Part shown: in pieces, positions 1 to 64,000 of the stretch | How positions within the stretch are numbered: position 1 is the first letter of the stretch | Layout of the letters: the number at the start of each line of letters is the position of its first letter | Source of the DNA: Nitrospirota bacterium | Lineage (GTDB): Bacteria; Nitrospirota; Thermodesulfovibrionia; UBA6902; JAJYJJ01 | Reading direction: 5' to 3' | Length of the DNA: 64,000 nucleotides | Assembly: GCA_021789595.1 (NCBI GenBank) | Contig: JAJYJJ010000008.1 | Location: forward strand, 25,403-89,402 | Position numbers and translations under genes: made by a program | Notes under the pieces: model-generated | Databases searched by the model: none | Told to the model about the DNA's origin: nothing | What the model saw: the letters and a program-made list of their open reading frames with translations, nothing else

Positions 1-1
1 C

Positions 2-715
2 AACCTATATAACGAACATCTGAAGAGGCTCTTTGAAACGCTCAAGGGGAGAAACGGAAGGCTTGAGCCGCTCCTTTATGAGATAAGAAGGGAATTTGAT
101 GCCATACCTAAGGATAAAGGGCAAAGGCCCTTGATAGGGGTAATCGGAGAGATATTTGTCAGATCAAACAGGTTCTCAAACGAAGACCTTATACGAAGGA
201 TTGAGGAACTCGGTGGCGAGGTATATCTGTCACCTGTAGAGGAATGGATATACTATATAAATCTCATGGCTGTTCAGAAGACATTGATTAAAAAGAACAG
301 ATCTGATATGATTAATCTTTTCATTACAAGGTTCTTTCAAAGATTTATTGAGCACAGGCTCTCAAATGCCTTTAAGGGATTTATCAGGAACCTCAAAGAG
401 CCGTCCACAACCGAGATATTGAGGAAGGCATCACCGTATATTCACAGGTCATTTGAGGGAGAGGCTATATTGAGCATTGGCAAGGCAGTTGATATGGCTG
501 AGGCTGGTTTGGCAGGTGTAGTCAATGCAATGCCTTTTGGTTGTATGCCTGGCACGATAGTTACGGCATTACTCAAGGGGATAAAGGACGATTACGGGAT
601 ACCGTATATAAATATCCCTTATGATGGTACAGAGGCATCGACAACGCAGATACAGCTTGAGGCATTTATGCATCAGGCGAGGATTTATAGTAGCAGAGAT
701 ACCAGTTGGAAATAA
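2..715 (+). CDS. C-terminal part of an acyl-CoA dehydratase activase-related protein (BadF/BcrA/HgdC-associated, DUF2229-like); 5' end lies outside the window
   Basis: Frame 2 is open from base 2 (NLYNEHLKRLFETLKG...) into tracked ORF 131..715. The C-terminal sequence (VIGEIFVRSN...NAMPFGCMPGT...PYDG) resembles the C-terminal domain of large CoA-enzyme activase proteins. Family call is from memory. Confidence 0.5.
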   Translation, partial: NLYNEHLKRLFETLKGRNGRLEPLLYEIRREFDAIPKDKGQRPLIGVIGEIFVRSNRFSNEDLIRRIEELGGEVYLSPVEEWIYYINLMAVQKTLIKKNRSDMINLFITRFFQRFIEHRLSNAFKGFIRNLKEPSTTEILRKASPYIHRSFEGEAILSIGKAVDMAEAGLAGVVNAMPFGCMPGTIVTALLKGIKDDYGIPYINIPYDGTEASTTQIQLEAFMHQARIYSSRDTSWK

Positions 716-727
716 GGAGGTGATTGG

Positions 728-826
728 GTGGGAAGCGTAGTAAAGTGGCGTAAGAAAAAGATGAGCAAACACAAGCACAAAAAACTCCTCAGGAAGACCC
801 GTCATCAGAGGAGACAAAGTAAGTAG
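728..826 (+). CDS. 32-aa highly basic protein, bS22-like (AURKAIP1/COX24 family small ribosomal protein)
   Basis: GTG at 728 lies 7 nt after AAGGAGG (714-720). It translates to MGSVVKWRKKKMSKHKHKKLLRKTRHQRRQSK with stop TAG 824-826; 15 of 32 residues are Lys/Arg. It is below the ORF-track size cutoff. Confidence 0.55.
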   Translation: MGSVVKWRKKKMSKHKHKKLLRKTRHQRRQSK

Positions 827-834
827 GAGGTTGG

Positions 835-1047
835 ATGAAGGATATAATGGCCTTAAAAGATCAATTGGCACTCATCGAAAAGGAGATAAGGATGATTGCT
901 GAGGAGCTCGATGCTATAAGGCATTCAGCAGGTCAGACAGAGGATATCACAGTTGAGCTGAAGGCTATAAAGGTCTTCCTGGGTCGAATCCACCCTGAAT
1001 TCAAGGAACAATTCCCTGAGATAGTTAAGAAGGTAAGAAGGCGTTAA
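835..1047 (+). CDS. hypothetical small helical protein (70 aa)
   Basis: ATG preceded by AGGAGG (825-830). Charged, coiled-coil-like sequence with no recognisable family. Confidence 0.5.
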   Translation: MKDIMALKDQLALIEKEIRMIAEELDAIRHSAGQTEDITVELKAIKVFLGRIHPEFKEQFPEIVKKVRRR

Positions 1048-1051
1048 TCTA

Positions 1052-1807
1052 TTATTGTTCGAATCTCGTAACCCTGATGCCTGCAAAACCCATTGACCTG
1101 ATGTAGTCAACAAAAGACACTTCGGTGACCATACCTGATTTATTTTTGCCCTTTATACCGCTTGCATGTATCAGGTATACGCCTTCTGAATCCTTTTTTA
1201 TAATTCCGATATGACCGACAATCTCGCCAACAACCCTCCTGTCAGGCTGCTTTACAAAAAAGACGATATCGCCGCTTTTCAGTTTCCTGACAACATCCAT
1301 ATCGATGTTGTCCTTTGGGATAATGCTTACAAAATCCCTGCCTCTTGAGCCTTTTATCTTTACAACCGTTCCTAAATTTGAGGTAATCTCCCTGCCCCAT
1401 TTGCCGCTGTCTATCATATCCTCTCCGTATTGAAACCTATCCTGATAATTGATAACCTTACCGTTGCTGTCGAGCATCCCCCTGGTGATGAACCGTTTAT
1501 CCAGTGCAGCCGATATGGCCTCCTCTGAATTGTGGCTCAGGGCAAGCTCAACAGAGCGGAAGACATGATACATGCAGTCAACCCTGTCATCATAAACAAT
1601 AACATCCCTCCTCACATATTCACCGAGAGGGTCTGTATCATAAGGCATACCAACAAAACTCTCTGCCCAGTATGCGATCCTCTTGCCTAATGGGAGCTTC
1701 CATGCAGAGTTTATCTCGCTATCCGAAATGGTAAGTGCGTATGAATGGGCAATAGATAGCACAGAGACAACGCAAAGAGCAAGGAGCCTGAATAGTTTGA
1801 TATTCAC
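1052..1807 (-). CDS. secreted DUF1460-like / NlpC-P60-like amidase-fold protein
   Basis: N-terminal signal peptide (MNIKLFRLLALCVVSVLSIAHSYA). Contains the MPYD...DCMYHVFRSVELAL and GDIVFF...GHIGII motifs typical of DUF1460-type proteins. Confidence 0.55.
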   Translation of the reverse strand: MNIKLFRLLALCVVSVLSIAHSYALTISDSEINSAWKLPLGKRIAYWAESFVGMPYDTDPLGEYVRRDVIVYDDRVDCMYHVFRSVELALSHNSEEAISAALDKRFITRGMLDSNGKVINYQDRFQYGEDMIDSGKWGREITSNLGTVVKIKGSRGRDFVSIIPKDNIDMDVVRKLKSGDIVFFVKQPDRRVVGEIVGHIGIIKKDSEGVYLIHASGIKGKNKSGMVTEVSFVDYIRSMGFAGIRVTRFEQ

Positions 1808-1969
1808 AATATATCTTCCTCCTCCAGAGATCCGAGAGACTTTAAAGGAATTTTAACACTTTGCGTATAGAAATTTCTGTAATGTGTTTCTCCACTTGCC
1901 AAAAAGTCAAAATCATATTATGATAAGGGGTATAAAATTTCTTCCCGCTGATCAAAACATGAGAATATA

Positions 1970-4900
1970 ATGCGTATAGAAAAGATAGAGCTGATTGGTT
2001 TTAAGTCTTTCTCTGAGAGGACCACATTCCATTTTCACCCTGGAATTACGGCCGTCGTGGGGCCAAATGGCTCTGGCAAAAGCAATATTGTTGATGCCTT
2101 CAGGTGGGTACTTGGAGAGCAGAGCGCCAAGGCACTGAGGGGAGACAAAATGGAAGAGGTAATATTCTCAGGCTCAACCACAAAAAAACCTAAGGGGATG
2201 GCAGAGGTCACACTCACACTCTCTGGCGTGTATAAGGAACTTCCATCAGGCATTCAGGAGATAGGAGAGATATCTGTGGGAAGGAGGCTCTACCGCTCAG
2301 GGGAGAGCGAATATTACATAAATAAAGTTCCGTGCAGGTTGAAAGACATACGCGATATATTTCTCGACACAGGACTTGAGTTAAAGGCATATTCCATACT
2401 CGAACAGGGCAGGATGGACGATATATTGAAGGCCAAGCCCTATGAGAGGCGTTTTCTTATAGAAGAGGCAGCGGGGATTATGAAGTATAAGGTCAGAAAG
2501 ACAGAGGCCCTGAATAAACTCCAGGCATCACAGGCAAACCTTCAAAGGCTTAATGACATATTGAACGAGCTAAAGAGACAGATAAACTCGCTGGACAGAC
2601 AGGCAAAAAAGGCCGAGAGATACAAAAATCTCACGGAGGAGTTAAAGGCCATAGAATTAAGGCTCGCAAAGAGGGATTATAACGCCTTCAGACAGGAACT
2701 CTTAAACACTGTGACAGCTATACATTCAATCAGAGAAAAGGAGTTTAGCCTTAGCGCAGAGCTTCAGGAGCTTGGCGCAGAGATAGAAAAGAGGCGGCTT
2801 AACATAATAGAGCATGAAAAATTTACCGATGGCATCCAGAGGGATATCTATTCAAAGGAAAAGGCTATTGCAGAGGAAAGCGGCAGAATAAACCTCATAA
2901 AAAACGACCATTCAAACCTGAAGGAACGATATACAAGGCTCATTGCTGATGAGGAGGATCTAAGAGAAAAGAATGAGACGCTATCAGCAAGACTATCTGA
3001 ACTTGACTCAAAGGAATCAGGGCTTAAGGCTGAGATAGAGGACATAAAAGGAGAGTTAGGAGAAAGGGAGGAAGCACTCAGGACCATAGAGGATGAGCTG
3101 TGGGACATCGAGGATTCGCTTGAAGAAAAGAGGAAAGAGCTTTTCAGTAAAGCTGAGGCCATAAGCAATCTAAAGAATGAGATAGCTAATCTCAGGGCAG
3201 TGCTGGCCTCAAAGGACAAGACAGAGTCCTCCACCATAGATGAGATGACAGGCATAGAAAGAGAGCTTGAGAGGCTTAATACTGACCTGAGAGAAAATGA
3301 GGCAAAGGCTGAAGCTATCACAGAGACAATTGGTGGATTAAAAGAAAAAAGAGAGACAACCTATTCATCCATGCTTGAGGATAAAGATTCATTAAAGGCA
3401 TTAGAGGAGAAATACTTCAGGCAAAAGGCGGCACATGTATCGCTTTCATCAAAGGTCGAATCCCTGAAGGCGATAGACATGGATGAGGCATCAAAGCAGA
3501 TTATGGGTAAGGGGCTTCTCAACATACATGGGCAGGTTGCAGATGTGATAGAGACGGAGCCCGCGTATGAAAAGGCAGTTGAGGCAGCATTAGGGGAGAA
3601 ACTCTACTGTCTGATAGTGCAGGATTATGACGAACTGAAAAAGGGGCTTGATGTTACAGATGATACCGGGACAGGCAGGATAGGATTTATTCCCCTTGAT
3701 ATAGCTGCCCCATCAATGGAAGGCATCGCTGATGTCGATTATAGCAATAACGGGATAATCGGCTTGGCGTCAAACCTTGTAAGGATAAGGGACGGTTATA
3801 CTGATATTGCCCTGGCACTGCTCGGTAATGTTATTGTAGTTTCAGACATAGAGGCAGGCATTAATATCCATAGGCAGGGCAGAGGCCACCGTATTATTGC
3901 AACCATTGATGGACATATAATGGAGGCCTCAGGCGCGGTCTTTGGAGGAAAGGGTAAAGAGGTTCTGAAGAAGAAGCGTGAGTTGAGGGAATCAATAATC
4001 GAGATGGAAAAGACTTTAGAAACCCTCAGGGATATTGAGGATAGGATAACATCCCTCAAATCGGGCATAACAGATAAAGAACATCTCTTAACTGGCATGG
4101 ATAAAGACATCGTGGATGCAGAAAAAAGGCTATCTGCAACAAGGAATGAATCTATGAGGGTGGCACAGGAGATAGAGAGATACAAAGACAGGATTGAATT
4201 TTTAAAAACAGAGCTTGAGCTTGGCAAAAGGGATAAGGAAGAGGCAGCAATGCTGCTTTCATCAAAGGAGGAAGACCTTGTCAGTCTTGAAGAGCAGAGG
4301 AATATCATAGAGGCTGGGATAAAGGAGTTTCAGGAGGTTATCGGGCAGAGAAAGGCCCTGGTTGAGGAGAGTCGTGCAGAGATAACGGACATGAAGCTCT
4401 CCCTTACATCCATCAAGGCTGGGTTAGAATCTATATCAAAGGAAAAGGCAGCGGTAACATCTTCCATACAGGAGAATCAGAGGACGCTGAGGGCTATATC
4501 GGAGGAAATAGACTCTATCAGGGTAAGGATGGCTGATAGGGAAAACGAGAGCAAGGACAGACAGGCCGTCCTGAATTCACTCATCTCAGAGGTGGATTCC
4601 CTCAGAAAGGAACTAACAGATGCAAAGGAGAAACTCGAGACACTGATAAATGACACCCATGGGCTGGAAGATACAGAGAAACACAAAAAAGAACAACTGG
4701 ATGCCATAAAGGCAGAGTCCTCAGGACTTGAGATAAAGAAGGCAGAGACATCCCTCAGAATAGAGCATCTCAAAGGCGACATGCAAAGGAATTATGGCCT
4801 TGATATTGAGACATTGGAGACCCAGGAACCTATGGAGGATGATGCAGAGAGGCTGACCTTATTGAGGGAAAAGATACAGCAGCTTGGCCCTGTGAGCCTG

Positions 4901-5485
4901 GGGACACTCGATGAATACGAGGAGTTGAGGAAAAGATATGAATTCCTGGCAATACAGCAGACCGACCTCCTGAATTCTATAAAAGGCATCGAAGAGGCAA
5001 TAGCAAAGATAAACAGGACAACAAGGAAGAGGTTGCAGGAGGCATATGAGCTTCTAAGAGAGAGATTCAGGGAGATATTTACTGTGCTTTTTGGAGGCGG
5101 CAGGGCAGACATCATACTTGTTGGAGAGGAGAACATCCTTGAGGCAGGTGTTGATATAATCGCACAGCCGCCGGGCAAGACGCTTCAAAACCTATCCCTG
5201 CTTTCTGGCGGAGAAAAGGCGCTCACTGCCTTAGCGCTGATGTTTGCAGGATTCCTCGTAAAACCAACACCCCTGTGCATAATGGATGAGGTTGATGCGC
5301 CATTGGACGAATCCAATATAGACAGGTTTGCATCCATGCTGAAGGAGCTTGCAAGGGATACCCAGTTCATAATCATCACCCACAACCGAAGGACCATGGA
5401 GGTTGCAGATTTTATATATGGTGTTACAATAGAGTCAGCAGGGACATCAAGGGTATTGTCGCTTAAACTAATGGAGCCTGTGTGA
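1970..5485 (+). CDS. smc: chromosome segregation protein SMC
   Basis: 1171 aa with an N-terminal Walker A (GPNGSGKSN), long coiled coils, a central hinge, the C-terminal signature LSGGEKALTALAL and Walker B (CIMDEVDAPLD). Confidence 0.95.
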   Translation: MRIEKIELIGFKSFSERTTFHFHPGITAVVGPNGSGKSNIVDAFRWVLGEQSAKALRGDKMEEVIFSGSTTKKPKGMAEVTLTLSGVYKELPSGIQEIGEISVGRRLYRSGESEYYINKVPCRLKDIRDIFLDTGLELKAYSILEQGRMDDILKAKPYERRFLIEEAAGIMKYKVRKTEALNKLQASQANLQRLNDILNELKRQINSLDRQAKKAERYKNLTEELKAIELRLAKRDYNAFRQELLNTVTAIHSIREKEFSLSAELQELGAEIEKRRLNIIEHEKFTDGIQRDIYSKEKAIAEESGRINLIKNDHSNLKERYTRLIADEEDLREKNETLSARLSELDSKESGLKAEIEDIKGELGEREEALRTIEDELWDIEDSLEEKRKELFSKAEAISNLKNEIANLRAVLASKDKTESSTIDEMTGIERELERLNTDLRENEAKAEAITETIGGLKEKRETTYSSMLEDKDSLKALEEKYFRQKAAHVSLSSKVESLKAIDMDEASKQIMGKGLLNIHGQVADVIETEPAYEKAVEAALGEKLYCLIVQDYDELKKGLDVTDDTGTGRIGFIPLDIAAPSMEGIADVDYSNNGIIGLASNLVRIRDGYTDIALALLGNVIVVSDIEAGINIHRQGRGHRIIATIDGHIMEASGAVFGGKGKEVLKKKRELRESIIEMEKTLETLRDIEDRITSLKSGITDKEHLLTGMDKDIVDAEKRLSATRNESMRVAQEIERYKDRIEFLKTELELGKRDKEEAAMLLSSKEEDLVSLEEQRNIIEAGIKEFQEVIGQRKALVEESRAEITDMKLSLTSIKAGLESISKEKAAVTSSIQENQRTLRAISEEIDSIRVRMADRENESKDRQAVLNSLISEVDSLRKELTDAKEKLETLINDTHGLEDTEKHKKEQLDAIKAESSGLEIKKAETSLRIEHLKGDMQRNYGLDIETLETQEPMEDDAERLTLLREKIQQLGPVSLGTLDEYEELRKRYEFLAIQQTDLLNSIKGIEEAIAKINRTTRKRLQEAYELLRERFREIFTVLFGGGRADIILVGEENILEAGVDIIAQPPGKTLQNLSLLSGGEKALTALALMFAGFLVKPTPLCIMDEVDAPLDESNIDRFASMLKELARDTQFIIITHNRRTMEVADFIYGVTIESAGTSRVLSLKLMEPV

Positions 5486-5838
5486 TGGGAGATAAAAGGT
5501 TATTCCCGCGATACAGAGTTAGTTCCGAGTGCAAGGGTAAGCTTGTCCTTGCACAGGATATAAAGATTATCAATATAAGTATGGGCGGGATGCTGATACA
5601 ATGCAGCCGGCGCTTAAATATTAATAATAGATACTGTGTGCAGATACTGGCAAAGGACGGAACCGGAATAACACCTGATTGTATTGTCCAGAGAGACTTT
5701 TTCAAAGGCACAGTAGAGCACAAAGACAAGACATTGCCTTTGTATGAGGTTGCGTTTCAGTTTGTGGAACTGAGCAATGATGAAAAGGCGTTCATAAAAA
5801 GACTCTTAACCGATATAGGTCAAAATGAAAAGACTTGA
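5482..5838 (+). CDS. PilZ domain protein
   Basis: Contains the RxxxR motif (RLFPRYR) and the (D/N)xSxxG motif (NISMGGM). Its start overlaps the smc stop by 4 nt. Confidence 0.75.
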   Translation: MMGDKRLFPRYRVSSECKGKLVLAQDIKIINISMGGMLIQCSRRLNINNRYCVQILAKDGTGITPDCIVQRDFFKGTVEHKDKTLPLYEVAFQFVELSNDEKAFIKRLLTDIGQNEKT

Positions 5839-7183
5839 CAGCTTATTGCCTCCTGAGAGGGTATCATTGTTTGAGGAGGACACCCTCTGCTATAGCTTTG
5901 ATGCAACAGGGATAGAAGAGAGACCCATGGCTGTTGCAAGACCCATATCTACAGATGAGGTCTCAACAATCATGTCATATGCCTATGAGAGAGATATCCC
6001 TATTGTCCCAAGGGGTGCAGGCACGGGCATGTCTGGAGGATCTGTTCCACTAAACAACTCTATAGTCTTGTCATTTGAGAGGATGAACAATCTAATAGAT
6101 ATAGACGCCTCAAATCTTATAGCCGTGGTTGAGCCAGGTGTTATAAACGGCCATTTCCAGAGGGACTTAGAGGCATTAGAGCTTTTCTATCCGCCTGACC
6201 CTGCGAGCATGGACTTCTGCACACTCGGAGGCAATGTAGCAGAAAACGCCGGCGGCCCAAGGGCTTTAAAGTATGGGGTTACAAGGGATTATGTCCTTGG
6301 CCTTGAAATAGTTATGCCTGATGGTAAAATAGCCCTCATTGGAACAAAAACCCAAAAAGGCGTTGTTGGTTATGACCTTACAAGGCTGGTAGTTGGCTCA
6401 GAAGGGACACTGGCTGCCATAACAAAGATATTCCTGAGACTGCTGCCTATGCCAAGGGCTGTTATAACACTGTTAGCTGTATTTGACAGTGTGGATGCAT
6501 CAGCAAGGGCTGTATCAAAGATAATAGCCTCCTCAATAATCCCAAGGACACTGGAATTTATGGACAGGGAGTCTATAAAGGCAGTTGAGGCATTTAAGCC
6601 AACAGGGCTTCCAACTACAGCCGAGGCAGTGTTACTGATTGAGGTAGATGGTTCACCAAAGGCCATTAAGGAAGACACAGACAGGATTGCATCCATATGT
6701 ATAGCCCATAAGGCGGATATACAGGTGGCAGATGAACCATCTGCAAGACAGCGTCTATGGGAGGCACGGAGGGCAATATCACCTGCCCTTTACCGGATAA
6801 GCCCGACAAAGATCAATGAGGACATCGTTGTTCCAAGAAGCAAGATTCCTGAGATGCTCGCCTATCTAAGGAGACTATCTGAGGATCTAAACATAAGGAT
6901 AGTCAACTTCGGCCATGCAGGCGATGGCAATATACATGTAAATATCATGACCGACAGGGAGAATGCAGAGGAATTTAAAAGGGCAGGGGATGCAAGGAGG
7001 AAGATATTCGAGGCTGCATTGAAATTTGGCGGAACAATATCAGGTGAGCACGGCGTTGGTATTACAAAGGCCCCTTTCATTCCCATGGAGATGCATCCTG
7101 CAAGTCTCGGTATGATGAAGGCAATAAAAAGACTCTTTGACCCGAAGGGGCTTATGAATCCTGGCAAGATTTTTGAGGGTTAA
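5825..7183 (+). CDS. FAD-linked oxidase (glycolate oxidase GlcD / D-lactate dehydrogenase-like)
   Basis: 452 aa with a PCMH-type FAD-binding N-domain (PRGAGTGMSGGSVP) and the C-terminal GTISGEHGVG motif. Confidence 0.85.
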   Translation: MKRLDSLLPPERVSLFEEDTLCYSFDATGIEERPMAVARPISTDEVSTIMSYAYERDIPIVPRGAGTGMSGGSVPLNNSIVLSFERMNNLIDIDASNLIAVVEPGVINGHFQRDLEALELFYPPDPASMDFCTLGGNVAENAGGPRALKYGVTRDYVLGLEIVMPDGKIALIGTKTQKGVVGYDLTRLVVGSEGTLAAITKIFLRLLPMPRAVITLLAVFDSVDASARAVSKIIASSIIPRTLEFMDRESIKAVEAFKPTGLPTTAEAVLLIEVDGSPKAIKEDTDRIASICIAHKADIQVADEPSARQRLWEARRAISPALYRISPTKINEDIVVPRSKIPEMLAYLRRLSEDLNIRIVNFGHAGDGNIHVNIMTDRENAEEFKRAGDARRKIFEAALKFGGTISGEHGVGITKAPFIPMEMHPASLGMMKAIKRLFDPKGLMNPGKIFEG

Positions 7184-7271
7184 CACTAAAAAACCCTTGA
7201 CAAAAGCCTAAGTTCTTGATACCTTTATTTAGGCTTATTAAATCTCAAAAAAAGGAGGGGGTGAAAAAGGT

Positions 7272-7544
7272 ATGACAAAGGCGGAACTTATTGACAAGAT
7301 TGCAGCAGAGGCAGATCTTAGTAAAGCCGATGCAGGCAAGGCCCTTGGTGCAACGCTTGATTCGATCAAGGCTGCATTAAAGAAGAATCAGAAGGTGACT
7401 CTGGTGGGCTTTGGAACATTTTCAGTCACAAAGAGAAAGGCCCGCAAAGGTCGCAATCCGAGGACCGGCAGCCCGATTAATATTCCTGCAGCAAAAGTGC
7501 CGAGATTCACATCTGGTAAGGCCTTAAAGGATGCGATAAGGTAA
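7272..7544 (+). CDS. hup: DNA-binding protein HU
   Basis: 90 aa ([11 protein letters not shown]...[23 protein letters not shown]). SD GGAGGGGG lies upstream. Confidence 0.93.
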
Positions 7545-7562
7545 TCTTTTATAAGCATTAAA

Positions 7563-7598
7563 AAGGCAATGTTTTTCATAGAGACATTGCCTTTTTCT
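7563..7598 (+). terminator. rho-independent terminator after HU
   Basis: 10-bp stem AAGGCAATGT / ACATTGCCTT followed by TTTCTT. Confidence 0.7.
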
Positions 7599-7652
7599 TG
7601 ACATGACATGACTGTTTCTTTTATTTTTATATCAATAATTGTTCATCCATAT

Positions 7653-7727
7653 AGGCGCGTAGCTCAGGGGGAGAGCGCTACCTTGACACGGTAGAGGTCG
7701 ACGGTTCGAAACCGTCCGTGCCTACCA
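7653..7727 (+). tRNA. tRNA-Val (anticodon GAC)
   Basis: Cloverleaf folded by eye: acceptor AGGCGCG/CGTGCCT, D arm GCTC-AGGGGGA-GAGC, anticodon stem CTACC/GGTAG with loop TTGACAC, T arm GACGG-TTCGAAA-CCGTC, CCA encoded. Confidence 0.93.
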
Positions 7728-7741
7728 ATAAAATCAAGGGT

Positions 7742-8008
7742 TTACAACACATGCTGTTTCTTTCTCACAAGCGTAGTCAAATCGTAACCATTTTCATCCA
7801 AAACCTCTACAGCCTTTTTCATATGAGCCGGCGCAAGATGGGGATATCTCAGGGTCGAGGCCATTGATTCTCTTAAGGTATTGCGAAGGCAGCCTGAAAC
7901 AGCCCGGAAGGTATCAGATGAACTTTTGGGTAAATATAAGAGTATAATCCCTGCCGAAAAAACCTCAACTGAGTTTATAAAAGAACTCAGAGGCTCATTA
8001 TTTGGCAA
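7742..8008 (-). pseudogene. remnant of a tyrosine recombinase (phage-type integrase) C-terminus
   Basis: The 88-aa ORF sits directly 3' of tRNA-Val. ...LRESMASTLRYPHLAPAHMKKAVEVLD resembles the integrase C-terminal LGH..T..Y.H......AV..L box. No intact N-terminal or catalytic region is found upstream. Confidence 0.45.
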
Positions 8009-8268
8009 GGTAAAAAACTAACAAGTGAACTCCTTCCGTATGTGGAACTAAATTATTATTCTTCACAACAGTTTTGTTCCACTGTCAAAAAATACTCTAA
8101 GTGTAGAAAAATCAGAGACAGCGAAGGGCAGAAGCAATGTGTATCATCTCCTTGCCATGTTATATCTCAAAGAGGTAACTACTGAACTCCTGACAATTCT
8201 GAGGATTACTTTGAAAGGGTTTTTGTACAGAGGTGAGAGGCAAACGTCGTTTTATTTATGAGACGAAG

Positions 8269-8295
8269 TGTTTCACTGAATGTTTCAATGAAACA
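8269..8295. promoter_or_regulatory. TGTTTCA half-site plus perfect palindrome TGTTTCA-A-TGAAACA (candidate enhancer-binding-protein site)
   Basis: TGTTTCA occurs at 8269-8275 and the palindrome at 8281-8295. The same heptamer is repeated at 12479-12516. Confidence 0.35.
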
Positions 8296-8346
8296 GAATC
8301 GAGATGTTTTAACTTACATTATCCTTATAAATCAATGAAATAAAAT

Positions 8347-8362
8347 TGGTATAAATATTGCA
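8347..8362 (+). promoter_or_regulatory. candidate sigma-54 (-24/-12) promoter TGGTATAAATATTGCA
   Basis: GG and GC elements have the correct 11-nt register. It lies about 50 nt downstream of the TGTTTCA palindrome. Confidence 0.4.
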
Positions 8363-8368
8363 GAAATT

Positions 8369-8587
8369 ATGGTAATAATCAGCTTCAGTGTTTTTGTATG
8401 GATGACAGCTATTAGGGAGATACCATTTTTTAGCCTCCCAAGGCTTATAGTAGTTTATAAAGAGGAAAGGGGGGACAAAGAGGTCTTTTTTGAGTTTGCG
8501 GACAAAGAGGAGATGAAAAACTTCTGCCATGTGCTAAATAGTGCAGGGGAGAAGAGGGAAATAACATTTATCCATAAGGAGGTTTAA
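8369..8587 (+). CDS. hypothetical protein (72 aa); start uncertain
   Basis: The ORF precedes the cytochrome gene. The ATG lies only 8 nt after the -12 GC of the candidate sigma-54 promoter, so either the start or the promoter call is off. Confidence 0.35.
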   Translation: MVIISFSVFVWMTAIREIPFFSLPRLIVVYKEERGDKEVFFEFADKEEMKNFCHVLNSAGEKREITFIHKEV

Positions 8588-8589
8588 TT

Positions 8590-8960
8590 ATGTCACAAGA
8601 ACTGAGGAGTAGATTTATATTTTTAATGATCGTCACCCTATTTCTGATCATCTTTTTTGATGCCTATTTAACAAAGGCATCAGCAGCAGGCAAGGGGAAT
8701 GCTGCTGAAGGTAAGAAGGTTTACGCTGTAAGGTGTGCCATGGTGCAAGTGGAAAGGGCGATGGCCCTGTAGGAAGATCCCTGAATCCAAAGCCCGCAAA
8801 CTTTACAGATAAAGCAATGATGGCCATGCATTCTGATGAGGAGCTCTTTAAAACGATCTCCAATGGTGTAAAAGGTACTGCAATGGTGGGATTTGCAAAT
8901 TCATTGAGCGTGGCTGACCGCTGGAACCTTGTTGCATATATAAGGTCACTCTCCAGGTAA
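8590..8960 (+). pseudogene. class I c-type cytochrome, frameshifted (or carrying a sequencing error)
   Basis: Frame A (8590..8772) gives a signal/TM segment and ...AAEGKKVYAVR. Frame B opens after TAA 8712-8714 and gives EGLRCKVCHGASGKGDGP...ADRWNLVAYIRSL. The CxxCH motif exists only in frame B. Confidence 0.7.
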
Positions 8961-9165
8961 GAGTAAGATGATAACTCTTACTGGTTGGTGCAAACCTGCA
9001 AAGGGGGTCTTTTTCCTTAAAGGCAATACCTTTTTTGTGAGACCCCCCTGAAAAGGGACTTCAATTAAGTTTAAAAGTGGTGAAGGAGGTTTGAGCAGGC
9101 TCTTAGAGCCTTAGTCTCATATTTGAATCAATAAAACAAAATTAAGCCAAAGGAGGGCAATATAA

Positions 9166-10473
9166 ATGCTGAGAAAAATATTAAAAGCCACGAGTTTAGC
9201 CATCACTGTTTCAGGGTTGTTACTTTTTTTATCCTTTACAAATGCCTATGCGGTGCCAAGTTTTGCACGGCAGACGGGAATGGCTTGTTCAGTCTGCCAT
9301 ATGGTTTTTCCTGAATTGACACCATTCGGGCGACTTTTCAAGTTGGAGGGTTATACCCTGAGTAATACCGCACAGGTCAAAGAGACAGAGGGGAATGAAA
9401 TGCATGCCCTGCTCAGTAAGATCCCGCCCCTATCGGCTATGATACAAGCATCTTATACCTCTATAAAAAAGGCACAACAGGGTATTCAAAACGGGAATAT
9501 CTCCTTCCCACAACAGCTTAGCGTGTTTTATGCCGGCAAGATTACTTCTAAGATTGGGGCCTTCGCGCAGATCACTTACGATGGTGAGAGTGGCGTTTTT
9601 TCCTTAGATATGGCAGATGTTCGTTATGCCGACCATGCAACATTAAGGGGTAAAGATCTGATTTATGGCCTTACTCTAAACAACAATCCCACGATGCAAG
9701 ATGTCTGGAATAGTACCCCCATATGGGGCTTTCCCTATGCCTCATCAAGTGTTGCTCCGACCCCAGAAGCTGAAACGCAAATCTTTGCAGGCTTTGACAA
9801 AGTCGGTGGTCTTGGTGCCTATGTCTTTTGGAACAACCTGATATATGCGGAGTTGAGTGGCTACCGCACTGCACAGAGTAGTGCCACCCCACTAAAAGGA
9901 GTTGCACCATACTGGCGCATAGCTGTAGAGCCTAACTGGGGTCACCATTCCCTGTCTGTTGGCACTTATGGTATGGTAGCCGATATTTACCCCGCCCCCC
10001 CGGGCTATGTCTCTGGGGGACCAACAGACCGTTATACGGACCTCGCTCTTGACTCGCAGTACCAGTATATCAGCGGTGATAATATTTTCTCTGCCCATAC
10101 GACATGGATTCACGAGAAGCGAAACTTAAACGCCAGTTATACCCTGGGCAATGCGGAAAACTCCTTAGGCAAGCTGCGTACCTTTAAAGTGGATGGAACC
10201 TACTACTACAAACGTCGTTATGGTGCATCAGTGGGTTATTTTTCTACAACAGGAAGTTCAGATTCATTCCTCTATGCCTCCAGTAGGACATATAGTCCGG
10301 ACAGTAATGGTTTTATTATAGAATTGAATTATTTGCCATGGGAGAATACCAAACTTTCACTACAATATACAGCCTACAGCAAGTTCGACGGGGCCAAGAC
10401 GAATTATGACGGCTCTGGCAGAAACGCTTCCGACAATAACACGCTCTATGTGCTTGCTTGGCTTGTGTTTTAA
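9166..10473 (+). CDS. cyc2: Cyc2-like fused monohaem cytochrome c / outer-membrane beta-barrel porin
   Basis: Signal peptide ending AYA, then VPSFARQTGMACSVCH...FPELTPFGRLFKLEGYT. About 380 aa of alternating aromatic/Gly-rich beta-strand-like sequence follow, ending in ...LAWLVF (C-terminal Phe). Confidence 0.62.
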   Translation: MLRKILKATSLAITVSGLLLFLSFTNAYAVPSFARQTGMACSVCHMVFPELTPFGRLFKLEGYTLSNTAQVKETEGNEMHALLSKIPPLSAMIQASYTSIKKAQQGIQNGNISFPQQLSVFYAGKITSKIGAFAQITYDGESGVFSLDMADVRYADHATLRGKDLIYGLTLNNNPTMQDVWNSTPIWGFPYASSSVAPTPEAETQIFAGFDKVGGLGAYVFWNNLIYAELSGYRTAQSSATPLKGVAPYWRIAVEPNWGHHSLSVGTYGMVADIYPAPPGYVSGGPTDRYTDLALDSQYQYISGDNIFSAHTTWIHEKRNLNASYTLGNAENSLGKLRTFKVDGTYYYKRRYGASVGYFSTTGSSDSFLYASSRTYSPDSNGFIIELNYLPWENTKLSLQYTAYSKFDGAKTNYDGSGRNASDNNTLYVLAWLVF

Positions 10474-10488
10474 ACCACCCACTCTTTA

Positions 10489-10516
10489 ATGACCCTCCCC
10501 TTAAGGGGAGGGTCAT
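10489..10516. terminator. perfect 28-nt palindrome after the cyc2-like gene (terminator or REP-like hairpin)
   Basis: ATGACCCTCCCC-TTAA-GGGGAGGGTCAT with no clear T tract. The CCCTCCC/GGGAGGG core resembles the arsA insert modules. Confidence 0.4.
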
Positions 10517-10680
10517 AGAGAATATACTCCTTTACACCTTATATCATATCCCTCACCACTGCGTCATCTTAAACAACAAGTATAGATCTTCTCTCCATAC
10601 CCTCCATTTTTGTTTCCACCGCACTGTATCTTAGGGTATACTAATACAAACGCGATAAATGATGTTTAATAAATATTGTA

Positions 10681-11103
10681 ATGAAGATATTAAAATTCCC
10701 CTTCTGGTTTACAAATGGAAGGACTCAGATCCTATGGCAGACCTCCTATCATGACAGGTATCTGCCTGAAAAGACCTACACCATACCTTTGCCTTATATA
10801 GAGATGAACCATCAGGATGCGGCTAAAATCGGGATAAAAAGCGGGGATATGGTTGAAGTCTTCAATATGGATGGTAATGTTGTTACCGTGGTGTATGTCA
10901 ATGATTCGCCTCCCCCTGGTATGGTATTTGGTCTCATGTACCATCCGGAGGGATCCCTTAACCACCTGACAACCTCGTACACTGATCCCAAGACCACTAT
11001 TCCATGGTATAAGGCTTCAAGGGTCGGTATACGGAAGCTCAGTGGCCCCATTGAGGGGGTTATAAAAAACACATCATTCCTCCCAATAAATGATTGGAGA
11101 TAA
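10681..11103 (+). pseudogene. orphan C-terminal molybdopterin-dinucleotide-binding domain fragment of a Mo-bisPGD enzyme large subunit
   Basis: The 140 aa (...TNGRTQILWQTSYHD...PYIEMNHQDAAKIGIKSGDMVEVFN..G...) match the extreme C-terminal beta-barrel domain of DMSO-reductase-family subunits. There is no upstream coding continuation. Confidence 0.6.
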
Positions 11104-11156
11104 TGCGTCTCACTGTGATGAATGAAATCACAAATATTTAGCCTGCGTTACCATGT

Positions 11157-11192
11157 GGGCGGCCAGATGGCCGCCCATTATTTTCTTTTTTT
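11157..11192 (+). terminator. rho-independent terminator
   Basis: GGGCGGCC-AGAT-GGCCGCCC followed by ATTATTTTCTTTTTTT. Confidence 0.75.
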
Positions 11193-11218
11193 CTGACCTG
11201 CTGCGCTTCAGGTTATAT

Positions 11219-12457
11219 TTAAACCCCTATTGCAGGTTCAATCCCGTATCTTCTCATCTTCCTCCAGAGTGTAGAGCGGCTCAGGCCAAGCATATTTGCA
11301 GCACAGCCTTTATTGTAGGAAGATTCCCTCAGGGCATTGAGAATCCTCTGTTTTTCATCAGCCTCGGTATGGTTTATCGCCGGATGTTCCAGCGGCCCCT
11401 CCATTTCATAGTCCAGGCAGAGGTGTTCAGGCAGAATGGTATCATCATCAGCAGCACAGACAAGGGCGCTTTCTAAAACCGAGAAGAGTTCTCTGATATT
11501 CCCATACCATTGATGGGATAGGAGTAATTTCATGGCAGATGGGCTGATATTTTTCTTTCCTTGAAGGAAATTGGTAACAAGGCAGGGGATGTCCTCCTTT
11601 CTTTCCCTTAACGGTGGGACAAAGAGCCTCACCACTGATATCCTGAAGAAAAGGTCGAGCCTGAATTCCCCTGTCTTTGTCATCTCCCAGAGCGGCTTGT
11701 TGGATGATGAGATTATCCTCACATGGCTTGTCCTCTCCTTTGCAGCGCCGAGGGGTCTGTATCTTCTGGTATCTAAAAAGGTGAGGAGTTTTGATTGGCA
11801 GTTGAGGGGCAGGTTCGAGATCTCATCAAGAAAAAGGGTGCCCCTGTCAGCAAGGGCGATGTATCCCATTTTCTCGGTGCTGGCGCCTGTGAATGCGCCC
11901 TTTTCATAACCGAATAGTTCTGATTCAAAGAGTGTTTCAGGGATGGCTGAACAATTTATGTGGATGAAGGTTCCTCCACTGTGGGGGCTATGTTGATGGA
12001 TGAATCGCGCAAGTTCAGTCTTACCTGTCCCTGTTTCTCCGAGGATGGTTATCGGGGCGTCCTTATTTGCAGCTAAGACGGCCCTCTGCAAGGTCATTGA
12101 CATTGTCTTGTTCTTTGTTGCCCAGGAAAGTTCTCTTGAGGTGTCATAGCGGTCTATGCCCTTAATGAAGTTCCATATACCACCCACTACCTTACCATTC
12201 TCATCCTTGACAGGATAGTAGATAAATGTGCCTGTTATCCTGCCGCCTGGTGTCTTCAGGAACCCCGTGGTTATCGCTATATCCTGAGGAGGATAATCAC
12301 GTGGGCAGAAACCTTTGGATGTGCAGACACTGTTCAGCAAGGAGTGGCCCGTATCTTTTAATCCACAGATATCCTTTGCCTTTTCACTTGTTGAAAGGAT
12401 GTTCCCTTTTCCATCGGTCAAGAAAAAAATGGCCGACCCTAATGAAGATGTTTCCAT
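11219..12457 (-). CDS. sigma-54-dependent transcriptional activator (PAS-like sensor, AAA+ domain, Fis-type HTH)
   Basis: Walker A GETGTGKT, the GAFTGA loop (YEKGAFTGA), and C-terminal HTH (AANMLGLSRSTLWRKMRRYGI). No receiver domain. Confidence 0.9.
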   Translation of the reverse strand: METSSLGSAIFFLTDGKGNILSTSEKAKDICGLKDTGHSLLNSVCTSKGFCPRDYPPQDIAITTGFLKTPGGRITGTFIYYPVKDENGKVVGGIWNFIKGIDRYDTSRELSWATKNKTMSMTLQRAVLAANKDAPITILGETGTGKTELARFIHQHSPHSGGTFIHINCSAIPETLFESELFGYEKGAFTGASTEKMGYIALADRGTLFLDEISNLPLNCQSKLLTFLDTRRYRPLGAAKERTSHVRIISSSNKPLWEMTKTGEFRLDLFFRISVVRLFVPPLRERKEDIPCLVTNFLQGKKNISPSAMKLLLSHQWYGNIRELFSVLESALVCAADDDTILPEHLCLDYEMEGPLEHPAINHTEADEKQRILNALRESSYNKGCAANMLGLSRSTLWRKMRRYGIEPAIGV

Positions 12458-12478
12458 GGTACCTCCTGTTCAGCAGTT

Positions 12479-12516
12479 TGTTTCATTATGTTTCATTATA
12501 TGTTTCACACGAAACA
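12479..12516. promoter_or_regulatory. three TGTTTCA repeats, the last forming TGTTTC-ACAC-GAAACA (candidate UAS)
   Basis: TGTTTCA occurs at 12479, 12489 and 12501, with GAAACA at 12511-12516. It lies between the activator gene start and the sigma-54 promoter at 12567. Confidence 0.4.
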
Positions 12517-12566
12517 AAGTCAAGAGAAAATGGATTAAATATCCTTAGTTATCAAGCCAGAGAAAT

Positions 12567-12582
12567 TGGCATGAGTATTGCT
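12567..12582 (+). promoter_or_regulatory. sigma-54 (-24/-12) promoter TGGCATGAGTATTGCT
   Basis: Near-consensus TGGCAC-N5-TTGCW with exact spacing. It is divergent from the activator gene and upstream of the cytochrome/Mo-family operon. Confidence 0.6.
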
Positions 12583-12626
12583 TGATAGTTATGTCTTAAA
12601 AAGTCTTCTTTGCAGATATTTATGCA

Positions 12627-12983
12627 GTGGATTCTGCTTACATCGGCAGGCAGGAATCAGATTTTATGGATATAACATCAGGCGTAAAAATATATGGACT
12701 CTGTCTGGAGAGATTAAAGCACCAGATAAGTATTGCCAGATCAAGGATTGAAAAGGGACATGAGGAGGATACGAGGGAAATTGTCCTTGAATGCTATAAC
12801 ACGGGCAATGTAGATGACATCATAGATATACTGGAACTTTATGACATAGGTGATGACAAGAGAATAGATACACTAAAAGACAAACTTGATGAGCTGGCAT
12901 ACACTGCCTCTCTGCTTGTGAGGGAAAAGGTGAAGTTTGGCTTCTCTGAAGAAGGCGAGTTGTGTCTTTATCTGGTGAGATGA
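12627..12983 (+). CDS. hypothetical acidic cytoplasmic protein (118 aa)
   Basis: Its stop TGA (12981-12983) overlaps the ATG (12980) of the cytochrome gene in an ATGA coupling, which supports a real gene. The start codon is uncertain. Confidence 0.5.
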   Translation: MDSAYIGRQESDFMDITSGVKIYGLCLERLKHQISIARSRIEKGHEEDTREIVLECYNTGNVDDIIDILELYDIGDDKRIDTLKDKLDELAYTASLLVREKVKFGFSEEGELCLYLVR

Positions 12984-13456
12984 AGAGATTTGTGGTCATA
13001 GTATCTATAGTTATCTTTGTCTCTGGCTGCGGAGAGACGGTAAGGCAGCCCATAAAATTCAACCACAAGAAGCATGTGGATATGGGAATTGGGTGCGATA
13101 CCTGCCACATCTATGTGAAAGAGCAGCCCTTTGCAGGGCTTCCGAAGATAGAGATATGTCTCGGCTGTCATGAGGCACCGATTACAAAGAGTGCAGAAGA
13201 GGAGAAGATAAGAGATTTCAAGAAGAGGGACATCGAGTTGAGATGGACTAAACTCACCAATCTTCCAGACTATGTCTATTTCTCACATAGAAGGCATGTG
13301 GGCATTGCAAAACTGGACTGCAAGGGCTGTCATGGGGATATCGCTGAAATGCCAGTGCCTCCTGAAAGGGCATTGGTGAGCCTTAAGATGGGGGATTGTA
13401 TTGATTGCCATAGGAAGAAAAAGGCAAAGACCGATTGTATATACTGCCACAGGTGA
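12980..13456 (+). CDS. pentahaem c-type cytochrome lipoprotein (ActA/Qrc-type electron-transfer subunit)
   Basis: Five CxxCH motifs (CDTCH, CLGCH, CKGCH, CIDCH, CIYCH). Lipobox VSGC follows MKRFVVIVSIVIF. The start was moved to ATG 12980 (the track starts at GTG 12962). Confidence 0.8.
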   Translation: MKRFVVIVSIVIFVSGCGETVRQPIKFNHKKHVDMGIGCDTCHIYVKEQPFAGLPKIEICLGCHEAPITKSAEEEKIRDFKKRDIELRWTKLTNLPDYVYFSHRRHVGIAKLDCKGCHGDIAEMPVPPERALVSLKMGDCIDCHRKKKAKTDCIYCHR

Positions 13457-13465
13457 GGGGATTTA

Positions 13466-15646
13466 ATGGCTCTAACGAGAAGGGACTTTATTAAGGTTGT
13501 TGGGATAGGGGCATTCGCAGCCACTACAGGCTGCACAAAGCTCTCTGAGTTTATGGATGAAGGAGCGGTTTCTGTACCGCCAAATGGCGTCGAGAAATGG
13601 ATACCCTCTGTATGTGGACAGTGCTCTGGAGGCTGCGGAATAATTGCGAGGGTTATTGATGGGAGGGTGGTAAAGATAGAGGGCAATCCCCTTTCCCCGA
13701 TAAATAGAGGGACCCTGTGTGCGAGAGGACAGGCAGGTCTTCAGGTGTTGTATGACCCGGACAGGATAAGGGCTCCTCTGAGGAGGGTCGGGGACAGGGG
13801 CTCTGACAGGTGGAGGGAGATAGGCTGGGATGAGGCTATAGGGGAGGTTGCGGAGAGGCTTAACGGGATAAGGAGAAAGGGCATCCCCCATAAGGTGGCC
13901 ATGATCTCCGGTTCTGAGAGGGGATCGATGGATCTCCTGTTGTGCCGGTTCATGGAAGCCCTTGGTTCTCCCAATTATTTTCTCATGCCAGATGACAACG
14001 ATGATATACAGATAGATGCGATCTCTGTTATGCAGGGCATAAAAGGCAGGCCCCTCTTCGATATATCCCGTGCAAGATACATCCTGTCCTTTGGTTCTCC
14101 CCTGATCGAGACCTTTTCATCACCCGTCCAGACCATGAGGATGTACGGGGAGTTCAGGGGCGGGAATGGAAAGATGAGGGGCAGGCTGGTCCATATCTCA
14201 CCCCGTCTTTCCGTAACAGGCATAAAGGCGGACAGGTGGGTACCCTTAAGACCGGGCACAGAGGGCGTCTTTGCCCTGGGGATCGCCCATGTAATCATAA
14301 AGGAGTCGCTCTATGATAGAGACTTCATTTCCAGCCATACATCAGGATTTGATGGATTCAGGGAAATCCTCCTCAAGGAGTATACACCATCTTATGTCTC
14401 GAAGATAACATCCCTTGCCGAAGACAGGACAATAGAGATAGCAAGAGAATTTGCCTCATTCAGGCCCTCCCTGGCGATAGCAAACAGGTGTAGGTTATAT
14501 GACCAGATGGCTATTCATTCATTAAACGCCCTTATAGGCAGCATAGGTAAAAGGGGAGGGATAATCTTCCAGAGCGCTCCGGGGCCTTATGCCCTTCCGC
14601 TATCGGAAAGGGCAATAGCGATGACCCCCATTTCCGGTTCACCCTATACGCTTTCTGAGGCGATAAGAAATGGGTCTCCCTACAGCCTGGAAGCCCTTTT
14701 GATTTATAACTGTAATCCCCTCTTCTCCCTGCCCGATATGCATGAGGCATCCAGGGGAATTCCCTTTATTGTGAGTTTCTCTCCCTTCATGAATGAGACA
14801 GCAAGGACGGCAGACCTCATCCTCCCTAACAACACCTATCTCGAAAACTGGGGAGACGTCCTGAGCCATACTGCCGAAGGGACTGCCATCGGCATAAGAC
14901 AGCCTGTCCTGAAGCCGATATACAGGACCATGCAGACCGGTGATGTGATATTAAGGATTGCGAGGAATATGGGCGGGGACATAGAAAAAAGCATGCCCTG
15001 GGGAAGTTTTAAGGATGCCCTTTTTTATTCTTTAAGGCAGCTTCGTAAAAGAAAGGGAGAGGTATTCGGCATTTCAAAGGGATTAAGGGGGGAAGAGGAA
15101 TTTTTGGAGGCCATGCTGGCAGGCGGCGGTTATCGGGAGCCATCGGATTACCAGAGGCCTGGGGAATTTGATTTCCATCAAGTTACCTCACCACAGGCCG
15201 TGAGAGATTATAAGAAGGGCCTATCCGGGGGAGATGAAAAAGACTATCCCCTTTATCTGAATATACACAGGCTTTCGACACATTCGGGCATCACCGATTA
15301 TAACCAGCCCTATCTGAAGGAATCCCTCACACCGGAGATCCCGGAGGCCTGGGATTCATGGGTGGAGATAAATCCGGAGACAGGAAAGAGACGGGGCATT
15401 AGCACAGGGGATATGGTTGTTGTTGAATCTCAGGCGGGGAGGATAAGGCTCAGGGCGAGGTTATATCAGGGGATAATGCCTGATGTTGTGAGCATCCCCT
15501 TTGGACTTGGAGAGGCAGGCCTGGGCAGATGGAATAAAAACATAGGGGTCAATCCGGAGAAGATACTGGTGAAGGATATAGATCTGCCTTCAGGCAATCT
15601 AATCAGAAATTCCACAAGGGTGAGAATATACAGGGCAGATGGCTAA
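13466..15646 (+). CDS. molybdopterin-oxidoreductase-family large subunit with Tat signal (Psr/Qrc/ActB1-like)
   Basis: Twin-arginine signal TRRDFIKVVGIGAFAA, FS0 motif CGQCSGGCG...x27..C, and a C-terminal MopB_CT-like domain (GISTGDMVVVES..G). Confidence 0.85.
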   Translation: MALTRRDFIKVVGIGAFAATTGCTKLSEFMDEGAVSVPPNGVEKWIPSVCGQCSGGCGIIARVIDGRVVKIEGNPLSPINRGTLCARGQAGLQVLYDPDRIRAPLRRVGDRGSDRWREIGWDEAIGEVAERLNGIRRKGIPHKVAMISGSERGSMDLLLCRFMEALGSPNYFLMPDDNDDIQIDAISVMQGIKGRPLFDISRARYILSFGSPLIETFSSPVQTMRMYGEFRGGNGKMRGRLVHISPRLSVTGIKADRWVPLRPGTEGVFALGIAHVIIKESLYDRDFISSHTSGFDGFREILLKEYTPSYVSKITSLAEDRTIEIAREFASFRPSLAIANRCRLYDQMAIHSLNALIGSIGKRGGIIFQSAPGPYALPLSERAIAMTPISGSPYTLSEAIRNGSPYSLEALLIYNCNPLFSLPDMHEASRGIPFIVSFSPFMNETARTADLILPNNTYLENWGDVLSHTAEGTAIGIRQPVLKPIYRTMQTGDVILRIARNMGGDIEKSMPWGSFKDALFYSLRQLRKRKGEVFGISKGLRGEEEFLEAMLAGGGYREPSDYQRPGEFDFHQVTSPQAVRDYKKGLSGGDEKDYPLYLNIHRLSTHSGITDYNQPYLKESLTPEIPEAWDSWVEINPETGKRRGISTGDMVVVESQAGRIRLRARLYQGIMPDVVSIPFGLGEAGLGRWNKNIGVNPEKILVKDIDLPSGNLIRNSTRVRIYRADG

Positions 15647-16322
15647 ATGGGTAATGGTCATAGACCTCGATAAATGCACTGCCTGCCAGGCCTGTGTTGT
15701 AGCCTGCCAGGTGGAAAACAACATTCCCATTGCAGGTCCTGATGAGACAGAAAGGCAGAGGATTATTCGGTGGATGGAGATAATACCTTTTATCTATGGA
15801 GAATATCCTGATGTGAGGATGAGACTGCTGCCGAGACCATGTATGCAATGTGACAACCCGCCATGCACAAAGGTTTGTCCTGTGAGGGCGACCATGCTGG
15901 GACCTGAGGGGATAGTGGCACAGATATACCCGAGGTGCATAGGCTGTAGATACTGCACCTCTGCATGCCCCTACACCGTGAAATACTTTAACTGGCACAC
16001 ACCATCATGGCCCGAGGAGATGAGAAATTCCCTCAACCCCGACGTCTCTGTGAGGCCGGCAGGGGTTGTTGAGAAATGCACCTTCTGCATCCATAGGCTC
16101 CAGAAGGCGAGGGAAAAGGCTGCTGCTGAAGGAAGGCAACTCAGGGAGGGTGATTACATCCCTGCCTGCGTCCAGACATGCCCGAGCTGTGCCATGTATT
16201 TCGGCGATAGCGAGAACCCGAAGAGCATTGTCTCTGACCTCATAAAGAGTCCGAGGGCATTCAGGCTCCTTGAGGAAATAGGCACAGAGCCAAAGGTTTA
16301 TTATCTTTCAGAGGGACAATAG
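15639..16322 (+). CDS. 4x[4Fe-4S] ferredoxin-type subunit (PsrB/QrcC/ActB2-like)
   Basis: Four Cys clusters (CTACQACVVAC, CMQCDNPPCTKVC, CIGCRYCTSAC, CTFCIHR...CVQTC). It overlaps the upstream gene by 8 nt. Confidence 0.9.
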   Translation: MAKWVMVIDLDKCTACQACVVACQVENNIPIAGPDETERQRIIRWMEIIPFIYGEYPDVRMRLLPRPCMQCDNPPCTKVCPVRATMLGPEGIVAQIYPRCIGCRYCTSACPYTVKYFNWHTPSWPEEMRNSLNPDVSVRPAGVVEKCTFCIHRLQKAREKAAAEGRQLREGDYIPACVQTCPSCAMYFGDSENPKSIVSDLIKSPRAFRLLEEIGTEPKVYYLSEGQ

Positions 16323-16323
16323 G

Positions 16324-18069
16324 ATGGAGAGGGAAGATATACTGTTCAAGCCCATTGATAGGCCAGGCAGGAAATTTTACATAGTGGCAGGCATCATGAG
16401 TATGGTTGTGATCTGGGCATTTTATGCCTACATAACAGAGCTCAGGAACGGGCTCGGTGTCACGGGTCTAAACAGGCCTGTGTTCTGGGGGTTCTATATA
16501 ACAAATTTTGTATTCTTTATAGGCATAAGCCATGCAGGAACCCTCATCTCCGCAGTTCTGAGGATAACAAACGCAGAATGGAGGAAGTCCATAACAAGGT
16601 CTGCTGAAGTCATAACAGTCCTGGTTCTGGGCATCGGGGTCATGAACATATTGATGGACCTCGGCAGGCCTGACAGGGTTCTGAATATCATAAAGTATGG
16701 AAGATTCCAGTCTCCTCTTGTCTGGGACCTCATCAGCATTACAACCTATTTAACTGCAAGCATAATATACCTCTACCTCCCCCTTATCCCTGATATTGCT
16801 TTGTTGAGGGATAGGGTAAAAGATGAACCGAGGAAGTGGTTTTATAATATTCTTTCTATTGGCTGGAAAGGGACAGAGGAACAACAAAGGATACTCAACG
16901 GGGCCATCGCTATTATGGCCATTCTTGTTATTCCTATAGCTGTCTCTGTCCATACAGTGGTTTCCTATGTTTTTGCGATGACCATACAACCCATGTGGCA
17001 CAGTGCAATATTCGGGCCTTACTTTGTTGTTGGGGCGATATTCTCTGGCATTGCTGCCATAATAATAATCATGGCAATAATCAGAAAGGTTTACCATCTT
17101 GAAGATTATTTGAGGCCAGTCCATTTTAAGAATTTGGGTATATTGTTATTTGTTATGGCCTGTCTATGGCTATATTTCACACTCAATGAGTATCTGACCA
17201 CCTTCTATGCTGCAGAGCCTGTTCAGATGAAGGTGTTTTACTCAAAGTTTACTGGAAGATATGCACACTTGTTCTGGCTCATGGTTATAACCTGTTTTGT
17301 TATCCCTGCCATACTCCTGGTGAATAAAAGGACGAGAACTATCTCAGGGATGGTTGCGGCATCTATTTCGATAACAATAGGTATGTGGCTTGAGAGATTT
17401 ATAATCATAGTACCCAGCCTTGCAAATCCGAGGCTTCCCTATGAAAGGGGTATATATTTTCCCACATGGGTTGAATGGTCATTGATGGCAGGGTGCTTTG
17501 CCCTATTTGCACTGATGTATATGGTATTCACAAAACTATTCCCCATCGTCTCTGTATGGGAGGTGAGAGAGGCGAGGGAGACGGGATTGAAGGAGATCAG
17601 GGAAAGGGTGAAGGAGTACCTGCCGGGTATGGAGGTACTTGCGAAGAATATTATGAGCAAGGAGGTTATTGCTGTCACACCTGAAACTACTGTGGAGGAG
17701 ATAGGCAGGCTACTCGCCTCCCATCGCATAAGCGGGGTGCCCGTGATAGATGCAGACAAAAGGGTGATAGGGGTGGTCTCGGAGTCGGATGTCATATTCA
17801 GGGAGATAAGGCATGAGTTCACTCTTGTGGAAAGACTGGGTAATATTATCCTGCCAGAACTGCGGAGGGAGGGTGAGAGGTCTGGTAATACCGCAGGTGA
17901 GATAATGACCTCTCCTGCTATTACTGCAGAGGAAGAGACTTCCCTTACTGAACTCATGGAGATAATCAGGGAGAAGAAGATAAAGAGGATAGTCATAGTG
18001 GATAAGGTCGGACGGCTTGCAGGGATAGTCTCGAGGATTGATATAGTAAAGGCGATTGAAAGGATATAA
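16324..18069 (+). CDS. NrfD/PsrC-family integral membrane subunit fused to a C-terminal CBS-pair domain
   Basis: The first ~420 aa are polytopic NrfD-like (GLGVTGLNRPVFWGFYITNFVFFIGISHAGTLIS). From about residue 444 (nt 17653) there are two CBS motifs (SKEVIAVTPETTVEEI...GVPVID and EIMTSPAITA...KRIVIVD..GRLAGIVSRIDIVKA). Confidence 0.85.
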   Translation: MEREDILFKPIDRPGRKFYIVAGIMSMVVIWAFYAYITELRNGLGVTGLNRPVFWGFYITNFVFFIGISHAGTLISAVLRITNAEWRKSITRSAEVITVLVLGIGVMNILMDLGRPDRVLNIIKYGRFQSPLVWDLISITTYLTASIIYLYLPLIPDIALLRDRVKDEPRKWFYNILSIGWKGTEEQQRILNGAIAIMAILVIPIAVSVHTVVSYVFAMTIQPMWHSAIFGPYFVVGAIFSGIAAIIIIMAIIRKVYHLEDYLRPVHFKNLGILLFVMACLWLYFTLNEYLTTFYAAEPVQMKVFYSKFTGRYAHLFWLMVITCFVIPAILLVNKRTRTISGMVAASISITIGMWLERFIIIVPSLANPRLPYERGIYFPTWVEWSLMAGCFALFALMYMVFTKLFPIVSVWEVREARETGLKEIRERVKEYLPGMEVLAKNIMSKEVIAVTPETTVEEIGRLLASHRISGVPVIDADKRVIGVVSESDVIFREIRHEFTLVERLGNIILPELRREGERSGNTAGEIMTSPAITAEEETSLTELMEIIREKKIKRIVIVDKVGRLAGIVSRIDIVKAIERI

Positions 18070-18346
18070 CATAGTGAGTGAAAAATTGGCGGAAGACAGA
18101 ATTGTAAAGTATATACAGATTTCGGGAATCGCACTTTTTTATGCCTTTGTTGCAGGGGTTGCATTATTCCTCATCAATGGCATAAAGAATGGGTGGGTAT
18201 ACCATGTTTCTTCTGCTCCCTATGAACTTTCCTTCCCCTTTGCAATAATAATATCCGCTATTATTCTAATGGTATTTTCGGTATTGACCCTTGTGGTATC
18301 TATGGTCTTCTGGGGTTTTTTAAGGGATGATATAGTGAAAGGATGA
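18056..18346 (+). CDS. small two-TM membrane protein (96 aa)
   Basis: Overlaps the end of the NrfD-CBS gene by 14 nt and has two hydrophobic spans. No family recognised. Confidence 0.45.
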   Translation: MKGYNIVSEKLAEDRIVKYIQISGIALFYAFVAGVALFLINGIKNGWVYHVSSAPYELSFPFAIIISAIILMVFSVLTLVVSMVFWGFLRDDIVKG

Positions 18347-18414
18347 GTAAATCAAAATTATTCTCTCTTAAAGACTCTTTGACATATAGAATCTGACTCG
18401 TCTTTCTTAAAGCG

Positions 18415-18725
18415 ATGCAGAAAGATTATCTGCATCAAACATCCATACCCTGTGGTCAGAAGGGGAAGGCTGAAACACCCGTCCTAACAAAAACTGTCAT
18501 AACCGTCGGGTGGACTCTCGGGGTAGCAGGGGCGACACGCAGTGGAAGCCATTTGAGGCGGATTTTCAGGAGAACTCCTATGGATTCCGCCCCAAAAGGG
18601 ACGCCCATCAAGCGATGAATGATGTGAGCTATCACATTCGGTATGGAAAGTATCAGGTGATAGATGCCGACATCTCGAAGTATTTTGACAACATACCTCA
18701 TGACAAACTACTTGCGCTGAGATAA
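18415..18725 (+). mobile_element. degenerate fragment of a group II intron reverse transcriptase
   Basis: Frame-split: ...SIPCGQKGKAETP... then WKPFEADFQENSYGFRPKRDAHQAMNDV...VIDADISKYFDNIPHDKLL (RT blocks 2-4). Truncated at both ends. Confidence 0.65.
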
Positions 18726-18803
18726 CAACGCAGTGGAGACTATAAAAAGGGTGTTGCCACTTCCAAGACCCCCTGTTAGGGCAGAGGTGATAATACCGAT
18801 AGT

Positions 18804-18998
18804 TTATAAACTCAATTGATTAATGTAAATTGTTATGGTTGGAAAAATAGAGAGAATAAATTTCTGACCGGTGAATGCAAAATAAAAAATCCTGTGTATA
18901 TTGGCCTTATCCTTTATCCTTATTTCAAAAGGCTTACGATGTCCTGTGATTGGCTTAACATAAGGCTCTTTCACATTAAGACCGTATTGCTCCAGCAA
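18804..18998 (-). pseudogene. truncated RelE/ParE-superfamily (Gp49-like) toxin remnant
   Basis: ...KPITGHRKPFEIRIKDKANIHRIFYFAFTGQKFILS matches the toxin core but then runs into unrelated sequence. No antitoxin partner is present. Confidence 0.45.
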
Positions 18999-19021
18999 GT
19001 CGGCACCGATAGTTCTATTCC

Positions 19022-19381
19022 CTAAGACTGAACAGAGGACAAGGTTATATCCTTACTCACGATGGTAATCCTCTGAAGCCAGAAGATTCCCTTTAAAGGG
19101 GACAATACCCCTTTAATTGTACTTTCCACAAGTAATCGCGTAAAGTCCTTTAGCAATGGGATCTCTCCTTTTTCTGTATAAATACGGAGTTCCGCCTCGT
19201 CTATATAAACTGTTATGTCCCTTGAATCATAGCCCAGCGACAACACAATACCTCTCAAAACATTGCCCATATAGTTCTGGATAAATTCATTAAGCGGCAC
19301 GATAGAATCATTAACGAGCAGACTTGTCTTCAACTGTGTAATATCCTCCCTCTGCACAGGGTTTACACAACACCTTTCCAT
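19022..19381 (-). CDS. hypothetical protein; last gene of the Mo-enzyme operon, start uncertain
   Basis: The tracked ORF overlaps the FmdE-like gene by 71 nt, so the real start is probably internal. No family recognised. Confidence 0.4.
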   Translation of the reverse strand: MERCCVNPVQREDITQLKTSLLVNDSIVPLNEFIQNYMGNVLRGIVLSLGYDSRDITVYIDEAELRIYTEKGEIPLLKDFTRLLVESTIKGVLSPLKGIFWLQRITIVSKDITLSSVQS

Positions 19382-19922
19382 CTCTATGCACCTCCCTCAT
19401 GTCCTGAACATACTCGCCACACACATCGCACTTAACCCTCATCAGCGGCCTACCCGGCATATCCTCAGGCCTTAATTGAACATTCACATCCATCATTTCA
19501 AAGAGTTCTTCATCGGTCATTACCCTGTATGCCTCAAGCTGTGCCTTATATTTGTCCTTCTCAGGAAAATATTCCCTTGCCTTTTCCCTTGCCTCTTCCT
19601 TTGCAATGACCCTAACGGCCTTACCTGTTTTTAGATTTACAAATGTGGCTGCCATTTTGCCGTAGTCCATAAACTTCATTGTCCTGCGTCCAAGGCTGCA
19701 GCCAGTAACAGATTGGACTGCATCCGTTGCACATCTGTCCATCTCAACAAAAACGATCAGATTTTTTTTGTCCTTGCCTTTAGGGTCTTCGATACTAATC
19801 TTTCTCAGTCCAAGCATGGACATCTTTACTCCAAGCATCTGACCCGGGCAGAGATGTCCGTGAATTTTTACTGATTCATCTAAAAGCGATTCGAAATCCA
19901 TTGCATTTATACTATAAACCAT
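19311..19922 (-). CDS. FmdE/FwdE-domain protein with C-terminal zinc ribbon
   Basis: HGHLCPGQMLG and DRCATDAVQSVTGCSLG motifs, plus a C-terminal CDVCGE...CKPC. Confidence 0.8.
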   Translation of the reverse strand: MVYSINAMDFESLLDESVKIHGHLCPGQMLGVKMSMLGLRKISIEDPKGKDKKNLIVFVEMDRCATDAVQSVTGCSLGRRTMKFMDYGKMAATFVNLKTGKAVRVIAKEEAREKAREYFPEKDKYKAQLEAYRVMTDEELFEMMDVNVQLRPEDMPGRPLMRVKCDVCGEYVQDMREVHRDGKVLCKPCAEGGYYTVEDKSAR

Positions 19923-19924
19923 GC

Positions 19925-20566
19925 TTATGTAAATTTATTGTTAACTAAATTCCTTGTCACCTGTGCCAGAGCCTTATAAAATTGCGAGTCCGTTGCTTTT
20001 TCCATATCCATTGTGAACTGTGGAACCCACTTTATAAGATGCTCTTCCAGAAATCTCTTAGCAATATCCATATAATAAAGCCTTTTTTCGGGTTCATTAT
20101 CCATTTTTTGAAACAAGACTGCCATAAAATTCAGTTCTGCTCCAATATGGTCAGACATTATATCAGGATTATTAATTGTTAACCCAATTTTAGTATAAAT
20201 ATTTTTGACTTCATCATATGCATCCTGCATCATCAGTCTTTTAGGTGATGTATATACAGATTCCCACGGCGGACAGGGAAGCTTATATGGTCCGATAAAA
20301 AGCCTTGTGTACTCCCATAACAAATCTTCAAGCTCCTGCCCTGAATTAAGGTCTATCACATCAATAGCATCCTTTAAGCCTGACAAGAGATCAGACACAT
20401 CCAGAGGAAGCAATGTCTTCCAGTTTTCAATGGCCTCTCTTGTAGGTTTGCATAAATACATACTGCTTAAAAGACTGCAAGCTTTTTGCCATTCACTACC
20501 AATAATCATTGTGGCATCCCGCATCGTATTTATACCCCTCATGATCTGTCGTTTATGCAAGGGCAC
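19925..20566 (-). CDS. TorD/DmsD-family redox-enzyme maturation chaperone
   Basis: 213 aa. YTRLFIGPYKLPCPPWESVY and HIGAELNFMA are typical of TorD-like chaperones, and the gene follows the FeS subunit gene. Confidence 0.8.
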   Translation of the reverse strand: MPLHKRQIMRGINTMRDATMIIGSEWQKACSLLSSMYLCKPTREAIENWKTLLPLDVSDLLSGLKDAIDVIDLNSGQELEDLLWEYTRLFIGPYKLPCPPWESVYTSPKRLMMQDAYDEVKNIYTKIGLTINNPDIMSDHIGAELNFMAVLFQKMDNEPEKRLYYMDIAKRFLEEHLIKWVPQFTMDMEKATDSQFYKALAQVTRNLVNNKFT

Positions 20567-20620
20567 AACATATGTTGTACCCTTGCAATCTTACGCAGTG
20601 AAATTTTTATCTCTGTATCC

Positions 20621-21211
20621 TTATTTCTTTATGTTCCTTGCCTCCACAAACCTTATTGAGGGTCTTGTTAATTTTGGGTCTGCAAGGTCTGGCAGCTTTT
20701 CAACAATCTTACCCTTAAATACAGGGTCTGCAAAGGCATTGCCTGCTTCAACATCAGGGAGTCTTCCATTGGAAAGGGCATAGCCCATACAGGTCCTCAC
20801 ACATGCAGGAGGAAGCCCTGCCTTTAGCCTGTGGATGCAGAAGTTACACTTATCTACTTTCTTCTTCTTCTCGTCAAACTGAGGAGCGCCATAAGGACAG
20901 GCGGCCATACAGCGTTTGCAGCCAATGCATTTCTTCTGATCATGCAGTACAACACCGAACTCCGGCTCCTTAGTGTATGCTCCTACAGGACATGCCTTCA
21001 TGCATGCAGGCTCCTCGCAGTGATTGCAGGAGATGGAGATATATCTCACCACAGGATTGGGGTATTTGCCTTCCTCTTTAATAATCACCCTTCTCCGTCT
21101 AATTCCAACAGGCAGGTCAAATTCCTGTTTGCACCCGGCCTCGCATGCCCTGCACGCAATACAGTTGTCCTCATCATAAAGCCACGCCATCTGTTTTGGA
21201 TTCTTTGCCAT
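20621..21211 (-). CDS. 4x[4Fe-4S] electron-transfer subunit of the Mo enzyme
   Basis: CIACRACEAGC, CNHCEEPACMKAC, CIGCKRCMAAC and CNFCIHR...CVRTC. Confidence 0.9.
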   Translation of the reverse strand: MAKNPKQMAWLYDEDNCIACRACEAGCKQEFDLPVGIRRRRVIIKEEGKYPNPVVRYISISCNHCEEPACMKACPVGAYTKEPEFGVVLHDQKKCIGCKRCMAACPYGAPQFDEKKKKVDKCNFCIHRLKAGLPPACVRTCMGYALSNGRLPDVEAGNAFADPVFKGKIVEKLPDLADPKLTRPSIRFVEARNIKK

Positions 21212-21223
21212 TTATATCACCTC

Positions 21224-23575
21224 CTACGCCTTAATTATTCTAATGCCGATTTCTTTATGGACAGCCATGCCCGATGTCTTTTCAGCTACGCCAGCGAGGA
21301 ATTGACCATCTGCTGTGCCTGCAGGCGACCATCTGTTGATCTTGTTCAGAGAGCCTCTTGCTATCTTCCCAAATGCCCAGTGGCCATAGCCATGCTGAAG
21401 TGAAACAACTTCCGGATGTATCCTTTCAGTTGTCTGCACTGTTGCCTTTGCCCTTGCATAAGGAGACTCAAGCCAGATGGCGTCTCCATCCTTAAGCCCG
21501 AGATTTGCCGCAGTGGCAGAATTTATAATGAGAGGATTATCAGACTTCATCTCCATAAGCCAGTTGTTGTTAAATGTCCTTGAATGGGTATGTTCGGACT
21601 GCTTGAAATTGACAAGATAAAGGGGAAACTCAGCAGTTGGTTTATATATTGGCTCAACATAATCTGGCAGAGGATTTAAACCCTTTTTTGCCATCTGTTC
21701 TGAGTAGAACTCTATCTTCTTTGAAGGTGTTGCAAAACCATTCTTTTTATATTTTTCGTAATGGGTTTCACCTCCGATAAACACGGCACCTGGAAGCGCC
21801 AGCATCTCATCAAGTGTCTTTCCAATGGGGCCGTTTTTGAGCTGGTCTGAGATGTATTCGGGATAGGTGTCAGGCAGGGTCTTGCCATCCTTATCCTTTA
21901 GCCCCATCTTCCTAGCGAGGGCAAGGATGAACTCCTGCTCCGTCATCCCATTTATCACTGACTTGACGGCAGGCTGCCTTATGGCTGTGGCAGGGAAGGT
22001 GACCCAGTTCACATTCACTTCCCAGCGCTCGAGATAATGGCTGCCTGGTATCACTATATCTGCAAGCTCGGCAGTCTCGCTCATCATCGTGTCAAAAACG
22101 ACCACATATTCAAGTTTCTTTAGTGCTTCAATATTCTTCCTTGTGTTGGGGATTGCCATAACAAAGTTGTGGAACATAAGCACCGCCGCACGAAGCTGAT
22201 AGGGCTTACCTGAGAGCATTGCATCCCTTGTCTCCACCAATATCCCTGATGGATGGGCAAAAGGATATTTTGTCCCCAGTCCGTCAATCCTTGGCGACTT
22301 GGGTTTATCAACATTGAATGCCCTGCGCTTGCCGCCCATGGCCTGTCTGATCATCATCGTGCCGGGTTTATCATATTGTCCGAGCAGGGCAGGAAGCATC
22401 GCTATTGCCCTTCCGCCGTCTGTTGCATTGGTATGATGGCCTGGACCGCTCCATACATCAACAATAGCGGGCTTGGTTGCGGCAAGCTCTTTTGCTATCC
22501 TTCTTGTGGTTTCTGCCGGCACAGAGGTAATCCTTTCAGCCCATTCAGGGGTTTTATCCCTGACAAGCTCCGCATATTTATCGAACCCTACTGTGTAATT
22601 CTTTATGAATTCCTCATCATACCACCTGTTCCTCACAATCTCATGCCCCAGAGCGAGCGCAAATGCGCCGTCTGTCCCGGGCCTGATAGGTATCCATTCA
22701 TCTGCCTTTGCTGTGGTCTGACTATAGGAGGGGTCGACAACTACCATTTTTGCTCCTTTTGCCCTGCCCCAGTTATATATACCTGGCAGATGAGACCACT
22801 TTGTGGCTCCAAGGAAGTTCCATCCGAAAACAAGGGCATACTTTGTATTTGCAAAGTCAGGTAATGGTCTTTCATCACCCATCACCAGCTTGAATGATGC
22901 CTTTCTTGCCACATCACAGAGGTTTGAATGCTGCGAGTAATTTGGAGAACCGTAGAGAAGGTTGAAGTCTCCCTGCATGTCTGTAAATGATGAGTCTTCA
23001 GTAGTCCAGAAAAGGGCCTCTGGGCCGTATTTCTTCCGTATTTCCAGTAGATTTTTTGCCACATCATCAAGGGCCTCTTTCCATGAGATGGCCTTCCATT
23101 TTCCCGATCCTCTCGGCCCTACCCTCTTCATCGGTTTTTTCAGCCTGTCTGGATCATAGAGCGCCCTCGTTCCTGAATTGCCTTTTGGACACATCCTTCC
23201 GCCAAGGGCCTTTTTCTCAGCATAATCTGTTGAGATATTCGCTACGCCTATAGGGTTATATTCATTCGGTTCGATCTTTACAACCCTTCCATCAACAACA
23301 TGTACCTTTATACCTGATGTGCCTCCGCACATCTGGCATGTGGTATAAATCCATTTGCCTTTCCCGGCAAATAGCGATCCTTCCAGCCTTTCTTGTGCAC
23401 TGGCTTCCCTGAAAAGGCCGAGTTTGTCATCCCATATAAGGCCGCTGGCAATGGCTGCTCCGGCAAGGGCCGATGTCCATTTAAGAAAGGACCTTCTTGT
23501 GAATTCCTTCCCTGTAACTTTTTCAAAAACACTTTTTTCTTCTTCCGTTATAATCCTTTTTTCGCTCATCAACAT
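21224..23575 (-). CDS. periplasmic Mo/W-bisPGD oxidoreductase catalytic subunit (Psr/Phs/Arr/Ttr superfamily, substrate unknown)
   Basis: 783 aa with Tat signal FTRRSFLKWTSALAGAAIA. The N-terminal cluster motif reads CQMCGGTSG...C, candidate Mo-ligand segment is QHSNLCDVARK, and a C-terminal MopB_CT domain is present (GLKDGDAIWLESPYARA). Confidence 0.9.
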   Translation of the reverse strand: MLMSEKRIITEEEKSVFEKVTGKEFTRRSFLKWTSALAGAAIASGLIWDDKLGLFREASAQERLEGSLFAGKGKWIYTTCQMCGGTSGIKVHVVDGRVVKIEPNEYNPIGVANISTDYAEKKALGGRMCPKGNSGTRALYDPDRLKKPMKRVGPRGSGKWKAISWKEALDDVAKNLLEIRKKYGPEALFWTTEDSSFTDMQGDFNLLYGSPNYSQHSNLCDVARKASFKLVMGDERPLPDFANTKYALVFGWNFLGATKWSHLPGIYNWGRAKGAKMVVVDPSYSQTTAKADEWIPIRPGTDGAFALALGHEIVRNRWYDEEFIKNYTVGFDKYAELVRDKTPEWAERITSVPAETTRRIAKELAATKPAIVDVWSGPGHHTNATDGGRAIAMLPALLGQYDKPGTMMIRQAMGGKRRAFNVDKPKSPRIDGLGTKYPFAHPSGILVETRDAMLSGKPYQLRAAVLMFHNFVMAIPNTRKNIEALKKLEYVVVFDTMMSETAELADIVIPGSHYLERWEVNVNWVTFPATAIRQPAVKSVINGMTEQEFILALARKMGLKDKDGKTLPDTYPEYISDQLKNGPIGKTLDEMLALPGAVFIGGETHYEKYKKNGFATPSKKIEFYSEQMAKKGLNPLPDYVEPIYKPTAEFPLYLVNFKQSEHTHSRTFNNNWLMEMKSDNPLIINSATAANLGLKDGDAIWLESPYARAKATVQTTERIHPEVVSLQHGYGHWAFGKIARGSLNKINRWSPAGTADGQFLAGVAEKTSGMAVHKEIGIRIIKA

Positions 23576-23582
23576 CCCTCCT

Positions 23583-23936
23583 TTACTGTGCGTATAATAC
23601 CTTTGCGCCTTTCACACCACCACTGTGGCATCCGGCACAAAGCTGCGGGTCAACCTGCCTCCTCAATGCAGCAGCAGAGCCTTCTCTTAAATCAACGGAT
23701 TGATGACAGTCGGCACAATTCTTTGGTGTTCCAAGCTTTGATTCAAGGTGCACCCTGTGGTATGTCTTGAACTTCTTATTCAGTGTTACTCTCGTTTTGA
23801 TGTTGGCATGGCATGCAAGACACTGCTTATTGCTAAGTTTACCTGCATTTTTATGCAGGTAAATAAGGTTCTTTTCTGCAGCAACTGCTACAGAAACAAA
23901 CATAAGCACAAAGCATACAACCAAAAACCTTTTCAT
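23583..23936 (-). CDS. secreted trihaem c-type cytochrome
   Basis: Signal peptide plus CLACH, CADCH and CAGCH. First gene of the operon; SD GGAGGAGG. Confidence 0.8.
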   Translation of the reverse strand: MKRFLVVCFVLMFVSVAVAAEKNLIYLHKNAGKLSNKQCLACHANIKTRVTLNKKFKTYHRVHLESKLGTPKNCADCHQSVDLREGSAAALRRQVDPQLCAGCHSGGVKGAKVLYAQ

Positions 23937-24076
23937 AAACCTCCTCCTTTCATGAAATGATTTTCATTCAGAGAGACATCTAAGATTTTATTTTTCCCAC
24001 CTCCTTCTTCCCATCAGATTAACTCTAAAATTCCTTATTGCATTACCTCAAATAAAATTCTTTTACCGACTTATTT

Positions 24077-24092
24077 ATCAACTTTCATGCCA
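24077..24092 (-). promoter_or_regulatory. weak sigma-54-like promoter TGGCATGAAAGTTGAT
   Basis: Spacing is correct and the -24 element is good, but the -12 element reads GA instead of GC. It lies about 140 nt upstream of the cytochrome ATG. Confidence 0.3.
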
Positions 24093-24225
24093 CATGTAAC
24101 TCCTTGAATTTAAAAGATTTGTGTTTTCAAGAGTGTTACGAAAAGGAAACACATCTTGGATAAAAATCCCCCTTTAGCTTTTATTTTCAACAAAAAATAC
24201 ATTTTTTCCTCCGAAAATATTCAAA

Positions 24226-24243
24226 TGTTACAATTGTGTAACA
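24226..24243. promoter_or_regulatory. inverted repeat TGTTAC-N6-GTAACA (candidate response-regulator site)
   Basis: Perfect 6-bp arms. A further TGTTAC occurs at 24133-24138. It lies about 140 nt upstream of the candidate -24/-12 element. Confidence 0.3.
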
Positions 24244-24263
24244 ATGTTTTCATCCATTATCTT

Positions 24264-26336
24264 CTACCTGTCTCCTATTATTTTCTGCTGAAGGCTCTTT
24301 ACTGCCTTTTCCAGACGTTCAAGCTCCTTTATCTCTTCCTGCATCAGTGGAAATTGGAGCACTGGGAGATTGAATCTTTCCTTAATCTCCATCAGGTATT
24401 TCATCTGCATCTGTCTTCTGTTTTTAAAGAAGTCATTCACACACACATCCTCAGGCAGTATCATATTTGCGATAACAAGCTGCGTCTCTATGCCAGCCTC
24501 TTTCAGATCGAGCATTGCCCGATAGGACTCCATAATCGGTGTCGATTCCGGATACAGGACAAGGCTGAATATAGTGCGGTTCCTGTCTTTCAGTATCCGG
24601 ATGATATCCCTGAACCTGTTCTGTGTTGCCTCCTTTGCTTCCTGGCTTTCTGCTCCGCCGACCATCATTTCCACCTGTTTTGCATAATCAAAGGGCAGAT
24701 CGAGAAGCCTGAGCGTATGGCCTGTCGGAGAAGTGTCGAATACTATTACATCATACTCCTGTCCCTCAATGAATTGTATGAACTTATCAAAGGCAGCCAT
24801 CTCTTCTGTGCAGGGAGAGTTCAGTTCCTCCTCCATGGCGGCAAGCATGTCTTCGGAATATTTCCCTCTGGCATCATTCAGCACCCTTTCTTTGTATTCC
24901 TTAAACGCTGCTTCCTGATCAATCATAACTGCATAGAGGTTATCTGTAATCTTTGAAGGTTCACTTCCGACCCGAATGCCGAGAACCTCTCCAATGTGTG
25001 CCGCGGGATCTGTGGTGATGAGTAGTGTCTTAAAACCCCTTTGAGCGCTGTACAGAGCGGCGATGCACGAGATCGTCGTCTTTCCCACGCCGCCCTTGCC
25101 GGTGAAAAATATGGCTTTTGTCTCGCCTGCGCGAGGAAGCCAGAGATGATCTATGTCAGGTTTTTCGATATTGCTAAGTCGGTCATTAGTAAAACCGCAT
25201 AAATCACCCTCCCCTTCATCCCCTCCCATCAAGGGAGGGAAAATTAACTCCCCCTTCCCCCTCTTAAGATAAGAGGGGGTGCCAAAGGCGGGGGCGTTAT
25301 CTCCCCTGGAGGGAGAGGGCGAGGGTGAGGGGGGATTGTTAGTAAATAGTTCTTCCGCAACACCCCTTAAAGCATTCACCCCTTTTACCTCGTTATCCCT
25401 TAAGAGCATATACCGTTTCGGCTTCTCTATGGCGCTTTCCGTTTCTTTAATCACCCTTTGTTGTGAATTGTATTTTCTTCTGAAAAATTCAATGTCACAG
25501 ACCTCTTCAGGCAGGATGCCGTTTATGATTATTTGAGCGGATTTAATTCCGATGGTCTCAAGCTCTTTCGATGCCCTAAGTGTCTCATAGAGAGAGAGTT
25601 CCTCGGGTCTCATAACAAATATGAATGTCGTCCTTTCAGTATCTCTCAAGAGTGCCGTTGCCCTGTCGTACTTGTCCTTTGAGTCCTGAATAGACTGGAC
25701 AGGTCCAAGGCAGGTCTGTCCGCTCCCCTTCGCAGACTCTTCAATGTGTTTGGACCAGTCCACAGGAAGCTCAAGCAGCCGAATGGTGTGTCCGGTGGGA
25801 GCTGTATCAAAGACAATGACCTCATATTCATCACCTTCCATGAAGTCTATGAACCGGTCAAACGATGCCATTTCCGTAGTGCACGGGCCGCTCAAATTCT
25901 CCTCTAAAGATGTAATAACATCTTCCGGCATTAGTTCCCTGAACGGCCCTATGATGCGTTCCTTATATTCCTTTGTGGCTTCGTCAGGATCTATCTCCAT
26001 GGCAAAGAGGAATCCCTTCTTTTCACCCTCCCCTTCGTCCCCTCCCGTCAAGGAAGGGGGATTATTAGGTTCCTCACCTCGCTGGAGAGGCTCTCTTATA
26101 TTTTCCCTCTCCCCTTGCGGGAGAGGGTTGGGGTGAGGGGGTATATTTATTGGTGTTATCTTATGTCCTATCTCCTGTTCAAACACATCAGCAAGATTGG
26201 AGGCTGGATCTGTGGTGAGAATAAGTGTCCTTTTGCCGCTCAGTGCATAATGAATTGCAGTGGCAGATGCCATTGTGGTCTTGCCGACACCGCCTTTGCC
26301 AGAAAAGAAAATGTATTTCGTCATTTCATCCACCAA
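24264..26336 (-). CDS. arsA: arsenite-stimulated ATPase ArsA (two-domain) with two in-frame repeat insertions
   Basis: Two GKGGVGKTT P-loops and two DTAPTGHT/DTSPTGHT signature motifs. At 690 aa it is longer than I recall for typical ArsA. Confidence 0.93.
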   Translation of the reverse strand: MVDEMTKYIFFSGKGGVGKTTMASATAIHYALSGKRTLILTTDPASNLADVFEQEIGHKITPINIPPHPNPLPQGERENIREPLQRGEEPNNPPSLTGGDEGEGEKKGFLFAMEIDPDEATKEYKERIIGPFRELMPEDVITSLEENLSGPCTTEMASFDRFIDFMEGDEYEVIVFDTAPTGHTIRLLELPVDWSKHIEESAKGSGQTCLGPVQSIQDSKDKYDRATALLRDTERTTFIFVMRPEELSLYETLRASKELETIGIKSAQIIINGILPEEVCDIEFFRRKYNSQQRVIKETESAIEKPKRYMLLRDNEVKGVNALRGVAEELFTNNPPSPSPSPSRGDNAPAFGTPSYLKRGKGELIFPPLMGGDEGEGDLCGFTNDRLSNIEKPDIDHLWLPRAGETKAIFFTGKGGVGKTTISCIAALYSAQRGFKTLLITTDPAAHIGEVLGIRVGSEPSKITDNLYAVMIDQEAAFKEYKERVLNDARGKYSEDMLAAMEEELNSPCTEEMAAFDKFIQFIEGQEYDVIVFDTSPTGHTLRLLDLPFDYAKQVEMMVGGAESQEAKEATQNRFRDIIRILKDRNRTIFSLVLYPESTPIMESYRAMLDLKEAGIETQLVIANMILPEDVCVNDFFKNRRQMQMKYLMEIKERFNLPVLQFPLMQEEIKELERLEKAVKSLQQKIIGDR
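25204..25336. repeat. GC-rich palindromic repeat modules inside the arsA A1-A2 linker
   Basis: A 36-nt module at 25204-25239 is 33/36 identical to 26023-26058. GGGAGAGGG-N3-GGGTGAGGGG at 25311-25334 matches 26119-26141. Hairpins include CCCTCCC-ATCAA-GGGAGGG. Confidence 0.7.
26023..26141. repeat. second copy of the GC-rich palindromic repeat modules, inside the arsA A1 domain loop
   Basis: Same two modules as at 25204-25336, with a 9-bp hairpin CCCTCTCCC-CTTGC-GGGAGAGGG (26105-26127). Confidence 0.7.
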
Positions 26337-26667
26337 CCTGTAAGGTAATAGGTTTCTTTTTCAATGGCTCTATCCCCAATGCCCTGCATAGCTCTTCATA
26401 CGATGGATATTCCCCTGTCTTCATCACCTCTCCGCTGACCATTGTAATGGGCAGTACCTTTTTACCGTTTTCATGAAGCAGTTCGGCGATCGTTTTGTTT
26501 GCCATAAATGCCCTTGGCTGCTGGGCAAGGTTATATCTCTCTACTTCCACCCCCTGCTTTTTTAATGCCAGCACCGCATCGTTCATCTTTACCAGAACAG
26601 GGTCAATGCTTGGCCCGCAAAGCCCCGATGAACAGCACATCGCCGGGTCGTAGATTTCTATTTTCAT
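26326..26667 (-). CDS. arsD: arsenic metallochaperone ArsD
   Basis: MKIEIYDPAMCCSSGLCGP shows the Cys12-Cys13-Cys18 pattern. It overlaps the arsA start by 11 nt. Confidence 0.9.
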   Translation of the reverse strand: MKIEIYDPAMCCSSGLCGPSIDPVLVKMNDAVLALKKQGVEVERYNLAQQPRAFMANKTIAELLHENGKKVLPITMVSGEVMKTGEYPSYEELCRALGIEPLKKKPITLQVGG

Positions 26668-26685
26668 ACCAATTCCTCCTTTATC

Positions 26686-27582
26686 TTATTTGTTACCTTT
26701 TACGAGCAATACCGGCCTGTCGCTGTACTCAACGACATTCCGTGAAACCGATCCCCAGAGGACGCCCTCTACGTACCCCTTTCCATGAGAACCCATCACA
26801 ACAAGTGAAACATCCTCTTCCCTTGCAATACGGATAAGATCAGCACCTGGCTTTCCCACATGCAGATGAATCTTTGCCTTAAAACCTGCTATCTCAAGTC
26901 TCTTTTTCACATCTTCTAATTTCTCTTTATCTATCCTCTCAAACTCCTTAAACTTTTCAGGAGACTGGAGTTTCATCGCCTTTTCATCCATTACATGGGC
27001 AACGGTAACTTCTTCAACACCTGCATCTTTCAATCCTTTCAGATATCGCAATGCTTCTTTTGCGCAGTCAGACCAGTCTGTAGGGTAGAGAACCCTGCCG
27101 AATGGAGTTGTGCAATACCGTGCACATGCCTCTTTGCTTCCACCAAATGAGGCAGGATATTTCGCTATATACACCGGCACATTGCCGTATCGTATGACCT
27201 TATCAGTATTTGAACCTATAAATATCTCGCCAAATATTCCTTTCGTCTGTCTTCCCGATACAATTAGAGATACTTTTTCCTCATCTGCTGCCTCTAATAT
27301 TTCTCTATAGGGGACACCAACTTTTATAAGTCTCTTTGCCCTGACCCCTGCATTCTCAATCATACTGACAGCCTCTACCATCTTTAAATCTGCAATCTCT
27401 GAGAATCTCTTCACATCTTCAGGGCTGTATCCCTCGTATTTGTCCATGGGTAGTTTTGATACATCTATGACATGAAGAAGGACTATCTCCTCTGTTCCTG
27501 CCTTTTTGAAATTCAAAATACACGAAAGCAGATCAAGGGAAAACTCCTCAAACTTAATCGGATAAAGTATCTTTTTATACAT
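26686..27582 (-). CDS. tandem universal stress protein (two UspA domains)
   Basis: 298 aa, with two repeats each ending in G(S)xG...V...S..PVL(L/Y)V-type motifs. Confidence 0.85.
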   Translation of the reverse strand: MYKKILYPIKFEEFSLDLLSCILNFKKAGTEEIVLLHVIDVSKLPMDKYEGYSPEDVKRFSEIADLKMVEAVSMIENAGVRAKRLIKVGVPYREILEAADEEKVSLIVSGRQTKGIFGEIFIGSNTDKVIRYGNVPVYIAKYPASFGGSKEACARYCTTPFGRVLYPTDWSDCAKEALRYLKGLKDAGVEEVTVAHVMDEKAMKLQSPEKFKEFERIDKEKLEDVKKRLEIAGFKAKIHLHVGKPGADLIRIAREEDVSLVVMGSHGKGYVEGVLWGSVSRNVVEYSDRPVLLVKGNK

Positions 27583-27584
27583 GG

Positions 27585-28637
27585 TTATTCCCTCCCCTTA
27601 AAGAGTTTAAATTCAGTCTTCTTTGCAAACCACACAAGGGCGAGCATCACCGGCACCTCGATGAGCGGGCCGATGACCGTGGCGAGTGCCACCGTGGGGT
27701 TGAAGGCCGTGATCGCAATGGCGATGGCGATTTCGAAGTCCCTTCCTGTTGCGTTAAACCCTACAGCTACTGCATCCTTATAATTCAAACCCAGTTTCCA
27801 TCCGACGAGATAAACGACCACAAACATTGTCCAGAAAAACAGCGTCATGGGTATCGCCAAATGGACAATAAACATAGGCTTTTCAAGGATCAGATCGCCT
27901 TTTAAGGCAAACATTACTATCAGGGTAAAAAGCAGCCCTACTATTGACATCGTGTCCAGATAGAATTTCAGCTTATGAAACCATTCTTCACCAAACCTTT
28001 TTACACCGAGAAATCTCGTAAGCATTCCTGCGACAAGGGGAATGCCAAGGTAAAGAAGAACGCTTTCGCCCACAACCCAAACATCAAAATTAATCTCTCC
28101 GAGAAGGAGCTTTGCATAGACGGGGATGAGGACCATCTGAATAATTGAGTTTAGCGCAACGAGGATGATCGCAAGGGGACCGTTTCCTGCTGAAAGGTAG
28201 GTAAAGACAATCACCATCGCAATACACGGGGCGAGCCCGTAAAGAACGAGCCCCGTGTACAAGTCGGGCTCGCTGCTTAAAAATATCTTTGCGAGCAGGA
28301 GCATGAAAAACGGAGCTATAGCGTAATTGAAAAACATGACTATCAGAAGCTGTTTCGGCGAACGAGTCGCCTTGCCGAGGTCTTCAAACTTAATATTTGC
28401 CATTGCAGGATACATCATCATGAAAAGCCCGACGACTATGCCGAGGGCAAGGGTATTGCCTATGCTGAATTCATAAGTCCCGTGAAAGATAGATTTAATC
28501 GCATCAATCGGCGGGGTAAGCTCAAAATTTGAAATTCCATACCACTTGCCAATGGCAATGCCGATAATCATACTGACAATGACAAACACAGGTAACAGCC
28601 TGAAGTTGTGAAGCTTCTCAAGAAATTTTCTAAACAT
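27585..28637 (-). CDS. acr3: arsenite efflux transporter ACR3
   Basis: 350 aa and polytopic, with the conserved GLAPCIAMV segment. Confidence 0.92.
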   Translation of the reverse strand: MFRKFLEKLHNFRLLPVFVIVSMIIGIAIGKWYGISNFELTPPIDAIKSIFHGTYEFSIGNTLALGIVVGLFMMMYPAMANIKFEDLGKATRSPKQLLIVMFFNYAIAPFFMLLLAKIFLSSEPDLYTGLVLYGLAPCIAMVIVFTYLSAGNGPLAIILVALNSIIQMVLIPVYAKLLLGEINFDVWVVGESVLLYLGIPLVAGMLTRFLGVKRFGEEWFHKLKFYLDTMSIVGLLFTLIVMFALKGDLILEKPMFIVHLAIPMTLFFWTMFVVVYLVGWKLGLNYKDAVAVGFNATGRDFEIAIAIAITAFNPTVALATVIGPLIEVPVMLALVWFAKKTEFKLFKGRE

Positions 28638-28640
28638 CCT

Positions 28641-29042
28641 TTACCTCCCGCAGCATTGAGTGCGTAGGTGCGAAAGATTTTTCGCCCCTACATTAGGCAC
28701 GGCATGTCGTGCCCTTACAACCTTGTTTTTCAAAAACTCCTCAAGCCTCGCCAGGTCTTCCTTAACAGCATCCTCAGGAATCCGCTCAAGAACAGAGAGG
28801 ATCAAGAATCTCTTGAACATATCAGAACTATCTATGCTGTAATGAATCCATTTACCCTGCCTTCTGTCCTTAATCAATCCAGCCTCTTTCAGCACACTGA
28901 GATGAAAGGAGACCTTTGGCTGAATCATATCGAGTGCTGCAACGATATCGCACACACATAGTTCTCCGTGCTCGAGGAGCTTTAATATCCTGAGTCTTGT
29001 TTCATCAGAGAGGGCTTTAAAAATGTTCAGTAATTCCTCCAT
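28641..29042 (-). CDS. arsR: ArsR-family metalloregulator with a repeat-derived C-terminal tail
   Basis: ELCVCDI metal site and a winged HTH. The last ~23 aa (RARHAVPNVGAKNLSHLRTQCCGR) are encoded by a palindromic repeat. Confidence 0.88.
   Translation of the reverse strand: MEELLNIFKALSDETRLRILKLLEHGELCVCDIVAALDMIQPKVSFHLSVLKEAGLIKDRRQGKWIHYSIDSSDMFKRFLILSVLERIPEDAVKEDLARLEEFLKNKVVRARHAVPNVGAKNLSHLRTQCCGR
28664..28718. repeat. REP-like double hairpin element at the arsR 3' end
   Basis: GTAGGTGCGAAA...TTTCGCCCCTAC (12-bp stem, 1 mismatch), followed by AGGCACG-GCATGT-CGTGCCC. Confidence 0.5.
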
Positions 29043-29070
29043 ATATTAAATCTCCGCCCTTATCAACTCT

Positions 29071-29343
29071 TTAACCACTGCCGGGCATTAAAAAGGAGTT
29101 ACAATATCGAGCAGTGCGGCGAGTATATTTTCCTATAAATTCTTTTTTATATAATAGAATCCTTTTCGTTCTTTCAGGTGGGAAATAACTCCTGATCATT
29201 GAAACCACAAATATTATTACAGAAAAGAGCAGGAATATCTTTATTGCATCATAAATGAAGAATTCCGATGTATCTGCAAGGCGTGAGCCGTGCTCTAATT
29301 TTATGATATTGTATGTGAGATATCCTGCAAATTCCTTCAGCAT
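29071..29343 (-). pseudogene. N-terminal remnant of a UPF0718/ArsP-type permease
   Basis: FFIYDAIKIFLLFSVIIFVVSMIRSYFPPERTK matches the permease N-terminus. The expected AALL..VTPF segment appears only in another frame, and the ORF ends after 90 aa. Confidence 0.5.
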
Positions 29344-29515
29344 TTTACCTCCAAAAACATAAGTTTAGTTATATATAAACAAAATTTGATATGTTTGTCA
29401 AGCAAGTAAAAAGTTAGACAAGTTTGTGGAGGAATGAAGATGTTCTCTGTGGACACTGAGATTTAGCAGAAATTAATAGATTTATTCAGGAGGGATCAGG
29501 AATAATTGAAGAAAC

Positions 29516-30856
29516 TTATAACTCAATCCCATAGGCATTCATCTTTTCCCAGAGGGTCTTTCTGCTTATGCCGAGCATCTCGGCAGCCTTTGTCCTATTG
29601 CCTTTTGTAGTCTTCAATATCCTGATTATATACTCCTTTTCTGCCTCTGCTGCCACATCTGAGAGGGAAAGCTGCCTATTGGTATCTGATTTCTTAGAGA
29701 TGAAAGACGGCAGGTCATCCTTCTGAATCATATCTGAGGAAGAAAGTGTAACGCATCTTTCTATCATGTTTTCAAGTTCTCTGATATTCCCAGGGTAGTC
29801 ATATTTAATGAGCGCATCTATAGCATCCTTTGAGAAACGGATATTTCTCGAGAGTTTGTTTTTATACTTATCTAAAAAGAAATCAACGAGGTAAGGGATA
29901 TCTTCCCTCCGCTGCCTTAAAGGCGGGAGTGGTATTGGTATGACATTAAGGCGATAATAAAGATCTTCTCTGAAGTTCCCTTTTTTGACCTCTGCTTCAA
30001 GGTTTCTATTTGTTGCTGCAATTATCCTTACATCCACACTCAATGTCTCTGTTCCGCCAACCCTATCGAATGTCCTTTCCTGTATTACCCTTAAAATTTT
30101 CGATTGTGTTGAAAGGGGGAGGTCTCCGATCTCATCAAGGAAAATAGTGCCGCCATTGGAAAGTTCAAACCTGCCTGGTTTTCTCTTTATCGCTCCTGTA
30201 AATGCACCTTTTTCGTGTCCAAATAACTCGCTTTCAATGAGACCATCGGGCAATGCTGCACAGTTAACCTTTATTAAAGGTTTGTCCCTCCGTCTGCTCT
30301 GGTAGTGGATTGTAGTTGCTATCAGCTCCTTGCCTGTACCGCTTTCACCAAGTATAAGGACTGTTGAGTCCGATTCAGAAACCTTCTCTATTAAGGAAAA
30401 AACATTTCTCATTTCCGGACTCTCGCCTATTATATTAGGGAAACAGTAACATCTGCTGAGGTCTTTTTTGAGTCTGATATTTTCTTCCTTCAGGCGTTTA
30501 ACATCCAGTGCTCTCTCTATAAGAAGAAGAAATTCGTCAAGCGAAAACGGTTTTGTTATATAGTCAAATGCACCGAGTTTCATTGCTTCTACGGCATCTT
30601 TAATTGTGCCGAAGGCTGTCATTACAATCACCTGCACATCCTTTGTCTGGGCGATTTCTCTGAGAATATCAATGCCATCAATATCAGGTAGTCTTACATC
30701 GGTAACCACAACATCAAATGAATTATCCCTAAATGCATCCAATGCCTCTTTGCCTGTTTTGAGGGATATGACATCATACCCAGCAGATTTGAGGGCATCC
30801 TCAAGGGTAACCCTCATCAGTTTTTCATCTTCTATTATGAGAATAGTTCCCTTCAT
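29516..30856 (-). CDS. NtrC-family sigma-54-dependent response regulator (AioR/ArxR-like)
   Basis: Receiver domain (DVVVTDVRLPDIDG), AAA+ domain (GESGTGKE, GAFTGA) and Fis-type HTH. Confidence 0.92.
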   Translation of the reverse strand: MKGTILIIEDEKLMRVTLEDALKSAGYDVISLKTGKEALDAFRDNSFDVVVTDVRLPDIDGIDILREIAQTKDVQVIVMTAFGTIKDAVEAMKLGAFDYITKPFSLDEFLLLIERALDVKRLKEENIRLKKDLSRCYCFPNIIGESPEMRNVFSLIEKVSESDSTVLILGESGTGKELIATTIHYQSRRRDKPLIKVNCAALPDGLIESELFGHEKGAFTGAIKRKPGRFELSNGGTIFLDEIGDLPLSTQSKILRVIQERTFDRVGGTETLSVDVRIIAATNRNLEAEVKKGNFREDLYYRLNVIPIPLPPLRQRREDIPYLVDFFLDKYKNKLSRNIRFSKDAIDALIKYDYPGNIRELENMIERCVTLSSSDMIQKDDLPSFISKKSDTNRQLSLSDVAAEAEKEYIIRILKTTKGNRTKAAEMLGISRKTLWEKMNAYGIEL

Positions 30857-32361
30857 ACGGACTGAATTGCTGGAAAGGCAAGCGTAAATCTACTGCCCTT
30901 TCCTGCCTCACTTTCAACATAGATTTCTCCATTATAATTTCTGATTATTCCATAGCTCAACCACAATCCAAGCCCTGTGCCCTCTCCTGGAGGTTTTGTT
31001 GTGAAGAATGGGTCAAATATCCTACTGAGGTTTTCCCGAGCAATACCATTGCCTGTGTCCATAATCTCTATTTTAACTTGTGAATCCTCACGGTAACTCC
31101 TGACCTTCAAGCTTCCCCCCTCCCGCATTGCATGGATTGCATTTATGAAAAGATTAAGCATCACCTGCTGAAAATCGTGAGGGTCAATAAAAACACTGAG
31201 ATCATCGCTTATTTCATTAATAAACTGAATCTTGCCTTTTCTGAATTTATACTCAACAAATGAATAAACATCGTTGATACCATCCCTGATGTTTAAATTA
31301 ACAGGTTTATGTTCGCCTTTCCTTGCCATCCATAGAAGTTTGCTCACTATACCTTCTATTCTAGCAAGCCCCTCACTAATAAAGTTTAGATATTTCTCCC
31401 TCAAGGCAGGGTCGTCGATACTCTGTTTCAACAGATAGTGACTGTTTAAAAGTGCTCCAAGGGGATTGTTTATCTCATGGGCGACCCCAGCAGCGAGGAT
31501 GCCTATGGATGCAAGTTTTTCTGATTGTACCATCTTTTCCTGGGTCTTTCTGAGTTCTTCGTTTGCCTGCCTTATTCTTTCCATCATGCTGTTAAATCTC
31601 TCTCCTAATACGGCGAGCTCATCGTATCCCTTTACATCAACCTTGACATTTAAGTAATCTCCATGGGTCGTTTCCATGATACTGGCAAGCTGTGTTATGG
31701 GGGCTATGAATCTCCTGCTTAATAAAAGTATGATCACAAAGCCTACAGCAAGCAAAAACATGGTGAAAATAACGATCTTTATAAGCATTGCTGTGATTTC
31801 CTGTTCTACCTTTTGCAGGGATATGGCAAATTTAAGTGTACCCCACCTTTTTTTACCAATCGAAAGAGGAACTCCGAAGTCAAGGGCATCATGACCATTA
31901 TAGTGAAACCGCTGGACAACAGTACCATCTGCCTTCAATGCCTTTAATGCCAATGGGTCAGAATAAACCTTCCCATACTCTGCGATATTGTTGTGAGATA
32001 TTACACGGCCTTCTTCATCTAAAACCGCTATATAGAGTAAATCCACATCCTGTCTGTTGTATATTCCCATTATATAGTTGTCAAGAAGCCCGCCCTCTTC
32101 CACAAGACCAAGTCTTTCATATATAAGGTCATTTATTATTGGTATGGCAAGCGTCTCACCAAACAATCGCCCCTGCCTCTCTACCTCTTTATAAAGGATA
32201 CTCTCCTCTCTTTTTACCGCTATGTATCCTATGGTGCTCATCAACAGGATAATCGCTACTGTTGTGATGACAATGAATTTAGACTGAAGGCTCAACCACA
32301 CACAAGGGGGACGTTGTCCCCCTTGTGAAATCCCCCTTAGTAAAAAACGACCCCGCATCAT
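30853..32361 (-). CDS. sensor histidine kinase (AioS-like: periplasmic sensor, HAMP, HisKA, HATPase)
   Basis: H box AHEINNPL plus N and G boxes. Start set at ATG 32361, which forms an ATGA overlap with the upstream stop (the track starts at 32394). Confidence 0.9.
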   Translation of the reverse strand: MMRGRFLLRGISQGGQRPPCVWLSLQSKFIVITTVAIILLMSTIGYIAVKREESILYKEVERQGRLFGETLAIPIINDLIYERLGLVEEGGLLDNYIMGIYNRQDVDLLYIAVLDEEGRVISHNNIAEYGKVYSDPLALKALKADGTVVQRFHYNGHDALDFGVPLSIGKKRWGTLKFAISLQKVEQEITAMLIKIVIFTMFLLAVGFVIILLLSRRFIAPITQLASIMETTHGDYLNVKVDVKGYDELAVLGERFNSMMERIRQANEELRKTQEKMVQSEKLASIGILAAGVAHEINNPLGALLNSHYLLKQSIDDPALREKYLNFISEGLARIEGIVSKLLWMARKGEHKPVNLNIRDGINDVYSFVEYKFRKGKIQFINEISDDLSVFIDPHDFQQVMLNLFINAIHAMREGGSLKVRSYREDSQVKIEIMDTGNGIARENLSRIFDPFFTTKPPGEGTGLGLWLSYGIIRNYNGEIYVESEAGKGSRFTLAFPAIQSV

Positions 32362-34070
32362 AGCCTTATCTTTGGATGACATCCCATCCCACATGTTCTG
32401 GGTATCGAATTTATCATTCTTCGGATTCCTGCATAATCGTTATCTCTGGCCTTTACAAAGCCATACCGGAGGTCTATATCCAGCTTCTTCAGAAGCTCTT
32501 GGTTGTTCTTGTCGCTGGGCTTTAAATCATATAGAGCCCTTTTTACTGCCTCTGTAACAGCAGGGGGAGTCTTTGGCCCTATAACCAGAGGCCCTGCAGG
32601 TATCGGCCCTGATTCTTCAATTATTTTAAGACCAAGGCTGTAATATTTCTCAGCTACGGTGTCTTTAACTGCCCCGGCATCATATTGCCCGCTGAGTACC
32701 GCCTTTACAACAGATTCATCATAGTCAAAATTAGTATAAGTTTTTAGATTGCCGAGATGTATTCCTGAATTCGCAAGGAGATAGCGGGGAATCAGATTGC
32801 CAGAAGTGGATTTGACAGAGGCAAATGCAAATGATTTCCCTTTCAGGTCAGAGAGACTGCGAATAGAACTATCTTTTCGGGTTATTATCACACTCCTGTA
32901 ATATGCGCCCCCATCAGCAGTATTAGGCTTCAGCATGCAAACTGCACCATATTTTTTATGGGCCTCGAGATATGTAAGGGGGCCGAGAAGGGCAATATCA
33001 ATTGTTCCATTTCCCATATCAGTAACTGTATCTTCATAGGATTTTCTCAGGACAAGTTCAAATCTGTAAGGTGTTGCTTCTGATAGGTAATCAATAAGGG
33101 GCTGATATTTCTCATAGGCAATTCTTGGATTATCCCTCGGTATAACACTAAAATATATAACATTCCTTTCCCTGGGGATAACGCCTATTTTAGCCCCTTT
33201 GTTGACCCACCGCTCCATCATGCGAATAGAATCGTAATCCCTGTCATTTGCTGTGCTAAACCTATCAATCATCATTGCACCAAGAATGGCTCTGCCTTTC
33301 GGGTCTTTATGCATATCCAAAAGAGTATCTTTTATTTTTTTCTTAATGCCTTGGTCCATGTTCCTGATAACGACCACTGGCGGAGTTCCAAACGGAGGAG
33401 ATTTCTCAATAATCCTCGTAAGAGCAACATATGGCGAATGCTTTTTAAGCATGTAGTCATAAACAAGGCTGTCGACAGAGGCACCATCAACCTGCCTTTT
33501 TGCTACCATCTCAATAGATTTATTGTGGCTGTAACTATAGGTATACTTTTTAAAAAATGTCTGAGGGGTATAATGCATCTTTGAAAGCCTGTAAGCTGCA
33601 TAAAGCCAGCCTGAATTTGACATTGGGTCTGTGAAGGCAAAGGTCTTTCTCTTGAGGTCTGCAAAGGATTTTATGTGGCTGTCTTTGTGGACAATTATGT
33701 AAGAGTTATACAGGGATCTACCATTCACAATTGGTGCTGCAAGGAGTTCAACCCCGAATTTATCATGGTCATTGACATATGGGGCAGAGCATATAAAGGC
33801 CACCTGCACTTTATCCCTTTCAAGAAGGCGGTCCATTTCAGTGTAGGTCATACGATAGATTATCTGAACAGACATTCCAAGTTTTTTCCCTATATAGTCC
33901 GCAATATCCTGATAATACCTGATCGCCTCAACCGGGGTTATCATCGAGGCAATACCAATCTTTATGGGCTCTTTAACCTCCTGGCCATATGTCCGGCAGG
34001 GATGCAAGAGTATAAAAAAGGCCGATATAGAAATGAAGATTATACTAAGGATAGGTGTAGGCCTCATCAT
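32358..34070 (-). CDS. periplasmic protein with two tandem PhnD-like substrate-binding domains (AioX-like sensor partner)
   Basis: Signal peptide, then two repeats each with Y.S.II..KDS.I.S..DLK.K.FAF....S.SG-type motifs. Confidence 0.8.
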   Translation of the reverse strand: MMRPTPILSIIFISISAFFILLHPCRTYGQEVKEPIKIGIASMITPVEAIRYYQDIADYIGKKLGMSVQIIYRMTYTEMDRLLERDKVQVAFICSAPYVNDHDKFGVELLAAPIVNGRSLYNSYIIVHKDSHIKSFADLKRKTFAFTDPMSNSGWLYAAYRLSKMHYTPQTFFKKYTYSYSHNKSIEMVAKRQVDGASVDSLVYDYMLKKHSPYVALTRIIEKSPPFGTPPVVVIRNMDQGIKKKIKDTLLDMHKDPKGRAILGAMMIDRFSTANDRDYDSIRMMERWVNKGAKIGVIPRERNVIYFSVIPRDNPRIAYEKYQPLIDYLSEATPYRFELVLRKSYEDTVTDMGNGTIDIALLGPLTYLEAHKKYGAVCMLKPNTADGGAYYRSVIITRKDSSIRSLSDLKGKSFAFASVKSTSGNLIPRYLLANSGIHLGNLKTYTNFDYDESVVKAVLSGQYDAGAVKDTVAEKYYSLGLKIIEESGPIPAGPLVIGPKTPPAVTEAVKRALYDLKPSDKNNQELLKKLDIDLRYGFVKARDNDYAGIRRMINSIPRTCGMGCHPKIRL

Positions 34071-34109
34071 ACTTATTATACTATACCTTAATCAGATGGT
34101 GCATTAGAA

Positions 34110-34562
34110 CTAACCGGCTAAATCACTGTCCTTCCTGACAGTCCTCTGCCTTTTCTTTTCCGATTGCAGCCTCTTGTCATTAAGCATTTTTTCCTTAGCC
34201 CTTCTGGAGCGTTTATATTTTTGTCTTCTGATTCTCTCTATACGCTTTTTCTCCTCACTTTCCTTGCCCTTAATCATTTGTTCAATCTTCTCCACAAGGA
34301 TTACCCTTGCCCTGAAACGGTTCAGCGCCTGAGTGCGTTGCTCCTGACATTTGACCGCCAAACCGGTAGGCAGGTGCTTTAGATAGACACAGGTAGAGAC
34401 CTTGTTGACATTCTGCCCTCCTTTGCCGCCTGAACGCACAAAAGATTCCTCTATATCAGTCTCTTTAATCCCAAGGCTGTCCATCTTTTGTTTAAGAGCC
34501 TGTTGTTTTTCAGCCCTTACAGGGAAGATACCCATTTCAAGAATCCTCTCTTGAATAGTCAT
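34110..34562 (-). CDS. GGQ-motif release-factor-like protein (RF-1 domain, ArfB/ICT1-like)
   Basis: [14 protein letters not shown] followed by a long Lys/Arg-rich C-terminal tail. Confidence 0.75.
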
Positions 34563-34772
34563 ACACCATTTTTAATTCTATACAATCGATATGGTATTAT
34601 CAATGGGAAGACAAGACTGATAGGGATATAATTCCGATAGGAAACCTCAATGTTGAAAAGGGAATATCTTTATGTGACAGAGGATAAAGGCATTGCTTAA
34701 ATCAGCAGACATCCTTTATATTGTGCTGATAGGCGCTGCTATTTCGGTATTAATATTTTAGGAGCTGGACAA

Positions 34773-35483
34773 TTGCCAGTAGCAATAGTAACCGGGGCAT
34801 CAAGGGGGCTTGGGAGGCAGATTGCCTTGACCCTCGGCAAAAAGGGATATATGGTTTGTGTTAATTATAACCTATCTGAAAGGCAGGCCTTTGAGGTCGT
34901 CAGGGAGATAGGCGATAATGCTGTCACAATAAGGACAGATGTAAGTGACTTAAGGCAGGTCGAGAAGATGATAGAGGCAGTTCACAAAAAATGGGGCAGG
35001 ATTGATGCAGTCATAAACAATGCAGGGATAACAAGAGACGGGCTTATCTTAAAGATAAAACATGAACATTTACAAGATGTTATAAGCTTTAATTTAAAGA
35101 GTTGCTTTAATACTATAAGGGCTGTTTCTCCTATCATGATTGCCGCTGGGGAAGGGCATATTGTAAATATTTCCTCTATCTCAGGTTTGAAGGGTAGGGC
35201 AGGGCAGACTGCCTATAGTGCATCAAAGGCAGCGATACTTGGTCTTACATATACAGCGGCAAAGGAGTTTGGACAATACAATATAAGGGTAAATGCAATA
35301 CTTCCAGGATATATGCCAACAGACATGGGCATTGCTGCCATGGGGGCAATGGAAAGGGCAATGGCTGAGAGTATTCTTGGAAGACTATCTGATACATTAG
35401 AGGTCTCTGAATTTATAGCCTATCTTCTGACGACAAAGGGAGTAACTGGACAGGTATTTTGTATGGATAGCAGGATTGGTTAA
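34773..35483 (+). CDS. short-chain dehydrogenase, 3-oxoacyl-ACP reductase-like
   Basis: TGASRGLG, NNAG and S...Y..SK catalytic motifs. TTG start follows AGGAG. Confidence 0.85.
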   Translation: MPVAIVTGASRGLGRQIALTLGKKGYMVCVNYNLSERQAFEVVREIGDNAVTIRTDVSDLRQVEKMIEAVHKKWGRIDAVINNAGITRDGLILKIKHEHLQDVISFNLKSCFNTIRAVSPIMIAAGEGHIVNISSISGLKGRAGQTAYSASKAAILGLTYTAAKEFGQYNIRVNAILPGYMPTDMGIAAMGAMERAMAESILGRLSDTLEVSEFIAYLLTTKGVTGQVFCMDSRIG

Positions 35484-35494
35484 AGAGAGATTTT

Positions 35495-36196
35495 ATGGGG
35501 AAAGGCATCTTTATAACAGGGACAGATACAGGGGTCGGTAAGACCATAGTAACAGCCATCCTTGTAAGGGCATTGAAGTTAAAAGGCTATGATGTGGGGG
35601 TTATGAAACCAATAGAGACAGGAGGCTTCAGGGAGGGTCATACTATCCTCACAAGGGACTGTCTTTTTCTCAAGGAGATTGCAGAGGTAGAGGAGAGTAT
35701 AAGGGTCATAACCCCATATCCATTGGAGAATCCCCTTGCACCTTCAGTTGCAGCATCCATCGAAGGCATAGTCATTGAAGTGGACAGGATAATTGAGGCG
35801 TTTAATGTCCTCTCAGCCCGCCACGATATAGTAGTGGTAGAGGGTGTTGGCGGGCTGCTTGTGCCTGTATATAAGAGGTATCTTTTAATCAATCTTATAA
35901 GCGACCTTGGTCTTCCCATAATAGTTGTGGCAAGGCCGACTCTTGGGACTATAAACCACAGCCTTCTCACTATAAACTATGCAAAGAAAGATGGACTTTC
36001 TGTCCTTGGCTTTGTTATAAATTATTCACAGCCCTATGAACAGGGGATTGCAGAAAAGACAAGTCCTGCTGTAATAGAGGAAATGAGCAATGTCCCGCTT
36101 CTTGGTACTATCCCATATCTTAATGAGATTACAAAGGATAGCCTTGACAGGGCTGCTATTAAATATTTAGACCTGAGGGCATTGGCTCTATCTTGA
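35495..36196 (+). CDS. bioD: dethiobiotin synthase
   Basis: FITGTDTGVGKT P-loop, KP.ETG and VEG.GG motifs. Confidence 0.85.
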   Translation: MGKGIFITGTDTGVGKTIVTAILVRALKLKGYDVGVMKPIETGGFREGHTILTRDCLFLKEIAEVEESIRVITPYPLENPLAPSVAASIEGIVIEVDRIIEAFNVLSARHDIVVVEGVGGLLVPVYKRYLLINLISDLGLPIIVVARPTLGTINHSLLTINYAKKDGLSVLGFVINYSQPYEQGIAEKTSPAVIEEMSNVPLLGTIPYLNEITKDSLDRAAIKYLDLRALALS

Positions 36197-36204
36197 CGAA
36201 CAGG

Positions 36205-37074
36205 TTATAGTCTTATAATCTCAGTGCCTATGCCCTTATCTGTGAATATCTCAATCAGCAGTGAGTGGGGTATGCGTCCGTCAATGATATGGGTCTTTGA
36301 TACGCCTGCCATAAGCGCATCAAGACAAGACTCAACCTTTGGCATCATGCCGCCTGATATAACCCCATCCTTTGTTAATCTTTCTATCTTCTTCTTGTCG
36401 AGTGTGCCTATGACAACCCCTTTCTTATCCATTATCCCCTGTGTGTCTGTGAGAAATATGAGTTTTTCTGCCCTGATGGCAGAGGCAATGGAGCTTGCCA
36501 CAAGATCGGCGTTTATGTTCAAGGTCTCACCTTTTCTGCTTACGCCGATTGGTGCAATAACAGGGATAAAGTTACCTGCTTGTAAGTTTTCAAGTATTAA
36601 GGGTTCAACCTTTTCGACCTTTCCAACAAGACCAAGGTCTACTGCCTTTGCTGAGGGCTTCTTTATGGTCTTTTTCTTTGCTGTTATGAGGCCTGCATCC
36701 TTACCGCTCAGACCCACTGCACGGCCGCCATTTGTATTTATCAGATTCACGATCTCTTTGTTTATCAAACCGCCTAAAACCATCTCAACGATGTTCATGG
36801 TTTCCTTATCAGTTATCCTCTGCCCGTGTACAAACATTGGCTTTTTACCCATCTTTTCCATAGCAGAGCTTATCTTTTGTCCACCGCCATGGACAATAAT
36901 GGGCCGAATCCCTATAAAACTCAGCAGGACAATATCCTGTGCAAAGGCATTTTTAAGGCTGTCCTCTGTCATGGCTGCCCCTCCATACTTTATTACAAAG
37001 GTCTTGCCATAGAATGTCCTGATGTATGGGAGGGCCTCAATCAGTATATTCGCCTTTTCAATAAGTTCTTTCAA
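36205..37074 (-). CDS. argB: acetylglutamate kinase
   Basis: FVIKYGGAAM, VHGGG and INADL motifs; 289 aa. Confidence 0.93.
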   Translation of the reverse strand: MKELIEKANILIEALPYIRTFYGKTFVIKYGGAAMTEDSLKNAFAQDIVLLSFIGIRPIIVHGGGQKISSAMEKMGKKPMFVHGQRITDKETMNIVEMVLGGLINKEIVNLINTNGGRAVGLSGKDAGLITAKKKTIKKPSAKAVDLGLVGKVEKVEPLILENLQAGNFIPVIAPIGVSRKGETLNINADLVASSIASAIRAEKLIFLTDTQGIMDKKGVVIGTLDKKKIERLTKDGVISGGMMPKVESCLDALMAGVSKTHIIDGRIPHSLLIEIFTDKGIGTEIIRL

Positions 37075-37083
37075 TGGTCCCTC

Positions 37084-37710
37084 CTATATTTCAGAGCAAG
37101 GGATGCAGACAACCTTCCCACCCTTTACCCTTGCCCTGGGCTCCATAACCTTTTCTCCACAGATGCTACACCTTATAGACGGGTATATCCTTGCCTCTGA
37201 AGGAGACTCCATCTTGATGCGTTTTATCTTAAGTATATCTTTTTCCTTTGCCTTGAGTATTGCATCAACCTTTTTCTTTTTAATGGCCTCAATACCTTTC
37301 ATCACCCTATCTGAACGGTCTCCTGACTGGAACTTTTTCCACAGGAGCTTTTCCTTCTCTGTCTCCTTAATCCCTTTCCAGTCAACTGCTATCCTTATTG
37401 CCTCCCCAGTGCCCCTTTTTAAGAATGTATATACCTGCTTGCCATAATCCCTGAAGATAAGATTTCCCTTTCCAAATGTGCAGCCTGTCAATACCTGTAT
37501 AGAATCAACAGCACACGAATCATTTTCAACTATGGCAACTATCTCCTCATCCTCCGACCTTTTACCAAGCTCACCCAGTGCTGTCTTTGCAGCCCTATAG
37601 CCAAAGGCAATGCCGGGGCAGAGATGTCCGTGGAACCTTACTATTTCAGAAAGATCGTCCATGTTTCCTCCTAATGTTTTTAATAGATATTTTATAGCAC
37701 GAAATGACAT
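37084..37710 (-). CDS. FmdE/FwdE-domain protein with C-terminal zinc ribbon (paralogue of 19311..19922)
   Basis: HGHLCPGIAFG, NDSCAVDSIQVLTGCTFG and a C-terminal CSICGE...CIPC. Confidence 0.8.
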   Translation of the reverse strand: MSFRAIKYLLKTLGGNMDDLSEIVRFHGHLCPGIAFGYRAAKTALGELGKRSEDEEIVAIVENDSCAVDSIQVLTGCTFGKGNLIFRDYGKQVYTFLKRGTGEAIRIAVDWKGIKETEKEKLLWKKFQSGDRSDRVMKGIEAIKKKKVDAILKAKEKDILKIKRIKMESPSEARIYPSIRCSICGEKVMEPRARVKGGKVVCIPCSEI

Positions 37711-37727
37711 TTTTTAAAAGTTCAAAA

Positions 37728-38969
37728 TCATAACGACCAGAGCTCTTTTCTCCTCCAGAAAAGCGCTATCGTAACAAACAGGCATATAGAAGCACATGAG
37801 GCTATTGCAGCCTGTGTTCCTATATGGCGGCTAAGAATGCCGATTAGAAGATTTCCTACAGGTGTCATCCCGAGGAAAAAGAGTGTATAGACACTCATCA
37901 CCCTTCCCCTGAGGGCATCAGGGACAAGTATCTGGAGTATGCTGTTTACTGTTGCCATCTCTGCTATCATGCCCATGCCGATAAAGATAAGCACAAGGCA
38001 TGATATAACAGGGTTTTTGGAAAGTGAAAAGATGATAAGGCAGACAGATAAGGTTATCCCTGCCGTTGCTACAATCTTTCCCCTCTCAGCTATATCAGCC
38101 CTGAAGGCAAGAAGCATGGCCCCTGAGAATGCCCCAACGCCAGCAAAGCCCATGAGGATTCCAAGGCCTGTTGGCCCTATCTTCAGTATGTCCTGTGCAT
38201 ATATGGGCATAAAGGTTATATATGGGATGCCGAAGAGGCTTGTTATTGCAACAAGTGCTATAAGGTAGTATATATTTGTTTCAGACTTTATAAACCTGAA
38301 TCCCTCAAGTAGATCATGTCTGATGTTCAGATTCTTTATCTTCTTGTCTTGCGTCTCTGGTATAGACATCCTTAAAAGACTGATAATCACAGCCACAAAA
38401 CTTATGGCGTTTATATAAAAGCAGGCAGCAATGCCAAGATAGCCTATTAAAACCCCTGCAATAGCTGGCCCTATAATCCTTGCTCCATTAAAGGCTGCTG
38501 AATTAAGTGCTATGGCATTAAGTAAATATTCTTTACCCACCATCTCGATGATAAAGGATTGTCTTCCAGGGACATCAAAGGCATTGACAATGCCCAGGAA
38601 CGTGGCAAGGATTATCACATGCCAGACATTGGCAATGCCAAGAGATGTGAGGATGGCAAGGAAAAGGGCGAGAAACATAGATGCAACCTGTGTCATGATA
38701 AGAAGTATCCTCTTGTTAATCCTGTCAGCCACCACGCCGCCAAACAGGCTGAAGAATAATATAGGCAGAGAACCTGCTGTTCCAACGACTCCGAGATAGA
38801 AGGGTGAGTTTGTTAGTTTAAACACAAGCCAACCCTGCCCAACCGCCTGCATCCATGTGCCTGTCAGCGATATGATCTGCCCTGTCCAGAAGAGCCTGAA
38901 GTTCCTGTGTTTGAAGGCAGAAAAGAGTCCTCTGCGGCTGAATGGTTTATTATGCGGTAATCTATCCAT
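37728..38969 (-). CDS. MFS transporter
   Basis: 413 aa with about 12 hydrophobic spans and a GGVVADR-type loop motif. Confidence 0.85.
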   Translation of the reverse strand: MDRLPHNKPFSRRGLFSAFKHRNFRLFWTGQIISLTGTWMQAVGQGWLVFKLTNSPFYLGVVGTAGSLPILFFSLFGGVVADRINKRILLIMTQVASMFLALFLAILTSLGIANVWHVIILATFLGIVNAFDVPGRQSFIIEMVGKEYLLNAIALNSAAFNGARIIGPAIAGVLIGYLGIAACFYINAISFVAVIISLLRMSIPETQDKKIKNLNIRHDLLEGFRFIKSETNIYYLIALVAITSLFGIPYITFMPIYAQDILKIGPTGLGILMGFAGVGAFSGAMLLAFRADIAERGKIVATAGITLSVCLIIFSLSKNPVISCLVLIFIGMGMIAEMATVNSILQILVPDALRGRVMSVYTLFFLGMTPVGNLLIGILSRHIGTQAAIASCASICLFVTIALFWRRKELWSL

Positions 38970-39087
38970 TCCTCACCCCTGTTGTAAAAAAGTAAGTAGT
39001 TAGGGGAAAGTATTTAAATGCAGTTCCCTTAACTACTACAAACCATTTATATTGTGATATAATCTTTGGAAGATAGTAAAGGAATTT

Positions 39088-39309
39088 ATGCAAGGTCTTC
39101 TGCGTATAAGCACTGCACAGATAATGTGGGCTATGTTTTTCGGAAGCGTAGGCCTGGGGGTATTTGTATACGGCAAGAAGCAGCAGAGGTTGGTGCCGTT
39201 GATTGTTGGGATAATACTTATGGCATTCCCGTATTTTATATCTAATACCTATCTGCTGGTGGCGATAGGCATAGGGCTTATAGCAAGTCTGTTTGTATTC
39301 AGATTCTGA
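39088..39309 (+). CDS. small membrane protein (73 aa)
   Basis: Three hydrophobic segments. No family recognised. Confidence 0.5.
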   Translation: MQGLLRISTAQIMWAMFFGSVGLGVFVYGKKQQRLVPLIVGIILMAFPYFISNTYLLVAIGIGLIASLFVFRF

Positions 39310-39329
39310 GGATTAGGAATTTGATTAAT

Positions 39330-39497
39330 ATGAAGTGTAAGGAATGTAAGGGTGATATAAAACTATTTGTTGGTTGAACCTCTGTTTATCTGCGCTGCAT
39401 GGAATGTGGCAGGATATATCAATTGAAAGAATATATCAATGAGATTAGCGAGGATATGTGGGATCTAATATCCCGTCGGCCGTGTAACAAGGCTTAG
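39330..39497 (+). CDS. 55-codon dual-CxxC zinc-ribbon ORF interrupted by an in-frame TGA (selenoprotein candidate or pseudogene)
   Basis: MKCKECKGDIKLFVG-TGA(39375-39377)-TSVYLRCMECGRIYQLKEYINEISEDMWDLISRRPCNKA. The two CxxC halves are in the same frame on either side of the TGA. Confidence 0.4.
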
Positions 39498-40711
39498 TTT
39501 ATAAAATTTACATAGCCCATGGTTCCCTCTATGGCCTTTTCTTTCAGTCCTCCCATTGGTATCTGGTTTTTGATGAGGTTTGTATATATACCTGCATTTT
39601 TTATATCACCTATGAATATCACACCCACAAGCAGATCGCCCTTGAATACAAACCTCTTATAGCTATCAATACTATCCTCTGTGATAATCTCATATTCTCT
39701 GCCTTCAGGTTCGATGATTCCGACTGCTATCATCGGTATACCCGCAATCTCAGTGGCATTCATCACTGTCAGAAATCCGGGATATCTTCTATCTGCGCCT
39801 GTCATGTTCATGCCAGCAATACGGCCCATCTCCATTGCATTGCTCCACAGTGCGCTTACAGAAGAAATGCCTGTGAGCAATTCTCTGAATTCAACCACAT
39901 CACCTGCAGCGTAGATGTCAGGGATATTTGTTTGAAGCAATTCGTTGACCTGAATCCCCTTGCTGATCTTTATGCCTGAATCCTTGAATATGTCCATATC
40001 AGGTCTTACTCCTATAGCAATGATTACTATATCAGCATTGATTGTGCTGCCAGATGCAAGCCTGACGGCCTTTACATTTCCTCCATCACGGATTATTTCC
40101 ACGACGCTGTCCTCGGTTAATATCGTGATACCTTCATTTTTCAGTGCAAGAGATATGATCTCAGCGCCCCTTCTGTCAAGCCTTTGATAAAGTATCTGGG
40201 AGAGTTTTTCTATTATCGTGACATTAACTGTAGATTTTAAGGCCTCTGCTGCTTTTATCCCAACAAGTCCGCCGCCGATAACAACAGCATTTTCTGCAAC
40301 TGATCTGGCATCCCTGATCTTGATGGCATCCTCCATTGTCCTTAGGGTAAATATCCCCTGGCCTTTAATACCAGGAATATCAGGGATTATAGGGACGCTC
40401 CCTGTTGCAATCAAAAGCCTGTCAAACTTAATCCTCTTACCTGAAGACAGCAGAACATCTTTTGATTGCACATCTACATCTGTAGCCATCTCGTATACGG
40501 CATTGAGCCTGTATTTTTCTATAGGATCATCAGGGTATGTGATATCCACCTCAGCCTTCTGTCCATCTATCAAAACGGGTATCATAGGCCTGTAGTATGC
40601 CGTTACATTTTCTCCAGAGATCAGTGTGATTTCTGCATTGGCATTATTGTTTCTTATTGCCTTTGCTGCAGATATCCCTGCAATGCTTCCACCTATGATG
40701 ACATGGTGCAT
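39494..40711 (-). CDS. FAD/NAD(P)-dependent pyridine nucleotide-disulfide-family oxidoreductase (CODH-associated)
   Basis: N-terminal GGSIAG dinucleotide fold, a second GGGLVG fold and the AAGDV motif. It sits downstream of cooS-cooF. Confidence 0.85.
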   Translation of the reverse strand: MHHVIIGGSIAGISAAKAIRNNNANAEITLISGENVTAYYRPMIPVLIDGQKAEVDITYPDDPIEKYRLNAVYEMATDVDVQSKDVLLSSGKRIKFDRLLIATGSVPIIPDIPGIKGQGIFTLRTMEDAIKIRDARSVAENAVVIGGGLVGIKAAEALKSTVNVTIIEKLSQILYQRLDRRGAEIISLALKNEGITILTEDSVVEIIRDGGNVKAVRLASGSTINADIVIIAIGVRPDMDIFKDSGIKISKGIQVNELLQTNIPDIYAAGDVVEFRELLTGISSVSALWSNAMEMGRIAGMNMTGADRRYPGFLTVMNATEIAGIPMIAVGIIEPEGREYEIITEDSIDSYKRFVFKGDLLVGVIFIGDIKNAGIYTNLIKNQIPMGGLKEKAIEGTMGYVNFIN

Positions 40712-40725
40712 TTGCTTCCCTCCGG

Positions 40726-41223
40726 TTACTGATGGCTTATAGCCTTGGACTCAGTAAGTATTACCATATGCCTCTTTTCTTTTGACATCTCATCCACATC
40801 CACCATGACTAATGCATGGGTTGGGCACGCATTCACACACGCAGGGACCTCAAGCTTATGGCAGCGGTCACATTTAACAGCTATGTGTTTTTCCCTGTCC
40901 CTTGTTATTACACCGAAAGGGCAGACCATTATGCATGTCCAGCAGCCAATGCATCTCTCTTTTCTCCTCCTCACAAAGCCCTTCTCATCCCTGTAGAGGC
41001 AGCCGCTTATGCATGCATTAAGACAGGGGGCATCCTCGCAGTGTCTGCAGATAATAGGCATCCTGATATTTTCTCCCGCCTCAACAAAGAGCCTCTTCAT
41101 TGGTGCAGGCGATTGTAAAACTGCTGAATATAGCGTCTTATCCTTTGAATGCTGAACTGCACAGCCTATCTCACAGCTTTTGCATCCCATGCATCTTTCA
41201 GGTCTAACAAATATCTGCTTCAT
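40726..41223 (-). CDS. cooF: CooF-like 4Fe-4S ferredoxin
   Basis: CMGCKSCEIGC, CRHCEDAPC, CIGCWTCIMVC and CDRC...CVNAC. Start moved to ATG 41223 (SD GAGGAGGG); the tracked start at 41274 overlaps cooS. Confidence 0.85.
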   Translation of the reverse strand: MKQIFVRPERCMGCKSCEIGCAVQHSKDKTLYSAVLQSPAPMKRLFVEAGENIRMPIICRHCEDAPCLNACISGCLYRDEKGFVRRRKERCIGCWTCIMVCPFGVITRDREKHIAVKCDRCHKLEVPACVNACPTHALVMVDVDEMSKEKRHMVILTESKAISHQ

Positions 41224-41236
41224 TTCTATTCCCTCC

Positions 41237-43144
41237 TCATGCCGAAAGCCCCAATCCCCTGCGCCTCTCTGCAATCACAGAAAGAAGGGCCTCTGCTGCC
41301 TTGACTGGGTCGGGTTCCACAATAAAATAGCCTCCAAACAGCTCCTTTACTGTTGATGTAAGCACCTGTGTCACAGTCTTACTGCCAAGCACAGGAGGCA
41401 CAACACCCAGATGGGTTGGAAGTCCTGATGCTACAGCCCATGTGCCTATTGCAACAGCCTTCTCTGTCACAGGCTCTGGTGCTGATGCGACAACAGGAAG
41501 CATATTCAAATCAACGCCGAGCTTATTCGCAACTGCAACTGTAACATCCACAGCCCTTGAGTTATCCACGCACGAACCCATGTGTAGCACCAAAGGCAAT
41601 GGGCCACCAAGGCCTGCTGCCTGACCTACTGCCTTTAGCACAGCCTTGAGCCCATTACCTGCATATTTTTCAGTTGCCTCTGGTGTCATAAAACCATGCC
41701 TTGCAAATGCCCCTGATGCACAGCCTGTTGCAAGTATAAGGACATTGTTTTTTACAAGTTCCTTTATCATTGCCGTATAGTTGGCATCCTGAGTAACCTT
41801 CACGGTGTTACAGCCTGCAAAGAGGCATACGCCGTAGATATTGCCTGCGACAATATTGTCTATCAAAGGCTTTAAAGAATCTTCCTTATTGACAAGGGAG
41901 AGTGCTCCAATGATTGCCTCTGTTGAAAAACCTGCAAATGCTGCACTTGATATGTCAGGTATATTTATCTTATTCGGATCTCTCTTTTTGAATGCCTCTA
42001 TAGCAGTGCTTATAATCCTTCTTGCCGATTCCTTTGCATTTGCCTCTGAGAATTCAATATGCACTGCCTTTGGTATCTTTGCAATAGGCATGGTTGTTAT
42101 CATTTTTGTGTGATAGCATTCTGCAATATTTGAAAGTGCAGGCATTATGCATTGATAGTCAACCACCATCGCATCAAGGGCACCTGTAAGTATTACTGTC
42201 TCCTGTGAGACAGAGCTTGTTGCAAGCGGTATCTTATGCCGCATCATGACCTCATTACCTGTGCAGCATACACCCACGATGTTTATCCCTTCAGATGCCC
42301 CGGCAGTCTTTGCCCTATCAATCATATCTTTTTCACCTGCAACCTGCACGACAATATCGCTTAAAAGGGGGTTATGCCCGTGTACTGCAATGTTTACTGC
42401 ATCTTTATTGAGCACGCCGAGGTTTGCACGGGTGAGTGTAGGATGCGGGGTTCCAAATAGTATGTCTGCAATATCCGTTGCTATGTGGCAGCCAGCATAA
42501 TCCGCAAGCGCACATTTTACAGCACCGAGAAGGAGGTTTACAGGGTCTGCATCAACGCCGTATGTTGTTCGGTGCATTGATTCAGCAACTACACTGTCTA
42601 TTCCTGTGGGGACAACATTGTATTTAAGGAATGTGTCAATGCGTCCTTTTGTCATTGTAGTAGCAGCCCATGTGAGGGGTGATTCCTTTTCTGAAAACTC
42701 CTCCAACGCCTTTTTTGCAACATCGATCGCTATCGCCCTTACATCCCTGTTATCTACCTTTACGCCAATCCTGTTTGCAACGGCCTTGAGCTTTGCCTCA
42801 TCCCTAATGGGATAATCAGGAGCCTCGCCTATTGCTGACTTAAAAAGTGTGTGGGCCATGTGTTTTGCATGGCCGCCGTGTGATGCAGTGCCGGCAGCAA
42901 CTGCCCTTGAGATCCCTCTTGCAACCATGATGTCTGCATTTGCACCACAGACTCCCATTTGAGGACCTTCACCAAAGGGGTCAATCCTGCAAGGCCCCTG
43001 CATGCAGTTTCGGCAGCACAGCCCTGTTTCACCAAAGCCGCACTGGGGGATCTGGGCCGCATACCTGTCCCACACAGTCTTGATCCCTGTTTTTTCAGCT
43101 TCTTTTATGGCAGATAGTGTTGCACTGTCAGTTGACTTTTCCAT
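41237..43144 (-). CDS. cooS: anaerobic Ni-Fe carbon monoxide dehydrogenase catalytic subunit
   Basis: 635 aa with N-terminal CGFGETGLCCRNCMQGPC cluster motifs. Length and overall pattern are typical of CooS. Confidence 0.93.
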   Translation of the reverse strand: MEKSTDSATLSAIKEAEKTGIKTVWDRYAAQIPQCGFGETGLCCRNCMQGPCRIDPFGEGPQMGVCGANADIMVARGISRAVAAGTASHGGHAKHMAHTLFKSAIGEAPDYPIRDEAKLKAVANRIGVKVDNRDVRAIAIDVAKKALEEFSEKESPLTWAATTMTKGRIDTFLKYNVVPTGIDSVVAESMHRTTYGVDADPVNLLLGAVKCALADYAGCHIATDIADILFGTPHPTLTRANLGVLNKDAVNIAVHGHNPLLSDIVVQVAGEKDMIDRAKTAGASEGINIVGVCCTGNEVMMRHKIPLATSSVSQETVILTGALDAMVVDYQCIMPALSNIAECYHTKMITTMPIAKIPKAVHIEFSEANAKESARRIISTAIEAFKKRDPNKINIPDISSAAFAGFSTEAIIGALSLVNKEDSLKPLIDNIVAGNIYGVCLFAGCNTVKVTQDANYTAMIKELVKNNVLILATGCASGAFARHGFMTPEATEKYAGNGLKAVLKAVGQAAGLGGPLPLVLHMGSCVDNSRAVDVTVAVANKLGVDLNMLPVVASAPEPVTEKAVAIGTWAVASGLPTHLGVVPPVLGSKTVTQVLTSTVKELFGGYFIVEPDPVKAAEALLSVIAERRRGLGLSA

Positions 43145-43285
43145 GCTAAACCTCCTCGATCCGGGATTACTTATTATAAGTTTAGCAGATTATCGGGATA
43201 ATGCAAGAGGTGAAACAGCTATCACTTATTTTTTGATGTGACCCAAACAGGGCGTTGAAATCAGAGATTTAATAAGGCCAATGAA

Positions 43286-43561
43286 TCAGGCAGGGAAGGG
43301 GGCTGTCCGTTCCAGCATCTCGCCTACATGTGAAACGCTGGATACTGTAAGGCCGCGCTCATTCAGTGCTGTCTTGATATCTTCCCAGACCTCATCGTAA
43401 TCTCCATATACTGATTTTATGACCACAGGTTCTTTATCCCCAGTGTCCTGAGCAATGGCGGCGTTATGAACCCAGAGGGTTAGAAATAGCACTATAATCA
43501 CAATGGAAAGTATGCGTATTAGACATGGCAGTAATGGATTTCTTTTAGGGATAACCATCAT
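43286..43561 (-). CDS. DUF302-like protein, apparently C-terminally truncated
   Basis: Signal/TM segment, then YGDYDEVWEDIKTALNERGLTVSSVSHVGEMLERT. The ORF ends at 91 aa and no continuation was seen in the other frames. Confidence 0.45.
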   Translation of the reverse strand: MMVIPKRNPLLPCLIRILSIVIIVLFLTLWVHNAAIAQDTGDKEPVVIKSVYGDYDEVWEDIKTALNERGLTVSSVSHVGEMLERTAPFPA

Positions 43562-44788
43562 TTATGTCTCTTTCATTAACCGCCAGCTCATATACTTGGC
43601 GCCTGCTATTGCACCTAACAGGATAAAGGACATTGTTAGTATACTTCCAATGGAGAGCGTTGAAAATCCACTCAATCCCTGTCCGATATTGCACCCCATG
43701 GCAACTACTGCACCAAATCCCATAAGGAGGCCACCAACAAGGTTATATTTAAACTGCTGCAGCGGAGGAGCAACCCAGTAGAATGTCCTGCTAAATATGG
43801 CTGCTATAACCGAACCAGCCACTACACCGAGCACGCTTGCTACGGCGAAGTTAATTGTTTCACCCGTCCAGAGGATAATATACCTGAAGGTCTGTGCATC
43901 TGCAAGTGCAAAGGTCAAACTTGTTGGTCTCCATGTCTGTAAAAGTGTTGGGTCATCAGGCCCGGTAAATGAGAATATATCTACAAGCGGGATGGTTTTG
44001 AAAGCCATACCATTTATCCACCACGCCAATACAACGGTCAATCCTATAGCAGCCCCTGATAATGGCCATCTCCAGCCCCGCCATTCTGAATCCTTCGGGG
44101 CCTTCAGCATGAATATAACAAGGATAGCTTCTATAGCAAGGATTATAACCCAGCCTGGAACTATATTGACAATGTTTGGCAGATACTGGTTATGGAAATT
44201 CAGCGTTAACGAGTTAAAATAATCAGTCCTTATCTTTGCCGTAATACCCCAGAGTGCTGCACCTGAAGACAAGATGAATGCCATAACACTCACAAGCCCT
44301 CCAAGGTTACCTTCGCCTGCCCTGACAAGAATCCTGCTTGCGCAGCCTCCTGCGTAAACAATACCAACTCCGAATATAAATCCTCCAACAATATAGCTAA
44401 GCCATGTGAATGGCGATGATATGTATATGCTGTAACCTATATCCACATAACCGAGCTTATAGAGTAGTTGAGTGCCGAGTATCGCCACAAAGAGCGCCAT
44501 TGCATATGCCCTTGTCTGTGTCATGTCACGGGTTGTAACAATGCTGTGGCATGCTGCAGCTATACAGAACTTAGACCTCTGCACTATGGCTCCCATCAGA
44601 CCTCCGATTAAAAGACCTGCAAGTATAACCGTATGCCGTATAGACGCTTTAATAGCGGCTACCTTTTCTTCAGATAACGAGTCGGCATTAACTGTTGCAT
44701 ACCCCTTGATCTTAAGTATGAGGTAGATTACCCATATGAATCCCCCGACTATTAATGCGATACCCAGGGCATTCCTTCCCTTTGACAT
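43562..44788 (-). CDS. YeeE/YedE-family sulfur-compound (thiosulfate) transporter
   Basis: 408 aa and polytopic, with two halves each carrying conserved Cys-containing segments (FCIAAACH, GGCASR, AMGCNIGQG). Confidence 0.85.
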   Translation of the reverse strand: MSKGRNALGIALIVGGFIWVIYLILKIKGYATVNADSLSEEKVAAIKASIRHTVILAGLLIGGLMGAIVQRSKFCIAAACHSIVTTRDMTQTRAYAMALFVAILGTQLLYKLGYVDIGYSIYISSPFTWLSYIVGGFIFGVGIVYAGGCASRILVRAGEGNLGGLVSVMAFILSSGAALWGITAKIRTDYFNSLTLNFHNQYLPNIVNIVPGWVIILAIEAILVIFMLKAPKDSEWRGWRWPLSGAAIGLTVVLAWWINGMAFKTIPLVDIFSFTGPDDPTLLQTWRPTSLTFALADAQTFRYIILWTGETINFAVASVLGVVAGSVIAAIFSRTFYWVAPPLQQFKYNLVGGLLMGFGAVVAMGCNIGQGLSGFSTLSIGSILTMSFILLGAIAGAKYMSWRLMKET

Positions 44789-44821
44789 TTTTACCTCCTG
44801 AATTTTTATTTAAACTTGATA

Positions 44822-44875
44822 TTCCCTGCATTAAGATTCCCCGTAGCTTACTACGGGGAATCTTAATGCAGGGAA
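44822..44875. repeat. perfect 25-bp-stem hairpin in the yeeE leader / XSR2 3' flank
   Basis: TTCCCTGCATTAAGATTCCCCGTAG-CTTA-CTACGGGGAATCTTAATGCAGGGAA. The flank AACTTGATATTCCCTG is repeated at 62766-62781. Confidence 0.8.
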
Positions 44876-44890
44876 GCATTTTTTATGCCA
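44875..44890 (-). promoter_or_regulatory. candidate sigma-54 promoter TGGCATAAAAAATGCT upstream of yeeE
   Basis: Correct GG/GC register on the minus strand, immediately upstream of the 25-bp hairpin. Confidence 0.5.
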
Positions 44891-44929
44891 GAAGTATTTT
44901 TTTAAAATAGATGTTTTTACAGGCCTTGC

Positions 44930-44945
44930 TGTTCAAAAATGAACA
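44930..44945. promoter_or_regulatory. inverted repeat TGTTCA-AAAA-TGAACA (candidate UAS)
   Basis: Perfect 6-bp arms about 45 nt upstream of the -24 element, with an extra TGAACA at 44973-44978. TGTTCA/TGTTCG half-sites also occur upstream of the sox promoter (53604, 53636). Confidence 0.35.
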
Positions 44946-44998
44946 AGGGGCTAAATTTCAATTGTCCCTTTATGAACAGTAAGATGTGATGTTTAGAA

Positions 44999-46342
44999 CT
45001 ACAGAAGTTTATATTTTATCATCTTTGTTCGGATCTGCCTTCTTGTAATCCCAAGACGTGCGGCTGTCTTTGTCTGATTCCAGTTTTCAGCTTCAAGGGC
45101 ATTTAAAACTGCGGTGCGCTCAAGCTCTGAAAGTGTAAGACCTGAGAGATCTCCACGATTTTTTATCCCGATCTCCTCTGATTTCCTGCGGGATATCTTA
45201 TTCGGGAGGTCATCAAGGACTATGGTTTCAAACCTGGTCAGCACCACTGCCCTCTCTATGATATTTTCAAGTTCTCTGATATTCCCCGGCCAGTCATAGC
45301 TTAAGATGGCATCCAGTGCTGAGCGATCAATGCCTTTTATAAATTTCTGGTTTTCTTCTGCATATTTCTTTAAGAAGTGTTCAACCAGCAATGGGATGTC
45401 TTCTTTGCGTTGTCTCAGAGTGGGTATATGAATTGGTATGACATTGAGGCGGTAAAACAGCTCCTCTCTGAATCTTCCAGCATTGATTTCTTCCTCGATG
45501 TTTCTGTTTGTAGCCGCTATTATCCTGGAGTCAGATTTTATAGGCGCGCTCCCTCCTATCCTGTAAAATTCTCTCTCCTGTAAAAATCTAAGGAGTTTTA
45601 TCTGCATGGGAAGGGGCATCTCGCCTATTTCATCAAGGAAAAGGGTCCCTCTGTTTGCAATTTCAACCTTTCCCAATTCCTTTGCAACGGCGCCTGTGTA
45701 TGCACCTGCTTCATGGCCGAATAGTTCATTTTCAATAAGCCCACCAGGTATTGCTGCACAGTTTATTGCTACAAAAAGGAAATTCTTCCTCTGCGATGCA
45801 TTATGTATTGCCCTTGCAATAAGTTCCTTGCCCGTACCTGATTCACCTGTTATGAGGATATTGGCACGGCTATCAGCAACAATACGAATTGTTGCCAAGA
45901 CATCCTGCATTACCTTAGTCTTACCTATAATGCCATATTGTTCCTTTAGGTGGATGTTTATATCTTCTTCGACTCCTACCTTACTGTGCAACAGTGTATG
46001 CTTAATTACTGCAAGCATATCGTCTAATTCAATAGGCTTGGTGAGATAATTAGCAGCCCCTATTTTCATGGCCTCTACAGCATTCTCTATGCTTCCATAG
46101 GCTGTTATAATTATGACAGGCAGTTCTGAATCTTCTTCCTTTACCCATTTCAATAGGCCAAGCCCTGTTTTACCCGGCAGCCTCATATCTGTAAGGACAA
46201 GGTCAAAATTTGTATCAGCAAGCCTTGAAACAGCCTCCTCAAAATTTCTTGCTGTTTCAACATAAAAACCCTCCTGCTTTAAAAATTTATTTAGCAGGCG
46301 CAGTATGTTTCTTTCATCATCTACTATTAATATCCTCTGCAT
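44999..46342 (-). CDS. NtrC-family sigma-54-dependent response regulator (second copy)
   Basis: Receiver domain (DLVLTDMRLPGKTG), GESGTGKE, GAYTGA and a C-terminal HTH. Confidence 0.92.
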   Translation of the reverse strand: MQRILIVDDERNILRLLNKFLKQEGFYVETARNFEEAVSRLADTNFDLVLTDMRLPGKTGLGLLKWVKEEDSELPVIIITAYGSIENAVEAMKIGAANYLTKPIELDDMLAVIKHTLLHSKVGVEEDINIHLKEQYGIIGKTKVMQDVLATIRIVADSRANILITGESGTGKELIARAIHNASQRKNFLFVAINCAAIPGGLIENELFGHEAGAYTGAVAKELGKVEIANRGTLFLDEIGEMPLPMQIKLLRFLQEREFYRIGGSAPIKSDSRIIAATNRNIEEEINAGRFREELFYRLNVIPIHIPTLRQRKEDIPLLVEHFLKKYAEENQKFIKGIDRSALDAILSYDWPGNIRELENIIERAVVLTRFETIVLDDLPNKISRRKSEEIGIKNRGDLSGLTLSELERTAVLNALEAENWNQTKTAARLGITRRQIRTKMIKYKLL

Positions 46343-46347
46343 TCCCT

Positions 46348-47856
46348 CTAATCCTCACCCAAAGGAGCAACTTTCTGGTCGAACTCAGGGCTGTGATGGA
46401 CTGCATACTTGTTATCTAACATGGGAAGGGTTATAAGAAAATATGAGCCTTCTTCAGACTTCAGCAGCTTTATATCACCGTGATGAGCCAATATTATTTT
46501 GTATACCATGGCAAGGCCAAGACCACTTCCCTCCGCCCTGGTTGTGAAGAATGGCTGAAATATCTTGGATGCTATTTCTTCAGGAATACCGGGCCCTGTG
46601 TCCTTTACACTGACCTCCAACCACCCATTAGATGTCCTGTATTGCACTGTTATTACCCCGCCATCTATCATAGCCTGAATTGCATTTATGAAGAGGTTCA
46701 TGAATACCTGTTTTAAGAGCGCAGAATCACCCACTATTGCTGGCGGCTTATTGTGTCCTTCCTTCATAACTTTTACGCCGGATTCCTCTAAGTCGGATTC
46801 AAGCAACTCAATTACCTTGTTAACTACATCATCTATATTACACGGCGCAGGAGAGGGTGATGGCGTCCTTGAAAATCTGAGAAATTCGTCAGCCATGATT
46901 GTCATTTCCAGTGTTTCATCTTTTATGATATCCATATACTCATGTATTTCAGAGAGTTCATTTGTTCGTTCAATTCCAGAAATAGCGCCGCGGATCGCAT
47001 AGAGACTATTTCTTATCTCATGGGCAATCTGTGCAGACATCTGACCTATTGCTGCCATACAGGTCAGTTTCTCCCTCTCTTCAGACATCCTTTTAAACTC
47101 CATCAGATACCTTTTTAGATTTTCTATCATGTGGTGGAATGCCTGTCTTAGCTGAATTGTTTCATCCCTGCCTGAAGGCTCATAGAGGTTACTACTGCTG
47201 TCTGAGATTATTTCCTTTTCAAATGCCTCCATCTCTTTTGAAAGATTTCTTATAGGGCGTGTCAGTACCAATGATACTATAAAAGAACCCCCTATGCCGG
47301 CTGCAAATATAATCAGTGCAAGATATACGAGCTGTATCTTTGTCTTTTTGAATTCCTCATCAAGCGCTGCCCTTTCAGAGTCCCAGTCAAAATTGATCCT
47401 GAGGGCACCAAGCACATCCCCCTCTACTTTTACGGGCAGAAATATCTCTGTTTCAGATATATTTTTTATATCCTTCCAATTTCTGGAGGTATCATTCAAT
47501 TTTTCTAATAACTTCCCATCAAGCTGCCCTATATCGGTCAAGTTATCAGAGGATACGACAATCCCACGCCTGTCTATAATCTTTACGCTTCTTATCTGAG
47601 CCGAAGACTTTAATTGCCGTATTTGTTCCATAAGAGAACCATAATCTTCTGATATAATCGAGTCTGACGCAGTAACCGCCAATTTTTCAGCAATAGCGCG
47701 GTGAAACTGGGTGAGCTGAGTAACAAGATTCCTGCGTGCTGAGGAAAGTACGATTATACTTACGGAGAGATAGATTATTGTTATTAGCAGCATCATATAG
47801 AGGATGCCCTTGGTTTTTATGCTGGTGCGCCTGTTCAGATCTTTTAATATATCCAT
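46348..47856 (-). CDS. sensor histidine kinase (second copy)
   Basis: TM-sensor-TM architecture, HAMP-like region, H box AHEIRNSL and an HATPase domain with GSGLGLA. Confidence 0.9.
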   Translation of the reverse strand: MDILKDLNRRTSIKTKGILYMMLLITIIYLSVSIIVLSSARRNLVTQLTQFHRAIAEKLAVTASDSIISEDYGSLMEQIRQLKSSAQIRSVKIIDRRGIVVSSDNLTDIGQLDGKLLEKLNDTSRNWKDIKNISETEIFLPVKVEGDVLGALRINFDWDSERAALDEEFKKTKIQLVYLALIIFAAGIGGSFIVSLVLTRPIRNLSKEMEAFEKEIISDSSSNLYEPSGRDETIQLRQAFHHMIENLKRYLMEFKRMSEEREKLTCMAAIGQMSAQIAHEIRNSLYAIRGAISGIERTNELSEIHEYMDIIKDETLEMTIMADEFLRFSRTPSPSPAPCNIDDVVNKVIELLESDLEESGVKVMKEGHNKPPAIVGDSALLKQVFMNLFINAIQAMIDGGVITVQYRTSNGWLEVSVKDTGPGIPEEIASKIFQPFFTTRAEGSGLGLAMVYKIILAHHGDIKLLKSEEGSYFLITLPMLDNKYAVHHSPEFDQKVAPLGED

Positions 47857-47857
47857 C

Positions 47858-49471
47858 CTACTGAAAATTCTCTCCTGTTTTACGGTTTTTTAATGCCTTT
47901 ATTTTAAAATTACCAGGTTCCTCCGAGTTTTGACCATGTGAAAATTGAACAAGAAATTCTGCTACCTTATTGACAGATCTGGTATCCATATCCTTTCTTG
48001 CGGCTATAATGCGGTCAGGAAGAGGTGGAGTTTTTGCAAGAATAACAATACGGCTCATATCGATATCCTGTTGCATAGACCTTAGCGATGAATAATTTAC
48101 AAAGCCTGCATCTATCGAGCCGCGATACACCTGCATGATTATATCCTCGTATGTTTTCAGTTTTACAAATTGTTTAGGATTTAGTGGTATCCCCTTTTCC
48201 TTCAATAATTCCCTCTGGGCTAAATAACTGCCATCTGAATGCAAGGATATTATGCCTATTTTTTTATTGCTGAGGCCCTGCAGTGTTCTTATATTACCTT
48301 CGGAATGCGTGATAATAATTCCCATATCTTCAGGATGGTCGACAGCACTAAGGCTTGCGATTTCTTTCACATTAGCGGCTCTGGCGAATTCAGAATAGAG
48401 GTGATAACTTTGAAGGAAAAAATCTCCCTTCCCTGTTTTCAGTATCTGTATAAATGTTTCTATATTTCCTGGAATAACAAGCTGAAAGCTGATCCCTGTC
48501 ATCCTTGAAAGGTAGGTCATTAAAGGATTTAACTGTTTAAAAACATCGGGTTCAAAGGAAACCGGCTCCACCACAAATTTTATTCTCTTCTGTTTTGGTG
48601 GGACTATGTAATTTTCCTTAAGGACATTCTTCATCAAGACCCTGACAATATCGTAATCGCTGTCTTCAGCCTTTGCAAAACCATCAGCGCCTGCTTCTAT
48701 ACTGCCAAGGATCTCTTTTCTGTTTGTAAGGGTATTTATAGAAAGCATAGTTGTTTTAAGTCTTTGGATAAAGTCTTTACCGAGAGATGCCCTTGCAACA
48801 AAAAGATACTGAGGAATAGAATATGAATAACTCAGCACCCTGAGCCCCTTATCTAAATATGACTTTGCAGCCATCTCCGGCACGCCTGTTGCGTCAAACA
48901 TCCTTGCCATAACAGCTATTATTGCACTTTCATCTGAACCCAGTTTTACAACATCAAGAAAATCATTATCTGAAATATCTACCCTCTGAAGCATAATCTT
49001 TGGCAGTAGCCCCGAACCCGGGCAGTAATATCTGCCGTATACGAATGTCCTATCGAAGAGGTCTGCTGTTTTCTTGATAGGAGAATCATTACGAACGAGT
49101 AAAACGCTTCTGTATTCAGATCTGCCGTTAACACGAAGTTTGACCAGAGGCACAATTGGCATCTGTTTGTATGCAACACAATAAAGGGTTGGACAGAGGT
49201 AAGCGATATCTGCTTCACCCTTCTTGAGATGCTGGATTATATCGCTGGTTTTCCTTGCCACCTTTATTACGATAGTGACATTAAGCGTATCTTCAAGGTA
49301 TCTCTTCAATGGTAAGAAATTTTTATACATCGTAGAAGGCGATTGCATGGGGATAAGCATTATTGTTATCCGCTGTTTTGCTAATGCAGAGGTATTATTA
49401 CAGATTAGAAGAATGATTATTGTAAGAATAATTTTTCTTGCAGTGAAGAAATATAAACAACCTCTTCTCAT
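47858..49471 (-). CDS. periplasmic protein with two tandem PhnD-like substrate-binding domains (second copy)
   Basis: Signal peptide plus two PhnD-like repeats (YRSVLLVRNDSPIKKTADL..., GIISLHSDGSYL...). Confidence 0.8.
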   Translation of the reverse strand: MRRGCLYFFTARKIILTIIILLICNNTSALAKQRITIMLIPMQSPSTMYKNFLPLKRYLEDTLNVTIVIKVARKTSDIIQHLKKGEADIAYLCPTLYCVAYKQMPIVPLVKLRVNGRSEYRSVLLVRNDSPIKKTADLFDRTFVYGRYYCPGSGLLPKIMLQRVDISDNDFLDVVKLGSDESAIIAVMARMFDATGVPEMAAKSYLDKGLRVLSYSYSIPQYLFVARASLGKDFIQRLKTTMLSINTLTNRKEILGSIEAGADGFAKAEDSDYDIVRVLMKNVLKENYIVPPKQKRIKFVVEPVSFEPDVFKQLNPLMTYLSRMTGISFQLVIPGNIETFIQILKTGKGDFFLQSYHLYSEFARAANVKEIASLSAVDHPEDMGIIITHSEGNIRTLQGLSNKKIGIISLHSDGSYLAQRELLKEKGIPLNPKQFVKLKTYEDIIMQVYRGSIDAGFVNYSSLRSMQQDIDMSRIVILAKTPPLPDRIIAARKDMDTRSVNKVAEFLVQFSHGQNSEEPGNFKIKALKNRKTGENFQ

Positions 49472-49489
49472 TATCGTTATTTTAAAAGA

Positions 49490-49529
49490 ATAGTGTTCTG
49501 AATGTAAATAAATACATTCAGAACACTAT
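49490..49529 (-). terminator. rho-independent terminator after soxB
   Basis: 17-bp perfect arms ATAGTGTTCTGAATGTA / TACATTCAGAACACTAT, followed on the minus strand by TTCTTTTAAAA. Confidence 0.7.
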
Positions 49530-49542
49530 AAGTGAGGAGGGT

Positions 49543-51204
49543 CTACAGAACCATCCTTGGTCTATTGAGTTTTACATTGATGTTCCTTATCTTTCTTATG
49601 TAATCAATGACAATATCATATACAGGCGGCCCTGGCTGCTCTACCATGGATGCCCAACCTGCCATTGTGTATTCCTTGTCAGGCTCAACCGATTTACCTC
49701 GAACCTTTAAATCCTGTATCCTGCTGCCCATTTTTTCGTTTACCTTGATAGTAAAACTAAGTCCCCTTGACCTCACCATATCTCCACCCTGCTGTTCATA
49801 TGGGTCAGGGTTAAGGAGATTGTCTGCTACATCCTCCAATATATCCTTTAATGCGCTGCCCTTGACTGAGGTCTTATATGTATTCGGATATGTAATAGCA
49901 GTCTCAGAATAAACATCATCGGCTGTTATAGGGCCGGGAAGTATTGTCCTTCCCCATCTAAATCCTGGTGAAAGGGCAATCTCTGTATCATAATGGTTAA
50001 TCAGGGCATCGCATATCAAATCATCAAAGGTGCCATCCAGGTTTCCCCTACGGTAAAGTATAGTTTCTGTATGTCCTATCACCTCATCCAGTTTTTCTTT
50101 GTATGGGCTCCGTATCTCATCTACAAGCTTTGCCATATCATGGTCTGGATCTATCATGGTGGACATGACAGGTATGAGCCTGAATGAATACCCCGTTATC
50201 TGCCTTCCTTTTACTTCAAGGTCCAGCCTTGAGACGAATTTTCCATAACAGCCAGAATTAATAACAAGGGTTTTACCCACTATGAACGGTTTTGGCACGC
50301 CGTCATGGGTATGACCACCCAGAACCACATCGATCCCCTTTACCCTTCTTGCCATCTTTTTGTCCACATCCATACCGTTATGGGAAATAACGATAACAAG
50401 GTCAACCTTTTTGGACATTACCTCATCCACGATTTTCTGCAGGTGATCGTCTTTAATCCCGAACGACCAGTTGGGTATAAATCTCCTCGGATTCGCTATC
50501 GGAGTATATGGGAATGCCTGACCTATAACCGCAACAGTCACCCCATTAACAGTTTTTATAACATATGGTTTAAATAGAGGGTCGCCCCATGTGGCATCAT
50601 TAACATTCTGGGCAATAAACGGGAAGTTCATTTTTTTTATCAACTCAAGAATACGTTTTTCCCCATATGTAAACTCCCAGTGACCAGTCATCGCATCACA
50701 GCCAAGATTGTTTATAGCCCTTACCATGTCCTCGCCCCTTGTCCAGAGGCTTGTGGCAGAACCCTGAAGGGTATCACCTCCATCTATATGTAGTACCTTA
50801 TTAGCTCTTTCTGCCCGTATCCTCTTTATCAGTGTGGCAATATGGGCAAAACCACCCATCTTTCCATATTCCTTTGCAAGGGTCGAAAAGTCGTCATAGG
50901 TATATGCATATGCCTCAATGGTATCTGGCTTATATCCATAATATCTCAAGAAATCTCTGCCAGTTAGATGTGGTGGCTGTCCTTTGTCTTCGCCTACCCC
51001 GATGTTGGTATCAGGTTCTCTGTAATAGATAGGAACAAGCTGTGCATGTGCATCAGTTGTATGTATTAGTGTGATGTTACCAGTTGTATTGAATCTGAAA
51101 AGATTCTCAGGGGTTAGGCTCTTTGCAAGGGCTACTGGTGATGCAGCAGCAGCTCCAGCAGCAAGGGTAAGCATCTGTATAAATTCCCGTCTTGTAATGC
51201 TCAT
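49543..51204 (-). CDS. soxB: thiosulfohydrolase SoxB
   Basis: Tat signal ITRREFIQMLTLAAGAAAA, a metallophosphoesterase plus 5'-nucleotidase C-domain layout, and position adjacent to soxYZ. Confidence 0.88.
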   Translation of the reverse strand: MSITRREFIQMLTLAAGAAAASPVALAKSLTPENLFRFNTTGNITLIHTTDAHAQLVPIYYREPDTNIGVGEDKGQPPHLTGRDFLRYYGYKPDTIEAYAYTYDDFSTLAKEYGKMGGFAHIATLIKRIRAERANKVLHIDGGDTLQGSATSLWTRGEDMVRAINNLGCDAMTGHWEFTYGEKRILELIKKMNFPFIAQNVNDATWGDPLFKPYVIKTVNGVTVAVIGQAFPYTPIANPRRFIPNWSFGIKDDHLQKIVDEVMSKKVDLVIVISHNGMDVDKKMARRVKGIDVVLGGHTHDGVPKPFIVGKTLVINSGCYGKFVSRLDLEVKGRQITGYSFRLIPVMSTMIDPDHDMAKLVDEIRSPYKEKLDEVIGHTETILYRRGNLDGTFDDLICDALINHYDTEIALSPGFRWGRTILPGPITADDVYSETAITYPNTYKTSVKGSALKDILEDVADNLLNPDPYEQQGGDMVRSRGLSFTIKVNEKMGSRIQDLKVRGKSVEPDKEYTMAGWASMVEQPGPPVYDIVIDYIRKIRNINVKLNRPRMVL

Positions 51205-51224
51205 CTCATCGAGGTCCTCACTAT

Positions 51225-51560
51225 TTATTTTGGGTTAATCTGGACTGTCTCTTCCCAAACACCACCCTTATTATCCTTATAGACTATTTTAAGGGGAGCA
51301 GCCTTGTCAGCCTTTATATAGAAGGCCATAAAAGGGTTTGCACTTACAGCATATGTCCAGTCACAGTGTGTTATATGTGTCCCCCCATAATAAACATCCA
51401 CAGCGTTTATATAGTGTGCAGGGATAATCTGACCAGTCTTCTTATCCTTTATTAGTCCTGTATCCATTGGATGGGTGATCAGGGCTTTTATAGAAATTAC
51501 TTCCCCTTTTGAAATTGACTGAGGTATCCTTACCTTAATTCTTCCTATTCCTTCTGCCAT
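51225..51560 (-). CDS. soxZ: sulfur carrier complex subunit SoxZ
   Basis: 111 aa (IKVR.P....GEV..IKALI.HPM.TG). Follows soxY. Confidence 0.85.
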   Translation of the reverse strand: MAEGIGRIKVRIPQSISKGEVISIKALITHPMDTGLIKDKKTGQIIPAHYINAVDVYYGGTHITHCDWTYAVSANPFMAFYIKADKAAPLKIVYKDNKGGVWEETVQINPK

Positions 51561-51607
51561 ATTGACTCCTTTTGTATTGTTTCTTTTCAGATTTTTAATT
51601 GAGTTGA

Positions 51608-52105
51608 CTAACCGCCGCAGCCTCCTATGGTTACCTTGACCGATCTGATGGCCCCATACAATTGTCCTTTATTTGTTTCAACAATGGCACGGACATTTGA
51701 TGTCTTTCTCATCTTGATCCTCAACTCAAATGCGGCTTTTCCATTAGCAGGAGTCAGGTCAATACTCGCTATATATGGGTTGAGGTTGCCGTCAACAAAG
51801 ATATACATCTTTTTCACATAATTGTTTGTCTCCATCGGTAAATCAGATGTAATCATTATAGGAACAACAGCGCCATTTTCTGCAATTATCGGAGCCCTAA
51901 GGTCTACATGCGACACCTCAATATGACGGTTACCAAAGTATTTTTTCAAAACATCATTGATGTTCTCCTCCTTAAGTTCCGCAGCAAAGGCAGGTTTAAG
52001 CAGTGACGGCAGAGAGCCGCTCATTAAAAGCGCTGTACATGTAACACCTGTTGTCTTAATAAACTGTCTCCTCGAAAGAATCATATTTTTCCTATTTTCC
52101 TTCAT
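51608..52105 (-). CDS. soxY: sulfur carrier protein SoxY
   Basis: Tat signal SRRQFIKTTG and the diagnostic C-terminal GGCGG. Confidence 0.9.
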   Translation of the reverse strand: MKENRKNMILSRRQFIKTTGVTCTALLMSGSLPSLLKPAFAAELKEENINDVLKKYFGNRHIEVSHVDLRAPIIAENGAVVPIMITSDLPMETNNYVKKMYIFVDGNLNPYIASIDLTPANGKAAFELRIKMRKTSNVRAIVETNKGQLYGAIRSVKVTIGGCGG

Positions 52106-52141
52106 AGAAACTTCCTCCTATCCTCTATCCCAAAATGACAG

Positions 52142-52585
52142 TTACGGCCTGACATACGACCATCTCTTTTCCTGTTTTTCCATGATCTCCAGAACACCTG
52201 CCTGGGCAACTGAAACACCTTTGACGAGGTCTTCTTTCGAAACCTTAAGTGTCTTCATTGTGTTACCGCAGGCAACAAAGTGAACCCCATACAACTGCAT
52301 ACTCGATACCCTGTCTCTGAATGCCTCATTTTTCTGCAGGAGTAGATGAAGGCCTGGCCCGTAAGCGACAATCTCCACCTCAACATTATCCTGACCGAGA
52401 GCCTTAATGACATTCATGGCGTTATTGAGGGCGAGATTCATAGTTTTTGGATTATCATCGCTTACCTGGATTAAAAGCCGATGTTTTATACCGTCCTCTG
52501 CAACTACCTGTTTAACACCTGGGAACATTATCAAGAAAACCGCAATCATCAATAAAATTAAGCTCGTTCTCTTCATCTTTTTCAT
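52142..52585 (-). CDS. secreted DsrE/DsrF-like family protein
   Basis: Signal peptide and a DsrE-like fold pattern (LLIQVSDDNP...VEIVAYGPG...FVACGNTM). Confidence 0.7.
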   Translation of the reverse strand: MKKMKRTSLILLMIAVFLIMFPGVKQVVAEDGIKHRLLIQVSDDNPKTMNLALNNAMNVIKALGQDNVEVEIVAYGPGLHLLLQKNEAFRDRVSSMQLYGVHFVACGNTMKTLKVSKEDLVKGVSVAQAGVLEIMEKQEKRWSYVRP

Positions 52586-52600
52586 TCCTCCTTTTATGAT

Positions 52601-53092
52601 TTATTGAACCTTTATATAGGCAAAGCCTTTATCATGGAGTTCTACAACCCTCACCTGTCCGGAAGGTATAATACTGACAAAAGGTTCAAGTTTAGTCTTT
52701 TCGATCTTCATTCTATTCAATGTTATATTACACTGCTCGAACTTGACACCATAGCCGTCTACCAGGCTCTTCATCATCTCATCTGTATGTTTCGCCTGTT
52801 TTTCTTCAATCTTTTTGGATTCGAACTTTGTCCCCTTACGGTCCTTTAAAAGGAACTGGACGCACGCCCCGTTAGCAACTACCCTTACATCATAAGAAAC
52901 ATTATGTGTTGTGTAATAATCGACAAGGTTATAGATATTGGTTAGCATGTCATTAAACCTGCTGTCATCTCCAAAGTCACAGTGATAAACAACCTTTTCT
53001 TCTTTTTCCTCTGCCTTACTCATTGATGGGACGAGAAGAATCGCTAAGCTAAGACATACGATTGAAACCTTTAGAAAACCTCCCCATTTCAT
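52601..53092 (-). CDS. secreted DsrE-like family protein (divergent paralogue)
   Basis: Signal peptide and a layout similar to 52142..52585 (VVYHCDFGD...VRVVANGACV...FEQCNITL). Confidence 0.55.
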   Translation of the reverse strand: MKWGGFLKVSIVCLSLAILLVPSMSKAEEKEEKVVYHCDFGDDSRFNDMLTNIYNLVDYYTTHNVSYDVRVVANGACVQFLLKDRKGTKFESKKIEEKQAKHTDEMMKSLVDGYGVKFEQCNITLNRMKIEKTKLEPFVSIIPSGQVRVVELHDKGFAYIKVQ

Positions 53093-53135
53093 AATCTCCC
53101 CCTTCTGCTTCTTATTTAAGACACCTAAAGGGTGC

Positions 53136-53549
53136 CTACCTGCTAATGCAGTCGTTATTCTTACATTTTACTCCACTTACATAATTACAAAGCAGGTCAT
53201 TAAAATCATCTCTTGTTACAGCACCTGGAATCCTTAATAATTCCTTCCCTTGAGCACTGAGAAATATAACCGTAGGGGTTCCTCTGATCCCATATTTCTT
53301 TGCAAGCTCACTACCCGTTAAGCCTTCCCCTTTTATCCTTTCCACCCCATGGACGTCTATTTTTAGAACATTGGTGTCTTGCTGAAGAATGCCTCTTATG
53401 GATGGATCATTTAGAACATTATCCATAAGCGCACACCAGTTGCATCCTTTTTCATAGAAATACATAAGCTTTATATCCGCAGCACCAGCTACCGAAGTGA
53501 AAATCAGACCAAGAAATAATATGGATACAAAAAATAATCGCCTCATCAT
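53136..53549 (-). CDS. periplasmic thioredoxin-fold protein (SoxW-like)
   Basis: Signal peptide, a CNWC redox motif and GTPT (cis-Pro region). Confidence 0.75.
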   Translation of the reverse strand: MMRRLFFVSILFLGLIFTSVAGAADIKLMYFYEKGCNWCALMDNVLNDPSIRGILQQDTNVLKIDVHGVERIKGEGLTGSELAKKYGIRGTPTVIFLSAQGKELLRIPGAVTRDDFNDLLCNYVSGVKCKNNDCISR

Positions 53550-53560
53550 GGTTTTTATAG

Positions 53561-53576
53561 AGCAAAATACATGCCA
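53561..53576 (-). promoter_or_regulatory. sigma-54 promoter TGGCATGTATTTTGCT upstream of the sox operon
   Basis: Near-consensus with exact spacing on the minus strand. The -12 GC lies only 13 nt before the ATG at 53549, implying a very short leader. Confidence 0.55.
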
Positions 53577-53723
53577 TAAGATTACTTCAAAAAAGTGGAT
53601 TATTGTTCATTTTGGTACAATTCCTCATTATTCAATGTTCGATTATGTCCCACTGGATGGGCTTAGATTTGGGTATAAAACAGGCGTTGATTTTTATACT
53701 ATATAGGGCATAAAATTAATCTT

Positions 53724-54623
53724 ATGGTTATAGAGGCATATCTTGAAGCCAAAAGGAAGGAGGTTGATGCCTTTCTTGAGAGTATCCTGAGAGGGGATAA
53801 TATAGTGAAGGGGGATTGCCCTGGTGTGCTCAGGGATGCAATGAATTACTCTATCTTTGCTGGCGGTAAGAGGATCAGGCCTATCCTTGCTATTGCATCC
53901 TATGAGGCGGTTGGGGGGCAATCAACAACCATACTCCCTGTGGCATCAGCACTTGAACTTATACACACTTATTCCTTGATCCATGATGACCTCCCTGCGA
54001 TGGACAATGACGACCTGAGAAGGGGGAGGCCAACAAGCCATAAGGTCTTTGGCGAGGCGGTTGCTATCCTTGCCGGTGATGCCCTTTTAACAGAGGCATT
54101 CCACCTTTTGGTCAGTGAGGGACTTGATCGTGTATCCCCTGATACAAGGATACGATTAATCAGGGAGATCGCTGATGCATCAGGGGCATGCGGCATGGTT
54201 GGAGGACAGACCGTTGACATCCTATCAGAGGGGAAGGGACCAGATAAGAATATCCTGTATTACATCCATACCAAAAAGACAGGTGCCCTGATAAAGGCAT
54301 CTGTAAGGGTTGGTGCTATACTTGCGGGGGCATCTGATGATGAACTCTATGCACTTACTAAATACGGTGAGGCAATGGGCCTTGCCTTTCAGATAGTGGA
54401 TGACATCCTTAATGTCACAGGGACCAAAGAGGAGATCGGCAAGTCCGTTGGCTCTGATTTTAGCAAGGGGAAAAAGACATACCCTGGCATCTACGGCCTT
54501 GAGGAATCTATTAACAAGGCAGGCTCTTTGACAGACTCTGCAATAGATTCTATTAGAATCCTGGGTGAAAGTGCAGAATCCCTCAGGGAGATTGCACGGT
54601 ATATAGTAAGGAGAAGGAGTTAA
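53724..54623 (+). CDS. ispA: polyprenyl (farnesyl/geranylgeranyl) diphosphate synthase
   Basis: DDLPAMDNDDLRRG and FQIVDDILN aspartate-rich motifs. Confidence 0.9.
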   Translation: MVIEAYLEAKRKEVDAFLESILRGDNIVKGDCPGVLRDAMNYSIFAGGKRIRPILAIASYEAVGGQSTTILPVASALELIHTYSLIHDDLPAMDNDDLRRGRPTSHKVFGEAVAILAGDALLTEAFHLLVSEGLDRVSPDTRIRLIREIADASGACGMVGGQTVDILSEGKGPDKNILYYIHTKKTGALIKASVRVGAILAGASDDELYALTKYGEAMGLAFQIVDDILNVTGTKEEIGKSVGSDFSKGKKTYPGIYGLEESINKAGSLTDSAIDSIRILGESAESLREIARYIVRRRS

Positions 54624-54624
54624 T

Positions 54625-56505
54625 ATGCTTGAATCTGTAAAAAAGCCATCGGATATAAGGCATCTTGATATAAGACAATTAAATGCCCTTGCACAGGAGA
54701 TAAGGGATGTAATTGTGGAGAGGGTATCTCTCAATGGAGGACATCTGGCATCAAACCTTGGAGTTATTGAGTTGACCATTGCCCTTCATTATGCCTTTGA
54801 ATCACCTATGGACAGGATAATATGGGATGTCGGACATCAGAGCTATGCACACAAGCTCCTTACAGGCAGATATGGCGAATTTTATACCCTCAGGAAATAT
54901 GGTGGTATTTCTGGTTTTCCGAGGATGAATGAGAGCGAACACGATGCCTTTGGCACAGGACACAGTTCTACATCCATATCTGCTTCCCTCGGGATACTTG
55001 CAGCACTCAGGCATAAAGAGAAAGGCCACAAGGTGGTTGCTGTTATAGGCGATGGGGCAATGACTGCAGGTCTTGCCTTTGAGGGCTTGAACCATGCAGG
55101 CCATTTGAAGAAGGACTTAATAGTTGTGCTCAACGACAACGATATGTCCATATCCTCCAATGTCGGAGCACTCTCCGCATATCTTAACAAGATGATGACG
55201 GGAGACCTCTATACGAGGTTCAGGAAGGAGACAAAGTCCATCCTCGGCGGCATTCCAAAGTTTGGCGAATCAATGGTAAAAATGGCAAAGAAGGCAGAGG
55301 GCAGCATCAAGGGGTTTCTCACACCGGGTGCACTCTTTGAGGAACTCGGATTTAAATACATAGGCCCGATAGATGGCCACAGGATAGATTTTCTAATTGA
55401 TGTCTTCAGAAGGATGAAGGCATACGACCGTCCTGTTCTTATACATGTGGTAACAAAAAAGGGCAAGGGCTACAGCCCTGCTGAGAAAAACCCATGCCTG
55501 TTCCACGGCATAGGTCCCTTTGATATAGAGACAGGCATACCAAAGGGGATTTCCAATGTACCAACATTCAGCGAGGTCTTCGGCAAAACCCTGACAGGCC
55601 TTGCAATGGAAGACAAAAGGATTATAGCCATAACCGCAGCAATGACAGATGGCACAGGTCTCGAAACCTTTGCAAGGACATTTCCTGACAGGTTCTATGA
55701 TGTGGGCATTGCAGAGCAGCATGCTGTTACATTTGCTGCAGGCCTTGCCAGTCATGGGATGAGACCTGTAGTTGCCATATATTCTACCTTTCTTCAGAGG
55801 GCATACGATGAACTGATACACGATGTATGTCTTCAGAACCTGTCTGTTGTTTTTGCAATTGACAGGGCTGGTATTGTCGGAGACGATGGGCCCACACATA
55901 ATGGGACATTTGATCTTTCATACCTGAGGCATATACCGAATATGGTTGTCATGTCGCCAAAGGATGAAAACGAGTTGAGACACATGCTCAGGACAGCAAT
56001 AGAGCATAACGGCCCATCTGCTATAAGATACCCGAGGGGAAGGGTGCTTGGCATTACAATGGATGAAGAGATAAAGACCATTCCAATTGGGCTCTCCGAG
56101 GTGATGGAGGAAGGAGATGACCTGCTTATTGTTGCCATAGGGAATATGCTCTATCCTGCCTTGAAGGCATCAGAGATATTGAAGTCGAATGGCATTTCAG
56201 CAACGGTTTTAAATGCAAGGTTTGTAAAACCCATTGATAAGGAACTGATCGGGTCTCTTGCTAAAAAGATACGACTTATTATAACGGTAGAGGAAAATTC
56301 CCTCCAGGGTGGTTTTGGAAGTGCTATTATCGAATACCTTTCAGAGCTTGATATCGATGGGCTCCGCATCAAGCGTATAGGCCTGCCGGATAGCTTTATA
56401 GAACAGGGTCCTCAGTCTATCTTAAGAAAAAGATACGGGCTTGACCCTGATGGGATTGTAAGTGCAGCCCTATCCCTCTTGCGATTAAAAGGAATACCCC
56501 GATAG
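54625..56505 (+). CDS. dxs: 1-deoxy-D-xylulose-5-phosphate synthase
   Basis: 626 aa with GHLASNLG, GDGAMTAG (ThDP motif) and AEQHAVTFAAG. Confidence 0.95.
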   Translation: MLESVKKPSDIRHLDIRQLNALAQEIRDVIVERVSLNGGHLASNLGVIELTIALHYAFESPMDRIIWDVGHQSYAHKLLTGRYGEFYTLRKYGGISGFPRMNESEHDAFGTGHSSTSISASLGILAALRHKEKGHKVVAVIGDGAMTAGLAFEGLNHAGHLKKDLIVVLNDNDMSISSNVGALSAYLNKMMTGDLYTRFRKETKSILGGIPKFGESMVKMAKKAEGSIKGFLTPGALFEELGFKYIGPIDGHRIDFLIDVFRRMKAYDRPVLIHVVTKKGKGYSPAEKNPCLFHGIGPFDIETGIPKGISNVPTFSEVFGKTLTGLAMEDKRIIAITAAMTDGTGLETFARTFPDRFYDVGIAEQHAVTFAAGLASHGMRPVVAIYSTFLQRAYDELIHDVCLQNLSVVFAIDRAGIVGDDGPTHNGTFDLSYLRHIPNMVVMSPKDENELRHMLRTAIEHNGPSAIRYPRGRVLGITMDEEIKTIPIGLSEVMEEGDDLLIVAIGNMLYPALKASEILKSNGISATVLNARFVKPIDKELIGSLAKKIRLIITVEENSLQGGFGSAIIEYLSELDIDGLRIKRIGLPDSFIEQGPQSILRKRYGLDPDGIVSAALSLLRLKGIPR

Positions 56506-56573
56506 TAAAGACACGGATAGACAAACTGCTTGTTGATAGAGGCCTTTTAGAAAGCAGACAAAAGGCAAGGGCA

Positions 56574-57236
56574 ATGATCATGGCAGGCAATATCATTGTA
56601 GATGGTCAGAGGATAGACAAGGCAGGCAGCCTTGTGGATGAGGGGGCACTGATAAGCATTGTCCAGGAGATGCCCTATGTAGGTCGTGGGGGGCTTAAGC
56701 TTGAGGCCGCCATCAGGGAGTTCAATATAGATGTAGGAGATAAGGTTGTGATGGATATAGGCGCATCCACTGGAGGATTTACTGATTGTCTTATCCAGCA
56801 CGGTGCAAAAAGGGTTTATGCCATTGATGTTGGCTATGGGCAGCTCCACTGGAGGCTGAGAAATGACCCGAGGATTATTCTTATGGAAAAGACGAATATA
56901 AGGCATCTTTCAGCGGATAAAATACCTGAGAAGGTTGATATGGTAACCATAGATGTCTCTTTTATATCGCTCACAAAGGTCCTGCCAAAGGTTATGGATT
57001 TTATCAGGGATAAAGGAGAGGTCATTGCCCTCATAAAGCCACAGTTTGAGGTTGGAAAAGGCGAGGTTGGAAAGGGCGGAGTGGTAAAGGATGAGGGGAA
57101 AAGGGTAAGGGTGCTGGAGGCTATAAAGATAGTTGCCAGAGGGATAGGGCTTGATGTGATTGGAATTATGCAGTCCCCGATTAAAGGACCAAAGGGGAAT
57201 ATAGAATATCTGATTTACCTCAGAAATATAGTATAA
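56574..57236 (+). CDS. tlyA: TlyA-family rRNA 2'-O-methyltransferase; the true start probably lies upstream at a non-canonical codon
   Basis: DIGASTGGFTD SAM motif. S4-domain-like sequence (RIDKLLVDRGLLESRQKARAMI) continues in frame upstream of the tracked ATG. Confidence 0.85.
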   Translation: MIMAGNIIVDGQRIDKAGSLVDEGALISIVQEMPYVGRGGLKLEAAIREFNIDVGDKVVMDIGASTGGFTDCLIQHGAKRVYAIDVGYGQLHWRLRNDPRIILMEKTNIRHLSADKIPEKVDMVTIDVSFISLTKVLPKVMDFIRDKGEVIALIKPQFEVGKGEVGKGGVVKDEGKRVRVLEAIKIVARGIGLDVIGIMQSPIKGPKGNIEYLIYLRNIV

Positions 57237-57250
57237 TCTATCAAAGAGAT

Positions 57251-57946
57251 ATGGAAGAGACAAAACTTATAGCCCTTGACCTATCACTTCTGTCAGAAGA
57301 GGTAATAGAGACCCTTATCGAGGATGCAACTGTAGAGCCACAGTTCTTTACAGAGCTTGCTGGTGCTAATATCCATAGGCCCAAAGTGCTTGAGCTTCTG
57401 CTCAGACATAACAACACCCCTGCTACAGCAAAGGAATCTATTGCCAGAATGCTTCGTGTGCCTGTTCCAGCGGGAGTCATAGAGGAACAGGTTACAGGTG
57501 AAGAAAGGTTATATAAGAAAGAGAGGGAAAGGGTTGAAACCCTTCTTCAAAGGATACAGAGAATGAATGTTGCTGAGAGGATTCAGCTTGCCTTGAGGGG
57601 CGGTAAGGAGATAAGGAATATCCTCCTTAAGGATTCAAACAGAGAGGTGATGCTTTCAGTCCTGGAAAATCCAAAGCTCACAGATACAGAGATAGAGCTG
57701 ATTGCGAGGTCAAGGAATATCTCAGATGATGCGCTGAGGATAATCTCAAAAAACAGGGAATGGATGAAGAATTATTCGATTGTAATTGCACTTGTGACCA
57801 ATCCCAAGACGCCTCCTGGCATTTCCCTTAACTACATGAGCTCATTAAAAGCGAATGACCTCAGGCTTCTTGAAAAGAACAGGAATGTCCCTGAGATAAT
57901 AAGGTCGGCAGCAAAGAGATTGACATCTGGAAGGAGGTCTATGTAG
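57251..57946 (+). CDS. hypothetical helical-repeat protein
   Basis: 231 aa with repeated ...NPK(L/T)... helical units. No confident family. Confidence 0.6.
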   Translation: MEETKLIALDLSLLSEEVIETLIEDATVEPQFFTELAGANIHRPKVLELLLRHNNTPATAKESIARMLRVPVPAGVIEEQVTGEERLYKKERERVETLLQRIQRMNVAERIQLALRGGKEIRNILLKDSNREVMLSVLENPKLTDTEIELIARSRNISDDALRIISKNREWMKNYSIVIALVTNPKTPPGISLNYMSSLKANDLRLLEKNRNVPEIIRSAAKRLTSGRRSM

Positions 57947-57948
57947 TT

Positions 57949-58629
57949 TTGGAAGACCTTTATGAGGTTCTCGGCTTAAAGAGGGACGCTACCATAAGCG
58001 ACATAAAACAGGCATACAGAAGGCTTGTCAAGCAATACCATCCTGATAGTACCTTTGGAAAAGACAATCCAGGGACTGCCGCAGAGAGATTCCAGCAGAT
58101 ACAAAAGGCATATAAGACATTAAGCGATGAAGAAAGTAGAAGGGCATATGATTCTGCAGGGTTTAGCCCTATAGAACAATGGGAGCAGGCCGGGTCGCAC
58201 AAACAGAGGGCGGTGGGATTCTACAAAAGGGGCAGGGAGACATATAAATCAGGGAATTATGAGAAGGCCATAAATATGTTTCATACAGCAGTCAACCTTG
58301 CCCCTGAAAATCCCCTTTATTGTAGCTGGCTCGGTGTTTCTCTATCCACCCAGAAGGACAGGCTGCATGATGCGAGGCTGTGGTGTGAGAGGGCTGTAAA
58401 ATTAGCCCCGTATAACTCCGATTATCTTGTTAATCTTGCCCTTGTTTATAAGGAAGCTGGATTACGGGCAATGACCATCAGGTATCTCAAAGAGGCCATG
58501 AGATGGAATCCGAAGAACAGGAGGGCAGTCAAATGGCTGGATGAGCTTGCAGAGGAGACAGAGACCGGAGATAAAGGGGAAGGGCTTGTAAGGGGTTTGA
58601 AGAAAATCTTCGGGATATTCAGAAAATGA
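57949..58629 (+). CDS. J-domain (DnaJ-like) protein with TPR repeats
   Basis: DLYEVLGL....IKQAYRRLVKQYHPD J-domain with the HPD motif, plus C-terminal TPR-like repeats. Confidence 0.8.
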   Translation: MEDLYEVLGLKRDATISDIKQAYRRLVKQYHPDSTFGKDNPGTAAERFQQIQKAYKTLSDEESRRAYDSAGFSPIEQWEQAGSHKQRAVGFYKRGRETYKSGNYEKAINMFHTAVNLAPENPLYCSWLGVSLSTQKDRLHDARLWCERAVKLAPYNSDYLVNLALVYKEAGLRAMTIRYLKEAMRWNPKNRRAVKWLDELAEETETGDKGEGLVRGLKKIFGIFRK

Positions 58630-59859
58630 TTGAAAAAAATATCAAAATATGTTTTAAAAATAACCTTGGCTTTCGTGAATATATCTGGAGGTTTGAGGAT
58701 GCAAAAGACACTGGTTGATATAAAAGGACATCTTGCCTCTCATTTTTCAGCCCTTATAGATAAGGCAAAAGACTTTGTCTATAAGAATGACCTCGAATTG
58801 CCCTATCTCCTTGTGGACAGAGATAAGGTAAAAGAAAAGGTCTGTGAGATAGGCAGTAACATAAGGAACGCTATACTGTTTTATGCTGTAAAGGCCCATC
58901 CTGATGTAGAGATACTGAAGCTTATAAGGGATCTCGGTATCTCCTTTGAGATCGCATCTGAGGGAGAATTGAAGATACTGCAGGCCATAGGTGTTGGTCC
59001 TGACAGGATTATATCAAGCAATCCTGTAAAGAGCATGAAATTTCTTACAATGGCGTCATCCTACGGCGTCAACTTTTTCTCCTTTGATTCTGACGAGGAG
59101 GTTAAAAAGTTGTCCCGATATGCTCCAGGGTCATATGTGTATATAAGGCTTATTGTTCCAAACGAGGGAAGCGAGTGGCCGTTGAGCAAGAAGTTTGGAG
59201 TCGAACTTGGTGATGCCTTACGACTTTTGCTATATGCAAAGGATATGGGGCTTAACTCTGTTGGAATCACCTTCCATGTTGGTTCACAGTGCACAAATGT
59301 GCTGAACTGGGAAAAGGCGCTCGATAAGGCCAAGGTATTGTGGGATCACGCAGCAGAAAAAGGGCTCAGGTTGAGTGTTCTAAACATCGGGGGCGGTTAT
59401 CCGATATACTATACAAGGCAGGTCCCTGATATAAATTCCATCAATGTGTTTGTGGATAAGCTTATCTATGAGAGGTTTCCATCTGATATAAAGGTCTTCA
59501 TTGAACCTGGCAGGGCAATTGTTGGAGACGCTGGCATCTTTGTAGCAACCGTTATTGGCAAGACAAGGCGGGGTGATGAAAACTGGCTGTACTTAGATGT
59601 GGGCGTATTCAACGGGTTGATGGAAAGTATAGGTGGAATAAGATACAGCTACTTTATAGATAGGCAACAGTCACAGCCGTTACAGCAGTGGACAATTGCC
59701 GGGCCGAGCTGTGACAGCTTCGATGTCATTGACAGGGGGGTCGAGCTTTCAGAGCCTGATGTCGGCGAGAAGGTATTTATACTTTCAAGCGGGGCATATA
59801 CAATATCCTACGCCTCTGAGTTCAATGGATTTTCCATTCCGAGAACTTATCTGATTTAG
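58630..59859 (+). CDS. PLP-dependent ornithine/lysine/arginine decarboxylase (alanine-racemase-fold, group IV)
   Basis: YAVKAHP PLP-lysine motif, GGGYP and PGR..VGDAG. Next to speE. The start is uncertain (possibly the internal MQKT). Confidence 0.85.
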   Translation: MKKISKYVLKITLAFVNISGGLRMQKTLVDIKGHLASHFSALIDKAKDFVYKNDLELPYLLVDRDKVKEKVCEIGSNIRNAILFYAVKAHPDVEILKLIRDLGISFEIASEGELKILQAIGVGPDRIISSNPVKSMKFLTMASSYGVNFFSFDSDEEVKKLSRYAPGSYVYIRLIVPNEGSEWPLSKKFGVELGDALRLLLYAKDMGLNSVGITFHVGSQCTNVLNWEKALDKAKVLWDHAAEKGLRLSVLNIGGGYPIYYTRQVPDINSINVFVDKLIYERFPSDIKVFIEPGRAIVGDAGIFVATVIGKTRRGDENWLYLDVGVFNGLMESIGGIRYSYFIDRQQSQPLQQWTIAGPSCDSFDVIDRGVELSEPDVGEKVFILSSGAYTISYASEFNGFSIPRTYLI

Positions 59860-59870
59860 GAGATGAAGAG

Positions 59871-60710
59871 ATGAGCATATCCTTTTTTGAGAGAGATCCA
59901 TATGCACCAATAAAATATCTGTATGAAGTCAGCAGCATACTCTATCACAGAAAGAGCAAGTTCCAGGATATAATGGTCATAGAGAACCCGTATTTTGGCA
60001 GAATGTTGATACTGGATGATGTCGTGCAGATAACCGAGAAGGATGAGTTCTTCTATCACGAGATGCTTGCCCATGTAGTCCTCCATGCCCATCCAGCTCC
60101 CAAGAGGGTTGTAGTAATAGGCGGCGGGGACGGCGGAACTGTGCGTGAAGTGGTAAAGCACAGGACTATAGAAAAGGTTTATTTCATTGAGATAGATGAA
60201 GATGTCATAAATACATCAAGAAAATTCTTTCCATCTGTTGCTTCAGAAATAGACAACCCAAAGGTCGAGATAATGCCCATGGATGGCGCAGAGTTTATCA
60301 AGGGCTGTAAGAGAGATATTGATGCTGTGATTGTTGACTCAACAGATATAATTGGTTTTGCCAGGAGCCTCTTCACAGAGGAATTTTTTACATCTGTCAG
60401 GGATGCCCTTACAGATGATGGCATGTTTGTTACACTCTCTGAATCGCTTCACTTTCACAGGGATATTGTTGTAGATGTGCAGGAGACAATGAAGGGTGTT
60501 TTCCCTGTAGTAGACCTCTATACCGTCCCAATCGCTACCTATGGGGGGAACTGGTGGAGCTTCTCTGTTGGGACGATGGGTCTTGACCCACGGAGGATGA
60601 GAAGAACATTTGAAGTAGATGCAAAGTATTACAGCGATGAGATTCATTCCCATGCCTTTCTGCCTGCAGGGCTGTATAAGAGGTTGCTTGATAAAACCCT
60701 TGGCTGGTAG
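59871..60710 (+). CDS. speE: spermidine synthase
   Basis: VVVIGGGDGGTVREV SAM/dcSAM motif; 279 aa. Confidence 0.9.
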   Translation: MSISFFERDPYAPIKYLYEVSSILYHRKSKFQDIMVIENPYFGRMLILDDVVQITEKDEFFYHEMLAHVVLHAHPAPKRVVVIGGGDGGTVREVVKHRTIEKVYFIEIDEDVINTSRKFFPSVASEIDNPKVEIMPMDGAEFIKGCKRDIDAVIVDSTDIIGFARSLFTEEFFTSVRDALTDDGMFVTLSESLHFHRDIVVDVQETMKGVFPVVDLYTVPIATYGGNWWSFSVGTMGLDPRRMRRTFEVDAKYYSDEIHSHAFLPAGLYKRLLDKTLGW

Positions 60711-60752
60711 CCTTGACGATATCTGCTTATTGATGCTATTATTGTCAAATTC

Positions 60753-60828
<76 letters not shown>

Positions 60829-60959
60829 AGCAAGAAGGCTGAGTCTTGTTTTTGAGGCGGTGGGAAGCTTGACAATACCCTGATGGCTTGATAGGTGCAG
60901 ATGGCTGCAAAGCGGGTTGGTTAACCGTTTATTTTTCATTCGTGTATCGTGGATGAGAG

Positions 60960-61307
60960 CTATATCCTGTGTTCAAGCACTTCCTTTAGCACTGCAGCAT
61001 TGTTATGCTCCTTATCCTTTGCAGCAAATAAAAGGGTAACCCTTCCTCCCTTTGCTGCAATCCTTAACTTTTCTATGAGATTTGGTCTGCCCTGTAACTC
61101 TTCTTTATATCTCTTTCTGAACTCCTGCCATTTAGAAGGCTCGTGGGGAAACCACTTCCTGAGTTCATCGCTTGGTGCAATATCCTTTAACCACTCATCA
61201 ATACGGGCATCATCTCTTTTAATTCCTCTCGGCCACAACCTATCAACGAGGACTCTCTTGCCATCATCCTTTGAGGGCGGGTCATATATTCGTTTAGTCT
61301 TTATCAT
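60960..61307 (-). CDS. DUF488 family protein
   Basis: RIYDPP...[12 protein letters not shown].....A.ID.W.K..APS..LRKWF.H....W..F...Y..EL. Confidence 0.8.
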
Positions 61308-61315
61308 ATTCTTTT

Positions 61316-61729
61316 TCAGATGCTGTGAATCAAATAAATTACAAGAAAGATTCCGATTGCGAGGACGGATATGGTGAGGAGTATATCGAGTATTAACGAT
61401 GGCTGATATGTATCTGTATCTATTTGTCTTTCAACCCTTTTGTATCTGATAAATGCGAGCACTCCCATAAGGGCGCCAAGAGCCACAAGGAAGATTCCAA
61501 AAATAGACGAATACCCTTGAGACGGAATGGCGTGGTCTCCGGGTGCCCCTGTTCTTCCTAAAAAGTATGATATTTGCTTTATAAACAGAGCAAACTTCTC
61601 AACCACAAAGCCAAATGCCATTACTCCTATGCTGGTTCTTATCCATGCAAGGAATGTCCGTTCATTCGCCATGTGGACGCGGCGATTGCGGATTTTTACG
61701 GCGGTTTTGTCTTCGGTTGTTTCAGGCAT
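61316..61729 (-). CDS. DUF202 (YidH-like) membrane protein
   Basis: [16 protein letters not shown] motif and three TM spans. Confidence 0.7.
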
Positions 61730-61808
61730 TTAAGCACGTTTTTTCTCAATAATATATATATTAAGGATACCATAAAAAGCAGGGATGTCAAGTATCTGGT
61801 GATCTTCT

Positions 61809-62408
61809 CTATGTTTTGTCTTTTCCGTACATAAAATACTTCAGGATCAGATAGATTGTAATCAATAATACAATCACAAGGATCGCTATATGTTCAATCT
61901 TTGTGATATCTCTTCTTATGATATAGAGACTGTGTCCTCCGACATATCCTATCCCGCCCATTAAAGCGATTGTGAATATTGCAGAAGTAGCATCAACAGC
62001 AAGGAATTTCAGAGGAGCCATCCGCATGATACCTGCAACAAGGAATATCTGTGCCCTGAGACCAATTATGTGTCTTCCGAAAAAGACGACAAGGTTCCCA
62101 CTTTTCTTAAATTTATCTTCAAGTAAAGAAAGACTCTTAGGCGAGATGATTTTATGGAATCTCTTGTGAGTGACAACCATACGGCCGTATTTTCTCCCGA
62201 AGGAGTAAAGAATAAAGTCAGTTATCAGCAGTCCAGGGTAGACGACCAAGAAGGCCGGGACAGGTTTCACTATATTGTTGGCAACAAGAAATCCGCTTAA
62301 GATAATGGTGGCATCTTCAGGGAATGGGAATCCAATACCTCCAAGGATGAGGAGGATGAAAAGCCCTGCATACGGGAATTGGTTTATAAGTCCTGAGATA
62401 TCAGACAT
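61809..62408 (-). CDS. DedA-family (VTT domain) membrane protein
   Basis: GLFILLILGGIGFPFPEDATII and FGR...G.R motifs. Confidence 0.8.
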   Translation of the reverse strand: MSDISGLINQFPYAGLFILLILGGIGFPFPEDATIILSGFLVANNIVKPVPAFLVVYPGLLITDFILYSFGRKYGRMVVTHKRFHKIISPKSLSLLEDKFKKSGNLVVFFGRHIIGLRAQIFLVAGIMRMAPLKFLAVDATSAIFTIALMGGIGYVGGHSLYIIRRDITKIEHIAILVIVLLITIYLILKYFMYGKDKT

Positions 62409-62419
62409 TCCATTCCTCT

Positions 62420-62734
62420 CTATATTATCTCAAAGGTTATCATCACTGAAATAATCGTAATAAAAAACAAACCGACCAGAAAAACAATGTCCGCAACTCT
62501 CTCATAAAATACCGCATTCTTTCTGGCTCTCATGGACATATAAGACAATACACTGGCGATAAGAAAAACAACTATCGACACGCCAACGAATTTGTCAATA
62601 ATCATATCAAGTTTCTTATCCATTTTCCATAATTTCAGAAAGTTGATCAATATAAAGCAGAGGCCAAGCAGGTTTGCAGATGTCGGCAGGATATGTTTTG
62701 ATACATTCTTCCTCTCATCATAACCTTCAGGCAT
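62420..62734 (-). CDS. small membrane protein (104 aa)
   Basis: Three hydrophobic spans. SD AGGAGGG lies upstream. Confidence 0.5.
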   Translation of the reverse strand: MPEGYDERKNVSKHILPTSANLLGLCFILINFLKLWKMDKKLDMIIDKFVGVSIVVFLIASVLSYMSMRARKNAVFYERVADIVFLVGLFFITIISVMITFEII

Positions 62735-62765
62735 TTCAGGACCCTCCTACAATCCAAATTTTTTG

Positions 62766-62797
62766 AACTTGATATTCCCTGTAGTCTTGCTACAGGG
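62766..62797. repeat. second copy of the AACTTGATATTCCCTG leader motif with a short hairpin
   Basis: 16 nt are identical to 44813-44828. Hairpin CCCTGTAG-TCTTG-CTACAGGG (62777-62797). Confidence 0.5.
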
Positions 62798-62952
62798 TTT
62801 CTATATTGTAGTAAGCTATATATGTGGAAAGCAAGGTACGGAAGGGGTATCATTGTGCATGGCAAATACATTTTTGCAAGTTTTTTCTTTAGAAGCTCCA
62901 CCGCAGTGAAACATTGCTTTACATTGCCTGCGTGGGTAGTTTAAAATAACAC

Positions 62953-63426
62953 ATGCAAAAGATACCGATGACGCCTGAGGGTTATGTAAAGCTTGAAGAG
63001 GAGTTAGAGCGGCTTTTAAAGATTGAAAGGCCGAAAAACATACAGGCCATTGCTGAGGCAAGGGCGCACGGTGACATCTCTGAGAATGCAGAGTATCATG
63101 CAGCAAAGGAAAGGCAATCCTTTATAGAAGGCCGCATCCAGGATCTGAAGACAAAGCTTGCACTCGCCTATGTTATAGACCCTTCCAAGGTCTCAAGCAG
63201 CAGGGTTGCGTTTGGTGCAAAGGTAAAGGTTCTGGACCTTGATACATCTGAGGAAAGACTCTTTACCCTTGTCGGTCAGGATGAGGCAGATGCAAAAAAT
63301 GGAAGGATATCTATCAACTCTCCTGTTGGAAGGGCACTTATTACCAAGTCTATTGGCGATACGGTTGTAATAAAGGCTCCTGCAAAGACTATCGAGTATG
63401 AGATCCTGGATATAAGCTTTCAATAA
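62953..63426 (+). CDS. greA: transcription elongation factor GreA
   Basis: 157 aa (MT.EGY..L..EL..L....RP.....I..AR..GD.SENAEY.AAKE.Q). Confidence 0.93.
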
Positions 63427-63429
63427 CAT

Positions 63430-64000
63430 CTAAGGCATTCTTTCCGATGTATCGTGCCTCCAGTCTGATACCGTGCCTTTTCTGTGGTACAGATACCTCT
63501 CTGCTGACAGGGCTGCAATACATCCCTCAGCAGCAGATATTATCGCCTGTCGTACCTTCTTACATGTGACATCCCCTGCTGCAAAGACCCCATCTATCGA
63601 GGTTTGCATCCCCCTGTCAACCTCTATACACCCGTCCTCTGTAATATCAATAGAGCCCTGAAGGAAATCTGTAATCGGTCTTGTCCCGTGAAGGTACATA
63701 AAAACTCCATCCACAGCAATATTGTTCTCTTTGCCGGAGCTGTCCGCCACTGTTATGCCCTTTACGACCTCGTCACCATAGATAGCCTTCATGTGCGTTT
63801 CATAAAGGACCTCAACCTTCTGATTTTCAATTACAGGCTCAGGTTGTTTTGATCGGGGAAGCTTTTTATACGGGCTTATTATATAGACCTTCTTTGCATA
63901 TTTTGCCACTACATCTGCCTCTTCTAATGCCTCCATAGAGCTGCCGACTATTGCCGCTATCTTTCCGCCAAAAAACGCTGCATCACATGAGGCACAGTAG
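63430..64000 (-). CDS. trxB: thioredoxin reductase, C-terminal part (5' end outside window)
   Basis: The minus frame stays open to base 64000 (...YCASCDAAFFGGKIAAIVGSSMEALEEA...), giving the redox CxxC and an NADPH fold. AAGDV lies near the C-terminus. Confidence 0.9.
   Translation of the reverse strand, partial: YCASCDAAFFGGKIAAIVGSSMEALEEADVVAKYAKKVYIISPYKKLPRSKQPEPVIENQKVEVLYETHMKAIYGDEVVKGITVADSSGKENNIAVDGVFMYLHGTRPITDFLQGSIDITEDGCIEVDRGMQTSIDGVFAAGDVTCKKVRQAIISAAEGCIAALSAERYLYHRKGTVSDWRHDTSERMP

Follow-up and report, generated by a model that had tools for sequence, protein, structure and literature searches.

A Cyc2-family cytochrome-porin gene with foreign codon usage, and its apparent sigma-54 link to a Qrc/ACIII-like operon, in an anaerobe-like Nitrospirota

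What does a Cyc2-like gene do in a bacterium that looks like an anaerobe, and how did it get there? As a genetic marker of microbial iron oxidation, Cyc2 is used more widely than any other, and most of its homologues occur in organisms never shown to oxidise iron. The DNA analysed here, a 64-kb stretch that we call the window, comes from a mine drainage metagenome. Its host, an uncultivated bacterium, is Thermodesulfovibrionia-like as judged by Dxs, and the window encodes anaerobic traits (CooS, a PhsA-like protein and Qrc/DsrP-like proteins); no terminal oxidase or nitrate reductase for Fe(II)-derived electrons was found within the 64 kb. An arsenic gene cluster lies near the cyc2 locus. The features discussed below are collected in Table 1.

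Table 1. Features of the cyc2 locus, in window coordinates.
Feature	Position	Strand	Basis or remark
tRNA-Val(GAC)	7653..7727	+	context only
Palindrome TGTTTCAATGAAACA (UAS1), putative enhancer-binding-protein site	8281..8295	+	extra half-site at 8269
Sigma-54-type -24/-12 element P1, TGGTATAAATATTGCA	8347..8362	+	upstream of cyt c and cyc2
Partner class-I monohaem cytochrome c, frameshifted	8590..8960	+	signal peptide and GKKVY in one frame; CKVCHGASGKGDG... from 8727 in another
cyc2-like gene, intact; 435-aa fused monohaem cytochrome c/16-strand outer-membrane porin	9166..10473	+	ORF, homologues, hhalign, structure
Predicted signal peptide, aa 1-29, MLRKILK...TNAYA, cleavage A-Y-A/V	9166..9252	+	sequence reading, AXA site
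Haem cassette: A29-V-P-S-F-A-R-Q-T37, C41-S-V-C-H45, P49-E-L51	9250..9318	+	AxPxFAR[QK][TY], CXXCH, PxL
16-strand beta-barrel, aa 89-434, C-terminal aromatic beta-signal ...LAWLVF	9430..10467	+	DSSP strands in AlphaFold model
140-aa ORF, C-terminal Molydop_binding domain of arsenite-oxidase-like large subunit, probable remnant	10681..11103	+	NCBIfam arsenite_ox_L
Intrinsic-terminator-like hairpin closing the cyt c-cyc2 unit	11155..11178	+	10 bp stem, 8 GC, T-run
Sigma-54-dependent activator, AAA+ Sigma54_activat and HTH_8, no receiver domain, unannotated 113-aa N-terminus	11219..12457	-	Pfam 5.5e-59
Palindrome TGTTTCACACGAAACA (UAS2)	12501..12516	+	extra half-sites at 12479 and 12489
Predicted sigma-54 promoter P2, TGGCATGAGTATTGCT	12567..12582	+	upstream of orf118 and Qrc/ACIII-like operon
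Qrc/ACIII-like quinone-interacting complex, four subunits	12962..18069	+	NCBIfam, Pfam, orthologues
Pentahaem cytochrome subunit	12962-13456	+	
Mo-like subunit	13466-15646	+	
4Fe-4S subunit	15639-16322	+	
NrfD-like membrane subunit fused to CBS pair	16324-18069	+	

Is the protein a genuine Cyc2? Membership was judged by the features listed by Keffer et al. 2021 (signal peptide, one CXXCH, AXPXFAR[Q/K][T/Y], PXL, at least 365 aa, 16-strand porin). In that account the AXPXFAR[Q/K][T/Y] motif just upstream of CXXCH is unique to Cyc2, and PXL lies four residues downstream of CXXCH in a motif that differs among clusters (PMC8406198). The ORF is preceded by an AGGAGG Shine-Dalgarno sequence 8 nt 5' of its ATG. 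The signal peptide has a basic n-region and, in the AlphaFold model, a hydrophobic helix at residues 2-22, and the junction at the predicted cleavage site reads ...TNAYA/VPSFARQTGMACSVCHMVFPELTPFGRLFKLEGYT.... The only CXXCH is CSVCH (C41-H45), and AVPSFARQT stands three residues before C41, a spacing equal to that of Zetaproteobacteria Cyc2; at 435 aa the protein exceeds the family minimum. The signal peptide, the motif strings and the C-terminal Phe described in an earlier interpretation of this DNA (hereafter the sequence-only reading) are all present in this ORF. Each of the 120 closest homologues likewise has exactly one CXXCH, and 34 columns are invariant across them, all of which are kept in the window protein; P31, R35, Q36, C41, C44, H45 and L51 are among these. 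The C-terminal residue is Phe in 106 of the 120. PxL follows CXXCH after three residues in the window protein and in 111/120 of its subfamily, and after four in Zetaproteobacteria Cluster 1 (95/107).

Neither Pfam nor NCBIfam assigns the protein to a family (a CoV methyltransferase match at E 0.03 is spurious), and a PDB sequence search returned no real relative. For comparison with Cluster 1 we retrieved Zetaproteobacteria Cyc2 sequences, M. ferrinatatus CP-8 included, by means of published PV-1 MS peptides; the best Zetaproteobacteria homologues matched these peptides at 54-58% local identity, none at 100%. The single sequence finds these references at E ~1e-13 (phmmer), and profile against profile the probability is 99.6% with E 1e-23 over 329 colinear columns (hhalign). 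When the haem cassette is cut out, the porin parts alone keep the colinear alignment (73%, E 3e-5). The AlphaFold model (pLDDT 88.1, the barrel mostly >90; pTM 0.83) contains 16 long strands where a barrel of roughly 16 had been expected. The top 50 Foldseek matches in the PDB are exclusively 16-strand porins (E 1e-9 to 4e-7, TM 0.43-0.60), including OprO 4RJW, which served as the modelling template for Cyc2 PV-1 (PMC8406198). Motif, profile and fold show in silico that the window protein belongs to the Cyc2 family, with the published features present apart from PxL, whose spacing differs. It is a new member of an already known family, the fused monohaem cytochrome-porin that the sequence-only reading took it to be, and none of the three contrary outcomes named beforehand (no match to Cyc2 models, a model without a barrel, a closest match to a non-haem porin family) occurred.

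Within the family, the sequence comparison narrows its placement to "not Cluster 1": identity to Cluster 1 is ~18% over aligned columns, the PxL spacing is three rather than four, and the tree distance is about 2.4 as against 0.6 inside the subfamily. That subfamily is large (at 50% identity it forms about 490 clusters) and made up mostly of lineages in which iron oxidation is not known; its porin is unusually well conserved, at about 50% identity across phyla. The nearest relatives share 43-57% identity and come from more than 10 phyla among GTDB representatives, which do not include the host's own genome; the homologue from the host's order (L007) ranks only 16th, and in the NJ tree, which has the shape of a star, the window protein lacks a supported sister. 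Keffer et al. grade function beyond Cluster 1 as uncertain (PMC8406198). By analogy with its family, Fe(II) oxidation by the window protein is plausible.

How is the gene controlled? All features of a sigma-54 regulon, namely a -24/-12 element, an AAA+ activator and an upstream activator site, are present in silico. P1 has two mismatches to the -24/-12 consensus (GG-N10-GC) and P2 has one, and P1 alone is at chance level. P1 is nevertheless credible because it has a UAS at the identical spacing and shares 12/16 identity with P2. The pattern TGTTTC-N3/4-GAAACA matches only twice in 64 kb (0.00 expected), and each palindrome starts 66 bp upstream of its -24/-12 element. Since the same palindrome recurs at the same distance, one activator, encoded between the two units, probably switches on both. 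Homologous activators adjoin cyc2-like genes in seven other genome loci and in L081. The sigma-54 control suggested earlier was borne out in this respect: the same combination of palindrome and promoter precedes both the cyt c-cyc2 unit, which P1 appears to drive, and the Qrc-like operon, and the two are apparently under a common sigma-54 switch.

The best NCBIfam matches of the operon's products are QrcA/B/C/D and DsrO/P, all under the curated cut-offs (bits against cut-off: QrcA 107/180, QrcB 328/440, QrcC 311/400, DsrP/QrcD 131/350). Comparison of genome loci ties such a complex to cyc2-like genes in other phyla. A class-I cytochrome c homologue adjoins the cyc2-like gene in 41/69 loci (39/71 with stricter clustering). 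Five FCB loci have, in one direction, the order sigma54-activator - HK - receiver - cyc2-like - cyt c - pentahaem - Mo-like - FeS - NrfD; the sequence of one of the five, L058, breaks off beyond the pentahaem gene. In MAGs of Bacteroidota, Ignavibacteriota and Kryptoniota these genes make up a single operon. Qrc-like orthologues, at 26-60% identity, lie directly 3' of the cyc2-like and cyt c genes in L027, L038, L057 and L068, and the window subunits share 58-60% (FeS) and 55-59% (NrfD) identity with their FCB orthologues. A sigma-54-type element is kept upstream of the FCB operon in four of the five loci. Other partners occur as well: a dihaem c4 cytochrome is encoded directly downstream in 15 proteobacterial-type relatives of the window protein, matching the cyc2-cyc1 order of A. 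ferrooxidans, and a TAT-Rieske protein lies downstream of the cyc2-like gene in the closest relatives, Rieske partners being rare among 80 genome loci. Window orf118, considered as a counterpart of the FCB receiver-domain gene c15, was rejected on comparison.

We propose the following path. After cleavage at AYA/VPSFARQ, an N-terminal domain of ~55 residues would bind one c-type haem via C41, C44 and H45, fused to the 16-strand outer-membrane porin. Going by characterised Cyc2 proteins, this haem would exchange electrons one at a time with a redox species dissolved outside the cell, most likely Fe2+, which mine drainage contains in abundance, and would hand them on to a small periplasmic carrier. 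The cytochrome-porin and the inner-membrane quinone-linked complex would then make an outer-membrane-to-menaquinone conduit, of which the Cyc2-type protein likely acts as the outer-membrane end. We infer haem attachment, outer-membrane location, the electron path, the Fe(II) substrate and the direction of flow from these comparisons. Passing electrons from Fe(II) to menaquinone is energetically uphill. The reading as a whole, a genuine Cyc2 that was horizontally acquired and is co-switched with the Qrc/ACIII-like operon to form such a conduit, is the one we favour, and we regard it as probable on balance.

We offer a broader proposal more tentatively, as a possibility that falls clearly short of an even chance: the Cyc2-like protein, a Qrc/ACIII-like complex and a small carrier in the periplasm, be it class-I cytochrome c, c4 or TAT-Rieske, may constitute one sigma-54-controlled module that serves anaerobes as a dedicated conduit between outer membrane and menaquinone. 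Its Cyc2-like proteins would then be a functionally distinct subfamily of unusually high conservation rather than classical aerobic iron oxidases. In Bacteroidota, Ignavibacteriota and Kryptoniota the module would be one operon, in this Nitrospirota a pair of separate but co-regulated units. In the absence of oxygen it might serve either to draw electrons from Fe(II) in solution or to pass them to soluble acceptors.

Electrons could also flow outward, the Qrc/ACIII-like complex oxidising menaquinol and passing electrons through the periplasmic cytochrome and the Cyc2-like haem to soluble Fe(III) or humic quinones (mine drainage is acidic enough to keep Fe(III) in solution). ACIII is a quinol:cytochrome c oxidoreductase, which would suit this direction, as would an anaerobe-like host that shows no terminal oxidase in 64 kb, the mine drainage origin of the sample, and the syntenic operons in Ignavibacteriota and Bacteroidota. 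Moreover, ACIII has been described as a quinone-pool-interacting complex (PMC9040806, PMC5566968), and Fe(III) reducers such as Ignavibacteriaceae are reported to have Cyc2 homologues (PMC6344600). However, the biochemically tested members (A. ferrooxidans Cyc2, Cyt572 and Cyc2 PV-1) all oxidise Fe(II), and their haem potentials are high (PV-1 +208 mV) (PMC8406198). Inward flow is also favoured by the best subunit matches, which point to the menaquinone reductase Qrc. We consider export doubtful, at perhaps one chance in several, and retain the inward conduit as the preferred reading.

Is the system still working? The soluble cytochrome placed beside cyc2 by the sequence-only reading is indeed adjacent, but its gene is not intact: a frameshift falls between 8715 and 8727. 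Related loci have intact homologues of it beside their cyc2-like genes. The read-through product matches Pfam Cytochrom_C at 9e-13, and the structure of the spacer between this gene and cyc2 is not unusual (z -1.0). The frameshift recurs in an independent Logan contig at ~25x; other samples have no coverage there. Likewise, the Mo-enzyme gene downstream is arsenite-oxidase-like as to its product, yet only the C-terminal domain is present: the ORF matches arsenite_ox_L positions 692-806 of 806 (E 4e-39), the 208 bp upstream of it contain stops in all three frames, and its codons are host-like. The frameshifted partner and the downstream remnant together are why we speak of decay at the locus. 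The idea of a tRNA-linked island gained no support. The tRNA-Val lies 1.4 kb from cyc2, and the Rfam scan of the window found tRNA only; neither an integrase nor a direct repeat of the tRNA 3' end was found, the last 25 nt of the tRNA occurring once in the window at up to three mismatches. An ORF at 7742-8008 (88 aa, C-terminus ...LRYPHLAPAHMKKAVEVL) was considered as an integrase remnant and rejected, with no Pfam or PHROGs match and no att-like repeat.

The locus might, then, be a decaying remnant, cyc2 having been transferred into a degenerating accessory region in which no working pathway is left. This would accord with the lesion in a conserved partner, repeated in the independent contig, with the lone AioA-like fragment directly 3' of cyc2, and with some 860 bp following the tRNA that contain no genes recognisable by Pfam or PHROGs. 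Three small metatranscriptome contig sets from the same study yielded no contigs over 8500-18100, a result that is listed on this side and is uninformative. Against decay, cyc2 has kept its full-length ORF, a strong ribosome-binding site and all 34 family-invariant residues; P1 and its UAS are intact and mirror P2; and so, too, is the Qrc-like operon intact. The place of the broken cytochrome could be taken by other periplasmic ones encoded elsewhere in the genome, and the frameshift could be a strain variant, because the other samples do not cover the site. We infer that the system still works despite the frameshift next to cyc2, and rate a dead remnant as improbable, somewhat more so than export.

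Where did cyc2 come from? Ten of its 14 Arg codons are CGN (CGT5, CGC2, CGA2, CGG1), whereas in the pooled reference of 33 other window ORFs of at least 200 aa, which are rich in AGG/AGA, the CGN fraction is 0.17 and the highest value for a single gene is 0.33 (binomial P = 1e-5). Ile is mainly ATC/ATT (14/21, with ATA 7/21; host ATA 0.51). Both counts agree with the sequence-only reading, and quantification of codon adaptation, which it had called for, makes cyc2 the most atypical ORF of the window: its whole-gene codon score is the lowest among all window ORFs of at least 85 aa, with z = -4.1 relative to the remaining long ORFs and -7.3 relative to simulations that encode this protein in host style. 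The deviation runs through the whole gene, because 10 of 11 sliding 70-codon windows fall below the host 5th percentile, and the shift spans Arg, Thr, Ala, Ser and Ile. The cytochrome c gene, the Mo fragment, the activator and the pentahaem gene have host-like codons; the anomaly is confined to cyc2. This strong, gene-wide anomaly supports horizontal acquisition of the cyc2 coding sequence, as originally suspected. Because foreign codons are found in the cyc2 ORF only, the gene probably came into a pre-existing host cluster by replacement or addition. No donor is identifiable in the star-like NJ tree.

Gene-specific selection, for translation speed or for co-translational export of an abundant outer-membrane protein, could also shift codons. 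It would fit the GC content (0.46) and tetranucleotide composition (z 1.5) of cyc2, neither of which is outlying, the native-looking regulatory region, and the failure to find an integrase, an att repeat or a donor. Yet the highly expressed HU gene keeps AGR for 4/6 Arg codons, the co-transcribed cytochrome is written in host codons, many amino acids and nearly the whole gene are affected, the window protein has no close relative in the host's order, and transfer dominates known Cyc2 phylogenies (PMC12442345). Selection in place of transfer seems unlikely to us. Least probable of all, and very improbable, is a substrate other than iron, whether Mn(II), for which Cyc2 is a candidate oxidase in the Nitrospirota "Ca. 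Manganitrophus" (PMC9040806), or electrons from an arsenite-oxidase-type enzyme, as the AioA-like remnant, the TAT-Rieske protein at that position in the closest relatives and the nearby arsenic genes might suggest, for manganese oxidation by Cyc2 is a hypothesis in its own right, the AioA-like sequence is just part of a gene and written in host codons, and Rieske partners are rare.

The locus provides a clean example of an intact and, on the codon evidence, transferred Cyc2-type gene in an anaerobe-like relative of Thermodesulfovibrionia from iron-rich mine drainage, and so bears on how "iron oxidation potential" is read out of metagenomes. It comes with two testable handles, the apparent co-regulation through a common sigma-54 enhancer site and the single operon in other phyla. 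If the link is true, the inner-membrane partner of this large Cyc2 subfamily has been named, and there would be a concrete system in which to ask whether such proteins import or export electrons under anoxia.

How does the locus compare with known systems? Like Cyc2 PV-1 of Mariprofundus ferrooxydans and the other Cluster 1 proteins of Zetaproteobacteria and Gallionellaceae, the window protein has a signal peptide, one CXXCH, PxFARQT three residues before the first Cys, PxL past the haem site followed by FGR, and a 16-strand porin in a chain of about 400-450 aa; the cytochrome domain is conserved far better than the porin (PV-1 peptide QTGAACLSCHFQTFPALNAFGR against window peptide QTGMACSVCHMVFPELTPFGR). 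Beyond the low identity and the shorter PxL spacing noted above, it differs in its C-terminus (...WLVF as against ...EALM/L in Zetaproteobacteria) and in its host, an anaerobe-like Nitrospirota rather than a microaerophilic iron oxidiser. The predicted mature N-terminus, VPSFARQ, parallels the LPSFARQ determined by Edman degradation for Cyc2 of Acidithiobacillus ferrooxidans (PMC3084935), a Cluster 2 protein. As in the A. ferrooxidans rus operon (cyc2-cyc1-...), the gene lies beside one for a periplasmic c-type cytochrome; unlike in that operon, the partner is a frameshifted monohaem class-I cytochrome, and neither rusticyanin nor aa3 oxidase genes are nearby in the window. Leptospirillum Cyt572/Cyt579 (Cluster 3) offers a further parallel, combining Nitrospirota, mine drainage, and an outer-membrane Cyc2-type protein with a small periplasmic cytochrome; the window cytochrome's best NCBIfam match is "cytochrome 579", below threshold (3.8e-12, 46 vs 280 bits), and its host differs in being Thermodesulfovibrionia-like.

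Cyc2, a periplasmic cytochrome and ACIII have been proposed as an iron-oxidiser conduit (Barco 2015 and Kato 2015, as cited in PMC5566968). The window matches this Cyc2-Cyc1-ACIII model in having Cyc2, a periplasmic cytochrome, and an inner-membrane complex of multihaem, Mo-like, FeS and NrfD-like subunits. In contrast to the model, the genes for the parts lie together on the DNA in the window and in five FCB-group MAGs, apparently under common sigma-54 control, and the complex, which has no second NrfD-like subunit, fits Qrc/DsrOP models better than canonical ACIII, always below cut-off. The barrel fold is held in common with general 16-strand porins (OmpF/OmpC, V. cholerae OmpT/OmpU, OprO/OprP), which differ in having no haem domain, just as the window protein differs from them in having no porin Pfam match. 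Finally, MtoAB, PioAB and MtrAB likewise transfer electrons across the outer membrane, each with a 26-strand barrel and a separate decahaem cytochrome, whereas the window protein is built as one polypeptide with one haem and 16 strands.

What kind of protein does the cyc2-like gene encode? Its ORF, preceded by the ribosome-binding site AGGAGG, the N-terminus MLRKILKATSLAITVSGLLLFLSFTNAYA followed by VPSFARQTGMACSVCHMVFPELTPFGRLFKLEGYT, and the C-terminal Phe (in LAWLVF) are all present as the sequence-only reading gave them. Pfam, NCBIfam and PDB sequence searches returned no match for the protein, and its relatives are labelled hypothetical in all sources. The family is very large: of the 8,000 candidates scored at first, 7,966 matched at E <= 1e-3, and 1.84 billion 50%-identity representatives yielded 3,506 matches at E <= 1e-3, 1,497 at 1e-10 and 489 at 1e-30. 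Six criteria have been published for Cyc2: a signal peptide, a single CXXCH, the family-unique AXPXFAR[Q/K][T/Y] upstream of it, PXL downstream, a minimum length of 365 aa and a 16-strand porin (Keffer et al. 2021, PMC8406198). The protein has a single CXXCH (C41-H45), set in the haem cassette A-V-P-S-F-A-R-Q-T-GMA-CSVCH-MVF-P-E-L, and its predicted mature N-terminus, VPSFARQ, resembles the Edman-sequenced LPSFARQ of A. ferrooxidans Cyc2 (PMC3084935). The AlphaFold model built on a 120-sequence alignment (mean pLDDT 88.1, pTM 0.83) has short helices near the haem site and then 16 long strands over residues 89-434. Its Foldseek matches in the PDB are 16-strand porins only (OmpT/OmpU, OmpF/OmpC, Omp-Pst1, DcaP and OprO 4RJW), the last of which served as the modelling template for Cyc2 PV-1 (Keffer et al. 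2021, PMC8406198).

Features of the cyc2 region and of the remainder of the window
Feature	Coordinates	Strand	Remarks
ORF beside tRNA-Val	7742-8008	-	88 aa, C-terminus ...STLRYPHLAPAHMKKAVEVL
tRNA-Val			1.4 kb upstream of cyc2-like gene
Palindrome TGTTTC-N3/4-GAAACA	8281-8295 and 12501-12516		putative shared activator binding site
P1, weaker sigma-54-type element	8347		TGGTATAAATATTGCA; ahead of cyt c-cyc2 unit
Class-I monohaem cytochrome c, frameshifted	8590-8960		upstream of cyc2-like gene; Pfam 9e-13 on read-through
cyc2-like gene	9166-10473	+	435-aa ORF
Arsenite-oxidase-like large subunit, C-terminal domain only	10681-11103		140 aa; positions 692-806 of 806, E 4e-39
Strong terminator	11155-11178		downstream of Mo-enzyme remnant
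Sigma-54 activator gene	11219-12457		divergent
P2, strong sigma-54 promoter	12567		TGGCATGAGTATTGCT; faces Qrc-like operon
Qrc-like operon	12962-18069		pentahaem cytochrome, Mo-like, 4Fe-4S and NrfD-like subunits
Arsenic/Mo-enzyme cluster	19311-28637	-	FmdE-like protein with zinc finger, TorD/DmsD-like chaperone, tandem ArsA ATPase, PhsA/ArrA-like molybdopterin oxidoreductase (783 aa), tandem-USP protein, Acr3 arsenite efflux pump
First three-gene sensor cassette	29516-34070	-	PhnD-like periplasmic binding protein (double domain), histidine kinase, sigma-54 response regulator
Second sensor cassette, paralogous	44999-49471	-	same three genes; adjoins SoxB (49543-51204), TsuA-like transporter (43562-44788) and CooS (41237-43144)

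As Cluster 1 references we used Zetaproteobacteria Cyc2 proteins, M. ferrinatatus CP-8 among them, found with the published mass-spectrometry peptides of Cyc2 from Mariprofundus ferrooxydans PV-1 concatenated as a single database query; one of these peptides, QTGAACLSCHFQTFPALNAFGR, lines up with QTGMACSVCHMVFPELTPFGR of our protein. The protein matches these references at E ~1e-13 over residues 3-145, and a profile-profile alignment between its 120 closest relatives and 107 Zetaproteobacteria Cyc2 reaches 99.6% probability (E 1e-23, 329 columns). When the haem cassette is left out, the porins alone still give a colinear but weak profile alignment (73%, E 3e-5). At the sequence level this is the known pattern of the family, in which the cytochrome domain is conserved and the porin divergent (Keffer et al. 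2021, PMC8406198). The gap from CXXCH to PXL is three residues in the protein's subfamily and four in the references. Given an identity of ~18% and a tree distance of ~2.4 to Cluster 1, compared with ~0.6 within its own subfamily, the protein clearly places outside Cluster 1. The published motif, the profile match and the 16-strand fold thus bear out the earlier identification as a Cyc2-like cytochrome-porin, and on each point that could have undone it (Cyc2 match, barrel, closest family) the findings agree with it. They support a new, divergent member of the known Cyc2 family. Separately, we note one Logan contig from run X1 (depth 26) in which 9282 is followed directly by 10231, omitting 948 nt inside cyc2; with only 24 nt on the shorter side of this junction, an assembly-graph artefact or a related-gene fragment is the probable explanation.

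The foreign codon usage noticed at the outset holds up on measurement. CGN makes up 10 of the 14 Arg codons, against a pooled fraction of 0.17 in the 33 other ORFs with 200 aa or more, the highest of which reaches 0.33 (binomial P = 1e-5). Scored by per-codon likelihood under the window's own codon usage, the gene comes last among the window's ORFs from 85 aa upwards; its z is -4.1 relative to the other long ORFs and -7.3 relative to 2,000 host-style encodings simulated for the same protein. Ten of 11 sliding 70-codon windows fall under the host's 5th percentile, so the atypicality spans the whole gene. The adjacent cytochrome, Mo fragment, activator and pentahaem gene use host codons, the foreign signal being limited to the cyc2-like ORF; GC content and tetranucleotide composition show no outlier. 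Expression level as the cause is argued against by the highly expressed HU gene, which keeps AGR in four of its six Arg codons. The closest relatives share only 43-57% identity with the protein and belong to MAGs of Gemmatimonadota, Bacteroidota, Ignavibacteriota, Gamma- and Betaproteobacteria, Desulfomonilia, Binatia, Acidobacteriota, Zixibacteria and Methylomirabilia; the sole Thermodesulfovibrionales homologue among them is in 16th place. In an NJ tree with bootstraps the branching is star-like and no sister receives support, and neither the relatives nor this tree allow a donor to be named. The evolutionary history of Cyc2 is known to be transfer-dominated (PMC12442345). Codon usage and the patchy distribution of relatives together make horizontal acquisition, as the sequence-only reading suggested, well supported.

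How is the acquired gene controlled? On its own, P1 is a match at chance level. The palindrome occurs only twice in 64 kb (0.00 expected from 100 shuffles), each copy beginning exactly 66 bp upstream of a -24/-12 element and flanked by extra TGTTTCA half-sites. Given this equal spacing, we read the cyt c-cyc2 unit and the Qrc-like operon as driven by one enhancer-binding protein. P1 and P2, the activator gene and the paired palindromes agree with the sigma-54 control earlier attributed to the region. Window-wide, the heptamer TGTTTCA is over-represented, with 29 matches (10.7 +/- 3.2 expected), only 6-7 of them in the two regulatory regions. The arrangement implies that the control region ahead of the foreign coding sequence looks native, which would fit either replacement of a resident gene or recruitment of a new one to a cluster already in place. 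The further proposal of a tRNA-linked accessory region found no backing as a tRNA island, since the small ORF beside tRNA-Val shows no sign of an integrase and the 3' end of the tRNA is unrepeated within the 64-kb window. By eye the C-terminus of that ORF recalls a tyrosine recombinase, an idea left unsupported as the ORF has no Pfam or PHROGs match.

The best matches of the Qrc-like subunits are QrcA-D and DsrO/P, all under curated cut-offs. The same module, co-directional, is found in five MAGs of the FCB group: Bacteroidota (L027, L058, L068), Kryptoniota (L038) and Ignavibacteriaceae (L057). There the order is sigma-54 activator, PAS histidine kinase, receiver-only regulator, cyc2-like gene, cyt c, pentahaem, Mo-like, FeS and NrfD genes, a small ORF, a tetrahaem cytochrome and a CarboxypepD_reg-like protein (L027 3406-16866; the L058 contig ends after the pentahaem gene). 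Between the window and these loci the FeS and NrfD subunits share 55-60% identity, and four of the five loci carry GGCACG-N4-TTG(C/G/A) ~25-45 bp ahead of the first operon gene. Sigma-54 activators also lie near cyc2-like genes at seven other genome loci and at L081, a further cyc2-like locus. The window's NrfD-like subunit (16324-18069) has a C-terminal CBS domain pair fused to it, unlike its FCB orthologues (~450 aa).

The window sequence is present in mine drainage metagenomes, and the named relatives of its housekeeping marker Dxs are only Nitrospirae/Thermodesulfovibrionia/Thermodesulfovibrionales MAGs (63-69% identity). The window also encodes an anaerobic CO dehydrogenase, a PhsA-like Mo enzyme, SoxB, a thiosulfate transporter, ArsA and Acr3, and no oxidase genes are visible in its 64 kb; as judged from these genes, the host profile is anaerobe-like.

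We propose, as the best-supported account, that the protein serves at the outer membrane as the terminus of an electron conduit. The single haem would swap electrons with a species dissolved outside the cell and pass them to a small periplasmic carrier, which in this lineage would join the Qrc/ACIII-like complex at the menaquinone pool. Since Fe(II) is oxidised by all three characterised family members (Keffer et al. 2021, PMC8406198) and the habitat is iron-rich, we infer, and only infer, Fe(II) as the default substrate. We keep alive the alternative that electrons run outward through the conduit: the host is anaerobe-like, the step from Fe(II) to menaquinone is energetically uphill, and Cyc2 homologues have been reported in iron-reducing taxa (PMC6344600). 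Likewise kept alive are substrates other than Fe(II), for a Mn(II) role has been proposed in 'Ca. Manganitrophus' (PMC9040806).

By gene neighbourhood, a class-I cytochrome c is a conserved partner of the cyc2-like gene, lying within a few genes of it at 41 of 69 loci (39 of 71 with stricter clustering), either as one of two monohaem types or, at 15 loci, as a dihaem c4 reminiscent of cyc2-cyc1 of A. ferrooxidans. Among the relatives on long contigs, the closest two have a TAT-signal Rieske protein in its place. The soluble cytochrome noted beside our gene is indeed of the class-I monohaem type. It lacks a continuous reading frame: its signal peptide and GKKVY share one frame, and CKVCHGASGKGDG... 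follows from 8727 in another, in which a stop lies at 8712. The frameshift falls between 8715 and 8727, two to three codons ahead of the CKVCH haem site. Three residues separate the conserved aromatic from the first Cys in 7 of 7 intact homologues, against 2 nt in the window, which points to the loss of 7 (or 1 or 4) nt. An independent Logan contig from the deepest run (17.5 kb, ~25x), the one sample covering the site, is identical to the window over 7698-11300, lesion included. Downstream, the ORF at 10681-11103 is probably a gene remnant, as nothing recognisable lies upstream of it; the 208 bp ahead of it contain stops in all frames. Where the window has this remnant, the closest cyc2 relatives carry a TAT-Rieske gene, perhaps AioB-like (L081 9342-9971, L083 9379-9966). 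The frameshifted partner and the Mo-enzyme remnant leave room for decay of the local pathway, but the cyc2-like ORF itself is intact and keeps all 34 family-invariant residues.

Finally, the host and gene context of the cyc2-like gene are slightly unusual, yet consistent with published models, and the finding would gain interest if the sigma-54-linked Cyc2/Qrc-like module is a working anaerobic conduit. The outer-membrane conduit proposed here agrees with the Cyc2-Cyc1-ACIII model previously proposed for neutrophilic iron oxidisers (PMC5566968).

Follow-up and report, generated by a model that had tools for sequence, protein, structure and literature searches.

A putative sigma-54-controlled operon for a relative of alternative complex III with a CBS pair fused to its quinone-handling subunit

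The operon at positions 12567-18346 of the 64,000-nucleotide stretch of DNA analysed here (the window), as judged from its sequence, is real and sigma-54-controlled, and encodes a membrane complex of the alternative complex III (ACIII) kind. The product is a widespread, uncharacterised ACIII relative, predicted to link the quinone pool with periplasmic cytochromes. Its subunit set consists of an ActA-like pentahaem lipoprotein, a Tat-exported ActB1-like protein, an ActB2/QrcC-like FeS subunit, an ActC-like subunit with 10 helices and a small two-helix partner. The probability that this is a complex type of four to five subunits which exchanges electrons between the menaquinone pool and periplasmic c-type cytochromes is estimated at about 0.6. 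Its unusual trait is that the subunit predicted to handle quinone and protons carries a fused cytoplasmic CBS sensor domain. All features listed for this region in a first-pass annotation were found at or near their assigned places, and positions 8500-21500 showed 0 differences from a second assembly, made independently from the reads of that study.

The sigma-54 (-24/-12) promoter proposed ahead of the operon, TGGCATGAGTATTGCT (12567..12582, + strand), has one mismatch to the consensus. A single match of this kind within the window is no more than chance would give; the proposal is borne out by the 16-mer, with one base changed, upstream of the orthologous operon in two other loci (L003 and L004) amid diverged intergenic DNA, and by sigma-54 promoters that also precede the ORF1 homologues of three unrelated contigs (L086, L087 and L088). 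A sigma-54 enhancer-binding activator of 412 aa is divergently encoded (11219..12457, - strand; Pfam Sigma54_activat, E 5.5e-59, and HTH_8), comprising a short N-terminal sensory region, an AAA+ sigma-54 interaction domain and a Fis-type HTH; its orthologue in L003 is 86% identical and occupies the same position. The upstream element GTTTCATTATATGTTTCACACGAAACAAAGTCAAG (12490..12524, + strand), in which TGTTTC-N4-GAAACA forms an inverted repeat and which is near-identical in L003 and L004 while the remaining intergenic DNA has diverged, is a candidate binding site for this activator. A sigma-70-like promoter (TTGACT-17-TATAAT, 12523-12495, - strand), from which the activator gene would be transcribed, overlaps it. 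The operon would be transcribed from the sigma-54 promoter, with the divergent activator presumably driving it; transcripts for this complex family were sought and none was found.

The first gene of the transcript, ORF1, encodes an acidic cytoplasmic protein of 105 aa (likely extent 12666..12983, + strand) and has an RBS-like AGGA upstream. Its stop codon overlaps the cytochrome start as ATGA, in agreement with the translational coupling noted earlier. ORF1 is 77% identical to its L003 counterpart and had no match in Pfam, NCBIfam or PDB; it belongs to a small, uncharacterised family, for which a search of 1.84 billion proteins gave 35 representative homologues, 52-142 aa long and mostly 92-142. 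Homologues elsewhere are linked to a sigma-54 promoter and an activator without ACIII-like genes, and in L087 and L088 the activator homologues adjoin them divergently. ORF1 is not specific to the complex and forms a separate pair with the activator, of which it would be the usual target.

Subunit D (whole gene 16324-18069, + strand) has an NrfD-family membrane part (16324..17643) with Pfam NrfD at residues 46-366 and 10 transmembrane segments by hydropathy scan, and has 59-69% identity to homologues spread over more than 12 phyla. Among solved structures it is matched best by the ActC chains 6btm_C (E 5.5e-75) and 6f0k_C (E 1.7e-74), whereas the QrcD model gives 63 bits against a cut-off of 570; the earlier description of a roughly 10-TM NrfD-type subunit with a CBS pair stands, and the likeness to QrcD does not. 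The quinol-pocket and half-channel residues listed for ActC (PMC5928083) were mapped onto D. Seven listed residues are identical, namely six of the eight named pocket residues and Ser245, the inter-subunit coupling residue in ActC (PMC5928083); the other two pocket residues are altered, His139 to Asp, which is invariant in this family, and Pro136 to Ile. Identity extends to all 14 residues of the cytoplasmic half-channel and to four of the six periplasmic ones. Subunit D is an ActC homologue with the P-side quinol pocket and the proton half-channels proposed for ActC.

The cytoplasmic C-terminal CBS pair, or Bateman module, of D (17644..18069, + strand; Pfam CBS twice, E 1.4e-28; the two domains starting at residue 441) comes after Glu413, the counterpart of Glu450, which the R. 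marinus authors place in the cytoplasmic half-channel of ActC. The G-h-h-S-x-x-D motif is present in both halves (GVVSESD and GIVSRID) and conserved in all fusion sequences, and CBSX1 and CBSX2 are nearest among solved structures. A C-terminal cytoplasmic CBS pair with this ribose-binding motif is shared with the CBS-regulated membrane proteins MgtE, ClC, CNNM/CorC and OpuA and with CBSX proteins; unlike in these, it sits here on a respiratory NrfD-family subunit, a fusion of which a literature search found no description. Among ActC-like homologues it occurs only in Thermodesulfovibrionales-type sequences (P0001-P0004 and L003/L004). Since no orthologue from a characterised complex has the CBS fusion, none matches the whole architecture, and the earlier placement of the module is left standing. 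The pair would bind an adenosine ligand and tune proton uptake or turnover to the energy state of the cell. The predicted structure of D, and with it the placement of the CBS pair, is of low confidence (pLDDT 62).

Subunit A (12980..13456, + strand) is an ActA-like cytochrome c of 158 aa, starting with the ATG at 12980 rather than with the GTG at 12962; the gene as called in the public record has the same length of 158 aa. Five CxxCH motifs and a signal peptide that ends at VSG, before the cysteine of the lipobox VSGC, fit the lipobox pentahaem cytochrome and predicted lipoprotein described earlier, and the best solved-structure matches are the ActA chains 8k9e_A (E 1.8e-25) and 6f0k_A (E 5e-23). 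Subunit C (15639..16322, + strand; 227 aa) is an ActB2/QrcC-like ferredoxin with cysteines for four [4Fe-4S] clusters, as had been read: 16 cysteines in four cluster motifs, invariant in 81 sequences. It shares 43% identity (E 4e-60) with R. marinus ActB in the C-terminal domain of the latter.

One of the nearest known systems is canonical ACIII (ActABCDEF of Rhodothermus marinus, Flavobacterium johnsoniae, Roseiflexus and Chloroflexus; PDB 6F0K, 6BTM, 6LOD and 8K9E). Both have a pentahaem ActA-like cytochrome, a Tat-exported molybdopterin-like B1 part without Mo ligand, the ActB2-like FeS part and a 10-helix ActC homologue (38% identity) with most of the proposed quinol-pocket and proton-channel residues alike. 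However, identity with canonical ACIII was rejected: B1 and B2 are separate genes here, the four FS0 cysteines that ActB chains lack are kept, C has cysteine sets for four [4Fe-4S] clusters, with CIGCRYC at the position of CIGTRYC in ActB, whose CxGT[RK]YC motif corresponds to its [3Fe-4S] cluster, and there is no ActE, no ActF and no protein recognisable as ActD. In addition, A is lipobox-anchored here and held by an N-terminal helix in ACIII, and the ActC homologue carries the CBS pair. Split ActB with FS0 and ActF-less clusters are already known, the former from ACIII-like actAB1B2CDEF clusters of iron oxidisers with FS0 in ActB1 (Kato 2015, PMC4643136) and the latter from the actAB1B2CDE clusters of Nitrospirales (PMC12342949). 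Compared by description, these clusters share the split ActB, the CX2CX3CX27C motif of ActB1, the absence of ActF in the Nitrospirales type and a possible link to Cyc2-type iron oxidation, but have ActD and the cytochrome ActE, with no CBS mentioned.

The four subunits of QrcABCD, the menaquinone reductase of Desulfobacterota, come from the same four protein families, and in NCBIfam the models that A, B and C match best are QrcA, QrcB and QrcC. Together with ActA, the ActB C-terminal domain and ActC as best solved-structure matches, this supports the earlier view of a subunit set nearer to Qrc/ACIII than to PsrABC. Identity with QrcABCD was rejected, all four scores lying below the NCBI equivalog cut-offs (107/180, 328/440, 311/400 and 63/570 bits for A to D) and D belonging to the ActC/DsrP group, not the QrcD group. 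Five haems here compare with six in QrcA, FS0 cysteines in B with the cofactor-less QrcB, and four [4Fe-4S] cysteine sets in C with one [3Fe-4S] and three [4Fe-4S] clusters in QrcC (PMC8076601, PMC13059093).

If the complex corresponded in function to QrcABCD, or to the reverse ACIII proposed for iron oxidisers, it would reduce menaquinone, the periplasmic cytochromes being fed by hydrogenase, formate dehydrogenase or Fe(II) oxidation via a Cyc2-like protein. This reading is possible but doubtful. The Qrc models and the source organism, a Thermodesulfovibrionales-type anaerobe, are in its favour, but the Qrc scores, the ActC channel residues in D and the differing cofactor sets speak against it. 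A Cyc2-like cytochrome-porin is encoded 2 kb upstream of the operon, with a class-I cytochrome c gene just upstream; a Cyc2 that oxidises Fe(II) has been described from Thermodesulfovibrionia (PMC13647500), and split-ActB FS0 clusters are among the candidate iron-oxidation genes of iron oxidisers (PMC4643136), yet the link to Cyc2 is one of adjacency and the cytochrome c gene is frameshifted. The high-potential tetrahaem cytochrome of most of the family is missing from the window's clade, which also favours menaquinone reduction. In the ACIII direction, menaquinol would be oxidised in D, with electrons passing through the FeS wire of C and the haems of A to soluble or outer-membrane cytochromes, the Cyc2-like protein being one candidate partner, and protons would move through D. 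The complex can probably work in both directions, and quinol oxidation is ranked slightly ahead of quinone reduction.

Subunit B (13466..15646, + strand; 726 aa) is a Tat-exported ActB1/QrcB-like protein with three Pfam molybdopterin-family domains and the Tat motif TRRDFIK. Its alignment with ActB has the RR motif and a cysteine after the signal in common, and Cys23 may be a lipidation site. The FS0 motif reported earlier (C50-x2-C53-x3-C57-x27-C85) is indeed kept, and is invariant in 120 relatives. The first-pass annotation had left open a quinone reductase, a quinol oxidase or a true Mo enzyme, and the last of these options has lost ground. A Mo/W-bisPGD enzyme of the Psr/Phs/Ttr/Arr kind, in which B acts on an S, As or Se compound with a ligand other than cysteine (an Asp of the DDNDD loop) or, as in arsenite oxidase, no protein ligand, is improbable, because the ligand cysteine is absent in all 120 relatives and B is the fastest-evolving and least conserved subunit (54% identity to its L003 orthologue; 83-85% for C and D). 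Neither Cys nor Sec nor Ser occurs at the ligand position in these relatives, and the loop varies within the window's clade, with FLMPDDNDD, ILSMDDNED, ILASDRTKL and ISASD-EV in the closest four; a Psr/Phs-like paralogue in the window, taken as control, has the ligand cysteine and scores 442 with PhsA and 191 with QrcB.

PsrABC, PhsABC and ArrAB share with the module the fold family of B with its Tat signal and FS0, the four-cluster ferredoxin and an NrfD-family subunit, but Psr-type enzymes are without an ActA-like pentahaem subunit and a 10-helix ActC-type membrane subunit. Subunit B scores higher with ArrA (217 bits) and PsrA (197) than with the ActB N-terminal domain (46-73), its PhsA score (323) is close to that for QrcB (328), and the residue after the fourth FS0 cysteine is Lys or Arg in the displayed sequences, as it is in genuine Mo enzymes; these points, the FS0 invariance, the mine-drainage source and the arsenic genes near the operon would suit a Mo enzyme. 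ActB, whose B1 domain has no cofactor, also keeps the NP..., ETA... and LP...LE.WGD motifs, and therefore these pterin-region motifs are no evidence for Mo in B. A TorD/NarJ-type chaperone gene, which would also suit a Mo enzyme, directly follows D in three acidobacterial loci, but these are just three of 84, and none lies in the window's operon; a Moco riboswitch was looked for and not found. Subunit B would mainly serve as scaffold and Tat carrier, not as catalyst, although an invariant FS0 would be unexpected in a mere scaffold, so that redox chemistry at B is still conceivable.

The co-occurrence of the subunits across genomes, proposed earlier as a check, is extensive: the A-B-C-D order holds for almost all of 80 loci, which span more than 12 phyla. 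In 70 of 84 loci the module is followed by a gene for a class-I tetrahaem cytochrome c, and in some by MtrB/PioB-type outer-membrane conduits; no soluble cytochrome partner is encoded in the window's operon. The small membrane protein at the operon end (18056..18346, + strand; about 85-96 aa, start codon uncertain) has two hydrophobic helices, as the first reading had it, and is probably an accessory subunit contacting D. Single-sequence and profile searches of PDB gave no similarity to ActD. Homologues with 30-59% identity follow D in seven other loci, L003 among them, and in one further locus (L070) the small protein is fused to the C-terminus of D.

Few building blocks of anaerobic respiration are as widespread as NrfD-type quinone modules, in which the coupling of electron transfer to proton movement is still debated. 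The predicted operon at 12567-18346 of the window consists of six tightly packed co-directional ORFs, encoding in order ORF1, a cytochrome (A), a large subunit (B), an iron-sulfur subunit (C), an NrfD-type subunit (D) and a small two-helix protein. By its sequence features, the complex belongs to a widespread family resembling alternative complex III (ACIII), which has been noted in genomes and is biochemically uncharacterised. The first-pass annotation had described a lipobox pentahaem cytochrome, a Tat-exported molybdopterin-family large subunit that keeps the FS0 cysteine motif (the N-terminal [4Fe-4S] motif of such subunits), a four-cluster ferredoxin subunit, an NrfD-type subunit of about ten transmembrane segments with a CBS pair, and a small protein with two transmembrane helices at the operon end. 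All of these descriptions hold: A has five CxxCH motifs and a lipobox, B has the Tat motif TRRDFIK, the FS0 motif CX2CX3CX27C and three molybdopterin-family domains, C has four ferredoxin-type cysteine motifs, D has an NrfD domain, ten hydrophobic segments and two CBS domains, and the last ORF has two hydrophobic helices.

The membrane subunit resembles that of ACIII. D matched ActC chains with an E-value of 5.5e-75 and 38% identity. NCBIfam ranked DsrP first; the QrcD model, with a cut-off of 570 bits, gave 63. The residues proposed for the quinol pocket and the proton pathways of Rhodothermus marinus ActC (PMC5928083) were mapped onto D via a HMMER alignment. Of the eight named pocket residues, six are unchanged (Trp82, Ile86, Phe89, Leu166, Asp169, and Val250); the two changes are His139 to Asp, which is invariant in the family, and Pro136 to Ile. 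The ActC coupling residue Ser245 is identical, as are all 14 residues of the cytoplasmic half-channel and four of the six residues of the periplasmic one. D thus shares with ActC the ten-helix NrfD-type architecture together with the proposed quinol pocket and half-channels. Hundreds of proteins of some 440-490 aa share 65-77% identity with its membrane part. The structure predicted for D from a 29-sequence alignment had a pLDDT of 62 with a disordered CBS part, and it was used neither for docking nor for fold search.

The partner subunits point in the same direction. The best PDB matches of A were ActA chains (E 1.8e-25); both are pentahaem proteins, but A is anchored by a lipobox and ActA by a helix. 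C aligned with the C-terminal domain of ActB in solved structures (E 4e-60, 43% identity), and all of its 16 cysteines, enough for four [4Fe-4S] clusters, are invariant in 81 sequences. At the site where ActB has CxGT[RK]YC for its [3Fe-4S] cluster, C has CIGCRYC. For the small two-helix protein, neither a single-sequence nor a profile search of PDB returned an ActD chain. In a Hydrogenedentota genome (L070, 1039-2736) its homologue is fused to the C-terminus of the ActC-like D, which argues that the two proteins may touch each other.

Whether B (726 aa, 13466-15646) is a molybdenum enzyme is the main question about the large subunit. Its best matches were ArrA and PsrA (217 and 197 bits), followed weakly by the N-terminal domain of ActB (46-73 bits), and the FS0 motif and Tat signal are also features of catalytic subunits of the Psr/Phs/Arr type. 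The ligand cysteines of ArrA, PsrA, a 783-aa Psr/Phs-like paralogue in the window and an 869-aa enzyme in L003, a metagenomic contig with an orthologous operon, all align. At this position, among 120 relatives of B, cysteine never occurs; the B sequence there is MP-DDNDD, against a family consensus of NQFQWEG (GSPNYIDNQFQWEG). By the alignment, none of the residues that serve as Mo/W-bisPGD ligand (Cys, Sec, Ser or Asp) stands at the conserved position in B. Within the clade of the window the loop takes four different forms (FLMPDDNDD, ILSMDDNED, ILASDRTKL, and ISASD-EV). The paralogue, encoded at 21224-23575 on the minus strand within a Psr/Phs-like molybdoenzyme operon (19311-23575), served as an in-genome control by model scores: it has the aligned ligand cysteine and scored 442 bits with PhsA and 191 with QrcB, against 323 and 328 for B. 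All 25 family members scanned matched the QrcB model, with a best E-value of 1.8e-110; the bit score of the window protein is below the cut-off. The identities between the window and L003 are 54% for B, 83% for C, and 85% for D, an order that would be unexpected if the active site were in B. The pterin-region motifs of B are not decisive, because they are also present in ActB, whose B1 domain has no prosthetic group.

On this evidence, a true Mo/W enzyme is quite improbable. That reading would account for the four FS0 cysteines, invariant in the 120 relatives, and for the rare chaperone genes (a TorD/NarJ-type gene directly follows D in three acidobacterial loci, including L032 and L016), both unexplained by a pure scaffold role of B, and an Asp of the DDNDD loop could possibly serve as ligand. 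It is opposed by the missing cysteine, the variable loop, the lower conservation of B than of C and D, the higher PhsA score of the cysteine-bearing paralogue, and the lack of a Moco riboswitch in the Rfam scan (which gave no group II intron RNA either). Therefore, of the three functions initially left open, namely quinone reductase, quinol oxidase and true Mo enzyme, the first two stand and the third has become unlikely. A PsrABC complex was rejected owing to the missing ligand cysteine and the ActA- and ActC-like partner subunits. The retention of FS0 in a subunit devoid of a Mo ligand is relevant to the evolution of the cofactor-less subunits of ACIII and Qrc from molybdoenzymes.

An ACIII-like complex differs here from both characterised relatives. 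In ACIII, B1 and B2, the N- and C-terminal domains of ActB, are fused, with B1 devoid of cofactor and B2 carrying one [3Fe-4S] and three [4Fe-4S] clusters; B and C are encoded by separate genes, and B keeps all four FS0 cysteines, although it shares with ActB the absence of a Mo ligand. In the window, neither a second NrfD-like ORF nor a cytochrome gene follows D, and the operon has no recognisable ActD and no counterparts of the monohaem ActE and the second NrfD-like ActF. As for Qrc, the menaquinone reductase, the top NCBIfam models for A, B, and C were QrcA, QrcB, and QrcC, all below their curated cut-offs (107/180, 328/440, and 311/400 bits, respectively). QrcA is hexahaem, QrcB cofactor-less, and QrcC has one [3Fe-4S] cluster (PMC8076601, PMC13059093), whereas the complex described here has five haems, FS0 cysteines and the 16 cysteines for four [4Fe-4S] clusters. 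Orthology to QrcABCD was rejected, since every score falls short of its cut-off and D belongs to another subfamily. The complex falls outside canonical ACIII and Qrc membership. Judging by the ActC-type pocket and channels, the FeS wire and the ActA-type haems, it would work like ACIII. The original preference for a Qrc/ACIII-like set over PsrABC was essentially right, in view of the matches to ActA, the C-terminal domain of ActB and ActC and of the Qrc top models.

The family is very common. A scan with one genome per species confirmed at least 531 relatives, from which 80 loci of more than 12 phyla were kept, including Thermodesulfobacteriota, Acidobacteriota, Planctomycetota, Rokubacteria, NC10, Gemmatimonadota, Ignavibacteria, Zixibacteria, Myxococcota, and others. 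The co-occurrence across genomes proposed as a check in the first-pass annotation was found, the A-B-C-D order being conserved in nearly all of these loci. Identities to the window proteins are 37-58% for A, 28-44% for B, 58-72% for C, and 59-69% for D, the last an unusually high conservation across phyla. The place of ActE is taken, in most of the wider family, by a class-I tetrahaem cytochrome c (about 400 aa) that is encoded after D in 70 of 84 loci and preceded in several loci by a homologue of the small two-helix protein; no second NrfD-like gene (ActF) follows D in the family loci. In some acidobacterial loci (L032, about 11350-17376; L016; L069), A-B-C-D is followed by tetrahaem and decahaem cytochromes and an MtrB/PioB outer-membrane porin (E 2e-124 in L032), which points to a possible link of the acidobacterial module to extracellular electron transfer. 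ACIII-like clusters with split ActB, in which B1 carries CX2CX3CX27C, have been reported in iron oxidisers (PMC4643136), and clusters without ActF and ActG in Nitrospirales (PMC12342949).

The CBS pair sets D of the window apart. Pfam CBS matched twice (E 1.4e-28), and both halves keep the G-h-h-S-x-x-D ligand motif (GVVSESD and GIVSRID), which is conserved among the fusions. The tandem is predicted to be cytoplasmic, after helix 10; it begins about 25 residues after Glu413, which lies at the C-terminal end of that helix and is the counterpart of ActC Glu450 of the cytoplasmic half-channel. Among ActC-like homologues, the CBS tail was found only in four protein clusters (P0001-P0004), one of them labelled Thermodesulfovibrionales by its source, and in two metagenomic contigs with the orthologous operon (L003 and L004); it occurs in none of the 80 species-representative loci. 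The fusion therefore looks like a lineage-specific addition. A query of helix 10 plus CBS retrieved about 25 further partial proteins, 42-68% identical, which by alignment carry a CBS pair of this kind on an NrfD protein of another subfamily. The single full-length example (L085, 7325-8963) is NrfD by Pfam and about 27% identical to D in its N-terminal half; it contains a run of N, is flanked by Crp-type regulators and has no adjoining FeS subunit gene. Since the pair also sits on a different NrfD subfamily, the NrfD-CBS fusion appears to have arisen or spread at least twice in the lineage. No published description of an NrfD-CBS or ActC-CBS fusion was found.

An adenosine ligand on the CBS pair may regulate proton uptake or turnover. 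A bolder combined proposal, to which we give perhaps one chance in four, is that the pair is an adenosine-nucleotide (energy-charge) sensor gating the ActC-type cytoplasmic proton half-channel, and that the whole family is a living intermediate between Psr-type enzymes and ACIII/Qrc; the latter part is proposed because FS0 is kept, four [4Fe-4S] clusters are present and the Mo ligand is lost. If true, it would provide the first case of an NrfD-family respiratory module controlled directly by a nucleotide, and the occurrence of the CBS pair on another, unrelated NrfD subfamily of this lineage would suggest selection for such control. The fusion would also offer a natural regulatory switch for probing the importance of the proposed cytoplasmic proton channel.

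The sigma-54 promoter noted at the outset is borne out by a -24/-12 match (TGGCATGAGTATTGCT) at 12567-12582; such matches are no rarer in the window than in shuffled sequence, but this 16-mer, with one base changed, precedes the orthologous operon in L003 and L004. The intergenic DNA around it has diverged in these contigs, except for a 35-base element with an inverted repeat (12490-12524). The gene of a sigma-54 activator (11219-12457) lies divergent to the operon. The recorded coupling of ORF1 to the cytochrome gene was likewise recovered: the cytochrome ATG at 12980 overlaps the ORF1 stop as ATGA, and the public annotation likewise gives a protein of 158 aa. On the plus strand 3' of the last gene no terminator-like site was detected, and three metatranscriptome runs from the same study contained no matching contig. 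The ORF1 family is rare (35 representatives among 1.84 billion proteins); Pfam and PDB profile searches gave nothing meaningful for ORF1, and its single-sequence structure prediction had a pLDDT of 47. Each of its homologues in three unrelated contigs (L086, L087, and L088) follows a sigma-54 promoter of its own, accompanied in two of the contigs (L087 and L088) by a divergent upstream homologue of the window activator. In L087 (6469-8360) the ORF1 homologue stands single beside the activator homologue without nearby ACIII-like genes, and L088 is likewise without respiratory genes. Because the homologues recur in this way, ORF1 and the activator appear to form an independent sigma-54 pair, behind which the respiratory genes would have been attached in the clade of the window as a lineage-specific addition. 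Activators of this type seem usually to target genes of the ORF1 family. A role of ORF1 as dedicated chaperone or subunit of the complex was rejected on account of the lone gene in L087.

The sample is a mine-drainage metagenome, and the surroundings of the operon contain further redox genes. A 435-aa protein (9166-10473, plus strand) looks like a Cyc2-type fused cytochrome-porin: it has a signal peptide, only one CxxCH motif, located N-terminally (MACSVCH), and Phe at its C-terminus. Neither Pfam nor NCBIfam gave a match for it. The module may join this outer-membrane cytochrome to the quinone pool in this organism; judged from adjacency, electron exchange at the outer membrane could plausibly be connected to this pool, in view of a report of an Fe(II)-oxidising Cyc2 from Thermodesulfovibrionia (PMC13647500). 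The haem motif of a class-I monohaem cytochrome c gene (8590-8960, plus strand) is interrupted by a frameshift (...YAVRCAM / MCHGASGKGDG...); an independent assembly has the same sequence, which makes a pseudogene more probable than a misassembly. An isolated 140-aa ORF (10681-11103, plus strand) covers the last ~115 residues of AioA only (TIGR02693, E 4e-39) and is a remnant of an arsenite oxidase large subunit gene; at the equivalent upstream position L003 has a full Mo enzyme and FeS pair. Directly after the operon, short ORFs with a reverse-transcriptase fragment (18415-18725, plus strand; RVT_1, E 1e-6) occupy the position where L003 and L004 have a gene for an 89-aa monohaem protein, absent from the window. 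The FS0 motif of the 783-aa enzyme has Ser in place of the third Cys (CQMCGGTSG); the operon of this enzyme further contains genes for a DmsB-like FeS subunit, a TorD-like chaperone and an FmdE-like protein. The arsenic-resistance genes at 24264-29042 on the minus strand (ArsA ATPase, universal stress protein, Acr3 arsenite efflux transporter, and ArsR-type regulator) agree with the mine-drainage origin, and the catalytic subunit of an anaerobic carbon-monoxide dehydrogenase (41237-43144, minus strand; TIGR01702, 740 bits) agrees with an anaerobic lifestyle of the host.

Follow-up and report, generated by a model that had tools for sequence, protein, structure and literature searches.

The closest described systems are molybdoenzymes of arsenic and sulfur metabolism, each of which the locus analysed here resembles in part. 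ArrAB (Shewanella sp. ANA-3, PDB 6CZ7; Geobacter sp.) is a soluble heterodimer of a Tat-exported Mo-bisPGD subunit and a four-cluster FeS subunit, encoded in an anchorless operon and supplied with electrons by a separate multihaem cytochrome c (CymA in Shewanella); the likeness extends to adjacent ars genes, a TorD-like chaperone, XSR- or ArsR-type arsenic regulation, and a pocket with a Cys metal ligand and His-Ser...Lys substrate residues. ArxB'ABCD is likewise an arsenic-dedicated Mo-bisPGD enzyme and is controlled by ArxXSR (periplasmic binding protein, kinase and sigma-54 regulator) through a -24/-12 promoter preceded by a site that contains GTAAC; its catalytic subunit is diagnosed by an XGRGWG motif. 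Among solved structures, that of PsrABC from Thermus thermophilus (PDB 2VPW) comes closest (TM 0.70/0.75), and among curated models that of PhsABC (Salmonella, E. coli plasmids); both are Cys-ligated Mo-bisPGD enzymes of the same domain order. Finally, some non-Arr enzymes that belong to the DMSO reductase family, the Ttr-like enzymes of Pyrobaculum, Anaeromyxobacter PSR-1 and Limisphaera and the Psr/Phs-like MROS_1774 of Melioribacter roseus, have been connected with arsenate respiration through their induction or their genomic context, but these are membrane-anchored ABC complexes of other clades, and none occurred among the 80 best genome relatives of our locus, all of which are metagenome-assembled genomes (MAGs).

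On the minus strand of the window (the 64-kb stretch of DNA analysed here), an operon at 23936-19311 encodes a cytochrome c, a catalytic subunit, an FeS subunit, a chaperone and an FmdE/zinc-ribbon protein, whose product is predicted to be a soluble periplasmic Mo-bisPGD enzyme. The first-pass annotation had proposed this order (trihaem cytochrome, Tat-exported catalytic subunit, four-cluster FeS subunit, TorD-like and FmdE-like proteins, and a small terminal ORF), and both the order and the positions of all six ORFs agreed with coordinates re-read from the sequence. Its inclusion of the small ORF (119 aa, 19022-19381, minus strand) in the operon was not upheld by conservation: none of the 80 genome loci has the ORF, which recurs only in L088, the closest metagenome relative (65% identity), and is thus lineage-specific and outside the conserved module. 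This ORF overlaps fmdE by 71 nt, and its product weakly resembles MobB/FeS fusion proteins in their C-terminal region (NCBIfam E 5.5e-6, far under the cut-off). Directly upstream of the operon, on the same strand, lies an arsR-acr3-usp(x2)-arsD-arsA arsenic resistance operon (24264-29042; arsA at 26336-24264, arsR at 29042-28641), whose arsA, arsD, tandem USP, acr3 and arsR genes, as originally annotated, were recovered by Pfam domains (ArsA_ATPase, ArsD, Usp, SBF and HTH_5).

The catalytic subunit (21224-23575, minus strand; 783 aa as an ORF) scored above the Pfam cut-offs for Molybdop_Fe4S4, Molybdopterin and Molydop_binding, and this architecture, along with Foldseek top matches that were all members of the DMSO reductase (MopB) superfamily (probability 1.00), places it in that superfamily as a Mo/W-bisPGD protein. 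Because its homologues are 776-778 aa long, translation probably begins with the ATG at 23569 (MSEKR...). A twin-arginine motif, TRRSFLKW, can be read from the sequence, and the Pfam TAT_signal match reached 20.6 bits, under the cut-off of 22.7. The protein fell below every NCBIfam cut-off and was only 30-36% identical to reference enzymes. The ArrA equivalog model (NF041714) gave 250.6 bits against a cut-off of 1600, with 30% identity, and ArxA was rejected for want of an XGRGWG motif, the arxB'ABCD order, an upstream FeS gene and an anchor gene. The PhsA equivalog model (NF012032) gave 442 bits against a cut-off of 694; on all three tiers of the family it scored 387-450 bits, as opposed to 1058 bits for a genuine PhsA representative that is 36% identical to the query. 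Identities of 35% to PsrA and 32-36% to PhsA correspond to a distance as large as that between PsrA and PhsA themselves. A PsrABC- or PhsABC-type complex was likewise rejected, since the operon has no gene for an integral-membrane, quinol-oxidising C subunit and carries a periplasmic cytochrome instead; an FeS-NrfD-A gene order is present in distant tier-3 relatives.

A phylogeny of the kind that the first-pass annotation had proposed set the family apart from PsrA, PhsA and Arr. In a neighbour-joining tree, in which ANA-3 ArrA and one ArrA-like sequence represented Arr and from which ArxA, SrrA, Wolinella PsrA, archaeal SreA and AnrA were left out, the family clade was recovered in 200/200 bootstraps with Thermus PsrA and PhsA outside it, and the family grouped with the Arr pair in 2.5% of the 200 bootstraps. 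The family branches with Psr-like proteins, apart from Arr/Arx. The catalytic subunit and its relatives are a sharply delimited and unstudied family, of which we found no description in the literature. All members that we found come from MAGs, with hosts in Nitrospirota, Dissulfurispiraceae, Desulfobacterota and Geobacteraceae, and JGI annotates them as thiosulfate/polysulfide reductase chain A.

The active site combines retained and replaced ArrA residues. The Cys-ligand segment HSNLCDVARK, singled out in the first-pass annotation, maps exactly to 22930-22901, and alignment identifies Cys220 as the metal ligand. Relative to the substrate residues listed for ArrA (PMC10654088), His189, Ser190, Lys198 and the Cys ligand are kept with identical spacing as H216, S217, K225 and C220. 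The HMMER alignment pairs residues 189-201, FWTTEDSSFTDMQ, with the Shewanella ArrA segment LLRGRYSHINDLLY, and here Arg165-Tyr166 of the (R/K)GRY motif are replaced by Glu193-Asp194, which are invariant in the 83 aligned family loci (80 genome loci plus L001-L006); the family's active-site signature is invariant too. The absence of (R/K)GRY that had been reported was therefore real, as was that of GRGWG, for which the aligned region reads WTTEDSSF; with an ArrA score of 251 bits against 1600, the earlier description of the enzyme as not a canonical Arr/Arx stands. Asp221 directly follows the Cys ligand, Arg236 aligns with ArrA Tyr210, and from the alignment Arg224 and Arg236 might compensate for the lost Arg-Tyr pair. 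An Arg four residues after the Cys is common to the family and PsrA, whereas the pockets otherwise differ (HSNxCDxxRK in the family, PSVSLCTAPRE in PsrA, HASTCPAGKS in PhsA). The FS0 cluster, which in ArrA has four Cys (C-x2-C-x3-C...C), here reads C80-x2-C83-x3-S87...C129; most family members have Ser or Thr at position 87, only a few have Cys, and the FS0 domain carries an insert of 16-30 residues relative to ArrA. In the AlphaFold model, pLDDT around the active site was below 50.

Among the remaining conserved genes, those for a co-transcribed, dedicated three-haem cytochrome and for an FmdE-like protein distinguish the operon further from arrAB. The cytochrome (23583-23936, minus strand; 117 aa, c7/c3-like) has a signal peptide and three CXXCH motifs (CLACH, CADCH and CAGCH), and passes Pfam Cytochrome_C7 (PF14522; 28.8 versus 24.8 bits). 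Because its mature part contains exactly three further conserved His and no Met, the sequence indicates three bis-His haems of low potential. In 35 of the 38 tier-1 and tier-2 loci its gene directly precedes the one for the catalytic subunit, and we propose that the cytochrome is the direct redox partner of the enzyme. The FeS subunit (20621-21211, minus strand; 196 aa, Pfam Fer4_11) has 16 Cys in four [4Fe-4S] motifs, is without a signal peptide, and matched DmsB (159 bits), NrfC (125 bits) and ArrB (118 bits) best among NCBIfam models, each time under the cut-off. The chaperone (19925-20566, minus strand; Pfam Nitrate_red_del, E 1.5e-30) belongs to the TorD/DmsD family of Tat proofreading and cofactor-insertion proteins, and its gene is kept in 33/38 tier-1 and tier-2 loci. 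Last comes a protein with FmdE and C4 zinc-ribbon domains (19311-19922, minus strand; Pfam FmdE, E 9e-36, and zf-dskA_traR), which is probably a maturation factor: its gene follows that of the chaperone in 16/38 related loci, and in L004 it also follows an ArrA-like operon.

Promoters controlled by aioXSR, such as those of aioBA, consist of tandem palindromes and a -24/-12 box 100-300 nt upstream (PMC3834237), and the same arrangement can be read in the sequence upstream of the cytochrome gene. A distal putative R1 site, the perfect palindrome GTTACACAATTGTAAC (24227-24242), and a proximal upstream activating sequence, GTTTCCTTTTCGTAAC (24135-24150), both matching GTTWC-N6-GTAAC, precede a sigma-54 type -24/-12 promoter, TGGCATGAAAGTTGA (24078-24092), with a TGGCA-N6-TTG box 156 nt upstream of the start codon (all on the minus strand). 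The 64-kb window contains three matches to GTTWC-N6-GTAAC versus 0.04 expected, all in the operon's upstream intergenic region, and the combination of a palindrome pair with a TGGCA-N6-TTG box occurs in the window only there. The spacings are kept in L088, L041, L009, L010, L024, L025 and L031: the two palindromes are 89-92 bp apart, and the proximal one, whose 16-mer is identical in L088, L041, L009 and L025, always lies 57-59 bp upstream of the -24/-12 box. Upstream activating and -24/-12 elements were found in L013 and L021 too. The box keeps its distance from the palindromes in nine loci, the spacing as a whole is conserved in about ten other loci, and at least one palindrome site is present in 16 of 42 related upstream regions versus about 0.4% expected.

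The regulator of this promoter is predicted, from orthology and alignment, to be X1-S1-R1 (34070-29516, minus strand), a trio of double periplasmic binding protein, histidine kinase and sigma-54 response regulator, already noted in the first-pass annotation as an AioXSR-like system, that would be the operon's cognate sensor: in ten loci (L009, L010, L013, L015, L021, L041, L024, L025, L031 and L032) the trio that immediately precedes the operon is 56-76% identical to it, whereas for a second trio in the window identity is no more than 22-27%. AioXSR and ArrXSR are similar in their pocket residues and in having two tandem palindromes with a -24/-12 box 150-300 nt upstream of the first structural gene, but differ in that X1 is a two-domain fusion (an ArrX-like N-domain and a PtxB/PhnD-like C-domain), that the regulated enzyme is of another family, and that the ars operon separates the trio from its target. 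The N-domain scored best with ArrX (174 bits), followed by AioX (145 bits), and alignments to both show that all seven residues of the AioX pocket (Tyr88, Cys106, Tyr131, Ser161, Ser163, His192 and Asp210; PMC5908839) are kept, including Cys106. The hydrophobic closing loop Val56-Phe57-Leu58 is typical of the arsenite binders AioX and ArxX (PMC5908839). X1 is without this three-residue insertion and aligns to ArrX without gaps; its loop is of the short, arsenate-binding ArrX type and not of the AioX/ArxX arsenite type, a further difference from Arx, from which the family is also set apart by its lack of arxB' and arxC.

The first-pass annotation had linked the operon to arsenic through its neighbours alone, and the link proved much stronger than could be seen there, given the XSR-type promoter, the orthologous trio in ten loci, and operons under ArsR control elsewhere. 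In L001, L002, L016, L017, L020, L044 and L096, the operon genes form part of ars operons under ArsR control or are divergent from them (e.g., arsR-acr3-arsC-cyt-A-B-D and acr3-cyt-A-B-D-arsC), and 14 of 20 close genome loci have a sensor orthologue or ars structural genes. Such arsenic-linked regulation and neighbourhood, which also distinguish the family from PsrABC and PhsABC, are the strongest evidence for a role in arsenic metabolism. The association falls to 5/18 loci in tier 2 and 10/45 in tier 3. The gene for the methylarsenite efflux permease ArsP adjoins the operon in L002, L013, L018, L020, L032 and L044, and in L004 and L048 its neighbour is a true ArrA-like gene (in L004, 1117 bits over the full length with the ArrA model; 53% identity to ANA-3 ArrA), which argues for a non-redundant role. 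Across loci, no sulfur-transfer genes (rhodanese, Sud etc.) are conserved beside the operon; in one tier-2 locus, a TauE sulfite-exporter gene adjoins it.

The operon itself contains no anchor gene, as first annotated, but this needs qualifying: about 1 kb past its 3' end, on the opposite strand, an operon for a Qrc/ACIII-like membrane complex (12962-18069, plus strand) encodes a c7-like cytochrome, a QrcB-like subunit, an FeS subunit and an NrfD protein fused to a CBS pair, with a sigma-54 box of its own at 12567-12581. A true Qrc was rejected (QrcB equivalog 327.7 bits versus a cut-off of 440), and in the QrcB-like subunit Asn replaces the Mo-ligand Cys. This association is not conserved, in that only L066 has a full homologous operon beside a family member, and the complex is a candidate for the link to the quinone pool.

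Because the family is wired to arsenic sensors and resistance genes in many uncultured bacteria, the enzyme is probably arsenic-transforming. Our leading reading, which we hold tentatively and rate a little below an even chance, is a periplasmic As(V) reductase that is induced by arsenic and receives its electrons from the low-potential bis-His cytochrome; its substrate, direction of electron flow and quinol-side partner are inferred. X1-S1-R1 would sense an arsenic oxyanion, and R1, bound at the two palindromic sites, would activate the sigma-54 promoter, so that the enzyme is made when arsenic is present. The TorD-like chaperone and FmdE-like protein would mature the enzyme, and the Mo-bisPGD subunit would be exported by Tat as a heterodimer with the FeS subunit as hitch-hiker. 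Electrons would then pass from menaquinol through a membrane quinol dehydrogenase, for which the Qrc/ACIII-like complex is the candidate, to the three-haem cytochrome, the FeS subunit, FS0 and Mo, where arsenate or a close As(V) analogue would undergo two-electron reduction to As(III) in the periplasm, with Acr3/ArsDA next door handling the arsenite.

An As(V) reductase is recommended by the sensor's ArrX-like loop, by hosts that are anaerobes, and by a locus position equivalent to that of arrAB in Geobacter OR-1, together with X1-S1-R1 and its promoter, the second, independent wiring via ArsR-controlled ars operons, the retained ArrA-type His, Ser, Lys and Cys ligand, the low-potential c7/c3-like cytochrome, and the precedent of Melioribacter roseus and Pseudodesulfovibrio mercurii, in which arsenic induces Psr/Phs-like or Ttr-like enzymes that do not belong to the Arr clade. 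However, Glu193-Asp194 in place of Arg-Tyr, with Asp221 nearby, makes an odd pocket for a dianion, some loci already have an ArrA-like gene, the arsenic association weakens in tiers 2 and 3, and all members are from uncultured organisms. The altered pocket and the co-occurring ArrA-like operons of L004 and L048 would instead suit a different substrate geometry and a complementary substrate, foremost thioarsenate, but also methylarsenate or antimonate, an alternative that we regard as unlikely. Reductive cleavage of thioarsenate at its As-S bond (S-AsO3 + 2e- -> HS- + arsenite) corresponds exactly to what thiosulfate reductase does at an S-S bond, the nearest relatives by structure and curated model are of the Psr/Phs type, the ArrA-type His-Ser...Lys that contacts the AsO3 moiety is kept, and the hosts reduce sulfate or disproportionate sulfur in sulfidic habitats, in which thioarsenates dominate. 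Other arsenic species are suggested by arsP in six loci, and the PhnD/PtxB-like second domain of X1 could sense a second ligand. Weighing against thioarsenate are the lack of conserved sulfur-transfer genes and an X1 N-domain that resembles a plain arsenate/arsenite binder. In the most far-reaching reading, to which we give a low probability, the family would be an unrecognised arsenic-redox molybdoenzyme lineage beside Aio, Arr/Arx and the Ttr-like alternative reductases, wired through its variable three-Cys FS0 cluster and dedicated c7-type cytochrome, and its natural substrate would be, in place of free arsenate, an arsenic species of the kind found where anoxic habitats are sulfidic or methylating, with thioarsenate as the most attractive candidate.

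Electron flow might also run in the opposite direction, as the first-pass annotation had surmised from the small cytochrome. An anaerobic arsenite oxidase would pass electrons from As(III) at Mo through the FeS subunit and the cytochrome to the Qrc-like complex, acting as a menaquinone reductase, and the quinone pool. Ser/Thr at the third FS0 position counts against a reductase and would fit a higher-potential, oxidase-type enzyme, the corresponding site in arsenite oxidase being a three-Cys [3Fe-4S] cluster; the acidic active-site residues could serve as bases for neutral As(OH)3, and characterised Qrc complexes, one relative of which is encoded next door, move electrons from cytochrome c3 to menaquinone. 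ArsR-controlled versions of the operon would respond to As(III), the would-be substrate, but this does not discriminate, since As(III) also induces arr in Shewanella through ArsR. Three bis-His haems imply potentials well below that of the As(V)/As(III) couple, and arsenite reducing menaquinone is uphill. Furthermore, although the best-known XSR systems with sigma-54 regulators are those of arsenite oxidases (PMC5908839, PMC3834237), X1 has the short ArrX-type loop. In tier 1 the hosts are strict anaerobes, for which no high-potential acceptor is obvious, and the bis-His cytochrome, sensor loop and anaerobic hosts together lean toward the reductase direction; the surmise from the small cytochrome is not supported, and we consider arsenite oxidation quite improbable. 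Least of all do we expect a reductase of polysulfide, thiosulfate or elemental sulfur, whether recruited to supply periplasmic sulfide that sequesters As(III) or merely co-located with arsenic genes. PsrA and PhsA are nearest in sequence and fold, in agreement with the JGI annotation, most tier-2 and tier-3 loci have no arsenic genes nearby (and one has TauE), and P. mercurii ND132, in which an unknown thioarsenic compound arises, induces a Psr-like operon in response to As(III). Such a function is nevertheless very unlikely: the subunit scores below the PhsA cut-off at 32-36% identity, its clade excludes PsrA and PhsA, the pocket has ArrA-type His-Ser/Lys and not PsrA/PhsA residues, the hosts already produce sulfide and would need no extra source, and two independent arsenic-responsive controls in about 75% of close loci can hardly be due to chance.

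Surveys of arsenic mobilisation in aquifers and paddy soils use the markers arrA, arxA and aioA. Should arsenic be a substrate of the family, such surveys would overlook an activity that is widespread in Nitrospirota, Desulfobacterota, Geobacteraceae and many groundwater phyla, and current JGI annotation would file it under the wrong cycle, that of sulfur. The conserved promoter (two palindromes and a sigma-54 box) and the double-domain sensor are directly testable regulatory parts, and the family, having kept the ArrA His-Ser-Lys triad while swapping Arg-Tyr for Glu-Asp, is a natural experiment in specificity that may explain arsenate respiration in organisms without Arr.

The operon consists of six tightly packed ORFs on the minus strand (23936 to 19022), the first of which encodes a secreted 117-aa cytochrome c that has three CXXCH motifs and scores above the Pfam cytochrome c7 cut-off. 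In the catalytic subunit that follows (23575-21224, minus strand), the Fe4S4, Molybdopterin and Molydop_binding architecture comes with a twin-arginine motif, TRRSFLKW; because its homologues are 776-778 aa long, translation likely starts at the ATG at 23569. Next come a 196-aa FeS subunit with 16 cysteines in four ferredoxin-type motifs, a TorD/DmsD-like chaperone encoded after it, and a protein that combines an FmdE domain with a C4 zinc ribbon, all on the minus strand. The assignment of the catalytic and FeS subunits as a soluble, Tat-exported periplasmic heterodimer is firmly supported. The sixth ORF, also on the minus strand, specifies 119 aa, overlaps fmdE by 71 nt, and was found in none of 80 related genome loci, which rules it out as a conserved operon component; it was seen again solely in L088, the nearest relative among the metagenomes, and is at best a lineage-specific add-on. 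Elsewhere in the window (37084-37710), beside an MFS_3 transporter gene, lies a second FmdE and zinc-ribbon paralogue that is 31% identical to the operon copy, and a 36-nt DNA stretch is common to both (19843-19878 and 37613-37648). Directly upstream of the operon, on the same strand, are arsR, acr3, a tandem USP gene, arsD and arsA, and beyond these the genes of a sensor trio, X1-S1-R1 (a double periplasmic binding protein, a histidine kinase and a sigma-54 response regulator; 34070-29516, minus strand).

The catalytic subunit falls below the thresholds of all the characterised enzymes that it resembles: its best NCBIfam match is PhsA (442 bits against a cut-off of 694), and it reaches 251 bits with ArrA (cut-off 1600) and 142 bits with TtrA. 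Among solved structures, Thermus PsrA (312 bits) ranks ahead of Shewanella ArrA (210) and acetylene hydratase (209), and Foldseek returned the same order with TM-scores of about 0.7 for an AlphaFold model that, because of its low confidence at the active site (pLDDT 65.5 overall, below 50 around residues 214-223 and 377-382), was used for fold assignment only and not for active-site geometry. Over aligned columns the subunit is 35% identical to PsrA, 32% to a PGAP-annotated plasmid PhsA and 30% to ArrA, and PsrA and PhsA are 34% identical to each other: it is thus about as distant from each as they are from one another. A full HMMER scan of 1.84 billion representatives of 50%-identity clusters set the boundary of the family, with only some ten representatives at 41-53% identity (457-847 bits), followed by an abrupt fall to 391 bits (38% identity) and then a continuum of relatives at about 35%. 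The signature motifs are confined to the top group; one relative at 36% identity, with 1058 bits on the PhsA model, is a true PhsA, and the other relatives sampled at that level score under every cut-off. In a neighbour-joining tree with 200 bootstraps the family was monophyletic in 100% of replicates, never included PsrA or PhsA, and joined the Arr pair in 2.5%; we looked for a placement within a characterised clade and found none in this tree, whose reference set was without SrrA, Wolinella PsrA, SreA, ArxA and AnrA. SoeABC of Thioalkalivibrio, the antimonite oxidase NaoABC and the Ttr-like enzyme of Limisphaera were considered as relatives and belong to unrelated clades, and a full-text search of the literature found no description of the family. 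The first-pass annotation, which had suggested an uncharacterised clade other than canonical Arr/Arx, is therefore upheld by the cut-offs and the bootstrap support, which set the family apart from PhsA/PsrA as well; its account of the operon and of the ars and sensor neighbours agrees with the ORF, domain and neighbour evidence, and the peptide coordinates that it quoted are exact.

Scanning one genome per GTDB species yielded 80 family loci, all from metagenome-assembled genomes and none from a cultured organism, which fall into three tiers. Tier 1 (at least 81% identity to the window protein, 776 aa) occurs in Nitrospirota, Dissulfurispiraceae, Desulfobacterota, Geobacteraceae and one NC10 bin; tier 2 (54-63% identity, about 831 aa) has the same cytochrome, catalytic subunit, FeS subunit and chaperone order as the window, with or without FmdE, and adds Armatimonadota and others to the tier-1 phyla. 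Tier 3 (44-52% identity; Omnitrophota, Methylomirabilota, Chloroflexota, Acidobacteriota, Nitrospira and many more) shows a FeS-NrfD-catalytic subunit order, indicating a membrane-anchored enzyme. A scan of metagenome contigs added 13 close relatives; it enlarged the sample little, since most contigs carry less than 2 kb of upstream sequence. The co-transcribed cytochrome gene is kept in 35 of the 38 tier-1 and tier-2 loci, and the mature protein has exactly three further invariant histidines and no methionine, the pattern of a bis-His, low-potential c7/c3 cytochrome. Besides the ars genes, the conserved neighbours are molybdenum-related (a ModE-like/MoCF_biosynth protein, MoaA and the molybdate transporter MOT1).

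All tiers share W190-x2-E193-D194-x2-F-T, H216-S-N-x-C220-D-x2-R224-K225, R236, W375-S-G-P-G-(H/Q)-H, and an insert of 16-30 residues within the domain of the FeS cluster FS0. We mapped these positions onto ArrA structure numbering, checking the deposited-chain offset of 40 on the FS0 cysteines. Arg165 of ArrA, which we take to be a substrate residue in addition to the published ones, corresponds to Glu193. The published residues Tyr166, His189, Ser190, Lys198 and Tyr210 (PMC10654088) correspond to Asp194, His216, Ser217, Lys225 and Arg236. The pocket is thus a hybrid, in which the His-Ser...Lys of ArrA is kept, two acids take the place of Arg-Tyr, and elsewhere there are two arginines, one of which, Arg224, the family has in common with PsrA. 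In most members the FS0 motif reads C-x2-C-x3-(S/T)...C, with cysteine at the third position in a few, and the Ser/Thr implies a [3Fe-4S] cluster or one with a non-cysteine ligand. This third ligand position is residue 87 in the window (codon 23317-23315); its variation among Ser, Thr and a minority of Cys suggests that the type or potential of FS0 may differ among otherwise near-identical enzymes.

The strongest evidence for an arsenic role of the operon is its regulation. The 327 nt between arsA and the cytochrome gene contain a perfect distal palindrome at 24227-24242 (GTTACACAATTGTAAC), a second, proximal site at 24135-24150 (GTTTCCTTTTCGTAAC) and a sigma-54 type box at 24078-24092 (TGGCATGAAAGTTGA). 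The palindrome GTTWC-N6-GTAAC, a candidate upstream activating sequence, occurs nowhere else in the 64-kb window, where 0.04 matches are expected by chance. The strict sigma-54 consensus TGGCAC-N5-TTGC overlooked most sites, but relaxing the -12 element to TTG(A/C/T) exposed a conserved box: all three elements, at spacings of 89-92 bp and 57-59 bp, recur in seven related loci (L088, L041, L009, L010, L024, L025 and L031), ahead of either the cytochrome gene or a tatA gene that precedes it, and L013 and L021 also have the activating sequence and -24/-12 elements. At least one such site is present in 16 of 42 upstream regions, as opposed to about 0.4% in shuffles. This architecture is precisely that of aioBA operons possessing aioXSR, which have two tandem palindromes and a -24/-12 box (PMC3834237), and a GTAAC-containing site has been proposed for ArxR (PMC5908839). 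In the 5' region, no Moco riboswitch or other RNA element was detected at Rfam gathering thresholds. A sigma-70 promoter scan gave nothing above shuffled background, and a terminator scan of the coding strand revealed no convincing internal terminator. In L009 (8124-8291; MFGLGLPEIAVMAVIGLLLFGPSKLPQLGKGLGEA...), and likewise in L007 and L010, a tatA gene separates the cytochrome gene from the sigma-54 promoter, so that the operon of some genomes supplies its own Tat component.

Ten other loci have, directly upstream of the operon, trios that are 56-76% identical to the sensor trio X1-S1-R1, whereas the binding protein of a second, paralogous trio in the window (49471-44999) shows only 22-27% identity; X1-S1-R1 is thus the cognate system, displaced in the window by the ars operon. 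The N-terminal domain of X1 scores higher with ArrX (174 bits) than with AioX (145 and 138 bits), retains the seven pocket residues in full, among them the subfamily-specific Cys106, and is without the three-residue insertion bearing Val56-Phe57-Leu58 of the arsenite binders AioX and ArxX; a shorter loop was noted by the authors for the arsenate binder ArrX (PMC5908839). The C-terminal domain resembles PtxB, HtxB and PhnD. The paralogous trio is part of a region (39494-51204) with a YeeE/YedE-type sulfur transporter, a prismane/CO-dehydrogenase-family protein, a ferredoxin and a pyridine-nucleotide disulfide oxidoreductase beside it and a SoxB-like 5'-nucleotidase-domain protein upstream; X2, the binding protein of this trio, has only about 25% identity to X1 and possibly binds a sulfur oxyanion.

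Other genomes have the enzyme genes within ArsR-controlled ars operons or oriented divergently from them, without sigma-54 elements: the catalytic, FeS and chaperone genes follow the cytochrome gene after arsR-acr3-arsC in L001 and between acr3 and arsC in L016, and arsR is divergent by 109 bp in L002 and L017. A sensor orthologue or ars structural genes flank 14 of 20 tier-1 genome loci (16 of 21 when the window is tallied together with all tier-1 loci that have some 3 kb or more of upstream sequence), and this link is less frequent among tier-2 (5 of 18) and tier-3 loci (10 of 45). Within the ars region of the window, a 90-aa ORF between arsR and the regulator gene (29071-29343) resembles ArsP permeases, which are about 315-380 aa at full length in related loci, over their first 50 residues only and is probably an arsP remnant. 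Two 36-nt C/T-rich copies in arsA (25204-25239 and 26023-26058; 92% identical, in frame) sit within proline/glycine/glutamate-rich insertions, one per ATPase half, and resemble a small repeat element that the coding region has tolerated.

About 1 kb past the 3' end of the operon begins, on the other strand, a Qrc/ACIII-like operon (12962-18069) with a sigma-54 box of its own (12567-12581) and, in divergent orientation, a gene for a receiver-less sigma-54 activator (11219-12457). The region encodes a 118-aa ORF, a c7-like cytochrome, a QrcB-like subunit in which Asn replaces the Mo-ligand Cys, a FeS subunit, and an unusual fusion of NrfD to a CBS pair. Being nearby only in the window and L066, the complex was rejected as a conserved partner; we offer it as a suggestion for a candidate quinol-side partner. 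Between both molybdoenzyme operons, two small ORFs (18456-18998), one with a Gp49/HigB-like toxin domain, are probably a toxin-antitoxin pair or its remnant. At 9166-11103, a 435-aa protein combines an N-terminal CSVCH haem motif with a C-terminal region that resembles an outer-membrane beta-barrel (ending ...LAWLVF); after it comes a 140-aa protein consisting of a stand-alone Molydop_binding domain, and neither of the two has an obvious partner. Two overlapping ORFs in different frames at 8590-8960 jointly resemble one mono-haem cytochrome c (…KKVYAVRCAM / MCHGASGKGDGP…), its CXXCH broken by a frameshift that points to a pseudogene or an assembly error. The block from the haem/porin-like gene through the sensor trio (~9.2-34.1 kb) is preceded, at a distance of about 1.4 kb, by a tRNA-Val gene (7653-7727). 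We saw no integrase or direct repeat, and the block does not stand out in GC content; there is thus nothing to show that this 'island' is mobile.

With promoter, cognate sensor and ars-operon synteny in agreement, the evidence for the arsenic role that the first-pass annotation had proposed is considerably stronger than adjacency alone. The enzyme would be made in response to periplasmic arsenic and would most probably reduce As(V), with electrons passing from the menaquinol pool through the cytochrome to the enzyme. We favour the reductive direction because the sensor has an ArrX-type loop, the cytochrome is of low potential, the hosts are strictly anaerobic, and the locus stands where an anchor-less arrAB stands in Geobacter sp. 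OR-1. The first three of these observations also run counter to the oxidase-type electron flow toward which the first-pass annotation leaned, and we consider an arsenite oxidase improbable, even with a three-Cys FS0 site that recalls that enzyme.

The assignment as an arsenate reductase is tentative and not secure. The replacement of Arg-Tyr by Glu-Asp, together with Asp221, is unexpected for dianion binding. Furthermore, a tier-2 family member in L004 is directly followed by a true ArrA-like operon (12863-17576; a catalytic subunit with RGRY intact and 1117 bits on the ArrA model, a FeS subunit, a TorD-like protein, and FmdE with a zinc ribbon), and an ArrA-like gene, 61% identical, lies near a tier-3 member in L048 (14257-16809). 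These neighbours hint at a complementary, non-redundant substrate, which may be another As(V) or metalloid species, such as thioarsenate, methylarsenate or antimonate; we regard this as unlikely, if less so than an oxidase, and thioarsenate is chemically the arsenic analogue of thiosulfate, in keeping with the kinship of the family to Psr/Phs enzymes. The same kinship would suit a sulfur reductase acting on a sulfur compound as part of the arsenic response, which we judge the least probable of these readings. As a precedent only, Melioribacter roseus and P. mercurii ND132 have Psr-like or Ttr-like enzymes from beyond the Arr clade that are induced by arsenic.

Arsenate reduction thus being the preferred but insecure assignment, the family is best classed within the DMSO-reductase superfamily, set apart by its active-site signature, unusual FS0, dedicated cytochrome and conserved arsenic-responsive regulation. 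The finding matters because public annotation now books the genes of this family as sulfur-cycle psrA/phsA, and surveys of arsenic marker genes overlook them.
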